A stretch of 41,822 nucleotides of DNA. It comes from Candidatus Moraniibacteriota bacterium. Lineage in GTDB: Bacteria; Patescibacteriota; Minisyncoccia; Moranbacterales; GCA-2747515. Shown piece after piece: positions 1 to 41,822 of this stretch. The translations under genes and the position numbers were made by a program. Location: positions 1-41,822 of the forward strand of contig JAOZUJ010000002.1 of assembly GCA_029938745.1 (NCBI GenBank), read 5' to 3'. Below the pieces are notes generated by a model. That model saw nothing but the letters and a program-made list of their open reading frames with translations. It was not told the origin of the DNA and did not search any database. Every line of letters starts with the position of its first letter. The stretch's first letter is position 1.

Positions 1-55
1 AACCCGAATCCTCGGTACCACAAACCGATGTTCTAACCGTTGAACTATAGTCGCC
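1..55 (-). tRNA. tRNA-His (anticodon GTG), 3' portion cut off by the window edge
   Basis: The reverse complement gives an extra 5' G (G-1, typical of tRNA-His), acceptor GCGACTA, a D-arm GTTC/AACGGTTA/GAAC, and an anticodon arm TCGGT-TTGTGGT-ACCGA. The T-arm runs off position 1. Confidence 0.8.
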
Positions 56-170
56 ACGTAAAAATAAGACTTCTGTAGTGTAACAAAATATTATCTTAAA
101 TTCAAGTGTTCACATTCACACGCGTATACTTGATAAAGATATACTTTTTTAATGTTTTCTTTTAACATTG

Positions 171-244
171 TACCCCGGGAGGGATTCGAACCCCCGACCA
201 ACGGGATAGAAACCCGCTGCTCTAATCCGCTGAGCTACCGAGGC
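171..244 (-). tRNA. tRNA-Arg (anticodon TCT)
   Basis: The reverse complement reads GCCTCGGTAGCTCAGCGGATTAGAGCAGCGGGTTTCTATCCCGT...GGGGGTTCGAATCCCTCCCGGGGTA. It has the anticodon loop TTTCTAT and a GTTCGAATC T-loop. No CCA is encoded. Confidence 0.9.
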
Positions 245-251
245 ACTTTTG

Positions 252-324
252 TGCGCCGTGAGGGATTTGAACCCCCGACCGTTTGGTTAAGAGCCAACTG
301 CTCTACCAACTGAGCTAACGGCGC
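252..324 (-). tRNA. tRNA-Lys (anticodon CTT)
   Basis: The reverse complement reads GCGCCGTTAGCTCAGTTGGTAGAGCAGTTGGCTCTTAACCAAACGGTCGGGGGTTCAAATCCCTCACGGCGCA. The acceptor pairs GCGCCGT/ACGGCGC and the anticodon loop is CTCTTAA. Confidence 0.9.
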
Positions 325-372
325 ACGACATAATAAAGTATATAGAAAAAATTGCTTTTAGTCAATATAAAA

Positions 373-399
373 CAACAAGCCCATTTTGCAGACTTGTTG
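373..399 (-). terminator. Weak candidate intrinsic terminator after the 1011-aa gene
   Basis: A 7-bp stem CAACAAG/CTTGTTG with a 13-nt loop. On the minus strand it is followed by TTTTAT and lies about 35 nt past the stop at 433. Confidence 0.35.
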
Positions 400-432
400 C
401 TTTGATTACATAATATTTTTGAGAATAAAATA

Positions 433-3400
433 CTATTCTTCTTCTGGTGGTGCCACTTCTTCTGGTGGTGCCGTCGCTTCTTCATCTTCTTGAACAGCCT
501 CATCAGAGCCTACAACAACCACAATGCCATGATTATATGTTGCCGTTTCCTCATCATCCCGCTCAGATGTCACATTACTAAATTGTGCACGCAGAACTTT
601 TTCGATATTACGCACTTCATTACGATCAGTGTCTCCACTATACATCACAACAACACCTTTGTGTTCCACATCTTCATTACGTGGCTCCGCAACATCATAA
701 CCTCCTTGCTCTAATAATTGCTGTCCTTGTGTGGCCTCTGATTCACTATTTTTACCACTAATCACCAATACAGATACTTTTTGAGCCTCCTCTTCACCAT
801 CCACGTCTTCTGATTCTTTTTCTGCAGTATCCATACCATCATTTACTTCACCCTGCTGACTTGCATCAACATTACTACCGCCTTGCTCCACAGTATCAAT
901 AAGTCCCTGAATATTTTCACGTGCTTTTTCATCTTCTTCTGGTAGCATTGCCAATATTTTTTTGTACTCAGCAACTGCCTCATCTCGCCTACCAGTTCGT
1001 TCATATAAAAGTCCAAGATTCAAATGAGAATTAACTTCTTGATCATTTACACCAATAATCTGCAATAGTAATTCCTCTGCATTTTTATTGTCCTCATCTG
1101 TTCCACGAACCTGCAATAAACGTGCAAGATTAAATCCATAATTAATTTGACGTGAAAGCAACTGTTGTCCAGATAAACTTCCATCATATTGCGCAACTTG
1201 CAATGCTGTTGTCATTGCCTCAATTGCTGCATCAGTGTTACCAAGCGCTTCCTCAGTAATTGCAATATAATAATATGCTGGTGCAAATACGCTCATCTCT
1301 TGCTCACCATAATCAAATGTTGTTTTTTCTTTTGCTGATTCAAATAATGTTTTTGCCTCATTGATAAGTGCTGTCTTTTCTTCTGTTGCATCTTCACCTT
1401 TTGATTGTGCTTCCATTAATTTTAATTTTCCAACTGCAATATCAAGGTATGGATTTTGTGGCTCAAGCTCCCTTGCACGTTCATATGATGCCATTGCCTG
1501 CGTTAGCGCGCCATTGACATACCCTCCACTATTTTCATAGATAAATCCAGCTGTTTCATTTGCCAAAACATCATTTGGCATCAATTCACGTCCAGCTGTT
1601 GCAGCACCTGTTGCACTATTGACAAAGCTTGCAACTTTTTCACTATTTGCATTTTCATTACCCTTTGCCAATTCCATATTTGCCAAGTCCAGTGCATATT
1701 GACTAATAATTGTAAAATATCGCCCCTCTTGTCCATTCAAATTTACTGCTTGCATGAACTTCTCTGATGATTGTTCAAAATTATTTTGCACACGTGCCTT
1801 AAGTGCACTGCCTGCGTGCATATCTGCAACAAACATTTTGCCCAAAGTCACGAATCCGAAAATCACACCAACCGCAACCAAAATAGCGAGAAATGCAAAT
1901 GAAAGTGCATTTTGTGGTGTCGATGACATTGATAATACAAGTTTAGTGTCATCTCCCTCTGGAAGACTTTCACGCAATAAGCCAATCGACATCGCCGCTA
2001 GTAAAACACCATAAAGCACGATCATCCCATCCACTGCCCAGAACATTCCATAGATCATTGCCATAAGCGATGTCAAAAACAATCCCAATGAAATTACTTT
2101 TGATTGATCATCTTCTGAACGTGCAAATGCATGCACAACTGTACTAATATATGTCAAAAAGATAATGAAAAGCGCAATAACTCCTAAAATACCAGTCGTT
2201 GAAATGCTTTCCAATAAAACACCTCGATCGGAATAGAAACGAATATCATACTGACCACTCATATTTAATTCTTTTGGACGATGCAAAGAAAAGTTATATC
2301 CATATGTCCCTGGCCCACTACCAAGTATCGGCTTACTTTTAATCGCATTTTTTGCAACATCCAAAGAAAGACCAAATTTTAATGACGCCTCTGGTTGTAT
2401 GGCTGTACGAGTAAACAACGGTTGTCCATAGATCAAAAATCCGACAAGAAGTAAAAATACAACAATTGAAATTGCAGATGTTTTTTGTGCAACTTTAATG
2501 TATCCACTAATTGAAAATACTAAAATAAGTGCAACCGCAGCCAAAACAACATACCATCGAACATACCCAAATAAAACAGATAGTGCAATTGTATTGAGAA
2601 TTGTAAGAATAAATAATACGCCTGTTAATATCTTTGATTTTATACTTTTACCTTCCTTCGTGTCTAACAGAGAAAGAGAAATAATGAACATCGGCAACAT
2701 CATTGAAAGAAATGCTGCGAGTGATGTAAATGAACCCGTTAAACTTGGTGAGATATATTGCAATATTTCCTGTGGTACAAAACGCATCGTTGTCAAAAAT
2801 GACCATACAACAACGATACCACCACTCGTAACAACTGCCCACCATAACATCATTACTCGTTTTTTTGATACATACGACACAATCAGGTAATATGCCAAAA
2901 TTAGTGCTGTGATGCTCATCAATCCATTGACAGGATTGCCAAAGAAACCAAAGAAACTATGATACTTATCAACAGAGAAAATCGTTGCTAAGAGATATAC
3001 AACCCAAAAAATTCCAAGCGGGATATCAAGTGACGTTCTCCGAATTTCAATTTTACCACCTAAAATTCCGCGTGTTGCCCATGCAATCACTCCAATAAAT
3101 ACCCAAAAATAAAAATAGTATTGCTTTTCAAATGAAATACCCTGATATGTCATATTCAAGAAAAACAACGGCAGTCCAAAAAACAACATAAAAATACACA
3201 CAGTCACAATTTTATCTAAAATTGATACTGTTTTTTCTGATCGTATTGGCGTCGCTTTATTTTTTGGCTTCTTTTGTTGTGGTGGTTGCGCCTGATTATT
3301 TATTTGTCCAGTGCTACTTGTTCTAGTATTTTGTTGTGGTTGCGCCCCCGTGTGATACCTATTATTTGGCATGCCTCCACGCATATTCTGGTTTTGTGGT

Positions 3401-3468
3401 TGTCCAACAGGAACTTGATTTCCTTGTGCTCCTTGTTGTGTCCGTGCATTACGTGTCATTTCATCCAT
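433..3468 (-). CDS. Polytopic membrane protein, O-antigen-ligase/polymerase (Wzy_C)-like, fused to a TPR array and a C-terminal LytR_C-like domain
   Basis: 1011-aa ORF with an ATG start. Residues 1-80 form a Q/N/P-rich tail. Residues ~85-545 contain many hydrophobic helices plus GSGPGTYGYNF. Residues ~560-850 are TPR-like (e.g. LGLLYERTGRRDEAVAEYKKIL). Residues ~897-988, VSVLVISGK...GYDV...VVVMYSG...HGIVVVVGSD, fit the LytR_C pattern. The C-terminus is acidic (PPEE repeat). Confidence 0.7.
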   Translation of the reverse strand: MDEMTRNARTQQGAQGNQVPVGQPQNQNMRGGMPNNRYHTGAQPQQNTRTSSTGQINNQAQPPQQKKPKNKATPIRSEKTVSILDKIVTVCIFMLFFGLPLFFLNMTYQGISFEKQYYFYFWVFIGVIAWATRGILGGKIEIRRTSLDIPLGIFWVVYLLATIFSVDKYHSFFGFFGNPVNGLMSITALILAYYLIVSYVSKKRVMMLWWAVVTSGGIVVVWSFLTTMRFVPQEILQYISPSLTGSFTSLAAFLSMMLPMFIISLSLLDTKEGKSIKSKILTGVLFILTILNTIALSVLFGYVRWYVVLAAVALILVFSISGYIKVAQKTSAISIVVFLLLVGFLIYGQPLFTRTAIQPEASLKFGLSLDVAKNAIKSKPILGSGPGTYGYNFSLHRPKELNMSGQYDIRFYSDRGVLLESISTTGILGVIALFIIFLTYISTVVHAFARSEDDQSKVISLGLFLTSLMAMIYGMFWAVDGMIVLYGVLLAAMSIGLLRESLPEGDDTKLVLSMSSTPQNALSFAFLAILVAVGVIFGFVTLGKMFVADMHAGSALKARVQNNFEQSSEKFMQAVNLNGQEGRYFTIISQYALDLANMELAKGNENANSEKVASFVNSATGAATAGRELMPNDVLANETAGFIYENSGGYVNGALTQAMASYERARELEPQNPYLDIAVGKLKLMEAQSKGEDATEEKTALINEAKTLFESAKEKTTFDYGEQEMSVFAPAYYYIAITEEALGNTDAAIEAMTTALQVAQYDGSLSGQQLLSRQINYGFNLARLLQVRGTDEDNKNAEELLLQIIGVNDQEVNSHLNLGLLYERTGRRDEAVAEYKKILAMLPEEDEKARENIQGLIDTVEQGGSNVDASQQGEVNDGMDTAEKESEDVDGEEEAQKVSVLVISGKNSESEATQGQQLLEQGGYDVAEPRNEDVEHKGVVVMYSGDTDRNEVRNIEKVLRAQFSNVTSERDDEETATYNHGIVVVVGSDEAVQEDEEATAPPEEVAPPEEE

Positions 3469-3550
3469 AGTGTATAAATTATATATTTATTCTTACTTAA
3501 TTATTTATATAATATTATACCATAATGATATAATATTCAAATATTTGTAT

Positions 3551-4060
3551 CTAATAGTGTACACCATTACCTACAATAATGCCAAATTTATCTACACCTC
3601 CTGCTGGCAACTCTAAAACTTTATCAACTGATTCTATTGTCCAAACAATTTTTTCTGGTGTTTTATATGACACACGTTCTGAAATATCAACAACCACATC
3701 ATCTCGTATCCAAACAATATCAATATCAAAGTTCATATCCTTCATCCAAAATGTATAGTTATCTGCTGTATCAAAAATAAAAAGCATGCCACATTTTTCA
3801 CACAATGCTTTTTGTCCACTCAGTCCTTGTTGTCGTTGCTCTGTTGTGTCAGCAATAGTAACATAGATAGTTTGTCCATTAATAACAATACTTTTTTGTT
3901 GTTGTCCTGGTATGTTGGCAGTATCAACATCACCATCTTGCTCATTAATAACAGCACTTTTTTGTTTGTACACAACAAAAATCATACTTATAATGACAAC
4001 TATAAATATAATACTGAAATACAAATATTTTTTATGAAAATAATTTTTTCTTCCCGTCAT
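3551..4060 (-). CDS. DUF192 (UPF0127) family protein with an N-terminal membrane anchor
   Basis: Contains MLFIFD...YTFWMKDMNFDIDIVWIRDD..VVDI, the typical DUF192 core. The ORF-track start at 4072 is TTG, so I prefer the in-frame ATG at 4060. The CDS overlaps the upstream gene's end. Confidence 0.75.
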   Translation of the reverse strand: MTGRKNYFHKKYLYFSIIFIVVIISMIFVVYKQKSAVINEQDGDVDTANIPGQQQKSIVINGQTIYVTIADTTEQRQQGLSGQKALCEKCGMLFIFDTADNYTFWMKDMNFDIDIVWIRDDVVVDISERVSYKTPEKIVWTIESVDKVLELPAGGVDKFGIIVGNGVHY

Positions 4061-5069
4061 ATGACAATGCAATAAAAAATAATACGATCATGCTACAAAA
4101 AATAATAAGTGCAATTACTTTACTTGTTGTTTGTGTTGTCACTGCAATAATTGCACTGAGTATCGTTACGCCATAATATAAAAATAAGATCTGCCACACA
4201 CTCCATCCGCGATCTAATAATCGATGATGGAGATGTTCTTTGTCGCCATGAAAAATTGATTTGCCACTTCGTGCACGGTGCCATACAACCCATAGTGCAT
4301 CTACAAGAGGCACAGAAAGCACAAGAAGTGCGGTACCAATTTTTGCACCAGCAGCAATCGCCATCAGAGAAAGTGCATAACCCATAAAAAAAGCACCACT
4401 TGAACCAGCAAAGATCTTTGCTGGTGGTAAATTGAAAATCAAAAATCCTGCAACACTTCCAACTAAGATAATCGCCATAATAGCAATTGGCGGTTGCATA
4501 ACATGTGGTTGCAAAGAAATAATGAATAATGTCAATGCAGCAATAACAACAACACCTCCTGCAAGACCGTCTATCCCATCACACCAATTAATTGCATTCA
4601 TGATAACGAGCATCCATACAAGCATAAATAACAAACTAAATATCAACATGTTATCATGCACAAGCCACACGACACCACCAAATGGGTTTGTGATAAATTC
4701 TGTTCGCACACCTATGATAAATACAACGAGTATGATCGAAACCTGTGAAAAAATTTGTGTCTGCCAACTAAGTGGCTTAAGATCATCAATAATACCAAAA
4801 AGCAGTATCAGCAATCCTCCAACGATCATCGCCCACACAATATGATCAAAAAAAAGATACTCGTTCCAGAGTAATGACAAAATAAATGCCGTAATAATTG
4901 CAAGTCCTCCAAAACGTGAAATATTTTTTTTATGAATATGCCTCGCACCCACTCTATTATTACGTAGTGGAGCAATACGAAAAAGAAATATAAACAAAAG
5001 ACATAAAACACTCGCCACACCAAATCCGATGAGAAAAGGTTGACCATAAAATAGAATTGATGCGATCAT
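4032..5069 (-). CDS. Glycosyltransferase family 4 polyprenyl-phosphate sugar-1-phosphate transferase (MraY/WecA/TagO family)
   Basis: About 10 TM helices. Motifs GIIDDLKPL and NAINWCDGIDGLAGG are characteristic of the MraY/WecA family. The ATG overlaps the upstream stop (ATGA at 5066-5069). Confidence 0.85.
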   Translation of the reverse strand: MIASILFYGQPFLIGFGVASVLCLLFIFLFRIAPLRNNRVGARHIHKKNISRFGGLAIITAFILSLLWNEYLFFDHIVWAMIVGGLLILLFGIIDDLKPLSWQTQIFSQVSIILVVFIIGVRTEFITNPFGGVVWLVHDNMLIFSLLFMLVWMLVIMNAINWCDGIDGLAGGVVVIAALTLFIISLQPHVMQPPIAIMAIILVGSVAGFLIFNLPPAKIFAGSSGAFFMGYALSLMAIAAGAKIGTALLVLSVPLVDALWVVWHRARSGKSIFHGDKEHLHHRLLDRGWSVWQILFLYYGVTILSAIIAVTTQTTSKVIALIIFCSMIVLFFIALSYDGKKKLFS

Positions 5070-6760
5070 TTCTTGTGTTTAATCGTTTTATCTGTTACCC
5101 AAAATTCTGTAAAATATTTTTTGAATAAAATACGTGTTTGTGAATCAATTGCCGGAGTTGCACCAAGAAATGGTGCAATAATTGGCACAAGCAACCATTG
5201 CAATACCATATGAATATATCTACTACGTGAATACCTCGCTGGACGCTTTGGCAATAAGAACATAGAAAGTGAAATGGAAATTGCCAATCCAGTCATTGCA
5301 AGCAACATTAAAAATCGCGTCACAAAAGGTAAAATATGCGCAACCGTGCTTTGATTGAACTCATCGCCACCAAAAATAAGTGGCAACCAACCAAGAATTG
5401 CAAGAATAAATGGTGCAGTTGCCCATGAATGATGTCCTTCTAACATCTCAAAAGCGTTTTTGAATTTTTCCGTAAATGCAATTTTTTTATCTGGCCAAGT
5501 TGCACGCATGATAATGGGAAAATTTTCTATTCCATACGCCCACCGCCTTTTTTGTTTATATTGGTTTTTGATCGTACCTAAATATGTGTCAGATAAAACA
5601 GCATCCATTGATATTGGTAAATAAATTGGCTTTACAGAATATTCTCCATGATAATAACTGTACCCCTTCCAATAAATAATAGAATCCTCACTGATCATAT
5701 TCACTGGCCAATAATCCACATCGACAAGTGTTTTGAATGGTTCTGAATGTGATGAAAATGTCACCATTTCCTTACGTGTGCTTTGAAACATGTGCCAAAA
5801 TGATGAGCTTGTTACAATTACACGAACAAATGCGTTTGTGTCCCATAAATTATTATGATACAGAGGAATTGGTTGATATGCTCTTTGCAATCGTTGTGGC
5901 TCAATAATATATTCGTATGTAAGTGCAGCAAAATATTGTGGGTGCACAACACTCTCACAATCAAAATTAGAAAATATAACACGCTCATAATCAATGTCAT
6001 GCTCATCAAGATAACTACGCAACTTTTTTGCAGCATATGTTGCGTTTGATGCCTTACACTTCATCTCACCGTCAGCAACTTCATGTGCCGTAACTAAAAA
6101 ATCACGAAATACCCCATCATATTTCTCGGTTAAAAATTTTACCTTCTCTTCTCGTTTTTCTTTGTCCTCTCGTGATTCTGTTGCTAATAATATGATAATC
6201 CTATGATTTGGATAACTGCTCTGTGCAATTGATGCAAGCGCAGGATCAATATTTGCAGCTCCTTCTGTTGCGGTCGGTAACATCACAACATGAATCACAT
6301 CATGCCAATCCATTATGTCTTCTGAATTTAATTGGTGCATTTTTTGCAATAACTTGCTACTCTGGGTAATTTCTTTTTTAAGTATTTTTTTTTCATGATA
6401 TCCCCGCATGTTCCGCAACATGTCTTTCATGTCTACAATATTTTTTGCAATCTCCTGTGCATATTCTTCTGACTCCCCCACCTTTGAACAACGATCCAGC
6501 CAGTTTATTTTTTGACCTCTTTTAAGTTTTTTATATGCTTTTACAGAATAGTATGAAATAAAAACTGTACGATGAATCCAATAAATATCAAAAGCGATAA
6601 TTGCTACAGCAACCCACATCGGTACAAGAAATGAAAAAACAACCATACCAATAAGTGTCGTCCACGTCAAAATCGCAGGAATCACTTCGAGACGTCTATG
6701 CACACGTCGTTCCCGCGGATCTTTTGTTTGTGGATTTGGAAAACTAAATGTATCACTCAT
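5066..6760 (-). CDS. Membrane-embedded processive family-2 glycosyltransferase (cellulose/chitin/PNAG-synthase-like)
   Basis: Two N-terminal TM helices, a cytoplasmic GT-A region (NFDCES, ISEDS resembling TED) and a Q-x-x-RW motif (QKRRWAYG), followed by C-terminal TM helices. Confidence 0.8.
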   Translation of the reverse strand: MSDTFSFPNPQTKDPRERRVHRRLEVIPAILTWTTLIGMVVFSFLVPMWVAVAIIAFDIYWIHRTVFISYYSVKAYKKLKRGQKINWLDRCSKVGESEEYAQEIAKNIVDMKDMLRNMRGYHEKKILKKEITQSSKLLQKMHQLNSEDIMDWHDVIHVVMLPTATEGAANIDPALASIAQSSYPNHRIIILLATESREDKEKREEKVKFLTEKYDGVFRDFLVTAHEVADGEMKCKASNATYAAKKLRSYLDEHDIDYERVIFSNFDCESVVHPQYFAALTYEYIIEPQRLQRAYQPIPLYHNNLWDTNAFVRVIVTSSSFWHMFQSTRKEMVTFSSHSEPFKTLVDVDYWPVNMISEDSIIYWKGYSYYHGEYSVKPIYLPISMDAVLSDTYLGTIKNQYKQKRRWAYGIENFPIIMRATWPDKKIAFTEKFKNAFEMLEGHHSWATAPFILAILGWLPLIFGGDEFNQSTVAHILPFVTRFLMLLAMTGLAISISLSMFLLPKRPARYSRSRYIHMVLQWLLVPIIAPFLGATPAIDSQTRILFKKYFTEFWVTDKTIKHKK

Positions 6761-7146
6761 AAAGAAAAGTTATTGAGTACAATACTCAGTGCGGCAATCA
6801 GTAATGCGATATTTGCAAATAACGCTCCTAATAAAACAATATATGCCCCAACACGTTCTTTTGCGTTATACAACATATATCCAATGATCACATCAATCAA
6901 GAAAAACATCATACCCATAAACGGCAACAAATATGCTTGCCACCATGGCGCATGTAAACTTGTGCCAAAGAAAACATTGTACTGTAATCGCAATGGTAAA
7001 TCTGATGGGTGTACATAAAATGCAAATAACACAATAACACCAATATTGATAAAAACAATTGCAATCGTAACCCAATGCACGATTGCATTTTTCCAAAATG
7101 TTACATCACTAAACTCTGTATTATATTGTACGTGTTGTTGATTCAT
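6757..7146 (-). CDS. Small integral membrane protein (about 3 TM helices), unknown function
   Basis: 129-aa ORF. Its stop overlaps the GT2 start (ATGA at 6757-6760) and it begins 4 nt after rmuC. It is hydrophobic with no recognisable motif. Confidence 0.6.
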   Translation of the reverse strand: MNQQHVQYNTEFSDVTFWKNAIVHWVTIAIVFINIGVIVLFAFYVHPSDLPLRLQYNVFFGTSLHAPWWQAYLLPFMGMMFFLIDVIIGYMLYNAKERVGAYIVLLGALFANIALLIAALSIVLNNFSL

Positions 7147-7149
7147 AAT

Positions 7150-8229
7150 TTATTCCTCTGTCAGAGAGGGTTTATCCACTTGCTCCACTTCAATTTGCCG
7201 ATCTTCCCTTTGGGTAATACGCATTACATCCTTATCGATCTTTCCTAATTCACTATATGCACGATTAAAGTGACTTACTGTTGTTCCAAGTGTTTTACCT
7301 AGTTTGCCTATATATGTCTCAAATGTCAACCAATGTTTGTTTAATTGCTCTACACGTACTTTGATATCTTTTGCGTTTTCTTCAATTTCCAATGCGCGCA
7401 AACCTTGCAAAACAGTTTGCAAATACGCCAAGAATGATGTCGGCGATACAATTACGACTTGTTTGTCTCGAAATGCGTATTCGATCATGTTCACATCTCC
7501 AACTCGATTAACCAATAGATCATAATAAATCGCTTCTGACGGAATGAACATAAACGCAAATTCTGTTGTATTTTCTTCTGGGCGAACATACTTCGATGTT
7601 TCATCAATTCGTTTTTTCAGGTCTTGTCGAAATTCTTTTTGTAATGCAGTAATGTTATCATTTTCTCCAGCATTGATAATTCGTTCATAATTTTCCAACG
7701 AAAATTTTGAATCAATTGGAATCATTTTATCTTTTGCAAAAACAACCGCATCTACAATCTCCCCGTTTGAAAATGCGTATTGCATTTGAAATGTATCTGG
7801 TGGCAAGACATTGGAAAGTACATGCTCCAAAATAAATTCACCCAATACACCGCGTTGTTTTGGATTTCTCAAAATGTCTTGCAGATCTTGTAACTGTTGT
7901 GAAAAATCTACAATTCGTTGATTTGTTTTATCAAGATTGCCTAATTGTTTATTTACATGATCAATCAATCGTTCTGATTTTTGTGAAATCTCATTGATTA
8001 CCTCTCGTGCCTCACGAAATTGATTTTGACCTGATTGATGCATACGTTCAAGATTTTGTTCTACTGACGAACGCATTTTTTCATTTGCATTACCCATGTC
8101 TTGCATTTGTTGAGACACTACACTTAATTTTTCACTCTCATGTTCATCCTTGCTAGAACGCGAAATCATCACAATATTAATAATTGCCAAAACAATGAGA
8201 ACCGTAAGAAATATATAAATAATGAACAT
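7150..8229 (-). CDS. rmuC: DNA recombination protein RmuC
   Basis: An N-terminal TM helix, a coiled coil, then DAVVFAKDKMIPIDSKFSLENY, FMFIPSEAIY and VVIVSPTSFLAYLQ, which match the RmuC nuclease-like core. Confidence 0.8.
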   Translation of the reverse strand: MFIIYIFLTVLIVLAIINIVMISRSSKDEHESEKLSVVSQQMQDMGNANEKMRSSVEQNLERMHQSGQNQFREAREVINEISQKSERLIDHVNKQLGNLDKTNQRIVDFSQQLQDLQDILRNPKQRGVLGEFILEHVLSNVLPPDTFQMQYAFSNGEIVDAVVFAKDKMIPIDSKFSLENYERIINAGENDNITALQKEFRQDLKKRIDETSKYVRPEENTTEFAFMFIPSEAIYYDLLVNRVGDVNMIEYAFRDKQVVIVSPTSFLAYLQTVLQGLRALEIEENAKDIKVRVEQLNKHWLTFETYIGKLGKTLGTTVSHFNRAYSELGKIDKDVMRITQREDRQIEVEQVDKPSLTEE

Positions 8230-8250
8230 GCTTGTTTGTAGATAAATAAG

Positions 8251-8853
8251 TTACTTTTGTAAAGTTAAAATAAAGTTTTGAAGTTTTGGTACTTTATTCA
8301 CAATAATGTCATGTGGCGAACTCAAAACCTCAATCAAGAAACGATCCATCATATCCAATCGATACACCAGCTCATCACTCGTCATTGCCATATATCGCAC
8401 TTCCTTACCAACTTCTATTTCAATTACCTCAATTGCCTTTGCTAATTTTGTACGACTCATATCATCACATACGATCAAAATATCAATTCGTGATTTATCA
8501 TAATTGAGAAATATTCCACTCACAAGAATTAATTTTACATTACCAGCATCATTAATTCTTTTCAATTCTTTACATTGTGGATATGTATTTGCCTTAATGA
8601 AAAGATTACGTAATTCTGCATAATATGGGAAAGTCTCGTTAAGCGTAAAATATTTTTCACCCTTGCGCGTTGTCTGACTGATAAATTCGATACGCAAGAG
8701 CGTATTGATATCAGCACGTATGCGTCTTCCATCCATGTTCATCTTTACTTTCAATTCTTTCATCGTTATTTCTTTTCCTGGATTTAACACAAAAAATCGC
8801 AATAGTCTGGAGCGTGACTTTGAACCAAATAAACTCTCTAAAATTTCCGGCAT
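8251..8853 (-). CDS. Putative winged-helix (ArsR-like) DNA-binding protein with a C-terminal nucleotidyltransferase-like domain
   Basis: 200-aa ORF. The N-terminus SRSRLLRFFVLNPGKEITMKELKVKMN resembles a wHTH. The function call is weak. Confidence 0.5.
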   Translation of the reverse strand: MPEILESLFGSKSRSRLLRFFVLNPGKEITMKELKVKMNMDGRRIRADINTLLRIEFISQTTRKGEKYFTLNETFPYYAELRNLFIKANTYPQCKELKRINDAGNVKLILVSGIFLNYDKSRIDILIVCDDMSRTKLAKAIEVIEIEVGKEVRYMAMTSDELVYRLDMMDRFLIEVLSSPHDIIVNKVPKLQNFILTLQK

Positions 8854-9021
8854 AATAATACAAATTCAATAAATTATATACCTCCTCCCTTCATTATCTT
8901 AAGTGTACTATCAAACAAAACAAAATTCAAGACCGTGCACATTATTGAAAATATATATACCAAAAAAATTATTTTTATATCACGTTTTTCCTTTATTTTT
9001 GGACAAATTCTTTTACACACT

Positions 9022-9050
9022 TTGCATGAACTGCAAATTCTTTGTATACT
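9022..9050 (+). promoter_or_regulatory. Candidate sigma70-type promoter for the 9063 gene
   Basis: TTGCAT (9022-9027), a 17-nt spacer, then TATACT (9045-9050). The -10 lies inside the inverted repeat GTATAC-TGAGA-GTATAC. Confidence 0.4.
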
Positions 9051-9062
9051 GAGAGTATACGA

Positions 9063-11429
9063 ATGCGTATGAAACAAAAAAAGGAAAATTGCACAAATGA
9101 GAACACGTTATTAGATATAAATGTGTCCGATGTTTTTGTTGTAAAAAATGCAAAAAATCGAGCGTTCATTGAACAGTTTAATTATAGTAGCGTTAATTTC
9201 ACGCAGAGAGACCTGGGCACCATACTTGGATTTTTTGCTGTGCGTGACAATACATCTTCATCAGAAAATATTGTCAACTATCTTGCCTCTGAAGTGAAGA
9301 AGCAATATTTCTCACCAATACAAAAACCGATAGGAGATAAGTTTGAATCAACACTACATCATGTTAATCGAGTTTTAGAAGAAATTGCTAATGTTGGCAA
9401 TGTCGAATGGATTGGTCATGTTGATGGCGCAGTGTGTGTCATAGATGATACATCAATTCATATTAGTGTCGCTGGCAATGCACATGTCCTTCTCCTGCGT
9501 GATAATATCTTACAAAATATCAGCGAAGGACTTGCATCTGATGATGCTGCACAATATCCACTCAAAACATTTATCGATATCGCAAGTGGTGAACTCTGTA
9601 CCAATGATAAAATTATTATTACATCACAAGAATTACTTGACCTTATTCCATTTGAAGAATTACAAAAAAATGCTGTTCGTTTTGGACAAGAAAATTTTAT
9701 TCAATTTATACAAACAGTCCTCACAAATGAATGTGAAATCGCCTCAGCAACTATTATTGATATCTCACAAAAAGAAGGTATTCAACCACACAAAATAACA
9801 TCTCCCACAGAAGTTCCGTCAAACATATTTGGTGCGGATGCATTTGATGAACCAAAGGATGATGAAGATATAATTCCTCAAATTGATGACGAAATTGATA
9901 TAGAAGAAATTCTCAATGAAAATCCAGAGGAATATACCGATGAAACAACTGGCCACATTTATATACAAGGTGGTGATGAAATTATTAAAGATGAGACCAC
10001 AATGTCATCATTGAAAGAAAAGTGTTCCGACTTTTTCGATACATGTAAAGACACCACGAAAAAACACAAAAAAACATTTTCAAAAAAAATCACTCAATAT
10101 ACAAGTAAAAAAGATTCATCAATATTTGACCAAGCGCCAGAAGATATTGGAGAAAAAATGACAACCATAGAAACTGTAGAAACTCCTGACACTTACAACA
10201 GTGATGAATTTGATGATGTGGAAGAAGTTGTCACGGATCGTCAAGACCTCACCTCACGCAGTGCAACAAAGAAAATTAGGGTAACAGTATATACTGCATA
10301 CAAAGGAGCTAAAAACATTACCAAGAACACATCTGTGCGTTGTATTGAGACACTAAAACGTATAAAAAATAAAAATCGTACCTCACCATCACAGGTAAGC
10401 CAAAATAGTACACCAATAAATACATCGACGACACAAAAGAAACCTTCATTTTTACCAAGCATCCACCATGTAACACAACTTTGGCACGGCATGACAAAAC
10501 AAACAAAATGGACAACACTCGGCATACTCGCTGCAATTGTAATTATTCCATTAACATTTGCATTTATACCTCGTTCATCAGAAGAAGATGCTGACAAGTG
10601 GCCGGAAATTCCAGAAGAATCAGAACAATACCAACAAGAACCTCTACCACCAGAACCTGCAGTACCTGTGACACAAAATACAATTTCAGATCCAACATCA
10701 TTACTATCTGACCCAACTACTGTTGCAACAACTTTAATGAATGATAAACATATTGGTGTTACAAAAAATACTGTTATCCTTTTTGATGGGACAAAAAAAG
10801 AAGATCATTCATTATCACAAGATGCAGGAGATATCACACTTGTAACGCCGATGGATGATCTCGATCTCTTATTTATTCTCACAACAAAAGATCAATTATA
10901 CACTTTTAGCCCCACTGACAAAAAATTTGTCCAACAAAAGAACACCCCGACATTTGACCATACGAAGATCAAATCACTTAGCACATACATGACATATTTA
11001 TATGCAATGGACACTGCAATGATCACGAGGTACACACGAGCAGAAAATGGATTTGAAAGTGGCAATGATTGGCTCAAAGAAAAAGCCGATTTCACTGACG
11101 CTACAACCATGGCAATCGACGAAGATATTTATACAGCAAAAAATGGTACAATTACAAAATTTAGAAAAGGAGAAAAAGTATCTTTTTCACAAAATTCTGA
11201 CATCAAAAATGCATTTATTATTTACACCACCGAAGACACAAAATTTATGTGGATTCTTGATAAAGAAAACAACAAACTTTTCAAAACAAAAAAATCTACT
11301 GGAGAAAAATTGGATGAATACACACATGAAAAATTTGCAAATACGCAAACTTTGTCTGTAGATGAAAAAAATAACACAGCAACAATTTCGACACCCGAAG
11401 AGATACTTTCATTTGAACTTTCATCGTAA
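9063..11429 (+). CDS. Bitopic membrane protein: degenerate PP2C-like cytoplasmic domain, acidic linker, one TM helix, extracytoplasmic beta-rich domain
   Basis: The ORF-track start at 9042 is TTG and sits on the predicted -10, so I prefer the ATG at 9063 (MRMKQKK). PP2C-like motif order: FAVRDNTSSSENIVNYLAS, VAGNAHVLLLRDN, NDKIIITSQELLD, ATIIDIS. The TM helix WTTLGILAAIVIIPLTFAFIP is at about 10509-10571. Confidence 0.6.
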   Translation: MRMKQKKENCTNENTLLDINVSDVFVVKNAKNRAFIEQFNYSSVNFTQRDLGTILGFFAVRDNTSSSENIVNYLASEVKKQYFSPIQKPIGDKFESTLHHVNRVLEEIANVGNVEWIGHVDGAVCVIDDTSIHISVAGNAHVLLLRDNILQNISEGLASDDAAQYPLKTFIDIASGELCTNDKIIITSQELLDLIPFEELQKNAVRFGQENFIQFIQTVLTNECEIASATIIDISQKEGIQPHKITSPTEVPSNIFGADAFDEPKDDEDIIPQIDDEIDIEEILNENPEEYTDETTGHIYIQGGDEIIKDETTMSSLKEKCSDFFDTCKDTTKKHKKTFSKKITQYTSKKDSSIFDQAPEDIGEKMTTIETVETPDTYNSDEFDDVEEVVTDRQDLTSRSATKKIRVTVYTAYKGAKNITKNTSVRCIETLKRIKNKNRTSPSQVSQNSTPINTSTTQKKPSFLPSIHHVTQLWHGMTKQTKWTTLGILAAIVIIPLTFAFIPRSSEEDADKWPEIPEESEQYQQEPLPPEPAVPVTQNTISDPTSLLSDPTTVATTLMNDKHIGVTKNTVILFDGTKKEDHSLSQDAGDITLVTPMDDLDLLFILTTKDQLYTFSPTDKKFVQQKNTPTFDHTKIKSLSTYMTYLYAMDTAMITRYTRAENGFESGNDWLKEKADFTDATTMAIDEDIYTAKNGTITKFRKGEKVSFSQNSDIKNAFIIYTTEDTKFMWILDKENNKLFKTKKSTGEKLDEYTHEKFANTQTLSVDEKNNTATISTPEEILSFELSS

Positions 11430-11451
11430 AATTATTACAACACTCTTTCTT

Positions 11452-11483
11452 GGGTACCTTTTAAGGTACCTTAAAAGGTACCC
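11452..11483. repeat. Perfect 32-nt palindrome (possible terminator or operator)
   Basis: GGGTACCTTTTAAGGTACCTTAAAAGGTACCC equals its own reverse complement. It holds three GGTACC hexamers at 12-nt spacing and starts 23 nt after the stop at 11429. Confidence 0.6.
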
Positions 11484-11527
11484 CAGCAACATTATTCTAT
11501 CTCAAAAAAACAATAATTTATCAGTTA

Positions 11528-11556
11528 TTTACAAAAGATATATTTTATGTTAAAAT
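11528..11556 (+). promoter_or_regulatory. Candidate promoter upstream of fabZ
   Basis: TTTACA (11528-11533), a 17-nt spacer, then TAAAAT (11551-11556). It is overlapped by the inverted repeat AAGATATATTTTA-TGT-TAAAATATATCTT (11535-11563). Confidence 0.4.
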
Positions 11557-11614
11557 ATATCTTCAGTTACTTTACAAATCCATATACCAACAATAACTAA
11601 ATAGAGGCGTAACT

Positions 11615-11878
11615 ATGACAGCATCAGAAACAAACACAAATATTTTTTGTACGTTTTTGCAATTTATCTGTAACGCCACATTTAAGCTAATATGCTTACT
11701 TTTTGGTGCATACATGTCCCTTGTAAGCGCTACATACGTCATTCAATTTTTCACATGGGCGCCAGTAGTAGAAATTATGAGCATTTCCGATGATTCTGTA
11801 CAAAAAATGCACAGAGTTGAAATAAAAATCAACAGTATTACAGAGAGGTTTTGGCATGCTACATTTAGACTCCCTTGA
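11615..11878 (+). CDS. Doubtful small hydrophobic ORF (87 aa) in the fabZ leader
   Basis: The ATG is preceded by AGAGG 7 nt upstream. The ORF overlaps the fabZ start by 23 nt. There is no recognisable family, and it may be non-coding leader. Confidence 0.2.
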   Translation: MTASETNTNIFCTFLQFICNATFKLICLLFGAYMSLVSATYVIQFFTWAPVVEIMSISDDSVQKMHRVEIKINSITERFWHATFRLP

Positions 11879-12311
11879 AATTATGAACATTATTCCACAC
11901 CGTTATCCTTTTTTGTTTGTTGACCGCATCATAGATGGTCACATCGCAATGAATGAAAGCTGGATCCACGGCATAAAAAATGTGTCTATTGGAGAGCCTT
12001 TTTTCAAAGGTCATTTTCCAGGTAATCCCATTATGCCAGGAGTACTCATTCTTGAGGGACTTGCACAAACTGCAGGCATCCTTCTACACTTCATTACAAA
12101 AGAACATGATATACAATTACAATCAGATATCGGTTTTTTTGCTGGATGCGATAAAATTCGCTGGAAAAATCCAGTGAGACCTGGTGAACAAATCTTGTAT
12201 CATGTCACAGTCGGCAAGCTACGTCGTCGCATTGCAAAATTATCTGCACATGCCACAGTTGATGATATGATCGTTGCTGATACTAGCAACATACTAATCG
12301 CATTCTCGTAA
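11856..12311 (+). CDS. fabZ: 3-hydroxyacyl-ACP dehydratase FabZ (hotdog fold)
   Basis: Contains IPHRYPFLFVDRI and FFKGHFPGNPIMPGVLILEGLAQTAG, the canonical FabZ motifs including the catalytic His. An RBS GAGAGG lies 7 nt upstream of the ATG. Confidence 0.85.
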   Translation: MLHLDSLEIMNIIPHRYPFLFVDRIIDGHIAMNESWIHGIKNVSIGEPFFKGHFPGNPIMPGVLILEGLAQTAGILLHFITKEHDIQLQSDIGFFAGCDKIRWKNPVRPGEQILYHVTVGKLRRRIAKLSAHATVDDMIVADTSNILIAFS

Positions 12312-12315
12312 TTAT

Positions 12316-12365
12316 AAAACTCACTGTTTTATCTCGATATAATATCAAGAAAAACAGTGAGTTTT
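12316..12365. terminator. Bidirectional intrinsic terminator between convergent fabZ and the fibre gene
   Basis: A 15-bp stem AAAACTCACTGTTTT/AAAACAGTGAGTTTT with a 20-nt loop, followed by a T-run on the plus strand and flanked by an A-run on the other side. Confidence 0.65.
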
Positions 12366-12380
12366 TTCTTTTTGAAATTT

Positions 12381-15300
12381 TTATTCTACTCCACCAACAA
12401 TAAACCAATCAAACTTCACATCAGTTGCTTGCACCTCTGGCATACTCACACGAAACATACCATCCGTAATGTCCACAACAGTAAGATTTATATCAACGGC
12501 GTCTTCACCACGCATCGTTACAAATACATGACCATCTTCCATGATTGCTGTCGTTTGTACTGAAACCTCCGTCTCACCTGTAGAAATTTCTGCTGCACCA
12601 ATTGATGATGCATTTATTTCTTCTCCCGTGTCTTCATCTTCTTGTGTGTTTGTGTCACTAATTGCAAGTGTATTTGTTTGAATGTGTTGTGCTTTCAATA
12701 TTTGTGTTGTCATGATGCCATTGAGCGTAAGCTCTGTAATATCTTGCAAAGTTTCGTTTCCATCTTCATCTATGACCGTTCTTTGTAATGTGTCATCACT
12801 TATAAACATTAGTGCATCTGGATCAATTGTAAGAATCCGTTCATCAATATGCGCAACAACATCTAAACCAACTTCCAATATTTCTAGTCTGTCTTTTATG
12901 TCTGATACAGACCCTATTGCTAAAGTATTTGCATCAACTTGCCCTGATAGAACACTATTGTGTTCATATAGATCTGTGAGACTCAATTGGATATTTGCAA
13001 GATTTTCATCTACTGAATTTTGTAATTGACTGAGGTTTGTTATGTTTGTATCTGTTTGTAGTGTATTTGATGTAATTGTTAGGTTTTGTTCTTTGACTGC
13101 CTCAACTATCAAAGCATCAAATTCAAATGGTAAATATATTGACTTTGCCATTCCATTAATTAATTCTGCATCACCACCTTCTACATCAATTTCACTAACC
13201 CACTGTGGAAACACACCTTCAATATCTTGTGCAATAAATCCAGCATCATGCACATAACCACCATGCTGATCTGGGTTTCTCCAATCAAAATTAACGCCTT
13301 GCAATTGTGTAATTTTTTCTAATGCTTCTGCACCACTAATATTTACAATATTTGTCTTTAATCTCTCATCTGACATTGCAGCCCACGTTCCACTCGTTGT
13401 CTTATATGCTTGATTGGTATCCAAATCAAACTGAAATTTATTTCCAATATACGTACCAAAATTATTATTATATTTGGAGATTCTTACTACATCATAAGAG
13501 ACATAAAGTGCTGCCGAATTATCCCCTGAACCAGCATCCATCATCATGCCTGCGCCAGAGTCATTCGAAGATTTTACTCTAAGCGGTACCGAAGCAGTGG
13601 AATCAATGTCGAGAAAATCCAACCTAGATGTTCCTGCTGGATTCACATAATATGCCGTATTGCCACGATCATAAAAAATATCAGATCGTACATCATTTAA
13701 ATCTGCTCGATACAATCGTGAAGTACTATTTGGATCTAGATAATAACCTGTGCTGTCCCAGTCAATTAACCGATCTGCTAAATAGATATCTGCACCAGAT
13801 GTTGCTGAACTACCTATGCTCAAATGATTGTCCAACATTACTTGCTTACTGCCATAGTTACGAATATATGTAGAGTCTGTCATGCGCCATCCACCACCAT
13901 GAGTTGCACTATACCAACCAGTGTCACCTGTTGTCCGAAGCCATGTATCTGTTCCATTAAGAACCACATTGCCATTCTGTCGCAACCCTCCACTTACCTC
14001 AGCATATCCAGAAGTTTCTAAATTTCCAATAACATCAAGAGCTTGTGATGGGTTTATCTCTCCAATGCCAACATTCCCCGTAAATAGGTCACCCGTAAAA
14101 AAGTTATGTGTTGCTATTCCAACATCATTTCCAATAATCTGAAATTTTTCATTTAAGACTGACCCATCACCTGTAAACTCAATACCGCTACTAATCGTAT
14201 TATTTCTATATAATTTCAAACTTGCATTACCCGAACTAACATGCCCTCCAATATATAATTCTGCGAGATTTGTACCTGTATCTACAACGAGTGATTTATC
14301 GAAATCAAATTCACTATTCGTTGTATCAAAACTTAATATTCCATCATTTGTATTTGTGCCAATATGAAGTGAGCTTGAACTTAAATAAAGATCATTCCAC
14401 CTATTTAACGTAGACCCTAAGTCATTTGTTGTTTGTGATGGAATGAGATTTCCTGTTGCAGTTATTTGCATTCTTTCTGTATTATTTGTACCAAATGCAA
14501 GTCGCGCATTTTCATAATTCCATATCCAACCTACATCATCTGCTTGTGTTATACCTACATACAAACCATCAGATACTGTTATCCCCGAATGATCGGTAGT
14601 AAATATCATGCTTGCATCACCACTACTTGAATTAATATGCAATAAATCTGCTGGAGTTGCTACGCCTATGCCCACATTGCCACTTGATCTATAAACATTA
14701 CCCCCTGATTGTGCCCACGCGCCTGCAGATGTAAGTGAATTCCAGCTACTTCCATTATAACCTTCAAAATCATTTGATAAATATCTTATTGTTCCTGCAT
14801 TTGCATTTGCTGTTGTTCCTATGTTGATTGCACCATCTACTTGCAGTTTTTCATTTGGACTGGATGTGCCTATACCAAAATCACCATCATTAGTAATTCT
14901 CATTTTTTCACTTGCAGTACCGGTACCACTATTCTCCGTAAAAAAAGTGATATCTTTTTCATTACCCATCCAAATAGAACCTTGTCCCTTTACATCATCA
15001 GGTATAGCAAGACCACCCCAATCAGTAACATCCCCATAAATTCCAACAAACAATCCATCAGACGCATCTAGTGTTCCACTTGATTTAGCAATTTGCAACC
15101 AATTTCCTCGATCTGGTAAGCCAGAATTAACCACGAGCGGATATACTGGTGATGTTGTTTTTATTCCTACATTACCACCAAAATAATTTTTTGCAGTAGT
15201 GCTATCTTGATATAACCCATATTTATTTGTCACATTTGCACCACCATCAAGATTTTCAAGAAAAATTCCATAAGAATTTACGATTGTTCCTGTTGGGTTT

Positions 15301-16280
15301 GCAGTATTTGATCCAACTCTACTCCAAATGCCATACTGACTATTTAGCGTTCCTTGAAAATTTGCATCATCTGTAAATCCTTGTATAGCTAATCCAATCC
15401 TATATCCTGATTCTGTTACACCTGATGCAATTGACAAATCATTTGCAATAATATCTACAACCTTACGATAATTTGCGCCATTAGTAGTGATGCTTGGATA
15501 TAATTCTCCTATATCTAGAGTGGTATTAACATTAGGAGCTATTGCTATACCAATTGAATCACCACTTGCATCTAAATGAAATAGATTGGTTACTGTACCG
15601 CCTTCAATTCTAAAATCATTATCACCACCATCCTCATTAAAAATAGCATCCCCCCTCACATCTAATTTTGCATTTGGATCCGTTACCCCAATCCCAACTC
15701 TGCCAGTAGAGACATCAACATGAAGATCATTTCCATGTACTGTGAAATCATCTCCTAGTGTTAGTCCCCCAGCCTTTGTTTGCGCTGTAGACGATGTGTC
15801 TATGTAGTTATCAGCTGTGAGTCCATCTAATCTATGAGAATTAAGAGCAAAACCTGTTGGAGTTATTTTTCTTCTTGGGGACATTGGAGAATTTGTTCCT
15901 ATTTTTACTTCTAAATAATAGTTATCATTAAAATCTAAGTTTAGTGGTTGATCTACTCCTGATTCTCCAATAATTGTTGAGAATATTCCATTTGTTATTG
16001 TTACTGATTTTGTTGCAAAGCTTGAGCAACCTGTTGCAGAACTATTATTTGTCCATAAACATGTTCCATTTGCTGCTGAGTCATATATTGAGAGTGTGAA
16101 GTTGTAATTTCCGTCTGCTACTGCAGTACCTAGTGTTGTATCTGTTAGTTTTCCATGATATGTGAGTTCATTGTCTGGAGCTGCTGTTACTACTGTTGTG
16201 AGTATGATAGAAAACACAAAAAGACCTATTGTATAGGATAGACAATGTTTGATGAGTTTTTTTATGTTTTTATGAGACAT
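12381..16280 (-). CDS. Tail-fibre-like secreted protein with a C-terminal Peptidase-S74-type intramolecular chaperone (self-cleaving) module
   Basis: 1299 aa. The N-terminus is a signal-anchor (IGLFVFSIILTTVVTAAP). GN(V)GIG...P...L.V.G beta-helix-like repeats recur along the protein. AAM-S970-DERL-K975...GVNFDW...GFIAQDIEGVFPQWV matches the endosialidase-chaperone motif. A coiled coil and terminal domain follow. Confidence 0.85.
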   Translation of the reverse strand: MSHKNIKKLIKHCLSYTIGLFVFSIILTTVVTAAPDNELTYHGKLTDTTLGTAVADGNYNFTLSIYDSAANGTCLWTNNSSATGCSSFATKSVTITNGIFSTIIGESGVDQPLNLDFNDNYYLEVKIGTNSPMSPRRKITPTGFALNSHRLDGLTADNYIDTSSTAQTKAGGLTLGDDFTVHGNDLHVDVSTGRVGIGVTDPNAKLDVRGDAIFNEDGGDNDFRIEGGTVTNLFHLDASGDSIGIAIAPNVNTTLDIGELYPSITTNGANYRKVVDIIANDLSIASGVTESGYRIGLAIQGFTDDANFQGTLNSQYGIWSRVGSNTANPTGTIVNSYGIFLENLDGGANVTNKYGLYQDSTTAKNYFGGNVGIKTTSPVYPLVVNSGLPDRGNWLQIAKSSGTLDASDGLFVGIYGDVTDWGGLAIPDDVKGQGSIWMGNEKDITFFTENSGTGTASEKMRITNDGDFGIGTSSPNEKLQVDGAINIGTTANANAGTIRYLSNDFEGYNGSSWNSLTSAGAWAQSGGNVYRSSGNVGIGVATPADLLHINSSSGDASMIFTTDHSGITVSDGLYVGITQADDVGWIWNYENARLAFGTNNTERMQITATGNLIPSQTTNDLGSTLNRWNDLYLSSSSLHIGTNTNDGILSFDTTNSEFDFDKSLVVDTGTNLAELYIGGHVSSGNASLKLYRNNTISSGIEFTGDGSVLNEKFQIIGNDVGIATHNFFTGDLFTGNVGIGEINPSQALDVIGNLETSGYAEVSGGLRQNGNVVLNGTDTWLRTTGDTGWYSATHGGGWRMTDSTYIRNYGSKQVMLDNHLSIGSSATSGADIYLADRLIDWDSTGYYLDPNSTSRLYRADLNDVRSDIFYDRGNTAYYVNPAGTSRLDFLDIDSTASVPLRVKSSNDSGAGMMMDAGSGDNSAALYVSYDVVRISKYNNNFGTYIGNKFQFDLDTNQAYKTTSGTWAAMSDERLKTNIVNISGAEALEKITQLQGVNFDWRNPDQHGGYVHDAGFIAQDIEGVFPQWVSEIDVEGGDAELINGMAKSIYLPFEFDALIVEAVKEQNLTITSNTLQTDTNITNLSQLQNSVDENLANIQLSLTDLYEHNSVLSGQVDANTLAIGSVSDIKDRLEILEVGLDVVAHIDERILTIDPDALMFISDDTLQRTVIDEDGNETLQDITELTLNGIMTTQILKAQHIQTNTLAISDTNTQEDEDTGEEINASSIGAAEISTGETEVSVQTTAIMEDGHVFVTMRGEDAVDINLTVVDITDGMFRVSMPEVQATDVKFDWFIVGGVE

Positions 16281-16336
16281 TTTTATTTGTTTTTTCCCAC
16301 AGTTAACCAGTTTTTGACTGGTTATTTTACTTTGAT

Positions 16337-16366
16337 ATTATACCATATTGATAGAGGTATGTACAA
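16337..16366 (-). promoter_or_regulatory. Candidate promoter with extended -10 for the 1299-aa fibre gene
   Basis: The minus strand reads TTGTAC, an 18-nt spacer ending in TGG, then TATAAT, i.e. TGnTATAAT. A 7-bp hairpin (16305-16323) lies in the predicted leader. Confidence 0.45.
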
Positions 16367-16478
16367 GTTTGTTATTTGTTCTCTGGAGAGGTGAGTTGTG
16401 AATATTTTTTTTGATTAATGACCCATTTAAATGGCTATTTAACTGGGTAATTAATATATGATTGATCATTTATTAATT

Positions 16479-17732
16479 TTAAGACTGTAATGCTTCCATT
16501 GGACTGACTTCTGCAGCTCGCCGTGCTGGATACACACCAAAAATAATGCCAGCAACAATTGAAAAGATAATTGATATCACAACAGCACTTAGTGGAATGA
16601 AAAGATTCATACTCGTAAATCCAGCTTTTTCCAATACAACAAAAAATAGCGAAATCACAATTGACGCAATAATGATACCAATGAAGGCACCCACAACACT
16701 AATGATCACTGATTCAATCACAAATTGCTGTATAACATCTTCACGCCTTGCACCAACTGCTTTACGCAAACCAATTTCAGCAGTTCGCTCTTCGACAGAC
16801 ACGATCATGATATTCATAATTCCAATACCACCAACCAACAAAGAAATTGATGCAAGCGCAATAAGCAAAATATTCACACTAGTTATTACTGATCCAAGCA
16901 TATCTTGAGCTTCTTTCATTGTCATCACATTGAAATCATCGTCTTTTGGATCATCGATATCATGACGAGACCGTAAAATATATTCTATATCCTTAACTGT
17001 ATTATCAATTTGTTTTACATCACGTGCCTTAACTGTAATATATGATAAATAGTCAACACCTAATATCTTTTTTTGCAAAGTTGTGTATGGCAAATAGACG
17101 AGATCATCAAAAGAAAATCCAAACGATGATCCACGCTCTTCTAAAGTGCCAACGACACGATATTTACTACCATCCATGGCAACACGTTTACCAATTATAT
17201 CCCTTTGTTCACCAAACAATGATTCTGCTACAGCCGAGCCAAGTACAATTACATTTGATGATGAAAGCTCTTCATCTGTCGAAAAAAATCTTCCATCATG
17301 TATTTTTACGCCAGGGTCAACGAGAGGTGCGTCAGCACTGGATCCGAGAAGTGTGACATACGTAACTTCACCATCAAATTTTGCTTGTGCTTGTCCCATC
17401 AGTCCTGCGTTGTATGTTTGTACATTATCCAACTTTTTAACTGCCTCTGCATCGTCATCTGTCAGTGTCGTGATCTGCACACCCATTGCCATACTCGAAA
17501 TATTATCCATCGATACATGTTCTGTCTCTGGAATCGATATTTCTATTTGAATGGTATCTGATCCAAATGCATCAATTTCATCCATGATATATTCTTTGAT
17601 ATTCTCCCCCATCGTGATCACGCTCATAATTGATGCTACACTCACAATAATTCCAAGTAACGTTAAAATAGTCCTCCCTGTATGAGAGAATAAATTTTTG
17701 ATTGATATACTAATAAGTCGCCACAATTTCAT
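16479..17732 (-). CDS. MacB/FtsX-type ABC transporter permease (exporter 1, permease B)
   Basis: 417 aa. One N-terminal TM helix, a large extracytoplasmic domain and a C-terminal FtsX module (ASISLLVGGIGIMNIM...EIGLRKAVGARR). Confidence 0.85.
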   Translation of the reverse strand: MKLWRLISISIKNLFSHTGRTILTLLGIIVSVASIMSVITMGENIKEYIMDEIDAFGSDTIQIEISIPETEHVSMDNISSMAMGVQITTLTDDDAEAVKKLDNVQTYNAGLMGQAQAKFDGEVTYVTLLGSSADAPLVDPGVKIHDGRFFSTDEELSSSNVIVLGSAVAESLFGEQRDIIGKRVAMDGSKYRVVGTLEERGSSFGFSFDDLVYLPYTTLQKKILGVDYLSYITVKARDVKQIDNTVKDIEYILRSRHDIDDPKDDDFNVMTMKEAQDMLGSVITSVNILLIALASISLLVGGIGIMNIMIVSVEERTAEIGLRKAVGARREDVIQQFVIESVIISVVGAFIGIIIASIVISLFFVVLEKAGFTSMNLFIPLSAVVISIIFSIVAGIIFGVYPARRAAEVSPMEALQS

Positions 17733-17741
17733 AATATTATT

Positions 17742-18989
17742 TTATTCATAACGCAATGCTTCCATTGGTGAAATACGTGAAGCTTTTCGTGCTGGATAGA
17801 TCCCAAAAAGTAATCCAATAACAAGAGTAATGATCAGTGACACATACGCCATTTGCATTGTGATGATCATATCCCATTCTATGTCATACTGCATCGCAGC
17901 AACCCACGCAAGCCAAATCACAAACAAGCCAACAAAAAATCCAATAAATCCGCCTATAAGTGCGATGATCATTGACTCAAAAAGAAATTGCCACATAATA
18001 TCTCGCCTTCTCGCGCCGACTGCTTTTCTCAAGCCAATTTCACGCACACGTTTTGACAATGCAATGAACATTATATTCATCACGCCAATACCTCCAACAA
18101 TCAGAGAGATCGATGCGACGGCTGTCAAAAAATATTTCATAATATTTGTAACATTATTCACCATAGACAATGCAGACGCAATATTACGCACAGAAAAATC
18201 ATCTCCCTCATCATCAGCAATATCATGTCTTGATCGTAAAACTGTGCGCACATCGTCCTTTGTTTGCTCCACATTTTTTTCATCATCAACTTTCATACGG
18301 ATAAAATTGAGATAATCGATACCAAGTATATTTTTTTGTGCTGTTTGTAATGGGATATATATTGACTCATCATAATTAGCTGCAAATGTTGCACCGCGCT
18401 CTTCCATAATTCCTACAACACGAAATGATTGAGAACCAATTTTTATTTTTTTGCCGAGCATATCCTCATTGTCAAAAATATCTTTTGCAATTTTTGCTCC
18501 AAGTACAACAACCCTCGCTAATGATTCGTCTTCTGCGCTTGTAAAAAATCGTCCAAATGCAATATTACTACCTTCCACATCAAGCATGTCTGCTGAAACA
18601 CCTTGAAATGTCAATGATTTGTCATACGATTTATATTGCACGACATTATTACCAGATACATATCCACTAACGGCAACTGCATGAGGAACATTTGATTTTT
18701 TTCGCAATGCCTCCAAATCACCATTTTTCATTGTTGTTACAACGATCCCATACGTACTTGCTGGTGGCCCATCATCGTCTGCCGCACCTGGTAAAATTGC
18801 AACCAAGTCAGACCCAACATTACGAATTTGATCTAAGATCATATTTTGTGCACTTGTTCCCACGCTCATCACGACCATTACTGCCGCAATACCAATCACA
18901 ACACCAATAATCGTCAAAAACGTTCGCATTTTTGCTGCAAGAAAGTTTTGCATCGTAATTCGTAATGACAATACTATTTGATTTAACAT
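17742..18989 (-). CDS. MacB/FtsX-type ABC transporter permease (exporter 1, permease A)
   Basis: 415 aa, a paralog of the downstream permease (ASISLIVGGIGVMNIM...EIGLRKAVGARR) with the same topology. Confidence 0.85.
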   Translation of the reverse strand: MLNQIVLSLRITMQNFLAAKMRTFLTIIGVVIGIAAVMVVMSVGTSAQNMILDQIRNVGSDLVAILPGAADDDGPPASTYGIVVTTMKNGDLEALRKKSNVPHAVAVSGYVSGNNVVQYKSYDKSLTFQGVSADMLDVEGSNIAFGRFFTSAEDESLARVVVLGAKIAKDIFDNEDMLGKKIKIGSQSFRVVGIMEERGATFAANYDESIYIPLQTAQKNILGIDYLNFIRMKVDDEKNVEQTKDDVRTVLRSRHDIADDEGDDFSVRNIASALSMVNNVTNIMKYFLTAVASISLIVGGIGVMNIMFIALSKRVREIGLRKAVGARRRDIMWQFLFESMIIALIGGFIGFFVGLFVIWLAWVAAMQYDIEWDMIITMQMAYVSLIITLVIGLLFGIYPARKASRISPMEALRYE

Positions 18990-19001
18990 AGCCTAGCTAA
19001 C

Positions 19002-19033
19002 GGTCCAACCGAGGAATGATCCCGGGTTGGACC
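19002..19033 (-). promoter_or_regulatory. GC-rich intra-operon hairpin
   Basis: A 9-bp stem GGTCCAACC/GGTTGGACC with a 14-nt loop, in the 67-nt gap between the ATPase and permease genes. There is no U-tract. Confidence 0.4.
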
Positions 19034-19056
19034 TTTGGTATAAATATAAAACACGC

Positions 19057-19812
19057 TTATTTCAAAATATTATCAGTATCTACAGAGCGCTGATTGTGTA
19101 CTCTTTTATCATCTACGATCTTCCCGTCAACAATCCGTAAAATTCTTTGTGCGTGCTCAGCTGTCCTACTCTCATGTGTGACAAGAATAATTGTGTGACC
19201 CTGTTTATTGAGACCCTCCAAAACATGCATGACTTGTAATCCAGACTTTGAGTCTAGATTTCCAGTTGGCTCGTCTGCAAAAATAATTTTTGGATTATTG
19301 ATCAATGCTCGTGCAATTGCAACACGTTGCTTTTCACCACCAGACAGTTGACTTGGCATATGATGCAACCGGTGTTCCATACTTACACTTTTGAGTGCAT
19401 TCATAACACGATCTTTATTTGTTTTTTTGTCTTCTTTATTTTGTGTAGTTTTTGTATAAAAATCATACAAAAGAGGTAATTCAACATTTTCAAAAACACT
19501 CACGCGTTGCATCAAATTAAATGATTGAAATACAAAACCAATTTCCTGATTACGAATGAATGCCAATTTTTCTTCATCAAAATCTTTTGTATCCTTGCCA
19601 CGAAAAAAATACCCCCCCTCTGTTGCACGATCCAAAAAACTCAACACATGCATTAATGTCGATTTTCCTGAGCCAGACGGACCCATAATTGCAACAAATT
19701 CTCCCTCAGCAATATCACATGACACTCCACGAAGTGCATGTGTTTTAGTTTCGCCTGTATCAAAGACTTTTGTAATATCTTTGCAAGAAATAATTTTTGC
19801 TATTTTTTCCAT
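19057..19812 (-). CDS. ABC transporter ATP-binding protein (MacB/LolD family), exporter 1
   Basis: Walker [10 protein letters not shown], signature [15 protein letters not shown], Walker [13 protein letters not shown] and H-loop VTHE. Confidence 0.9.
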
Positions 19813-19821
19813 AAATTTTCT

Positions 19822-20829
19822 CTACTTATCATCTAGATCTTCATCATAAACAGCATATATAACACTGCCTTCGTTCAAACCATCAACAACTTCAACATCG
19901 CCATCGTCACCTTCAATTCCAGTTGTAATATATTGTTTTGTGTATTGATCATCTACACCTTTTATATAGACATATTCACCAGCATCATCACTGCGCACAA
20001 ATCGTAATGGCACAGTCAGTACATTATTTTTTTGATTAACAACAACATCCACATCCACACTCATACCAGATAAAATATTTTTATCCATATCACCTGGCAG
20101 TGCAAACGTTGTTCTATAATATGTCACATCTTGTACCTTTACTGCCTCCGGATCAATGCTCAAAATATCAACAGAAAACTGTTCATCATTATATGCATCA
20201 AATGTTGCAAATGCTTGTTGTTCTTTATTCATTTTTGCAGCATCTGTTTCAGACATTAATATTTCCATTTCCATTCCATCCTCATCAATCACACGCATTA
20301 CCATTCCTTGTGCGACCTCTCCAACACGGACATTTCTCTGTGTCACAATACCATCAATCGGTGAAATAATTTCTGTATTTTTAAACTGTGACTGCGCTCC
20401 AAAAAGCCTTGTACGTGCTTGAACTACATCTTTTTTGATAAGTTCTCTTTCTTCTGGCTTATAATCACTCCAATGTCTTCGCGCCAATCTTTCTGCCGTT
20501 TCCGCTTTTTCCACATCAATACGAGCTGATTGAATTTCTGCAACAATCGAATTACGATCAAGAATAATAAGCTTTTGCCCCTTTGTAACAGTATCACCAA
20601 TATCTACATTTACCGCCACAACGAGTGCGGGCACGACAAAAGAAAGATTTGCATAATGTACTGGCGTCACCTCACCACTTGCACTTACAGTTTCAACAAC
20701 ATCACCATAATGAACAACATAATTATCAATATCAGATCCATCATTAGACTTCGCATATCGCTGCCAAACAAGCCATGCAACAAAGAGAACAACAATACTA
20801 ATGATTATTATTTTTATAACTTTTTTCAT
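19822..20829 (-). CDS. HlyD/MacA-family periplasmic adaptor (membrane fusion protein), exporter 1
   Basis: An N-terminal TM helix, lipoyl-like halves (GDTVTKGQKLIILD ... ISPIDGIVTQRNVRVGEVA) flanking a coiled-coil hairpin, then C-terminal beta domains. Confidence 0.8.
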   Translation of the reverse strand: MKKVIKIIIISIVVLFVAWLVWQRYAKSNDGSDIDNYVVHYGDVVETVSASGEVTPVHYANLSFVVPALVVAVNVDIGDTVTKGQKLIILDRNSIVAEIQSARIDVEKAETAERLARRHWSDYKPEERELIKKDVVQARTRLFGAQSQFKNTEIISPIDGIVTQRNVRVGEVAQGMVMRVIDEDGMEMEILMSETDAAKMNKEQQAFATFDAYNDEQFSVDILSIDPEAVKVQDVTYYRTTFALPGDMDKNILSGMSVDVDVVVNQKNNVLTVPLRFVRSDDAGEYVYIKGVDDQYTKQYITTGIEGDDGDVEVVDGLNEGSVIYAVYDEDLDDK

Positions 20830-20884
20830 GTATTTCTTTTAGAACTTTATACTACTCATATATCATACCACACTATTACAAAAT

Positions 20885-20912
20885 AAAAACCACAATTTTC
20901 TTTGTGGTTTTT
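20885..20912 (-). terminator. Intrinsic (bidirectional) terminator separating the two exporter operons
   Basis: An 11-bp stem AAAAACCACAA/TTGTGGTTTTT with a 6-nt loop and T-runs on both strands. It lies 21 nt past the stop at 20933. Confidence 0.75.
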
Positions 20913-20932
20913 GTTTTTTCTTCTGAGTGTTA

Positions 20933-21619
20933 CTATTGTGATGATTGCAATTTTCCGTCTTTGAGCCACACAACTCGATCAACATACTTTTTATCATCAT
21001 CTTCATGTGTCACCATTATAATTGTTTGACCATATTTATCTACTAATTCACGCATAATATCCAAAACAACTGCAGCTGCTTCAGAATCTAAGTTTGCTGT
21101 TGGCTCATCAGCAAATAAAATATCTGGTTTATTTATAATTGCACGTGCTATTGATACACGTTGCTGTTCACCACCAGATAATTCTGATGGAAGATTTTTT
21201 TCACGATCCTGCAATCCCACTCTTTTAATAATCTCGTGCACGTCCTTATCATATTGTATTTTTCGTTTTCCAAGTGCTCTCATGGGTAGCGCAACATTTT
21301 CATATAAATTCAACTCAGGAATCAAAGCATAATCCTGAAATACATATCCAAGCATTTTCAAACGAAATTCCGCACGCTCTGTTTCAGATAATTTAGAAAC
21401 ATCAATACCATCAATTTCAATATATCCTGATGTTGGCCGATCGAGTAACGCAATTTGATGTAAAAAAGTTGATTTACCACTACCACTGCGCCCCATAAGT
21501 GCAACAAATTCACCTCTACGCAATTGCACGTCAATATCTTTAAGTGCATAAACTGGGCTTGGTGTATCTGCCTTATATGTCCTTACAAGATCTTTTGTTT
21601 GTAGAATATATTTTTCCAT
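20933..21619 (-). CDS. ABC transporter ATP-binding protein (MacB/LolD family), exporter 2
   Basis: Walker A GRSGSGKST, signature LSGGEQQRVSIARAI, Walker B ILFADEPTANLD and H-loop VTHE. Confidence 0.9.
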   Translation of the reverse strand: MEKYILQTKDLVRTYKADTPSPVYALKDIDVQLRRGEFVALMGRSGSGKSTFLHQIALLDRPTSGYIEIDGIDVSKLSETERAEFRLKMLGYVFQDYALIPELNLYENVALPMRALGKRKIQYDKDVHEIIKRVGLQDREKNLPSELSGGEQQRVSIARAIINKPDILFADEPTANLDSEAAAVVLDIMRELVDKYGQTIIMVTHEDDDKKYVDRVVWLKDGKLQSSQ

Positions 21620-21631
21620 AGTCTTTATTTA

Positions 21632-22852
21632 TTATCGCATCAATGTGAGAATCTTTTTACGTACCTCTTTTATCGCTGGAATGAGTGAGCCTATAAGACC
21701 AGCAACCACAAAAAGAATTACACTCATACGTAGTGCCTCCCTTTTGATCACAGGTACCATATCTCCCATCGGGAAATCAATTGGATGTCCTCTAAAAAAA
21801 CCAATGACACCAAAATTCATTAACAAAAATCCCAATATAATACCGAGTACAGTATAAAACATCCCTCGAATAATATAGGATTGCATTATAGCACTTTCAG
21901 GAATTCCAATCGCTTTCAATATGCCAATTTGTTTACGCCTATTCACAATATCCACAAAGATAATAATAAATATCACAAGTCCTGCAACAAACGAGCCAAT
22001 AATACGTAATATCGAACCAATCATATCAAAGGATTTATTGATTGTAGCACCAAATGACAATTTCTCATTCCAATCAGAAATTTCATAATTACTCAAATTT
22101 ATTTTTGCAAAATCATCCAATGCTTTTTGCGATAAATGCTTATCAGTAAGTCGCACGATAATTTCACTTGACTCATTTGTTGTTCCAAGTACTGAATTCA
22201 GATCATCTTGAAGAACAAACATTTTTGAATCAGTGTCAAAGTTCTTTGTTTTATAAATTCCTACAATTTCATAATCCCTAACAACATCATTACCATATAT
22301 TGCTGTAATTTTGTCACCTGTCCGCACGCCTTCAAGATCCTCTGGAAATGGTGAGCTACCATACCCGCCTGCTATATCTGCACCAAGCAAAGCCTTGCCA
22401 TAATCACCTTTTTCTAAACATTTTCCCTCAATAATATGTGATTTCAAGTCAATTGAATCATTTTCTATTTCTGGATCTATGCCAACAACACCAGCTCCAA
22501 ATTGTGCAACATCCCTACCATCATTATACTTATCATTCTTGAGCGTAGCACTTGTTCGCAAATGAGTTGCTATACTGCGTACATAGTAAAAATCTTGAAT
22601 TGCATCTATGACATCATTTGTATTTTTGATATATTTATCTCCTGGTCTTGGCTCAATAGTTACCTCGCCGTATTGATAATTAATTTTACCCTCATCCATT
22701 GTAGTGGAAATTCCTTTGAACACAGCATCTACAAACAATAAATTCAAAAAAACAACAAGCATGATCAATACTGTCAAAATAAGTGACCCCTTATCACCAC
22801 GCAAAATAGTTTTAATTGCCAAAAATACTGCCAATTTTATATTACTCCACAT
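21632..22852 (-). CDS. FtsX/MacB-type ABC transporter permease, exporter 2
   Basis: 406 aa. One N-terminal TM helix, an extracytoplasmic domain of about 230 aa and a C-terminal FtsX module (QIGILKAIGIPESAIM...). Confidence 0.8.
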   Translation of the reverse strand: MWSNIKLAVFLAIKTILRGDKGSLILTVLIMLVVFLNLLFVDAVFKGISTTMDEGKINYQYGEVTIEPRPGDKYIKNTNDVIDAIQDFYYVRSIATHLRTSATLKNDKYNDGRDVAQFGAGVVGIDPEIENDSIDLKSHIIEGKCLEKGDYGKALLGADIAGGYGSSPFPEDLEGVRTGDKITAIYGNDVVRDYEIVGIYKTKNFDTDSKMFVLQDDLNSVLGTTNESSEIIVRLTDKHLSQKALDDFAKINLSNYEISDWNEKLSFGATINKSFDMIGSILRIIGSFVAGLVIFIIIFVDIVNRRKQIGILKAIGIPESAIMQSYIIRGMFYTVLGIILGFLLMNFGVIGFFRGHPIDFPMGDMVPVIKREALRMSVILFVVAGLIGSLIPAIKEVRKKILTLMR

Positions 22853-22879
22853 ATTGTTTTATATACAAAATACATTGCC

Positions 22880-23869
22880 TTACTTTTCTTGTGGTACAAC
22901 AATTTTTTCACCTGCAGCAATACCAGAAATAACTTCCACAAATTCATTCCCAATTATTCCCTCTTCAAAATATTTTTTCCCAAATTGTTCTTTAACAGAG
23001 TTTGTATTTAACACATATACAAAATATCCATCTTCATCTTTTTGTGCAAAATCACGAGGCACTACTACAACATTCATCTTTTTTTCAATTTCTATATCAA
23101 CTTCTGCATTCATACCATCAAGAATAGTAACATCATCTTTATCATCAATATCAACAATTGCCTTAAAATATGTGTTATTTTGATTTAATGTACTTCCTGC
23201 ATTCATTGAAACAAAAGTACCATGCACCACTTTATCAGGATATGCATCAAAAATTATGAACGATTTATTTCCCTTCTTCACTTTTGCGATATCTACCTCT
23301 GGAATGAGTGCTTCCACCTGTAAGGATTGTGGATTAATAATGCGCATTGCAATTCCTTGTGCTACTTCACCAACTCGAACATTTTGTTCAATTACAATTC
23401 CATCAATCGGAGAAACAATTGTTGTTTTAGCTGCTTGTGCGTACACTTCATTTAGTGTCTGTCGTGATTGCTCTGTTGCTTTTTTAATGCTTTCTCTTTC
23501 CTCTGGTTTTAGTGTGTCCCACTTTCGCCTTGCCTGTTGTTCTGCCAGCTCTGCACGTTCCACTGCAAGCTTTGCATTATTTATTTGTGCATAAATTGAT
23601 CTTTTGTCCAATCGAAATAGCTCTTGACCTTTCTCAACTGTATCATTTACCGATACATCTACAGATGCAATAAGCGTTGGTAATTCTGATGTAATATCGG
23701 CATAAACATCAGAATTCATTGTTGCATTTACATTAATTGTTTTTTGTACATCAGTTGTAACGACTTGTGATTCTAAATAAAGTTGTTCACTTTTTCGTGA
23801 TCGTACAAAAAAAACAGCAGTTCCAATAAGTACAATAATAATAATTGTAATAATAATCTTTTTCATCAT
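22880..23869 (-). CDS. HlyD/MacA-family periplasmic adaptor, exporter 2
   Basis: 329 aa, a paralog of 19822-20829 (VEKGQELFRLD ... VSPIDGIVIEQNVRVGEVAQG) with an N-terminal TM helix. Confidence 0.8.
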   Translation of the reverse strand: MMKKIIITIIIIVLIGTAVFFVRSRKSEQLYLESQVVTTDVQKTINVNATMNSDVYADITSELPTLIASVDVSVNDTVEKGQELFRLDKRSIYAQINNAKLAVERAELAEQQARRKWDTLKPEERESIKKATEQSRQTLNEVYAQAAKTTIVSPIDGIVIEQNVRVGEVAQGIAMRIINPQSLQVEALIPEVDIAKVKKGNKSFIIFDAYPDKVVHGTFVSMNAGSTLNQNNTYFKAIVDIDDKDDVTILDGMNAEVDIEIEKKMNVVVVPRDFAQKDEDGYFVYVLNTNSVKEQFGKKYFEEGIIGNEFVEVISGIAAGEKIVVPQEK

Positions 23870-23884
23870 TAGTCTCGCTTTAAT

Positions 23885-25018
23885 TTATTTAATTACTTGT
23901 GCAACAGCTTTTGGTACACGCTCATCAAATGGATCAGGTATGACCATATCTACTGTTGGATTTTCAACACATTGTGCAATTGCCTTTGCAGCATCAACAA
24001 ACATTTCATCCTTGAATTGTATCACACCATTATCAAGTGCACCACGAAAAATTCCCGGAAACGCTAAAACATTATTTACTTGATTTGGAAAATCACTACG
24101 CCCCGTCGCAACCACAAATGCACCAGCATCTTTTGCATCATCTGGCATGATTTCTGGCTCTGGATTTGCAAGCGCAAAAATAATTGGCTTTTCATTCATA
24201 ATCTGCAATGCCTCTGGCTTCAGTACATTTGCAACTGACACTCCGATAAAAACGTCGGTGTCTTCAAGTGCGTCTCTGAGCATTCCACACACACCACCAC
24301 CGTTTGTCACTTTCATAAGTTTTACTTTTGTATCATTGAGTCCTGTGCGCTCATGACAAATAATTCCCTGACTATCACAAAGCACAATATTAGTAACGCC
24401 CCAATCAAGTAAAATTTTTGTAATTGCCACTCCAGCTGCACCCACACCATTTACCACAACTTTAATGTCTTTCTTTTCACTTCCACGTAATTTAAGCGCA
24501 TTTATAAGTCCAGCCAAAACAACAACTGCTGTACCATGCTGATCATCATGCATCACCGGAATATCAAGTTCTTCCATTAATCTTTGTTCAACTTCAAAAC
24601 ATCGTGGTGCAGAAATATCCTCAAGATTTATTCCACCAAAAGTTGGTGCTACTTTTTTGACAAAATCTACAATTTCATCCACTTCCTGTGTATCAATACA
24701 AAGCGGAAATGCATCAACGTCTGCAAAATGTTTGAAAAGTGCAGCCTTTCCTTCCATTACAGGCAATGCTGCATATGGGCCTAAATTACCAAGTCCAAGT
24801 ATTGCACTTCCATCTGACACAATAGCGACAGTATTTTTTTTAATCGTCAACTCCCTTGCAACACTTTTATCCTCACTAATTGCCCGAGACACTGCAGCAA
24901 CACCTGGTGAATATGCCAATGAAAGATCTTTTTTATTTTCAAGTGCAACTTTTGCAATCACCTCAATTTTGCCACCATTTTTTTTATGCAGATCTAACGA
25001 CTCCTCATATATATCCAT
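23885..25018 (-). CDS. NAD(P)-dependent malic enzyme (short form)
   Basis: Contains LSLAYSPGVA, AIVSDGSAILGLGNLGPYAALPVMEGKAALFK, INLEDISAPRCFEVE and VMHDDQHGTAVV, the canonical malic-enzyme motifs. Confidence 0.9.
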   Translation of the reverse strand: MDIYEESLDLHKKNGGKIEVIAKVALENKKDLSLAYSPGVAAVSRAISEDKSVARELTIKKNTVAIVSDGSAILGLGNLGPYAALPVMEGKAALFKHFADVDAFPLCIDTQEVDEIVDFVKKVAPTFGGINLEDISAPRCFEVEQRLMEELDIPVMHDDQHGTAVVVLAGLINALKLRGSEKKDIKVVVNGVGAAGVAITKILLDWGVTNIVLCDSQGIICHERTGLNDTKVKLMKVTNGGGVCGMLRDALEDTDVFIGVSVANVLKPEALQIMNEKPIIFALANPEPEIMPDDAKDAGAFVVATGRSDFPNQVNNVLAFPGIFRGALDNGVIQFKDEMFVDAAKAIAQCVENPTVDMVIPDPFDERVPKAVAQVIK

Positions 25019-25027
25019 ATTTAGTAT

Positions 25028-25603
25028 CTATTTAATATTATCAATAATTTCACCAAGTGTTTCACTATTATTCCATTGCGAGATCTCTTTACCATTTTTA
25101 TCCACAAGCACAAAAGTGTGTTGCTTTTCTACATGATATCTTTCACGTAATTCATTATTATTATCAAAATCAACACGCACAACAGCAACATTAGTAGGGA
25201 TTTTTTCTTGATTTATTTCTACATCATTTTCAGCTTCAGTACAACTTGGGCACCATGGTGCTGTGAAGAACAATATCGTTCTTTCAAAATTTGCAATATC
25301 AGATCCATTATAATCACCGTACATACCAGACTCCCCATTCACAACCACATATTTTTCTTCTAGCATTTTTTCTCCGGTCTCTTTTAATTTTTTACCAATA
25401 ACTTCCTGACTACCGCCAATCACCTTTCCCATCATCTCTTCACCCTTTTCATCAAGTGCATCTTGTGCTTTATCTTGTGCATCATTTTTAACATTTTGTA
25501 CATTATCCCCACCATAACCAAATATAATCGCTGAAATAATGAGAATCACAACAATGATCAATAGTAAAAGAATTTTAGATACTCCTTTTTGTGTTTTTTT
25601 CAT
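25028..25603 (-). CDS. Membrane-anchored thioredoxin-fold protein (TlpA/ResA-like), CxxC = WCPSC
   Basis: Contains FFTAPWCPSCTEAE. The ORF-track start at 25660 is TTG, so I prefer the ATG at 25603 (MKKTQKGVSKILLLLIIVV...), which gives a signal-anchor. Confidence 0.75.
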   Translation of the reverse strand: MKKTQKGVSKILLLLIIVVILIISAIIFGYGGDNVQNVKNDAQDKAQDALDEKGEEMMGKVIGGSQEVIGKKLKETGEKMLEEKYVVVNGESGMYGDYNGSDIANFERTILFFTAPWCPSCTEAENDVEINQEKIPTNVAVVRVDFDNNNELRERYHVEKQHTFVLVDKNGKEISQWNNSETLGEIIDNIK

Positions 25604-25720
25604 AAATATTTTTAATTTTATATCTTTATATATCATACTACTATAATGATTCTCACGCAAAAAAACTCAAATATCAAAAGACCATACATACGCATACGGC
25701 CTTTATGAATTATGTTTTCC

Positions 25721-26404
25721 TTATTGTGGAATATTTTGCATATCAACTTGCATTCCCTGCATCTGCTGGAGACATTCTGCCTTTTCTTCGGGTGGCGCAA
25801 AATCACACATCCCCTGCATACCACCTGTTCCTTGTTTCATATTTTCCAACATTGCATTCATATCTTGAAATGTCACATCCGCTGGTGGCACAAACTTACT
25901 ATTATCAACTCTCCAATTTTCACATTTATAATTATATGTTTCATCTACCATATCTGCAACCATACCATCTGGCGCTTCTGCCATATAATCTTCTTCTACT
26001 TCCTCATATTCATCTTTCATTTCATCCTTCATTTTCATTCCTTGTTTTGTTGTAGAATCCCATGTATACACCCATTCACCATCACTGATCATCAACATAT
26101 CCCCCGTCATGCCCATTTCATTTTTTGCCAAACCCTTCATCTCTGTGTGCATTTTATCACCACTAATGTACACTACACCACTCATGCCACTGCCATCACT
26201 CCATGTACATTTTTGTGCTTTTCCCATACCCATGAGCCCTTTGATCGTCCCACTGAAAGTTCCATCTTCGTTATTTTTTGTCGCGATATCTTGCGGAGTC
26301 GCGCTCGTTTGATCTACTGTTTCATCTTGCGCGGGAGTGCCACACGCACTCAGTGCCATTACTGCAAAGGCAAGTACTGACATTGTCATTGTTTTTTTCA
26401 TCAT
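25721..26404 (-). CDS. Methionine-rich lipoprotein, unknown function
   Basis: Carries a lipobox (VMALSAC-G). By hand count 28 of 227 residues are Met, in MxM/MxxM clusters (GLMGMG, NEMGMTGDMLM, QGMKMKDEM, QQMQGMQVDM). The mature part has four Cys. Confidence 0.7.
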   Translation of the reverse strand: MMKKTMTMSVLAFAVMALSACGTPAQDETVDQTSATPQDIATKNNEDGTFSGTIKGLMGMGKAQKCTWSDGSGMSGVVYISGDKMHTEMKGLAKNEMGMTGDMLMISDGEWVYTWDSTTKQGMKMKDEMKDEYEEVEEDYMAEAPDGMVADMVDETYNYKCENWRVDNSKFVPPADVTFQDMNAMLENMKQGTGGMQGMCDFAPPEEKAECLQQMQGMQVDMQNIPQ

Positions 26405-26452
26405 ATGATTTTTTATTATAAATTACTATCTTTATTATACACTAAATTTTTA

Positions 26453-27199
26453 TTATACAAAAAGAGTTCCGACAAAATATGCAATAAACGCTGCAACCAT
26501 ACCCAATCCAACAATCTCTGCCATCGATAATAATACACACTCTTTTGTGAATCGTGACCGGATAAACCCAAGCAGTGCTAAAGCAAGCGCAGTAAAAATA
26601 CTTGCTGCCACAAATTGATTATAAAAAATTGTCATGTCAAAAATATATGGCAAAAGTGGAATTGCGCCAAATGTCAAAAACGACACAAAAGTGATCATCG
26701 CACTACGGACTGGCGCCTCTTCTGGATGTGTCATATTGAGCTCATATCGCATCATGAAATCCGCCCAAAATTCTGGATTTGTCTTATAAATATTTGCCAA
26801 GGCATGTGCTTTTTCTTCATCAAAACCATTCTCTTTCAACAGCAAAATAGTTTCATCATATTCAAAATCCTCTCGTGTTTTGATCCAATCACTTTCTTTT
26901 GCTCTTTCTTTTTCAAATAATTTCTTCTCAGCACGAGATGATAAAAAATCACCCACGCCCATACTAAATCCATCCGCAAAGAGATTTGCTAGTCCAAAAA
27001 TAAGCACAATTGTCACAGGAATGACAACATCAGGATTATCTCCAGCAACCATCGTCGCGCCAGTAAACCCAGCAACAACTGCAAATGTTGTGATAATGCC
27101 ATCAATACCACCATAAACAAGCTCTTTCAAGTTTTCTGAAAAAACTGTTTTTTTATGATCTTGTGTTAAGTGTTCATCTAATTCTGCTTTATCCATCAT
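26453..27199 (-). CDS. VIT1/CCC1-family Fe/Mn transporter
   Basis: Contains YGGIDGIITTFAVVAG and GFSMGVGDFLSSRAEK, a cytoplasmic helical insert, and C-terminal TM helices. Confidence 0.8.
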   Translation of the reverse strand: MMDKAELDEHLTQDHKKTVFSENLKELVYGGIDGIITTFAVVAGFTGATMVAGDNPDVVIPVTIVLIFGLANLFADGFSMGVGDFLSSRAEKKLFEKERAKESDWIKTREDFEYDETILLLKENGFDEEKAHALANIYKTNPEFWADFMMRYELNMTHPEEAPVRSAMITFVSFLTFGAIPLLPYIFDMTIFYNQFVAASIFTALALALLGFIRSRFTKECVLLSMAEIVGLGMVAAFIAYFVGTLFV

Positions 27200-27262
27200 A
27201 TAAATTTATCATAGCATGAATTAGTCATTAATGTATAATTTATTTTTCATTTCAAAATCAAA

Positions 27263-27300
27263 AATAGTCTACCGTACCTTTAAAGGTACGGTAGACTATT
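27263..27300. repeat. 38-nt perfect palindrome between the rpmB terminator and the VIT1-family gene
   Basis: AATAGTCTACCGTACCTTTAAAGGTACGGTAGACTATT equals its own reverse complement. It shares the GTACCTTT/AAAGGTAC arms with the palindrome at 11452-11483. Confidence 0.6.
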
Positions 27301-27307
27301 ACAAAAA

Positions 27308-27333
27308 ATATCCAGACACTAATGTCTAGATAT
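27308..27333 (-). terminator. Intrinsic terminator of rpmG-rpmB
   Basis: An 11-bp stem with one mismatch (ATATCCAGACA/TGTCTAGATAT) and a 4-nt loop. On the minus strand it is followed by TTTTTTG and lies 15 nt past the rpmB stop. Confidence 0.6.
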
Positions 27334-27347
27334 TTTTTATATTTAAG

Positions 27348-27581
27348 TTATTTCTTCACAATTTCCCTGAGGTCATATTGTTTTCCCTCTTTTTGCCATT
27401 TCTTCAATGTTCTTATTGCAGAAGTTGATAATCGCACCGTCATCTTTTCTCCCGTTGCAGGATTGATAAGATTTTTTTTCTGAAGATTCACTTTGAACTT
27501 TCGTTTCGTTTTCACTTGTGAGTGAGAAACTTTGTGTCCACTAGCAGAATTTTTTCCTGTAATTTGACATGTTCGAGACAT
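27348..27581 (-). CDS. rpmB: 50S ribosomal protein L28
   Basis: MSRTCQITGKNSASGHKVSHSQVKTKRKFKVNLQKK... matches the conserved L28 N-terminus. Confidence 0.9.
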   Translation of the reverse strand: MSRTCQITGKNSASGHKVSHSQVKTKRKFKVNLQKKNLINPATGEKMTVRLSTSAIRTLKKWQKEGKQYDLREIVKK

Positions 27582-27633
27582 AATTTTTGAATATTATAAT
27601 TAGAGATTTGCACTTTCAGAACAATCTACTGCT

Positions 27634-27810
27634 TTATGCTTTCTTTTCACGATAAATAGTATGCTTCTTGGCAATTGGATTGAATTTTTTCAATTCAATT
27701 TTGATGCCACGCAATTTTTTTGTATTTTTGTGTGACCAAATGATATGACCCTTTCCTTTCCCACTTTCATCACCAAGGGAAACTAATTTTATAAGATTAT
27801 CCTGAGACAT
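27634..27810 (-). CDS. rpmG: 50S ribosomal protein L33 (58 aa, not in the supplied ORF track)
   Basis: Hand translation: MSQDNLIKLVSLGDESGKGKGHIIWSHKNTKKLRGIKIELKKFNPIAKKHTIYREKKA. The block KN.K....K.EL.KF.P...KHT...E.K is the L33 signature. It has ATG and TAA and ends 52 nt upstream of rpmB. Confidence 0.8.
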   Translation of the reverse strand: MSQDNLIKLVSLGDESGKGKGHIIWSHKNTKKLRGIKIELKKFNPIAKKHTIYREKKA

Positions 27811-27875
27811 AAAAAAATATTAAACAAATACTAACAAGACACAGACATTTCACGTGTCTTTTATACGTAAACTCT

Positions 27876-27903
27876 AGTATACACGACTATAAAAATATTG
27901 CAA
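27876..27903 (-). promoter_or_regulatory. Candidate promoter for rpmG-rpmB
   Basis: The minus strand reads TTGCAA (27903-27898), a 16-nt spacer, then TATACT (27881-27876). A 7-bp hairpin AAGACAC/GTGTCTT (27836-27860) lies in the predicted leader. Confidence 0.35.
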
Positions 27904-27974
27904 GTGTTCTATTTCTCATCAACAATATCATCATTGCATATTAGTTACAAAAACATTTAAACTAATTAATAGAA

Positions 27975-30900
27975 CTATTTCATTTTCACATCACCTTTCA
28001 TTTTCACATCACCTCTTACTTTTATTTGTCTAGGATTTGGAGTTGTAGATGATGTTGTTGTGAAATTTTCTTCGGATCCATAACTTGTCCCTGCACTATT
28101 TGTTGCTTTTGCTCTGACAAAATATGGTGTATTTGGTGTAAGTCCCGTAAGAACACAAGAGTATGTACCAGCATCATCAATGCCAGCACTGCATTCATTT
28201 GTATATGTGCCACTTACTGTTCCCCATTCTATAAACCTCTCCGGATTTTCACCACCCGTATCTGTTACATTTCCATTTCCTGTCGCTGTAGTTGAATTGA
28301 TATTTGTTATTTGATCTGTTGATACCGTTGGAGCGCTTACTGTACAACCTAATCCAGCATCATTAATTGTCCAGCTGTAATTTGAAATAATATTTGCTCT
28401 CTGGGTTGCGCTAGCACAATAGCTTGCTGATGCATCTAAAGTTACTCCATTTTGCAGAGTTTGTGATTCCCAACCTATTAGTGTTGCGTCATAGCTTGCT
28501 GTTGAAAGATCTGAACCTATAAACATATTTGTCATATTTGTCACATTGTCTACGTGCCATGTACCTAAATTTTGATTGAATGCTGAAGCGGATCTAAACA
28601 TAGTGTCCATACGTGTGACGGATGATGTGTCCCATGAGCTTATGTCTTGGTTGAATGCTGAAGCATTGTAAAACATGCCATTCATACTTGTGACAGAGGA
28701 GGTGGCCCAGGAGCTGATGTCTTGGTTAAATAATGGGGTACTGCTAAACATACCCAGCATATTCGTAACGGAAGTTGTGGTCCATGAGCTTATATTTTGA
28801 TTGAATGCTGAAGCACTGCTAAACATACTGGACATATTTGTGACGGAGGATGTATCCCATAAACTTATATTTCCATTAAATGCAGATGCCGCGTTAAACA
28901 TTTGTGCCATATTTGTAACATTTCCCACTTGCCATGAATTCAGATCTTGATTGAATGTGGATGCATGACTAAACATATTAACCATATTTGTAACAGAAGA
29001 TGTATCCCAAGAATTTATATTTTGATTGAATGCTGAAGCGTAGTAAAACATACTGGACATATTTGTGACAGAGGTAGTGGTCCAAGAGGAGATGTCTTGG
29101 TTGAAAACTGTCGCATATTGAAACATGCCATACATATTTGTCACTGAATTTATGGACCAAGAACTTATATCTTGATTGAATGTGGATGCTCCAGAAAACA
29201 TACGGTCCATATATGTGACAGAAGATGTATCCCATGAACTTATATCTTGGTTAAATGCAGATGCATTGTGAAACATAGCTCCCATATATGTGACAGAAGA
29301 TGTATCCCATGAACTTATATTTCCATTAAATGCAGATGCCTCGTAAAATACTTGTGCCATACTCGTAACATTTCCCACTTGCCATGAATTCAAGTCTTGA
29401 TTGAATGTGGTTGCAAGCAAAAACATGCCAGGCATATATGTGACGGATGATGTGTCCCAGGAACCTATATCTTGATTGAATGCAGATGCACCATAAAACA
29501 TATATCTCATATCTGTGATAGAAGATGTATCCCATGAACCTATGTCTTGATTGAAAGCAATTGCATTATTAAACAGCCATGTCATATTCGTGACAGAAGA
29601 TGTGTCCCATGAGCTTATGTCCTCATTAAATACAGATGCAAAAGAAAACATATATGCCATAGTTGTAACAGAAGATAAATCAGGTACATCTGTAAAAGTT
29701 CCTGTCATGTTACTGCATCCTTGAAAAGCCCTATACATTGACGTCCAAATACCTGTTCCCCATTGATCTATTGAGAGAAGTTTTTCTCTGTCACCAGTAT
29801 TGTTAAAATAAATTTGAGGAAATCCAGTCTTAGCTCCCGTGTTATCTTTTATTCTTATTGTATATGTTCCTGCACTTGCGTAATTGCATGTATAATCTCC
29901 CGTTTGGGCCGCTGCCTCATCAATTCCATCATTATTACAATCAACATTATAATTATATCCACCTCCTGTTGTAGGAATTGTGAATTGCGTGTCTGATGAT
30001 GGACCTATATTATCTGTTTTTACTGTTATGACGAAATTATTGTGACTACAATCTAGTCCTGCGTCATTTATTATCCAAGAGTATATTGAAATAATATTTG
30101 CTCTCTGGGTTGCACTGTTACAATAATGTGCCGATGCATCTAGCGTGACATTATTTTGAAGTGATGGACGTGCATTCCAGCCTATGAGTGTCAAATCATA
30201 ATTTGCTATTGAAAGAGCTGAACCTATGAACATGCTTGCCATATCTATCACATTGTCCACATGCCATACACCCAGATCTTGATCGAATGCTGAGGTATTG
30301 CGAAACATAAATGACATATCTGTGACAGAGGAGGTGGTCCAGGAGCTTATGTCTTGATTGAATGCTGTGGCACTGTTAAACATACTGGACATATCTGTGA
30401 CGGAAGTGGTAGCCCAGGAGCTTATGTCTTGATTGAATGCTAGAGCAGCCTGAAACATATGTGACATATCTGTAACAGAGGAAGTGACCCAGGAGCTAAC
30501 GTCCCCATTGAATGCTGAGGCATAATAAAACATATATGACATATTTGTGACGGAAGAGGTGTCCCAAGTGCTGACGTCCCCGTTGAATACTGAGGCACGC
30601 CAAAACATACGATTCATATCTGTGACGGAAGAGGTGTCCCAAGTGCTGACGTCCCCGTTGAATACTGAAGCGTTGTGAAACATACCAGATATATCTGTAA
30701 CAGAAGACAAATCAGGCATATCTGCAAAATTACCAACCACATTATCACATCCATAAAAAGCTCTGTACATACTAGTCCAAATACCTGTACCCCACTGATT
30801 GATATCTAAAAGTTTTTCTCTATCTCCTATGTTATTAAAGTAAATCCTTGGAAATCCAGTTTTTGCTCCTATATTGTCTTTGATTCTTATTGTATACGTT

Positions 30901-32438
30901 CCTGCACTTCCATAATTACATGTGTAATCGCCTGTCTGAGCTGTTGCCTCGTCAGTTCCATCGTTATTACAATCTACATTATAATTATATCCGATTCCTG
31001 TTGTCGGAATTGTGAATTGCGTGTCTGATGAACTTCCTATGTTATCTGTTTTTACTGTTATGACAAAGTCTTTATGAGTACAATCTAAACCTGCATCAGT
31101 TATTGCCCAATTATACGTTGAGATCATATTAGCTCTCTGGGTTGTACTATCACAATAATGTGATGATGAGCGTAGCACTACATTATCTTTGAGTGCCTGT
31201 GATTCCCATCCTATCAGCAACGCATCATAATTTGCTGTCGAAAAATTAGTTGCATTATACAACATCTGACTTGCATGTGTTAAATTACTAACATCCCATG
31301 TACCTAAATTTTGATTGAAAGAAGTAGCCCCATAGAACATGCTATTTGCGTTTGTCAAAGAAGTCGTAGCCCATGAATTTAAAGGTTGATCAAACCTTGT
31401 TGCATTGTAGAACATAAGAGCCATATTTGTTACAGAAGAGGGTGTCCAGGAGTTTAGAGGTTGATTGAATACAGATGTATAACCAAACGTGCCAGTCATA
31501 GTTGTTACGGAAGATACGTCCCATGAACTTATGTCTTGATTAAATGCAGTTGTACTTTGGAACATCCCATCCATATTTATTAAAGAACCTGTATTCCATG
31601 AATTTATCGGCTGATTAAATACTGCTACTCCAAACATATATTGCATATCTGTTACGGAAGATGGCACCCAAGAGTTTAGAGATTGATTAAATGCAGTTGT
31701 CTGATAAAACATATATGCCATATTCGTTACAGAGGATACATCCCATGAATCTATACCACTATTAAAAGAAGTTGCTGCACGAAACATTTGTGACATATTT
31801 GTTACCGATGATGTATCCCAAGAATTTAAATTTTGATTGAACGACGTGGCACTATTGAACATATTCAGCATATTTGTTACAGAAGATACATCCCATGAAT
31901 CTATATCACTATTAAAAGAAGACGCCATTTGAAACATCCCACTCATACTTGTTACAGAAGACAAGTCAGGCGCATCTGAAAAGTTTCCTGTTAAATTTGG
32001 ACAGGATGTAAAAGCATTGGCCATGGAAGTCCAAATCCCCGTGCCCCACTGCTCAATTGTCATTAACTTCGATCGATCGGAACCAGCGTTAATGGCATAA
32101 AATCTCGGAAAACCAGTTTTTGCTCCTGAGTTATCCTTTATTCTTATTGTATATGTCCCTGCACTTGCATAATTACATGTGTAGCCCGCTGTTTGACCTG
32201 TTGCTTCATCTGAACCATCATTATCACAATCAACATTGTAGTTAATCCCAGTTCCCGCTGCCGGTATAATAAAACTTTGACTCCCTACTGGCACCTGCAC
32301 AGTTATCACAAAATCATCTAATGGTGCCGCCTGCACATCATCTACTGTTGCAAAAAATACAAACGACATCGCAAAAAACACCGCCATTAGCAATGGTATT
32401 TGTTTTTTGTTATAACTTTTTTTGAAAAAATTATTCAT
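27975..32438 (-). CDS. Secreted DUF285/BspA-type leucine-rich-repeat surface protein, three tandem modules plus a C-terminal FN3-like domain
   Basis: The ORF-track start at 32480 is GTG, so I prefer the ATG at 32438 ([37 protein letters not shown] is a signal peptide). Each module has an Ig-like head (FVITV...[13 protein letters not shown]...[16 protein letters not shown]) followed by [17 protein letters not shown] 25-aa repeats. The FN3-like region is about 28056-28340. Confidence 0.85.
28521..29678 (-). repeat. In-frame 75-nt (25-aa) DUF285 repeat array, 15 copies (module 3)
   Basis: Hand count gives 15 FN(Q/G)(D/N)(I/L).SW...(S/N)VT.M..MF units here. There are 9 more at about 31266-31958 and 6 more at about 30246-30713. 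Confidence 0.8.
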
Positions 32439-32490
32439 TATTTTTTGTCTATATAAAACCAGATCAATGATACTACCCACATAATGATTA

Positions 32491-32528
32491 CAAGGTCCAG
32501 CCTTCGGATATCCGAAGGCTGGACCTTG
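32491..32528 (-). terminator. 38-nt perfect GC-rich palindrome, likely a terminator hairpin after the giant gene
   Basis: CAAGGTCCAGCCTTCGGATATCCGAAGGCTGGACCTTG equals its own reverse complement (19-bp stem). It lies 30 nt past the stop at 32559. No clear U-tract follows. Confidence 0.5.
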
Positions 32529-32558
32529 GTCATCCTACAACCATTTTTATCTCCCTTT

Positions 32559-35500
32559 TTAATTATTTGCTATTTTTTCAACAATCCACCAGTTTACTTT
32601 TACAGCTTTCTCTACAGTTCCCTCCAAATTGATTACAAATCCATCAAATTCATCATCTTCATCTTTCGATTTTTCTACCCAGCTTGTTGTGCCTGGATTA
32701 TTTTCAAATGTTGTAAATATTGTTGTGTTTTCACTTATTGCATCACTTTTGACAAACACACTTTTACCGTCATTTTTATTTTCATCACTTGTATCCTCCA
32801 CACATTCACTATCCACCAATACATAATTCACTGGGCAAATGCTTACCACACCAATTGTTTCATTTTTTCCACCTGCTATTGTCAATTTTTCTGTTTCAAT
32901 CTCCTGTGCAACTAATTTCACAGTATTCACAACTCCCTCAATTGTTAAGTCACCTTGATCATCTGTGTATACAAGTGTATCTGGATTTATAGAAATAAAG
33001 AAACTCATTAACTCTTCATGTGTTGTTTTTATATCAATCATTCTATTTTCTATGTCATTTATCAAATTTGCATTTACATTTGCTTTTTCTTGCACTGTTA
33101 ATATATTACTATCATTTTTTTGTACTTGTAGGGATAAGTTATTAACCTGGCCTGCGACATCAACAAACTGATTTTCAATATCGCCTAGATTTTCATCTAC
33201 TGACGTTTGTAATTGTTGTAAAGTATTTATGTTTGTATCTGTTTGTAATGATAAGTTTGATACGTTATTTGAGTTTGTTGTTATTAATTGATTTTGTTCT
33301 TTTATTGCTCCTGTAAGTAACGCTGTTATATTTCCATAAGATATTCCATATCCATATTCTTCACTTCCTACTACTACTTCTGGAATTATTTCCTTTACAT
33401 CTTGAGCTATAAAACCTATTTGTCTATTGCTATTTGGATTTGCTCTCCAATTAAAATATATATTTTCTAATGATAAAACTTTATCTAATGAACTCTCCAT
33501 CGGCGTTATGTGTGTTTTTAATCTTTTGTCCGATGAATGTACCCAGCCACTTGTCGTGTACGTTCCCGTTGTTGAACCGTTATAAACTTCTAGTCGTTCA
33601 GTTGGATTTGTTGTACCAATGCCAACATTACCACTTGGCTCAACTGTAAGTTTTGTACCAGCAATATACGTATATGTTCCACCACCTGATGATGAAAATC
33701 CTATTGTTGTTGTCATAAATGTGTCCGATGCAATTGTTGCAATTGTTCGTGTCTCCCCACCAACAGTAATTGTACTACCAACACTAAACGTAGAAGTAAA
33801 CTTTGTATTATACCCTGTTATATTTGTTGTAATTGGTATTAAAAACGATACAGTACCTGGTCCAGTTTCTACTGCTGAACTAGTCACATTAAGTCCTGAG
33901 CCTATTGTGTATGAGCTGGTAGCATTATCTATACCTGAGAAAAAATCATGTGCATTTCCATCAAATTGAATTGATGTATCTTGTGCCACTCCGGAACCAA
34001 TTACCATAGCTGATTCTGTTGCGCTCGTTGCACTTATGAGTAGTTCTCCAGCACTGTTAACTGAGAAATCTGTGTAATTTGAGCTATCATATGACAATCT
34101 CATTTTGTTATCAGTTCCAAAAATGCTTAGTTTTGCATTTGGTGTAGATGTTCCTATGCCAAGTCTATTGTTTGCATCATCCCAAAAGAAATTTGTATCA
34201 TCAGCACCTAGATCTCCTCCATTGTTAAATTGTATTGCTCCTGTGGATCCTGCTACTGCTGTAGAGCTATCAGATGAGAACAGTATTACACTTCCAAATT
34301 TTTTGTTATTTGTCCATGATGTTTCAGTTCCTGAACTTTCATTTGTAACACTCATTGTTACCCAGCTTCCATTATCAGTTACTGAATTTATGAGGTATAA
34401 ACCTGCTTCATTTTGATCATCCAATCTTTGTAAATATATTTGATCTCCACTCTTTAGTGAATTTAATATGTTACTTACTTCTGCATTACTACTTTCTTCT
34501 GAGAAATATATTTCTGTTACACTTGCAACAGTTGCATTATTTAATCTGAAATTTCCATTTCCTGGATCACCGCTTGTTGTTGAGTCCTTGAAGCTCCATT
34601 CAATTTGAAGACTTCCTCCTGTCCCATTATTTGTAAGTGATAGCCAATCAGTTCCGTTGTAACCTTCAAAGTCTGTGCCATTGTATCTTATTGAACCTGT
34701 GTTTGAATTTGTTGTTGTTCCTAAATTAATTGCACCAGCCACTTGCAATCTTTCATTTGGCACGACTGCACCTATCCCAATATTACCACTTGACACTGTT
34801 GTGCCAGTACCATCTATACCTGTCCCAAAAATGAGATTTCCCATTGAAAGTTGATTTGAGCCCGCTGCATTTTGTGCATCAATATCATAACCAATAATAA
34901 GATTATTTGACCCAGTATTAATATTTCCGCCTGCATCATAACCCAACAAAGTATTTGCACTTCCTGATGCATTTCGTCCTGCAAAGCTTCCTAATACAGT
35001 ATTATATGAGCCCGTTGAGCCTGCAGCTAATGCATATTGTCCAATTGCAGTATTATTATCTCCATCTATACCGTTCATCATTGCACGACTACCCATAGCT
35101 GTATTATTGATACCACTATTATTACCAACTAAAGCCATGCGTCCAAATGCGCTGTTATCATTTCCATCTGTATTATTTGCCAATGCACCATATCCACTTG
35201 CTGTATTTGCATATCCATCTAAATTATCTTGTAACGCAATTGAGCCAATGCCAACATTCCAATAACCCGTCGTATTTCTTTCTCCCGCATTATATCCGAT
35301 AAATACATTACGATTATCACTAAAATCATCAGCCTCGCCAGCATGATCACCAATAAATACAGAACCTCCTGAATTCATCACATTTAGTCGTGGACCATCC
35401 ATTGTGAAGTATTCTGTGCCACCAAGATCAAATCTGATAATATCTTCATTTGCATTTTTCTCTGTTTGAATACCTGTATCACCGTCTGTATCCCAGATTG

Positions 35501-38500
35501 CTGTCGGTACACTTCCAGTGGAATCTGTCTGCCACGTTAAATCCCCACTTCCGTTTGTTTTAAGAATTTGTCCATTCGTGCCATCTGTATTCGGAAGGGT
35601 GTAGGCACCAATTGTGAGAGCGTCTGTAAATCTTCCATCTCCATTTACATCTAATTTGTAATCTGGTGTTACTGTGCCAATGCCAACTTTGTGACTACTC
35701 GGACTAATGTACAAACTAGAATCCCAACCTGGTCCTGAATCTCCTGCCGTTAATACATACCCAACATTTCCAAGCGGTAATGCACTGAGAGTTCCTCCAT
35801 CATTGCCATACATCAAGTCTCCTGTGTTGTATGATGTTAGTCCCGTGCCTCCATACGCAACATCTATGATATTTCCTTGCCATGTACCATCTGTAACATA
35901 TCCAGATTCAGATATTTTGAAGTTCCCTGCGATATCAAATAAACTAGATGGAGTTGAAGTTCCAAGACCAAATCTTCCTTGACTATCTACTACAAGAATA
36001 GAAGAATATGTAAAATTCACTGATAGATCCTTTAAGATTGGTACTGATGAGCCATCAGTAGATGTGAAGTATACTTTGTACTGATACCAGTCGTCTCCAT
36101 CATGCGTTGAATTTATGTTCTCTCCTGCGCTAGTTGTGTAATAATCTCCTGTGCCTGTTGGACCGTACCAGGTTGCAGTTGAAAGTCCTGCTTCAGTTCC
36201 AGCTGACCGTAGTTGAATTTCTATATCTGTATTTGTTGGAATTGTTTCTGTCCATTCCACAGTTGTGTAAGTTTGAGCAGAGGCTGGGATATTGATGGCT
36301 TGAGAAGTAAAATCGCCGGAGGGTTTAATACTAATATCATTACTAAAGTAATACATAGAACTTTGTCCGCCTCCATTATGTCCACCTACCACTATATCAA
36401 TATCACCATCATTATCCACATCTGCAAGAGATGGTTTCGCATAATGCCCTACATCTACTGGCAACCAATCAGAACTCACATGTGTCCATGAAGGTGAACT
36501 AGCTGTTCCATCATTTCGGAAATAATAGACGACACCAGTGGTCTCTCCAACTGCCAGATCATAATCACCATCATTATCTATATCAACAAAAAATGGAGCT
36601 GCCTCTAGCCCAACATCAACTGGTAGCCAATTAGAACTCACATGTGTCCATGAAGGTGAACTAGCTGTTCCATCATTTCGGAAATAATCAACATATCCAT
36701 CCCAATTTCCAACAGCCAAATCATAATCGCCATCATTATCTATATCTGCAAGAGTCGGAAACATACTATTCGCTCTGACTGGCACCCAATCAGAGCTCGC
36801 ATGTGTCCATGAGGGTGAACTAGCTGTTCCATCATTTCGGAAATAATTAATTCTATTTTGATCACTCCCTACAACCAAATCATAATCACCATCATTATCC
36901 ATATCTGCAAATGCTGGTGACGCATTAGGACCTCCGCCATTTGGAGAGACTCGAACAGGTAACCAATCAGAGCTCACATGTGTCCAAAATGGAGAACTGG
37001 CAGTACCATCATTGCGAAAATATTCAATACGACCTGTACAATCCCCAACTGCCAAATCGTAATCACCATCATTGTCTATATCTGAAAAAGCTGGTTGTCC
37101 ATTCCATGCACACACACTAACTGGTAACCAATCAGAACTCTCGTGATTCCAATCCGGATTTCCTGGATCACCACCAAGAACAATTTCCGCATTCTTTCCT
37201 GTGTATTGTACATTTGTATCTGATGTTGTTCCTGCATTAAAATCATCATCAGTTGTATCTGTTCTCGATGATGTGTTATTAGCAGATGCATTTATATTAA
37301 AATTACCTGCAATTGAAAGAGTTGATGTTGGTACATCCGTCCCAATTCCTACATTACCTGTGTTGAAATAAATATCTGATCCATCTTCTGTCCATGGAGT
37401 TACAACACTTGTATCTGAACATTCCCAACTTGTACCATCCCATTGTGCGATATTTCCATTTGCACATGTGAGATCTCCTAGTGTGTCATTATCATCTCCA
37501 AACTCTAATCCATCGCCTGCTGCATTTACTTTTACAAATTGATTTGCTGTGTAACTTCCTGGCGTATCTGATAACCCTAGAAATGTTGTTACTCCACCAC
37601 TAGCAACTGAATCAACATACTCTTTTGTTGTAAGAGCAGTATTTCCTCTACTGTTAATTTCTGCAATGCTGAATTGTGGTGCTAGGATGCTTCCATCTGT
37701 ATATATTTCAAATGCATTTGCTCTATTTGCATTGTCTACTCCTATACCTGTTTCATGAATTGTGTCTGAAGATGTTCCAAGATTATACAAACCTGCTGAA
37801 TGTTGATTAGCATTTTGTGCAATTGTATAAGCACCCTCAGCGTGAGAAGATTGTCCCGACGCTGTTGACTCATAACCCTCAGCGTGAGAGCCATATTGAC
37901 CTGATGCTTCTGTGACAAATCCTTCAGCATGTGAACCCCAATAGCCTGATGCGAGAGTCCATCTACCTTCAGCATGTGCAGACTCATTTGTTGCTCTCGA
38001 TGATAATCCCTCAGCATGTGAATAATGTCCTGATGCTGTTGTATGATCACCTTCTGCATGTGATCTATTGCCTGATGCTGTTGTATGACTTCCTTCAGCA
38101 TGAGCAGATGCTCCTGATGCTGTTGTAGTATAGCCTTCAGTATGTGACCCCCATTGACCTGATGATATTGTAGCTTCACCCTCTGCATGTGAAGCTCTCC
38201 CCGATGCTATATTACCAGCACCTTCGGCATGTGTGTAATAATCTGATGCTGTATTATTATATCCTTCTACAAACGAATAAGTACCTGTGGCACCTCTCGT
38301 TGTGCTGGCACTACTACTGTATGAAAAATCAACAGCATTAACACCAATATTGCCATAATCTAATGGATTTCTACCTATTAATCTCCAACCCGTACCACTG
38401 CCCTCATCAAGTGTTTCAAGTCCTGTTGCTATCAGCAATGTTGGATCAGTATCACAAACTAATCCATTTGCAGTTGTGTATGTACAAATTCTTCCATCTG

Positions 38501-41500
38501 TGAGTGTGCCTGTATTTACAGAAAATTCATTTGATCCTGAAAGACCTAGTAATGTTCCTGCTGTATACGTTGTATCATTATCCGTTGGTGTAACCCATTC
38601 AATACTTGAACCTGTTGATGAAAGAATTTGACCACTTGTGCCTATTGTTAGAGTATCTAAATTATCTGTTGCAGATGCAAATATTAGATCTCCTGTATTA
38701 TATGATGTAAGTCCTGTACCTCCGTATGCTGTATCTATTGTCGAACCATTCCATGTTCCTTTTGTTACTACTCCACCTTCATTTATTTGTAGATTTCCTC
38801 CAATGTCAAAGAAACTATCTGGTGCTGTACCTAGTCCAAATCTTCCTTGAGTGTCTACTATGAGAGTTGATGTGTAATCAAAGTTAATTGTTACATCTTT
38901 GAGGGTTGGAACTGATGAGCCATCTGTTGATGTAAGATATGCTTTGTATTGATACCACGTGTCTCCATCATGCGTTGCGTTTATGTTTTCTCCTACACTG
39001 GTTGTATAATAATCTCCTGTTCCTGTTGGACCATACCATGTTGCAGCTGTTAAACCTGCTTCAGTTGATGCAGAACGTATTTGAATTTGGATGTCTGTAT
39101 TTGTTGGAACAGTTTCTGTCCATTCTATTGTTGTGTAACTTGTTGCTGTTGAGTTTATTGGTTGAGAGGTAAAGTCTCCTGTTGGGACAAATGATACTCC
39201 GTTTTGGAAATAATGAATAGCACCAGCTCCATCGCCAACGGCAAGGTCAAGGTCACCATCATTGTCCATATCTGCAAAAGCTGGGGAAGCCGTACTGCCT
39301 ACATCACCAATCCAATCTGAACTAACGTGAGTCCAACTTGGAGATGTCGCATCTCCATCATTTCGAAAATATTCCACATATCCATCATAGCCACCAACAG
39401 CGAGATCTTGATCACCATCATTGTCAATATCTACAAATGCAGGTCTAGCCCTCTCGCCAACATCAACGCCTAACCAATTACTACTGATCAATGACCATGA
39501 CGGTGTAGTAGGAGTACCGTCATTGCGCCAGTATTCAACAAGGCCATTATTTTCACCTAGAGCAAGATCGTAATCACCATCATTATCAATATCTGTAGCT
39601 GCAATCCCTATTAATGTTCCCATATCAACTCCTAACCAATTTGAGCTTACAAGCGTCCAAATTGGCGAACCAATAGTCCCATCATTACGATAATATACTA
39701 CATATCCAGGACTATCTCCAGCAATAAGGTCAGGATCTCCATCATTATCCATATCTGCGAACTCTAGGGAGGCCATAAAAGTGGTTGGTTGTAATACTGA
39801 AGGATCCTCAAATGTCCATAGCGGAATTGCATCTGTCCCATCATTACGATAATAACCTATGTGCTGACTATAGCTAATGAACATATCATAATCACTATCA
39901 TTATCAATATCAATCATTTCTGGACCTGCCCAAGCACTTGTTACCACACCAGTCCAATTAGAACTAAGCTTTGTCCAATTAGGATCATTAGGGTCATCAC
40001 CAAGTGTAATTTCAGCAATTTCTCCATTGTATTGTACTATTGTATCTGATGTTGTTCCTGCATTAAAGTCTTCTTCTGTTGTATCAACTCTACTTGATGT
40101 ACTTGATGACGTGGCTTGAATGTCAAAATTTCCTGCTATTGAAAGACTTGAAGTTGGTGCATCTGTTCCTATTCCTACGTTACCTGTATCAAAATATATA
40201 TCTGATCCATCTTCTGTCCATGGAGTTACAACACTTGTATCTGAACATACCCAATCTGTACCATCCCATTGTGCAATTTCTCCATTTGCACATGCAAGAT
40301 CTTCAAGTGTATCTGTATTTGCTGATGCTGCAGCTAAATCTACATATTCTTTTGTTGTAAGAGATGCATTGCTTGTATTGATTTCTGTAATACTTAGTTC
40401 TGGTGCTAAAATTCTACCATCTGTATAAATTTCAAAAGCATTTGCTCTGTTATCATTATCTATGCCTATGCCTGTTTCGTGAATTGTGTCTGTGCTTGTT
40501 CCTATGTTATATAATCCTGTAGCGAGTGAGCCTTGATTTAAAGCAATTGTTCCTTCTCCCATGGCAACACTGTAATTACCCCTGCTAGCAGTATTGTATC
40601 CTGTTGCCAAACTATAAGTTCCTGTAGCTCCATCACCATAGGCATCGGGCCACACAAGCGCGCCTGCATTCACAGCATAGTTATCCATATCGATACTGCC
40701 ACTATTACCTGTGTTAGTCGTCCTAAGTATTGCACTCACTCTTACATCATCACTTACGTCACGAGAAAAAGTGCCAATTAAGATCCAATTAGACCCATTC
40801 CAATAGTATGCGGATGTAGTTCCACTCACTCTACTTATACGTATACGACGATTTGACCCAATTGTCGCAGCGCCATTTCCACTAGAACCAATTCCATCAT
40901 ATGAATATAAATAATAATGACCGTCAGAATGTATCCTAATTAAATTATAATGCCCACTATCATTATATATACGAAAATCTAACGAAGATCCCATTGGTGG
41001 TGGATTGCCATGATCTATTTGCACATCAAAATCTGATGAGCCACTCAAATAATATTGAGACATTATTCCTGCAGTATATCCCTGTCCAGTAACTTTATTT
41101 AATCTTAATTGATTACTTTGTATATCTGCAGTACTTGTTCCTGTAAATGTCCTATCCCATATTATTGGATTTGGTGCATCACCATCACTTCCTGTAAAGT
41201 CATCATCAACATTACTTGGATAATCATATGTTGTCCCCGAAGATAGATCTACAGCATTATTTCCGATATTTCCATAATTATCAGGATTCTGTCCAACTAA
41301 TCGCCATCCTGTATTTGGGCCTTCTGTAAGCTCTTCTAATCCTGTTGAGAGAAAATCCGATGGACTCGTATTACATTCCAATCCCGTACCTACAACATAT
41401 TTACAAAGAGCACCATCTGACAGAATCCCTTCACTGAGTGAGAATTCTGTACCCGTTAAACTCAAAAGTGTATTACCCGTTGCAACTGAATATGTTGTAT

Positions 41501-41822
41501 CATTATCAGTTCCAAATTCCAACCCATCACCAGCTGCATTTACTTTTACAAATTGATTTGCTGTGTAACTTCCTGGAGTATCTGTAAGTCCAAGGAAAGT
41601 TGTTGTGCCACTCCCAGGTGTTTCTGCCTGCCAACCATTAGTTGTATCGAAGGTTAAAACTTGTCCATCAGTTGGAGACATTGATGAATAAACATCAGAA
41701 AGGTCTGTGATTGATTCTCCTGATATTGTTGTGAGATAACCTTCTGCAGAATGATCTCCCCAATTAAATGCTGTATCCCAATTTGTTGAGTTATTTGTTG
41801 TATCACATACTAAACCTGAACC
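32559..41822 (-). CDS. Giant mosaic surface protein (more than 3087 aa, 5' end outside the window): FG-GAP, LamG-like and YadA-head-like modules with a Peptidase-S74-type C-terminal module
   Basis: The frame stays open upstream of the ATG at 41681 to the window edge. My translation there is ...GSGLVCDTTNNSTNWDTAFNWGDHSAEGYLTTISGESITDLSDVYSS-M..., which resembles internal motifs such as GLVCDTDP. DxDxDGDxDL motifs occur 5 times in each of two blocks. HS-S2717-DKRL-K2722...IGFIAQDVKEIIPEVV is the S74-type motif. Confidence 0.9.
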   Translation of the reverse strand, partial: GSGLVCDTTNNSTNWDTAFNWGDHSAEGYLTTISGESITDLSDVYSSMSPTDGQVLTFDTTNGWQAETPGSGTTTFLGLTDTPGSYTANQFVKVNAAGDGLEFGTDNDTTYSVATGNTLLSLTGTEFSLSEGILSDGALCKYVVGTGLECNTSPSDFLSTGLEELTEGPNTGWRLVGQNPDNYGNIGNNAVDLSSGTTYDYPSNVDDDFTGSDGDAPNPIIWDRTFTGTSTADIQSNQLRLNKVTGQGYTAGIMSQYYLSGSSDFDVQIDHGNPPPMGSSLDFRIYNDSGHYNLIRIHSDGHYYLYSYDGIGSSGNGAATIGSNRRIRISRVSGTTSAYYWNGSNWILIGTFSRDVSDDVRVSAILRTTNTGNSGSIDMDNYAVNAGALVWPDAYGDGATGTYSLATGYNTASRGNYSVAMGEGTIALNQGSLATGLYNIGTSTDTIHETGIGIDNDNRANAFEIYTDGRILAPELSITEINTSNASLTTKEYVDLAAASANTDTLEDLACANGEIAQWDGTDWVCSDTSVVTPWTEDGSDIYFDTGNVGIGTDAPTSSLSIAGNFDIQATSSSTSSRVDTTEEDFNAGTTSDTIVQYNGEIAEITLGDDPNDPNWTKLSSNWTGVVTSAWAGPEMIDIDNDSDYDMFISYSQHIGYYRNDGTDAIPLWTFEDPSVLQPTTFMASLEFADMDNDGDPDLIAGDSPGYVVYYRNDGTIGSPIWTLVSSNWLGVDMGTLIGIAATDIDNDGDYDLALGENNGLVEYWRNDGTPTTPSWSLISSNWLGVDVGERARPAFVDIDNDGDQDLAVGGYDGYVEYFRNDGDATSPSWTHVSSDWIGDVGSTASPAFADMDNDGDLDLAVGDGAGAIHYFQNGVSFVPTGDFTSQPINSTATSYTTIEWTETVPTNTDIQIQIRSASTEAGLTAATWYGPTGTGDYYTTSVGENINATHDGDTWYQYKAYLTSTDGSSVPTLKDVTINFDYTSTLIVDTQGRFGLGTAPDSFFDIGGNLQINEGGVVTKGTWNGSTIDTAYGGTGLTSYNTGDLIFASATDNLDTLTIGTSGQILSSTGSSIEWVTPTDNDTTYTAGTLLGLSGSNEFSVNTGTLTDGRICTYTTANGLVCDTDPTLLIATGLETLDEGSGTGWRLIGRNPLDYGNIGVNAVDFSYSSSASTTRGATGTYSFVEGYNNTASDYYTHAEGAGNIASGRASHAEGEATISSGQWGSHTEGYTTTASGASAHAEGSHTTASGNRSHAEGDHTTASGHYSHAEGLSSRATNESAHAEGRWTLASGYWGSHAEGFVTEASGQYGSHAEGYESTASGQSSHAEGAYTIAQNANQHSAGLYNLGTSSDTIHETGIGVDNANRANAFEIYTDGSILAPQFSIAEINSRGNTALTTKEYVDSVASGGVTTFLGLSDTPGSYTANQFVKVNAAGDGLEFGDDNDTLGDLTCANGNIAQWDGTSWECSDTSVVTPWTEDGSDIYFNTGNVGIGTDVPTSTLSIAGNFNINASANNTSSRTDTTDDDFNAGTTSDTNVQYTGKNAEIVLGGDPGNPDWNHESSDWLPVSVCAWNGQPAFSDIDNDGDYDLAVGDCTGRIEYFRNDGTASSPFWTHVSSDWLPVRVSPNGGGPNASPAFADMDNDGDYDLVVGSDQNRINYFRNDGTASSPSWTHASSDWVPVRANSMFPTLADIDNDGDYDLAVGNWDGYVDYFRNDGTASSPSWTHVSSNWLPVDVGLEAAPFFVDIDNDGDYDLAVGETTGVVYYFRNDGTASSPSWTHVSSDWLPVDVGHYAKPSLADVDNDGDIDIVVGGHNGGGQSSMYYFSNDISIKPSGDFTSQAINIPASAQTYTTVEWTETIPTNTDIEIQLRSAGTEAGLSTATWYGPTGTGDYYTTSAGENINSTHDGDDWYQYKVYFTSTDGSSVPILKDLSVNFTYSSILVVDSQGRFGLGTSTPSSLFDIAGNFKISESGYVTDGTWQGNIIDVAYGGTGLTSYNTGDLMYGNDGGTLSALPLGNVGYVLTAGDSGPGWDSSLYISPSSHKVGIGTVTPDYKLDVNGDGRFTDALTIGAYTLPNTDGTNGQILKTNGSGDLTWQTDSTGSVPTAIWDTDGDTGIQTEKNANEDIIRFDLGGTEYFTMDGPRLNVMNSGGSVFIGDHAGEADDFSDNRNVFIGYNAGERNTTGYWNVGIGSIALQDNLDGYANTASGYGALANNTDGNDNSAFGRMALVGNNSGINNTAMGSRAMMNGIDGDNNTAIGQYALAAGSTGSYNTVLGSFAGRNASGSANTLLGYDAGGNINTGSNNLIIGYDIDAQNAAGSNQLSMGNLIFGTGIDGTGTTVSSGNIGIGAVVPNERLQVAGAINLGTTTNSNTGSIRYNGTDFEGYNGTDWLSLTNNGTGGSLQIEWSFKDSTTSGDPGNGNFRLNNATVASVTEIYFSEESSNAEVSNILNSLKSGDQIYLQRLDDQNEAGLYLINSVTDNGSWVTMSVTNESSGTETSWTNNKKFGSVILFSSDSSTAVAGSTGAIQFNNGGDLGADDTNFFWDDANNRLGIGTSTPNAKLSIFGTDNKMRLSYDSSNYTDFSVNSAGELLISATSATESAMVIGSGVAQDTSIQFDGNAHDFFSGIDNATSSYTIGSGLNVTSSAVETGPGTVSFLIPITTNITGYNTKFTSTFSVGSTITVGGETRTIATIASDTFMTTTIGFSSSGGGTYTYIAGTKLTVEPSGNVGIGTTNPTERLEVYNGSTTGTYTTSGWVHSSDKRLKTHITPMESSLDKVLSLENIYFNWRANPNSNRQIGFIAQDVKEIIPEVVVGSEEYGYGISYGNITALLTGAIKEQNQLITTNSNNVSNLSLQTDTNINTLQQLQTSVDENLGDIENQFVDVAGQVNNLSLQVQKNDSNILTVQEKANVNANLINDIENRMIDIKTTHEELMSFFISINPDTLVYTDDQGDLTIEGVVNTVKLVAQEIETEKLTIAGGKNETIGVVSICPVNYVLVDSECVEDTSDENKNDGKSVFVKSDAISENTTIFTTFENNPGTTSWVEKSKDEDDEFDGFVINLEGTVEKAVKVNWWIVEKIANN
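37812..38231 (-). repeat. Ten tandem 14-15-aa (S/A)H(A/T)EG-x3-(A/S)SG repeats (YadA-head / Hep_Hag-like beta-roll)
   Basis: Residues 1151-1290 of the giant ORF read HAEGAGNIASGRAS HAEGEATISSGQWGS HTEGYTTTASGASA HAEGSHTTASGNRS HAEGDHTTASGHYS and so on. The first H codon was verified at 38229-38231. Confidence 0.7.

Follow-up and report, generated by a model that had tools for sequence, protein, structure and literature searches.

Two large predicted fibre proteins, A and B, were encoded in the window analysed here (the whole stretch of 41,822 nt from contig JAOZUJ010000002.1 of a Candidatus Moraniibacteriota bacterium). At the C-terminus of both, a Peptidase_S74 (S74) intramolecular chaperone domain was followed by an extension of approximately 190 residues beyond the canonical chaperone end. 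The extra residues consisted of a longer heptad coiled coil, a beta-hairpin, an acidic linker and a beta-sandwich of approximately 85 aa. These domains were identified, and their order, conservation and distribution established, in a large protein family; judged by sequence, the S74 domain and its extension constitute a conserved cassette. We hypothesized that the extension serves very long fibres as a scaffold for trimerisation and registration and would be removed by cleavage and release at a conserved serine, a reading to which we assign a probability of roughly 60%. Trimer formation, registration, cleavage and release are the functions that we infer for the module.

Two fibre proteins on a cellular contig

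The window is a cellular contig, probably Patescibacteria-like, and a phage origin was rejected. The gene calls in the window placed tRNAs, glycosyltransferases, RmuC, FabZ, MacB/HlyD/ABC cassettes, malic enzyme, thioredoxin and VIT1 in the neighbourhood of A and B. Since housekeeping and transporter genes adjoin the two fibre genes, a prophage origin of these genes was rejected as well.

According to the open reading frame list and its translation, protein A (12381..16280, minus strand) was 1299 aa long. An N-terminal hydrophobic signal or anchor (hydropathy maximum at residue 13) was followed by a fibre body in which VGIGTxxPxxxL motifs were repeated, and the S74 module formed the C-terminus; S74 was the sole Pfam family matched. 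Protein B (32559..41822, minus strand; based on translation, Pfam and a check for upstream stops) was at least 3087 aa long, a giant fibre protein with FG-GAP repeats, VGIGT motifs and a C-terminal S74 module. Its N-terminus was cut by the window end. No in-frame stop was found from 41681 to the window end, so the protein is truncated by the contig end, and a length of 3040 aa (32559-41681) as well as the residue numbers used for protein B are merely nominal. An NCBIfam search with A and B gave no match.

The sequence that the two fibre bodies had in common was limited to short VGIGT-type motifs. Capping-loop-type motifs (VGIGTSSPNEKL, VGIGVATPADLL, VGIGTTNPTERL and alike) were present in both proteins. 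The mosaic adhesive trimeric (MAT) fibres of Bdellovibrio have a capping-loop motif, V-G-G/N-x-x-x-P-x-x-x-L, in their beta-helical fibre (PMC10769870), and this motif occurred in A and B. The region upstream of the protein A serine gave profile matches to the beta-helix portions of several MAT fibre crystal structures, among them 8ond (E 1.2e-11), 8ojn and 8ol4, and also to phage fibres. The S74 domains of A and B thus directly follow a predicted beta-helical fibre region, with a putative trimeric state. Both proteins would be trimeric cell-surface fibres of a Patescibacteria-like bacterium, built like phage tail fibres and Bdellovibrio MAT fibres.

The S74 core and the residues beyond it

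The motifs reported in an earlier note were recovered in translation: AAM-S970-DERL-K975, GVNFDW and GFIAQDIEGVFPQWV in protein A (12381-16280, minus strand), and HS-S2717-DKRL-K2722, IYFNW and IGFIAQDVKEIIPEVV in protein B (32559-41681, minus strand). The Ser codons had been placed correctly at 13371..13373 for Ser970, which in protein A is predicted to be the nucleophile and the point of cleavage, and at 33531..33533 for the nominal S2717 of protein B (both minus strand). The Lys codons were at 13356-13358 (K975) and 33516-33518 (nominal K2722). The Pfam Peptidase_S74 (PF13884) core covered residues 970-1028 of protein A (13197..13373, minus strand; E 9.8e-16, profile positions 1-57 of 58) and nominal residues 2717-2770 of protein B (33372..33533, minus strand; E 8.5e-15), with 58.2 and 55.2 bits, respectively, against a curated cut-off of 22. 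In the profile alignment, each serine was at position 1 and each lysine at position 6. Because the matches begin at profile position 1, S970/K975 and S2717/K2722 occupy the catalytic Ser-Lys dyad. S, D and K were invariant in the alignment of relatives (22/22 sequences). Among family members sharing the tail, the dyad serine was found in 73 of 74 and the lysine in 77 of 77; with the dyad near-invariant in such relatives, self-cleavage of A and B at S970 and S2717 is a reasonable inference from sequence.

The serine was followed by 330 residues in protein A and 324 in protein B. The two C-termini aligned as previously described (BLASTP, 32% identity over 265 aa, E 3e-26), including the terminal VK(F/V)(D/N)W(F/W)IV, which was aligned in both MAFFT and profile alignments. 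A shared DNA 17-mer, GTTTGTATCTGTTTGTA, was confirmed within the LQTDTNI coding stretch at 13044..13060 (plus strand), with a second copy at 33231-33247, and was matched in none of 100 shuffles. Where A and B had the same amino acid, the same codon was used at 14 of 16 positions within the motif and at 42 of 91 positions outside it.

The tail had been described as unusually long. This held in comparison with phage S74 fibres, but only approximately 190 of the approximately 270 residues after the Pfam core were extra. The first approximately 80 post-core residues, including the LQTDTNI...SVDENL region that had been counted as extension, corresponded to the helical portion of the canonical chaperone. 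In protein A, this helical remainder comprised residues 1029-1108 (12957..13196, minus strand), with the conserved motifs AVKEQN and LQTDTNI..QLQNSVDENL. Profile matches to S74 domains in the PDB (8jov, 6f45 and MYRF 7dc3) ended near residue 1108, PHROG tail-fibre profiles terminated near the same residue, and Tequintavirus and Tlsvirus tail-fibre genes aligned up to about residue 1108 and then had a stop codon. Since phage fibre genes stop there, the first approximately 137 aa after the serine were taken as the canonical phage chaperone. The usual extreme C-terminal placement of an S74 domain, with approximately 130-155 aa, was not found in A and B. Phage matches covered at most 44% of the module and ended at the phage stop codon, and the last 189 aa had no phage match even at E <= 1. 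An IMG/VR pattern scan for S74 plus extension found none. No phage genome showed S74 and then the extension.

Beyond the phage-type chaperone, protein A had an extra coiled-coil segment at residues 1109-1157 (12810..12956, minus strand). AlphaFold2 predicted a single long helix at extension residues 55-122, the hydrophobic periodicity of the segment was 3.5, and a PDB sequence search with the extension returned only trimeric coiled coils (spike HR1, HA2, P22 gp26, sigma-1 and autotransporter adhesins). One of these PDB matches was 7o97, a 93-aa coiled-coil entry from Candidatus Giovannonibacteria for which no publication was found. Residues 1158-1211 (12648..12809, minus strand) were predicted by AlphaFold2 as a long beta-hairpin (IDPD...LTLNG; strands at 130-142 and 148-158, extension numbering) and an acidic, low-confidence linker (no regular structure at 159-183). 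In the hairpin region, I, P, D, L, T and G were invariant among relatives. The module as a whole was strongly acidic. No hydrophobic segment was found in it (highest hydropathy 1.1-1.45), and a transmembrane anchor within the tail was rejected on hydropathy.

For the terminal domain of protein A (residues 1212-1299; 12384..12647, minus strand), which ended in VKFDWFIV, AlphaFold2 gave a confident beta-sandwich (pLDDT about 90). This beta-rich part had been considered unexplained by the known chaperone core; it resembled the K1-lyase_C / tailspike C-terminal beta-sandwich. The top Foldseek matches were the tailspike C-terminal domains of Pam1, Sf6 and K64-1 S2-4, with an rmsd of 2.5 Å over 72 columns for the match 7eea; against solved structures, E-values were weak (0.01-0.2) and probabilities high. 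Several K1-lyase_C phage proteins in BFVD matched at E 5e-4 to 1e-3. Pfam K1-lyase_C (PF24146) matched 16 of 32 relatives at E <= 0.01 (best 2.1e-7), and relative P0078 reached 26.3 bits against a curated cut-off of 27 bits. A and B themselves gave no match to PF24146 even at E <= 10, and their terminal domain, based on relatives and the modelled fold, can be said to resemble K1-lyase_C. As in K1-lyase_C, the domain was located at the extreme C-terminus of the fibre protein.

Alignments assigned the post-core region of protein B (32562..33371, minus strand) to the canonical helix, extended coiled coil, hairpin and terminal beta-sandwich. The latter (about 32562-32960, minus strand) was of a second subtype (IFTTFENNPG...VKVNWWIV), which had two cysteines in an insertion loop and recurred in many relatives. 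Two subtypes of the well-conserved terminal domain therefore coexist in this genome.

Distribution and possible roles of the module

The extension was not rare but defined a large family. A search with the post-S74 profile recovered 964 cluster representatives (50% identity) at E <= 1e-3, of which 133 reached E <= 1e-10. Word-index homologue searches had returned 2-9 proteins each, mostly fragments, and the exhaustive profile search was needed to reveal the family. The matches in the 964 representatives were almost always at the extreme C-terminus. Of the 88 hits with a length of 400 aa or more, 72 contained S74, with a median distance of 321 aa to the end, and fibres with the module ranged from about 700 to more than 4000 aa. 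All named relatives were Patescibacteria, a taxonomy given by the names attached to eight clusters; a narrow alignment against reference genomes yielded a single related locus. The extension was also found downstream of non-S74 domains, once of a Peptidase_G2-type chaperone domain; it is thus separable from S74, which fits an autonomous trimerisation unit. An apparently free-standing terminal domain of 119 aa (P0158) was rejected as separately encoded, since it belonged to an S74 fibre gene that was fragmented.

We propose that the module is a composite in which the S74 chaperone and auto-protease with its helix leads into approximately 45-50 residues of coiled coil, the hairpin and acidic linker, and the beta-sandwich of approximately 85 aa. 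After export, the beta-sandwich and the long coiled coil would join three chains and fix their register. The S74 core would next serve as a template on which the beta-helical fibre upstream of it folds, beginning at the C-terminal side and proceeding to the N-terminus. When folding is complete, the dyad would cut at the serine, and the acidic trimeric module of approximately 330 aa would be shed, so that the tip of the mature fibre is exposed. Long fibres can be folded by ordinary S74 domains that lack the extension; the extension is therefore not evidently needed.

Alternatively, the tail could be retained, with the coiled coil and beta-sandwich as the permanent distal fibre end and S74 uncut or still bound after cutting. 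Some relatives indeed have the extension without any S74, and the homologous beta-sandwich belongs to the mature trimer in phage tailspikes. We nevertheless consider retention unlikely: where S74 is present the Ser-Lys dyad is almost invariant, pointing to active proteolysis, the tail is less variable than one would expect of a receptor-binding tip, and characterised S74 domains dissociate once cleaved (PMC10769870).

The shed trimer might itself function as a soluble glycan-binding factor, decoy or signal, beyond a folding scaffold. The K1-lyase_C-type domain is kept on mature tailspikes, so by analogy the terminal domain may serve as something other than a disposable scaffold. Related beta-sandwiches sit on carbohydrate-active tailspikes and glycosidases, and the conservation of the terminal domain, the coexistence of its two subtypes and the occurrence of the extension independently of S74 are in line with such a function. 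Pfam searches with A, B and relatives, however, revealed no ligand-binding signature and no enzyme family, and conservation over very different fibre bodies suits generic assembly better than a specific ligand, which makes a function of its own rather improbable.

Very unlikely, in our view, is a role of the module in anchoring the fibre on the producer envelope, with S74 cleavage as a release switch. The analogy is with MYRF (7dc3 match), in which S74 has further sequence downstream and can act as a release switch, and the N-terminal segment of protein A could be a cleaved signal peptide instead of an anchor. Against this, the module is strongly acidic, it lacks a hydrophobic segment as described above, and no cell-wall-binding family was matched by A, B or relatives in Pfam. 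It is highly improbable that the genes of A and B encode tail fibres of a phage or prophage and that the tail is usual for phage fibres, even with an S74 domain and a terminal fold typical of phage fibres and spikes, given the adjoining cellular genes, the coverage of the module by any phage genome of at most 44%, the last 189 aa lacking phage matches and the negative IMG/VR scan.

The preferred reading is hence a detachable scaffold for assembly. Patescibacteria are mostly uncultured, have tiny genomes of which giant surface proteins fill a large share, and many live attached to other cells. Many of these giant surface proteins are phage-fibre-like, with a common conserved and probably self-removing C-terminal assembly cassette. 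More doubtfully, Patescibacteria may have evolved their own composite cassette, either as a unit required for registering and folding giant attachment fibres (1000-4000 aa) or as a shed extracellular factor in an episymbiotic lifestyle. The cassette offers an annotation handle for uncharacterised giant proteins, defines a putative cleavage site from which the tip of the mature fibre can be predicted, and is a compact construct for studying an S74 chaperone with an extra trimerisation unit attached. It also adds to the domain contexts in which S74 and the K1-lyase_C-type domain are known to occur. All building blocks were already known, which makes this a refinement and not a new principle.

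Comparison with known systems

The phage S74 chaperones (K1F endosialidase, T5 pb1, GA-1 neck appendage and S16 gp37) belong to the same Pfam family as A and B and likewise have the S-D-x-R-L-K dyad at the domain start, a GFIAQ..P..V core and a helix thereafter. While the phage domains end about 100-150 residues past the serine at a stop codon, A and B continue for approximately 190 residues. Cellular counterparts are the S74 subgroup of MAT fibres from Bdellovibrio bacteriovorus, which like A and B are long, non-viral fibres that contain VGxGxxPxxxL-type motifs and have S74 towards the C-terminus. MAT fibres start with a signal peptide and a conserved, beta-rich N-terminal domain of approximately 130 aa; protein A begins with a hydrophobic segment that may be a signal, and the N-terminus of protein B lies beyond the contig end. 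One MAT fibre of this subgroup, Bd3182, cleaves itself at the serine of its S74 domain (PMC10769870). Its chaperone is 141 aa long (S782-922) and is not followed by a beta-sandwich, in contrast to those of A and B. In non-S74 MATs, a beta-sandwich takes the place of S74, whereas A and B, which are from Patescibacteria and not Bdellovibrio, have both in tandem.

The K1-lyase_C tailspikes (Klebsiella phage K1 lyase, Sf6, cyanophage Pam1 and K64-1 S2-4) carry a small beta-sandwich at the extreme C-terminus with a fold like that of protein A. It directly follows the catalytic beta-helix and is kept on the mature protein, whereas that of A and B lies downstream of S74 and a long coiled coil. The intramolecular chaperone auto-processing (ICA) domain of MYRF is of the S74 type and, as in A and B, is not at the extreme C-terminus; because the domain is internal, its cleavage yields two parts that are both functional. 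In MYRF it is followed by a transmembrane helix and luminal domain, in A and B by a coiled coil and beta-sandwich without a hydrophobic segment. The T4 fibritin foldon is a small C-terminal unit (27 aa, not removed) that initiates trimerisation and brings the chains of a long fibre into register. Likened to it by working principle only, the extension of A and B would be a foldon-like trimerisation scaffold added to a known chaperone.

Two probable fibre proteins with an S74-type C-terminus

Protein A (1299 aa, 12381–16280, minus strand) contained AAM-S970-DERL-K975 followed by GVNFDW and GFIAQDIEGVFPQWV, while protein B (32559–41681, minus strand) contained HS-S2717-DKRL-K2722 followed by IYFNW and IGFIAQDVKEIIPEVV. 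In a Pfam search, residues 970–1028 of A (E 9.8e-16) and 2717–2770 of B (E 8.5e-15) matched Peptidase_S74. Since both matches began at profile position 1, S970 and S2717 align with the catalytic position at which the model begins, and the S74 assignment made from the Ser/Lys motifs in the earlier note was correct. The similarity it reported between the two C-termini was also real: 265 aa aligned with 32% identity (E 3e-26), a multiple alignment additionally joined the last ~100 residues, including VK(F/V)(D/N)W(F/W)IV, and the genes shared a 17-mer (13044–13060 and 33231–33247). Outside this C-terminal module, the common sequence consisted of short VGIGTxxPxxxL-type motifs only. For B, the motif and reading frame were as previously described, but the length of 3040 aa is a lower bound, since no in-frame stop occurred through 41682–41822 (minus strand) to the window end and the N-terminus is thus missing at the contig end. 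The exact sequence of B was not found in the protein collection searched.

Extent and structure of the extension

A profile of the whole module matched solved S74 domains (8jov, 6f45, MYRF 7dc3 and 3gud) only up to the helix after AIKEQ. Among 50,697 phage genomes, 168 records matched, covering at most 44% of the 342-aa query (positions 5–154); in one Tequintavirus and one Tlsvirus, the alignment approached the tail-fibre stop codon to within six bases or ran a little beyond it. Matches to every PHROG tail-fibre family were limited to module positions ~3–150 and used the far C-terminal end of the PHROG profile. Together, these limits place the canonical chaperone between S970 and about residue 1108. 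LQTDTNI...QLQNSVDENL, previously counted as extension, belongs to this chaperone. Compared with phage fibres, the tail is indeed extended to an unusual length, but by less than claimed: the extra part comprises ~190 residues (1109–1299 in A and the equivalent stretch in B).

Within the family as a whole, conservation was highest in the LQTDTNI / QLQ.SVDENL motif (13020–13090 and 33200–33270), where a helix break was also predicted. Identical amino acids of A and B shared the same codon at 14 of 16 positions here, against 42 of 91 in the rest of the tail (Fisher p 0.002, for a region picked after the fact), which could reflect a short gene-conversion tract or chance.

AlphaFold2 modelling of the post-core region (271 aa) together with 31 relatives (mean pLDDT 74.5) yielded a short helix and, after a break falling exactly at LQTDTNIT, a single long helix (extension residues 55–122), followed by a long beta-hairpin (130–158), a low-confidence acidic linker and a beta-sandwich (184–267, pLDDT around 90). 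The helical part had a hydrophobic period of 3.5, and its matches in a PDB sequence search were to trimeric coiled coils only. The family profile also matched, in its coiled-coil part, a solved coiled-coil fragment, PDB 7o97 (93 aa, a hypothetical protein of Candidatus Giovannonibacteria; E 1.8e-4 to 1e-3), for which the open-access literature searched yielded no paper. When the last 122 aa were modelled separately (pLDDT 82.4), the best PDB structural matches were beta-sandwiches at the C-termini of phage tailspikes and fibres, with weak E-values and high probabilities: cyanophage Pam1 7eea (rmsd 2.5 Å, 72 columns, 22% identity), Sf6, Klebsiella phage K64-1 S2-4 and the R2 pyocin fibre. Several top matches among predicted viral structures were annotated as K1 capsule-specific polysaccharide lyase C-terminal domain proteins (E 5e-4 to 1e-3). 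Pfam K1-lyase_C was matched in sequence by 16 of 32 relatives (best E 2.1e-7) and by neither A nor B. The coiled coil and terminal beta-rich part expected by the earlier note were both present in the models; they are known elements, and the extension is built from them. No description of an S74, coiled-coil and K1-lyase_C-like architecture was found in the open-access literature, an absence of evidence within that scope.

Distribution and separability

A profile of the post-core region, searched against 50%-identity cluster representatives, matched 964 at E ≤ 1e-3, of which 133 reached E ≤ 1e-10 and 13 reached E ≤ 1e-30. The implied rarity of the extension did not hold, as it occurs widely within a single bacterial lineage: all tail relatives bearing source names were Patescibacteria (Patescibacteria group, Parcubacteria group, Candidatus Moranbacteria / Moraniibacteriota). 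The host proteins spanned about 100 to 4231 aa, with the match nearly always at the very C-terminus. An S74-like domain was present in 72 of the 88 matches of ≥400 aa, starting at a median of 321 aa before the C-terminus (range 247–542). The dyad was nearly invariant in S74-bearing relatives (Ser 73/74, Lys 77/77).

In the remaining long matches, this coiled coil and beta-sandwich followed domains other than S74. Relative P0129 (649 aa) had a Pfam Peptidase_G2 chaperone-cleavage domain at 218–282, no S74 and the same terminal beta-sandwich at 567–649; in four others (P0034, P0083, P0112 and P0117), the full extension followed non-S74 sequences. The extension is thus a separable cassette. Its terminal domain occurred in two subtypes, IFVTPK...FDWWIV, found in A, and IFTSFENNPG...VKVNWWIV with a two-Cys loop, found in B. 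In a Candidatus Moranbacteria GW2011_GWC2_40_12 locus (LBYD01000006.1, locus positions 1–1705), an S74 fibre gene was broken into three short calls, the last being a 119-aa terminal domain (P0158), and is probably disrupted or misassembled; two Y1_Tnp (IS200-like) genes and two Laminin_G_3 giant proteins lay downstream.

S74 followed by the extension, which might have been common in ordinary phage fibres, was not found in the phages searched. A tblastn search of the phage collection with the last 189 aa of A gave no match at a cut-off as loose as E ≤ 1, and an IMG/VR pattern scan found no relative, both searches being of limited sensitivity. Relative P0089 matched a PHROG tail-protein family (E 8.7e-7) across both its coiled coil and its terminal domain, so phage proteins may contain similar units, though not downstream of S74.

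Proposed assembly and cellular setting

We favour, with a probability of about 0.6, the reading that a self-cleaving chaperone of known type carries an additional unit for trimerisation and registration. Beyond the observed identities, order, conservation and distribution of the domains, the near-invariant dyad and the behaviour of characterised S74 proteins suggest trimerisation, cleavage, release and a scaffold role. In this scheme, the coiled coil and beta-sandwich would gather three chains, and the beta-helix upstream would fold with the S74 core as its template. Cleavage at the Ser by the dyad would follow, shedding a ~330-aa acidic trimer. The module of A was strongly acidic (62 D/E, 14 K/R). 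Permanent retention as a distal cap, as in the tailspikes that the terminal domain resembles, seems unlikely beside a dyad that points to cleavage. That the shed fragment has an independent function, as the earlier note also entertained, is quite improbable. We give little credence to a release switch like that of MYRF, whose S74 domain was among the matches; hydropathy indicated no hydrophobic segment in the module.

A phage origin of A and B is very unlikely in view of their cellular neighbours. The window (~35% G+C) encoded two tRNAs, a TPR membrane protein, DUF192, GT4 and GT2 glycosyltransferases, RmuC, FabZ, two MacB/FtsX-HlyD-ABC cassettes, malic enzyme, thioredoxin and VIT1, and no phage structural genes were seen among its genes. 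The two tandem cassettes (MacB/FtsX permease, HlyD-type adaptor, ABC ATPase; 16479–23869, minus strand) directly adjoined the gene of A. Directly downstream of B, a 1501-aa protein (27975–32480, minus strand) had 13 DUF285 (BspA-like) repeats and a weak fn3 match. GC skew was near 0 over 28–32 kb, compared with about -0.2 in the rest of the window. A 795-aa protein (9042–11429, plus strand) and a 200-aa protein (8251–8853, minus strand) had no Pfam match.

A and B are most plausibly cell-surface fibres built like those of phages, based on an N-terminal hydrophobic segment in A (sequence, hydropathy), matches to Bdellovibrio MAT fibres and the self-cleavage of an S74 end demonstrated experimentally in that family (PMC10769870). 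The VGIGTxxPxxxL-type motifs and the region just upstream of the Ser matched the MAT crystal structures 8ond (E 1.2e-11), 8ojn, 8ol4 and 8oml. MAT fibres of the S74 subgroup resemble A and B in having both these motifs and an S74 end. In phage S74 tail fibres, the chaperone ends near the gene stop, whereas A and B continue for ~190 residues further.

Follow-up and report, generated by a model that had tools for sequence, protein, structure and literature searches.

A giant open reading frame at the contig end

The window, i.e. the whole stretch of DNA that was analysed, is an entire NCBI contig of 41,822 bp, and its end cuts a giant gene on the 5' side. The open reading frame comprises 3087 sense codons and a stop codon on the minus strand (32559-41822) and is open up to the window edge. 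Residues of the giant protein are counted from this edge; the numbers of the initial annotation are lower by 47. That annotation had placed the true start outside the window, and rightly so: the 47 sense codons upstream of the ATG at 41681 contain GSGLVCDTT..., which echoes an internal linker, ANGLVCDTD, at ~1118. The gene (>3087 residues) is incomplete at its 5' end, a part that the source contig, from which the annotation had proposed to recover it, does not contain, and in the visible 3087 residues we saw neither a TM segment nor an anchoring motif. The features are given below together with a paralogue in the same window; L002 denotes a relative of at least 1318 aa from another metagenome-assembled genome (Micavibrio sp. 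MAG DYDB01000013.1).

41217-41822, minus: residues 1-202, N-terminal linker modules as far as visible, truncated by the contig end (TTFLGLTDTP motif, Cys140/Cys150, GWRLVG linker)
40632-41216, minus: residues 203-397, modelled ConA-like (lectin/glucanase-fold) jelly-roll bounded by DDDFTG... and ...DMDNYAVNAGALVWP
40308-40631, minus: residues 398-505, short YadA-head-like repeats and neck (NRANAFEIYTDG...LTTKEYVD), copy A
39987-40307, minus: residues 506-612, Cys-loop CANGEIAQWDGTDWVC, GNVGIGTDAP junction and pre-propeller segment, conserved in copy B and L002
39186-39986, minus: residues 613-879, FG-GAP propeller 1, five ~53-aa repeats with DxDxDGxxD Ca-loops
38868-39185, minus: residues 880-985, post-propeller domain of ~105 aa (WTE..P.NTDI.I.IRSA...WYGPTGT..YYT), conserved in copy B (77%)
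38241-38867, minus: residues 986-1194, GRFGLGT junction and start of super-module copy B (Cys1113/1123, GWRLIG; self-comparison)
37593-38240, minus: residues 1195-1410, HAEG block of ~10 units with 14-15 aa each, an extended YadA-head-type repeat, and neck, copy B
37173-37592, minus: residues 1411-1550, copy B TTFLGLSDTP motif, Cys-loop CANGNIAQWDGTSWEC and GNVGIGTDVP junction (self-comparison, motifs)
36321-37172, minus: residues 1551-1834, FG-GAP propeller 2, five repeats and an upstream PDWNHESSDWL strand
36003-36320, minus: residues 1835-1940, post-propeller domain, copy B (self-comparison)
35373-36002, minus: residues 1941-2150, shaft segment with GRFGLGT (1951) and KVGIGT (2046) junctions
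34788-35372, minus: residues 2151-2345, 17-residue beta-strand repeat block (N-T-A-x-G-x-x-A-L-x-x-N-x-x-G-x-x, ~10 units)
33663-34787, minus: residues 2346-2720, shaft with GIGT-type junctions at 2348 and 2554
33321-33662, minus: residues 2721-2834, Peptidase_S74 intramolecular chaperone/autoprotease (Pfam and profile matches)
32988-33320, minus: residues 2835-2945, ~110-residue heptad coiled coil (periodicity; free of proline)
32562-32987, minus: residues 2946-3087, beta-rich linker and terminal knob, modelled as an 8-strand beta-sandwich at ~2987-3084, ending VKVNWWIVEK
32559-32561, minus: stop codon of the giant frame
12381-16280, minus: complete 1299-aa paralogue with a fibre shaft and the same S74, coiled-coil and knob cassette

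Self-comparison revealed that residues 399-1076 and 1306-2033 constitute a diverged internal duplication; residues 72-109 and 1410-1447 match at 92%, and residues 105-194 and 1080-1167 at 57%. The protein thus contains a super-module of ~950 aa as a diverged tandem duplicate (copies A and B), in the order GWRL linker, insert or head, neck, disulfide-type Cys loop, five-repeat FG-GAP propeller and post-propeller beta domain. Copy A carries a ConA-like insert and a short head, in place of which copy B has a long YadA-head-type beta-roll. Both copies are followed by the 17-residue-repeat shaft, further shaft, S74, the coiled coil and the beta-sandwich knob.

A gene with repeats that runs off its contig, as do the relatives L002, P0237 and P0241, raises the question whether the frame is an assembly chimera in which fragments of several repeat-containing genes were joined. 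We consider this very improbable. The frame stays uninterrupted over 9.26 kb in sequence of ~36-40% GC, and in DNA its internal copies share no more than ~69% identity, the longest near-identical stretch being 109 nt at 85%; hence, a collapse within the ORF through repeats is unlikely. Moreover, the independent L002 has the same order of Cys loop, propeller, post-propeller domain, junctions, S74, coiled coil and knob.

Duplicated modules with head and propeller repeats and a modelled lectin-like insert

The ConA-like domain is inserted in copy A only. For this region a LamG/ConA-like segment had been proposed, which stands at the level of the fold and not at that of sequence: no Pfam match was found at E<=1, nor a PDB match by sequence or with a 4-sequence profile. 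The AlphaFold (AF2) monomer model, based on an alignment of 4 sequences, is all-beta with ~14 strands (pLDDT 63, pTM 0.64). Searched against the PDB with Foldseek, it gave 133 matches at E<=1e-3; the top 50 listed are mainly ConA-like lectins and glucanases with TM ~0.5, and the matches include ERGIC-53, legume lectins, GH16 and YwfG, the templates being ~10% identical. The modelled domain would thus have the two-sheet jelly-roll of the ConA-like superfamily, an assignment that we make with moderate confidence, at fold level only, from a medium-confidence model and a shallow alignment. Homologous domains occur once in P0238 and twice in P0236.

The HAEG repeats noted previously were recovered at ~1195-1340 with a period of 14-15 aa. 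They match Pfam YadA_head with 26.2 bits (cut-off 25) and phrog_25468 with E=1.7e-22, and the block and its neck are covered in about 70 of the 94 module relatives. The short head and neck module of copy A is common to most of these 94; its residues 399-422 reach 23.7 bits with YadA_head, below the cut-off of 25. A YadA-like head had also been assigned to residues 2157-2337. This block is a true repeat of ~10 units, but its period is 17 aa and it does not match YadA_head at E<=1, so that of its former assignment the repeat holds and the YadA identity does not. Judged by sequence, it is the HAEG block, rather than the N-T-A-x-G block, that appears to be the YadA-head-type repeat.

Both FG-GAP blocks, each with the five motifs initially described, are well supported by Pfam, where the giant protein scores 145 bits with FG-GAP_3 (E=9.7e-43, cut-off 26.9) and 49 bits with FG-GAP (E=5e-13, cut-off 22.1). 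Ten D(I/M/V)DNDGDxD(L/M/I) loops lie at 638/690/744/798/851 and 1581/1640/1693/1747/1801, 52-59 aa apart, and the two propellers are 54-68% identical. Like the propellers of integrin alpha, they match FG-GAP HMMs and carry DxDxDGxxD calcium loops. Canonical integrin propellers have seven blades; here, a repeat HMM found exactly five full repeats, not seven, in each giant block and in L002, i.e. in three independent blocks. Upstream of each giant block it detected one partial strand. In block 1 this strand (613-623), a lone PNWTKLSSNWT, is the signature of a velcro-type closure, and such an extra strand likewise sets these blocks apart from integrin alpha. The post-propeller domain, to which neither Pfam nor the PDB gave an assignment, is also kept in L002, P0354, P0369 and P0249.

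The S74 cassette, its relatives and its genomic setting

The C-terminal third of the giant protein has 1470 relatives. Among the 120 listed, 119 align to residues 2150-2350, most of them with a precomputed PF26696 (PTL_trimer) annotation, and from residue ~2000 on a rising number of relatives covers the shaft. The 17-residue repeat is common to more than 1000 cellular tail fiber domain-containing proteins with PF26696 (PTL_trimer) and S74. In the following shaft (residues 2346-2720) no Pfam match was found; tail-fibre PHROG 5481 matches weakly over 2436-2859, and a third GIGT-type junction lies at 2733, just within the S74 segment.

Peptidase_S74 (PF13884) matches residues 2764-2817 with 55.2 bits (cut-off 22, E=9e-15). 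The SSDKRLK motif begins at residue 2763 (nt 33536), exactly where the initial annotation had placed it (its residue 2716); with S74 and FG-GAP both well supported, the domain HMM scans that it had called for are in its favour. A profile of the cassette matches the solved S74 domains 8jov (E=4e-10), 6f45 (2e-6) and MYRF 7dc3 (5e-5). In S74 proteins a Ser-Lys dyad (S-x4-K; S911/K916 in endoNF, S587/K592 in MyRF) acts in autocleavage, and its role, the cleavage site and the dependence on the trimer have been defined (PMC8326128). The predicted dyad of the giant protein, Ser2764/Lys2769, is in register with SASDERLK, SSDRRIK and MyRF, which predicts a cut between Ser2763 and Ser2764.

The coiled coil and terminal domain described earlier are borne out. 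Over residues 2835-2945 the hydrophobic power at period 3.5 is 86.8, a value reached by 0 of 2000 shuffles. By this heptad periodicity S74 would here, as is characteristic of the family, be followed by C-terminal coiled-coil helices, predicted to be far longer than in known members; they are conserved in the paralogue, L002, P0235, P0237 and P0239-P0241. The AF2 monomer model of the knob (alignment of 7 sequences, pLDDT 75-93) is an 8-strand beta sandwich without significant match among PDB structures. In BFVD it is best matched by proteins with a K1-lyase C-terminal domain (E ~2e-3, prob 1.0) and by tailspike C-terminal knobs with an rmsd of 2.5-3.5 A over ~98 columns. Pfam K1-lyase_C (PF24146) has no match at E<=1 in the giant knob; one of the seven knob family members matches (E=1.6e-6), while P0354 scores 25.1 bits, below the cut-off of 27. 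On this medium-confidence model with its shallow alignment, the knob appears to resemble phage K1-lyase C-terminal domains.

Together, the coiled coil and knob form an unusual extension of the cassette past S74, 270 residues long and conserved in at least eight proteins. Since characterised S74 domains are essentially C-terminal, and such an extension is without studied precedent, cleavage and release might behave differently here. The domain could even be a structural relic that does not cleave itself, the coiled coil and knob serving as a permanent distal tip or a cell-wall-binding base. The atypical extension speaks for this, as its conservation suggests a function of its own rather than a discarded part, and so does the modelled likeness of the knob to tailspike C-terminal knobs. 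Yet the SDxRxK motif with its Ser and Lys is invariant in alignment A1 (giant protein, paralogue and L002) and is also present in P0235, P0237 and P0240, with SDARLK in P0239 and no motif in P0241, and the giant motif is in register with active S74 domains. Because the catalytic residues are conserved, we expect that S74 activity has been retained and regard a relic as unlikely.

The complete paralogue gives a Pfam S74 match of E=1e-15, its residues 173-520 match residues 2024-2400 of the giant protein, and its N-terminus has a Sec-type signal/anchor (MSHKNIKKLIKHCLSYTIGLFVFSIILTTVVTAAP). The cassette relatives P0239 and P0240 start without an obvious signal peptide; an overlapping ORF that precedes P0240 may be its N-terminal part. 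Downstream of the giant gene, on the same strand, lies another large secreted repeat protein gene, of the PARCEL/DUF285 type.

With S74 and a K1-lyase_C-like knob, both best known from phage fibres and tailspikes, and with PHROG tail-fibre families matching the S74 region, the giant protein might be taken for the tail fibre of a phage, prophage or tailocin, i.e. the receptor-binding protein of a virus-like particle. The genomic context largely refutes this. The gene is surrounded by rpmB/rpmG, malic enzyme, VIT1, thioredoxin, MacB/ABC transporters, RmuC, glycosyltransferases and tRNAs, and no phage structural, replication or lysis family was found among the window genes scanned against Pfam; the PHROG scan covered four large window proteins, several small ORFs being left unscanned. 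The cassette relatives are likewise chromosomal and adjoin SecY/ThyX, MurJ and the S10 ribosomal operon. Furthermore, no phage match goes beyond the S74 core to take in the coiled coil, knob or propellers, and a protein of >3087 aa with FG-GAP propellers is unlike the matched phage fibres. The setting is a Patescibacteria (CPR) chromosome in a MAG rather than a phage, and a virion fibre is, in our judgement, a very improbable reading of the gene.

A probable trimeric surface fibre and its place among S74 proteins

Phage fibres and tailspikes (K1F endosialidase, T5 pb1, the S16 long tail fibre 6f45, 8jov) share with the giant protein the S74 Ser-Lys dyad, GIGT-type junctions and a beta shaft, trimeric in phages and probably so here, upstream of S74 and, if the model holds, the K1-lyase_C-like knob. 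Sequence similarity to phages is, however, confined to ~85 residues of S74, and while phage fibres end with the chaperone and discard it, here it is followed by 270 conserved residues. MYRF, a eukaryotic membrane-bound transcription factor with an ICA domain, is a cellular, non-viral S74 protein (direct PDB sequence match 7dc3) with trimer-dependent Ser-Lys autocleavage (PMC8326128). As in the giant protein, its sequence continues past S74, and in MYRF this part is functional; it is anchored in the membrane through its C-terminal part and has the transcription factor in its N-terminal part, whereas the giant protein has no TM segment and is presumably extracellular. Trimeric autotransporter adhesins (YadA, UspA1, AtaA) resemble it in the 14-residue repeats, here putatively of YadA-head type, in neck and coiled coil and in a modular design of multiple heads as beads on a fibre. 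They are typical of Proteobacteria, outside of which the giant protein's lineage lies, and no YadA_anchor beta-barrel or YadA_stalk was matched in Pfam scans of the whole giant protein and its C-terminal segment; trimerisation, driven by the membrane anchor in these adhesins, would by analogy be driven by S74.

The closest class is formed by the cellular proteins named tail fiber domain-containing, from Bacteroidota and further phyla, which combine PF26696 PTL_trimer and/or YadA_head with Peptidase_S74 at the C-terminus; examples are P0098 (Flavobacteriaceae MAG) and P0030 (Winogradskyella). A literature search found no functional study of them. They too are long chromosomal beta-repeat proteins ending in S74 in a cellular genomic context, and share with the giant protein the 17-residue repeat shaft (30-53% identity over residues 2030-2400), the head-neck module or both. 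At about 650-1800 aa they do not reach its length; S74 is near-terminal (40-160 aa after the domain start), and the relatives listed are without FG-GAP_3 propellers, ConA-like insert and long coiled coil with knob. S74-terminated cellular fibres are common, and what is rare in the giant protein is confined to the inserted FG-GAP_3 propellers and the extension past S74; it is an elaborate variant within a widespread class of bacterial S74-terminated proteins. The combination of modules had been called unusual; this is true of the propellers and the extension, not in the sense of unique, as propeller and S74 also meet in a single protein in L002, P0354 and P0291. The search for the same domain order elsewhere, suggested at the outset, led to the single-propeller version in L002. 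The order from Cys loop through a five-repeat propeller to the knob is shared by L002 (47% identity) and P0354 (up to 64%), both of which have a single propeller and, in their visible parts, truncated by contig ends, neither ConA-like domain nor HAEG block.

We propose that the giant protein is probably a secreted, homotrimeric cell-surface adhesion fibre of a CPR bacterium, assembled and trimmed by S74. The dyad in register, the YadA-head-type repeats, the PTL_trimer-related shaft and the heptad coiled coil, four independent features, support the very long trimeric fibre with serial binding modules that the initial annotation envisaged; trimerisation and self-cleavage would follow the characterised S74 proteins (endosialidase, T5 pb1, MYRF), and it is from the paralogue only that we infer an export signal and anchoring. 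After Sec export, three C-terminal S74 domains and coiled coils would associate, and this assembly would nucleate the folding of the shaft into a trimer, starting at its C-terminal end, and set its register. Within the trimer, the Ser2764/Lys2769 dyad would then cut before Ser2764 and free a 324-residue fragment of S74, coiled coil and knob; the missing N-terminus would keep the mature fibre attached to the cell. The shaft would present triplets of Ca2+-dependent propellers, lectin-like domain and beta-roll heads at intervals, as multivalent sites for glycans and proteins of host cells or matrix. Such a role fits the episymbiotic lifestyle of CPR bacteria.

A related proposal has been made for giant surface proteins of Vampirococcus lugosii. 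In the passages that describe them (PMC8080830), these proteins of 1392-4163 aa with integrin, fibronectin and DUF11 domains are proposed to serve host attachment and are linked to a generally fibrous surface. By that description they resemble the giant protein in size class, CPR lineage and integrin-type repeats, and the same passages mention no S74, YadA-head or trimeric architecture. The fibrous surface of Vampirococcus, the secreted PARCEL/DUF285-type neighbour and the lack of an anchoring motif in the visible residues would also suit a released extracellular protein or a matrix or envelope scaffold, e.g. part of a fibrous coat or of a network for cell-cell aggregation, rather than a host-directed adhesin. 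This we find rather improbable, given that lectin-fold, FG-GAP and YadA-head modules are typical for ligand binding and that the N-terminal hydrophobic segment of the paralogue is long enough for an anchor. Besides, scaffold and adhesin differ in target, not in molecular mechanism.

A bolder extension of the adhesion-fibre reading, which we put forward tentatively as a possibility with the odds against it, is that S74 acts as a maturation switch giving two functional trimers and that the FG-GAP blocks form an undescribed, closed five-bladed integrin-type propeller. The precursor would then yield the giant propeller/lectin fibre and a separate 324-residue trimer of S74, coiled coil and knob with its own role in binding, anchoring or signalling, so that a Patescibacteria-associated family would have an extracellular, bacterial equivalent of MYRF-type processing. 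Were the five-repeat unit a closed propeller, it would be structurally new, and the trimeric shaft would carry such propellers in threes.

In summary, the value of this gene is limited by its incompleteness and its origin from a MAG, and it brings into view a large class of cellular fibres that end in S74 (>1000 relatives), within which the small subfamily that conserves a coiled coil and knob past the cleavage site is tractable for biochemistry. How ultra-small CPR/Patescibacteria recognise and hold their hosts is little understood beyond type IV pili. The giant gene points to a second attachment apparatus, a fibre that may be built with a phage-type self-cleaving trimerisation chaperone.

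Architecture and internal duplication of the giant

The giant, the window's minus-strand open reading frame with two FG-GAP propellers and a C-terminal S74 domain, comprises 3087 sense codons from 41822 down to a stop at 32559–32561, and its gene is incomplete. Residue numbers start at the window-edge codon (41822 on the minus strand); those of the initial annotation are lower by 47. The 47 codons 5' of the ATG at 41681 are all sense codons (GSGLVCDTT...NWDTAFNW) and resemble internal linkers (ANGLVCDTD at ~1118, GTGLECNTS at ~146). Since they repeat an internal linker, the gene continues upstream, in agreement with the earlier proposal that the true start lies outside the window. Both contig ends lie within genes. 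The window's proteins map to an NCBI contig of exactly 41,822 bp, identical with the window, which therefore does not extend to the 5' end. Neither GTDB genomes nor JGI metagenomes contained the exact 63-mer from the window edge, and one of three segment-wise homologue searches was examined for near-identical N-terminal fragments and had none; the malic-enzyme region was shared only with a 4.7-kb Logan contig from SRR21545381.

Self-comparison revealed that the giant contains a diverged tandem duplication of a super-module of ~950 residues. Residues 399–1076 (copy A) and 1306–2033 (copy B) share 55–68% protein identity and ~69% DNA identity, with further self-matches between residues 105–194 and 1080–1167 and between 72–109 and 1410–1447. 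Each super-module runs from a GWRL linker through a head region, a neck (NRANAFEIYTDG) and a Cys loop (CANGxIAQWDGTxWxC) to a GNVGIGT junction, which is followed by the propeller, a post-propeller domain of ~105 residues and a GRFGLGT junction; along the giant, eight (V/F/L)G(I/L)G(T/A) junction motifs occur at module boundaries. As its head region, copy A has a ConA-like insert and a short head, and copy B a long head of the HAEG type. An assembly chimera is an unlikely explanation of this reading frame, because its internal repeats have diverged and because it is collinear with L002, a homologous locus from another genome.

Pfam supports both the FG-GAP and the S74 assignment. FG-GAP_3 matches the giant with E=9.7e-43 (eight stretches) and FG-GAP with E=5e-13, and ten D(I/M/V)DNDGDxD calcium-loop motifs, five per block and spaced by 52–59 residues, lie exactly where the initial annotation had placed two blocks of five. 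With an HMM built from all ten repeats of the giant, both blocks and the L002 homologue each show exactly five full repeats:

39186–39986, minus strand: FG-GAP block 1 of the giant, five full repeats by repeat HMM
36321–37172, minus strand: FG-GAP block 2 of the giant, five full repeats by repeat HMM
~540–1345 of L002: FG-GAP block, five full repeats by repeat HMM

Immediately before both blocks of the giant, the same HMM detects a short additional match to the last strand (PNWTKLSSNWT, 613–623; PDWNHESSDWL, 1551–1565), while the fifth repeat lacks its last strand. Such an arrangement is a hallmark of velcro closure and thus hints at closed five-bladed propellers, whereas integrin propellers have seven blades. 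The post-propeller domain is kept in both copies, in L002 and in the database proteins P0354, P0369 and P0249; Pfam returned no match for it, and PDB searches gave only CBM6 at E~1.

Both repeat blocks described initially are real, but the YadA-head label probably belongs to the HAEG block. In a segment-wise Pfam scan, YadA_head matches that block at 26.2 bits against a cut-off of 25, and its period of 14–15 residues agrees with the YadA head; a match at residues 399–422 stays just under the cut-off (23.7 bits). The N-T-A-x-G block (2172–2341), in the region that had been called YadA-head-like, consists of ~10 units with a period of 17 residues, and given this period and the lack of a YadA_head HMM match over 2157–2337 we reject that identity. 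This block is the part of the giant with most relatives: the C-terminal third retrieves 1470 proteins at E<=1e-5, and of the 120 listed, 119 have this block in their alignment. Most of those listed combine PF26696 (PTL_trimer, a precomputed family annotation) with a C-terminal S74 domain.

For the segment initially described as LamG/ConA-like, residues 203–397, neither an HMM match nor a PDB match by sequence or profile was obtained. Even so, it forms a discrete domain that recurs elsewhere, with one copy in P0238 and at least two in P0236. Its AlphaFold model (pLDDT 63, pTM 0.64) retrieved 133 PDB structures at E<=1e-3, and the best 50 of these, with TM ~0.5, are nearly all ConA-like lectins or glucanases (ERGIC-53, legume lectins, GH16, YwfG). 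Hence the LamG/ConA label is valid at the fold level only. P0236 (756 aa, ENA metagenome), which carries a precomputed PF07622 annotation, is composed of copies of this 'DDDFTG...FDNFKVNSGT' domain, and their repetition indicates that the domain circulates as an independent module.

The C-terminal S74 cassette

Peptidase_S74 matches residues 2764–2817 of the giant (E=8.7e-15), and SSDKRLK begins at residue 2763 (nt 33536), precisely the position, then numbered 2716, at which the motif had been noticed. SDxRxK is invariant in the giant, in L002 and in the paralogue, the window's second S74 protein, and a profile of the cassette (S74, coiled coil and knob) puts it in register with the solved S74 domains 8jov (E=4e-10), 6f45 and MYRF 7dc3. 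In MyRF, the corresponding residues S587 and K592 form the catalytic dyad, and the chain is cut just N-terminal to the serine, solely in the trimer (PMC8326128). By analogy, the giant would be cut between S2763 and S2764, freeing 324 residues.

The coiled coil noticed behind S74 is also borne out: residues 2835–2945 (~110 residues) contain no proline and display a very strong 3.5-residue periodicity that 0 of 2000 shuffles reached. It leads through a beta-rich linker to the knob, modelled as an eight-strand beta sandwich at ~2987–3084 (pLDDT 75–93). The knob had no significant PDB match. In a viral structure library its best matches were 'K1 capsule-specific polysaccharide lyase C-terminal domain' proteins and C-terminal knobs of pectate-lyase-type tailspikes (E ~2e-3, prob 1.0, rmsd 2.5–3.5 Å, ~98 columns), and Pfam K1-lyase_C recognises one of seven family members at E=1.6e-6, with P0354 just below the cut-off. 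The likeness to K1-lyase_C is thus suggestive.

The entire cassette, ending in (F/V)(D/N)W(F/W)(I/V)(V/L), is kept in the paralogue, L002, P0235, P0237 and P0239–P0241; NCBIfam gave no match for the giant or the paralogue. In Bacteroidota-type relatives, S74 is essentially the final domain, whereas in the giant it is followed by coiled coil and knob. In sequenced phages, similarity to the C-terminal region ends at the S74 core. The long post-S74 extension is therefore particular to a small cassette family.

Genomic setting and relatives

Apart from both fibre genes, the window encodes malic enzyme, VIT1, a thioredoxin-like protein, RmuC, glycosyltransferases, a TPR/LytR_C protein and tRNAs, and its proteins have cluster mates at >=90% identity in 'Patescibacteria group bacterium' MAGs. 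Further features are:

1–54, 170–244 and 251–324, minus strand: tRNA genes clustered where the contig begins, tRNA-Arg(TCT), tRNA-Lys(CTT) and one more truncated by the contig end (Rfam 35.9 bits)
9042–11429, plus strand: 795-aa ORF with TTG start, the sole large plus-strand gene, no Pfam or NCBIfam match
12381–16280, minus strand: paralogue, a complete S74 fibre gene (1299 aa) with a Sec-type signal/anchor at the N-terminus and the same cassette as the giant
16479–23869, minus strand: two successive MacB-type efflux/export sets (HlyD-like adaptor, FtsX/MacB permease(s), ABC ATPase), between both fibre genes
27348–27581 and 27634–27810, minus strand: small ORFs, ribosomal protein L28-like (rpmB; MSRTCQITGK...) and L33-like (rpmG), by eye
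27975–32480, minus strand: secreted PARCEL/DUF285 repeat protein, 1501 aa (Pfam DUF285, 1297 bits; NCBIfam Mbov_0838 family)

Residues 173–520 of the paralogue resemble the giant's 17-residue repeat shaft. The PARCEL/DUF285 protein, which has a GTG start, comprises three super-repeats of ~450 residues and an fn3-like C-terminus. On the strand of the giant, its gene begins 78 nt further downstream; no convincing terminator separates the two, so that they may be co-transcribed. The L28- and L33-like ORFs occupy an apparent gap of 776 nt, followed by a strong terminator-like hairpin with a 17-bp stem (27300–27263).

This gene context is chromosomal. We thus reject the reading of the giant as a phage fibre and of the window as phage or prophage, the phage similarity being limited to the S74 core. 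The initial observation is thus confirmed and its interpretation essentially right, apart from the relabelled repeat blocks and a setting that is that of a cellular CPR surface protein rather than phage-like. Relatives carrying the cassette are chromosomal, too: P0237, from a Patescibacteria MAG, is found near SecY/ThyX, P0241 near MurJ/glycosyltransferases, and P0240, which lacks a signal peptide, directly 5' of an EF-Tu/S10 ribosomal operon. At the latter locus (L071:252–3579), a 460-aa ORF precedes P0240 with an overlap of 8 nt, and the two may represent a split or frameshifted fibre gene. Several cassette relatives are cut at contig ends, as is usual for genes rich in repeats. On a Winogradskyella chromosome (L069:7896–12712), two tandem YadA_head + Peptidase_S74 genes are surrounded by housekeeping genes (FtsK, LolA, LptF/G) and lie close to a Por_Secre_tail gene, showing that S74 fibres of the cellular kind are common in Bacteroidota.

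The initial annotation had considered the module combination unusual. The specific architecture, twin five-repeat FG-GAP_3 blocks with a ConA-like domain, a YadA-type head, a PTL-type shaft, S74 and extension, is indeed rare, but the union of propeller and S74 is not unique, as L002, P0354 and P0291 demonstrate. The FG-GAP propeller by itself is very common, with 21,823 representative clusters; among the best 150 representatives, only P0354 (propeller, post-propeller domain, S74 and extension) and P0291 (4745 aa, C-terminal S74) carry S74. In a pattern-seeded scan of limited sensitivity over 185,579 GTDB species representatives, L002 was the sole match beyond the propeller. Its ORF (DYDB01000013.1, labelled 'Micavibrio sp.') has at least 1318 aa, ~40% GC, a single propeller and the giant's module order, and lies on a contig of ~38–43% GC. 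This closest homologue is thereby attributed to an alphaproteobacterial predator; mis-binning or horizontal transfer may explain the label, since the sole organism-labelled cassette relative, P0237, comes from a Patescibacteria MAG. Apart from the fibre gene, the window showed no synteny with L002, L067 or L068. FG-GAP_2 propellers occur with head-neck or PTL_trimer modules in metagenomic P0019, P0036, P0049, P0070 and P0159. The design principle of inserting globular binding domains in a trimeric fibre thus has precedents. A literature search on S74 with FG-GAP, on PTL_trimer and on S74 in bacterial adhesins found nothing relevant.

Proposed assembly and role

From characterised S74 proteins and trimeric adhesins we infer that the giant would be exported by Sec and that S74 and coiled coil would nucleate a homotrimer from the C-terminal end, followed by autocleavage before Ser2764. 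No TM-like segment occurs in the visible part; the mature fibre would be held by its N-terminus and would present its propellers, lectin-fold domains and beta-roll heads in triplets, so as to bind host or matrix ligands in a multivalent, Ca2+-dependent manner. We also considered that S74 stays uncleaved and the knob is permanent, or that the giant is a released or matrix protein. In the CPR predator Vampirococcus, a role in host attachment has been proposed for giant surface proteins with integrin domains (PMC8080830).

In summary, the giant is an elaborate new variant of a known, uncharacterised kind that takes in cellular fibres ending in S74 and the giant surface proteins of CPR bacteria. 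Of most interest are what becomes of the conserved coiled coil and knob behind S74, what they may do, and the five-repeat FG-GAP unit.
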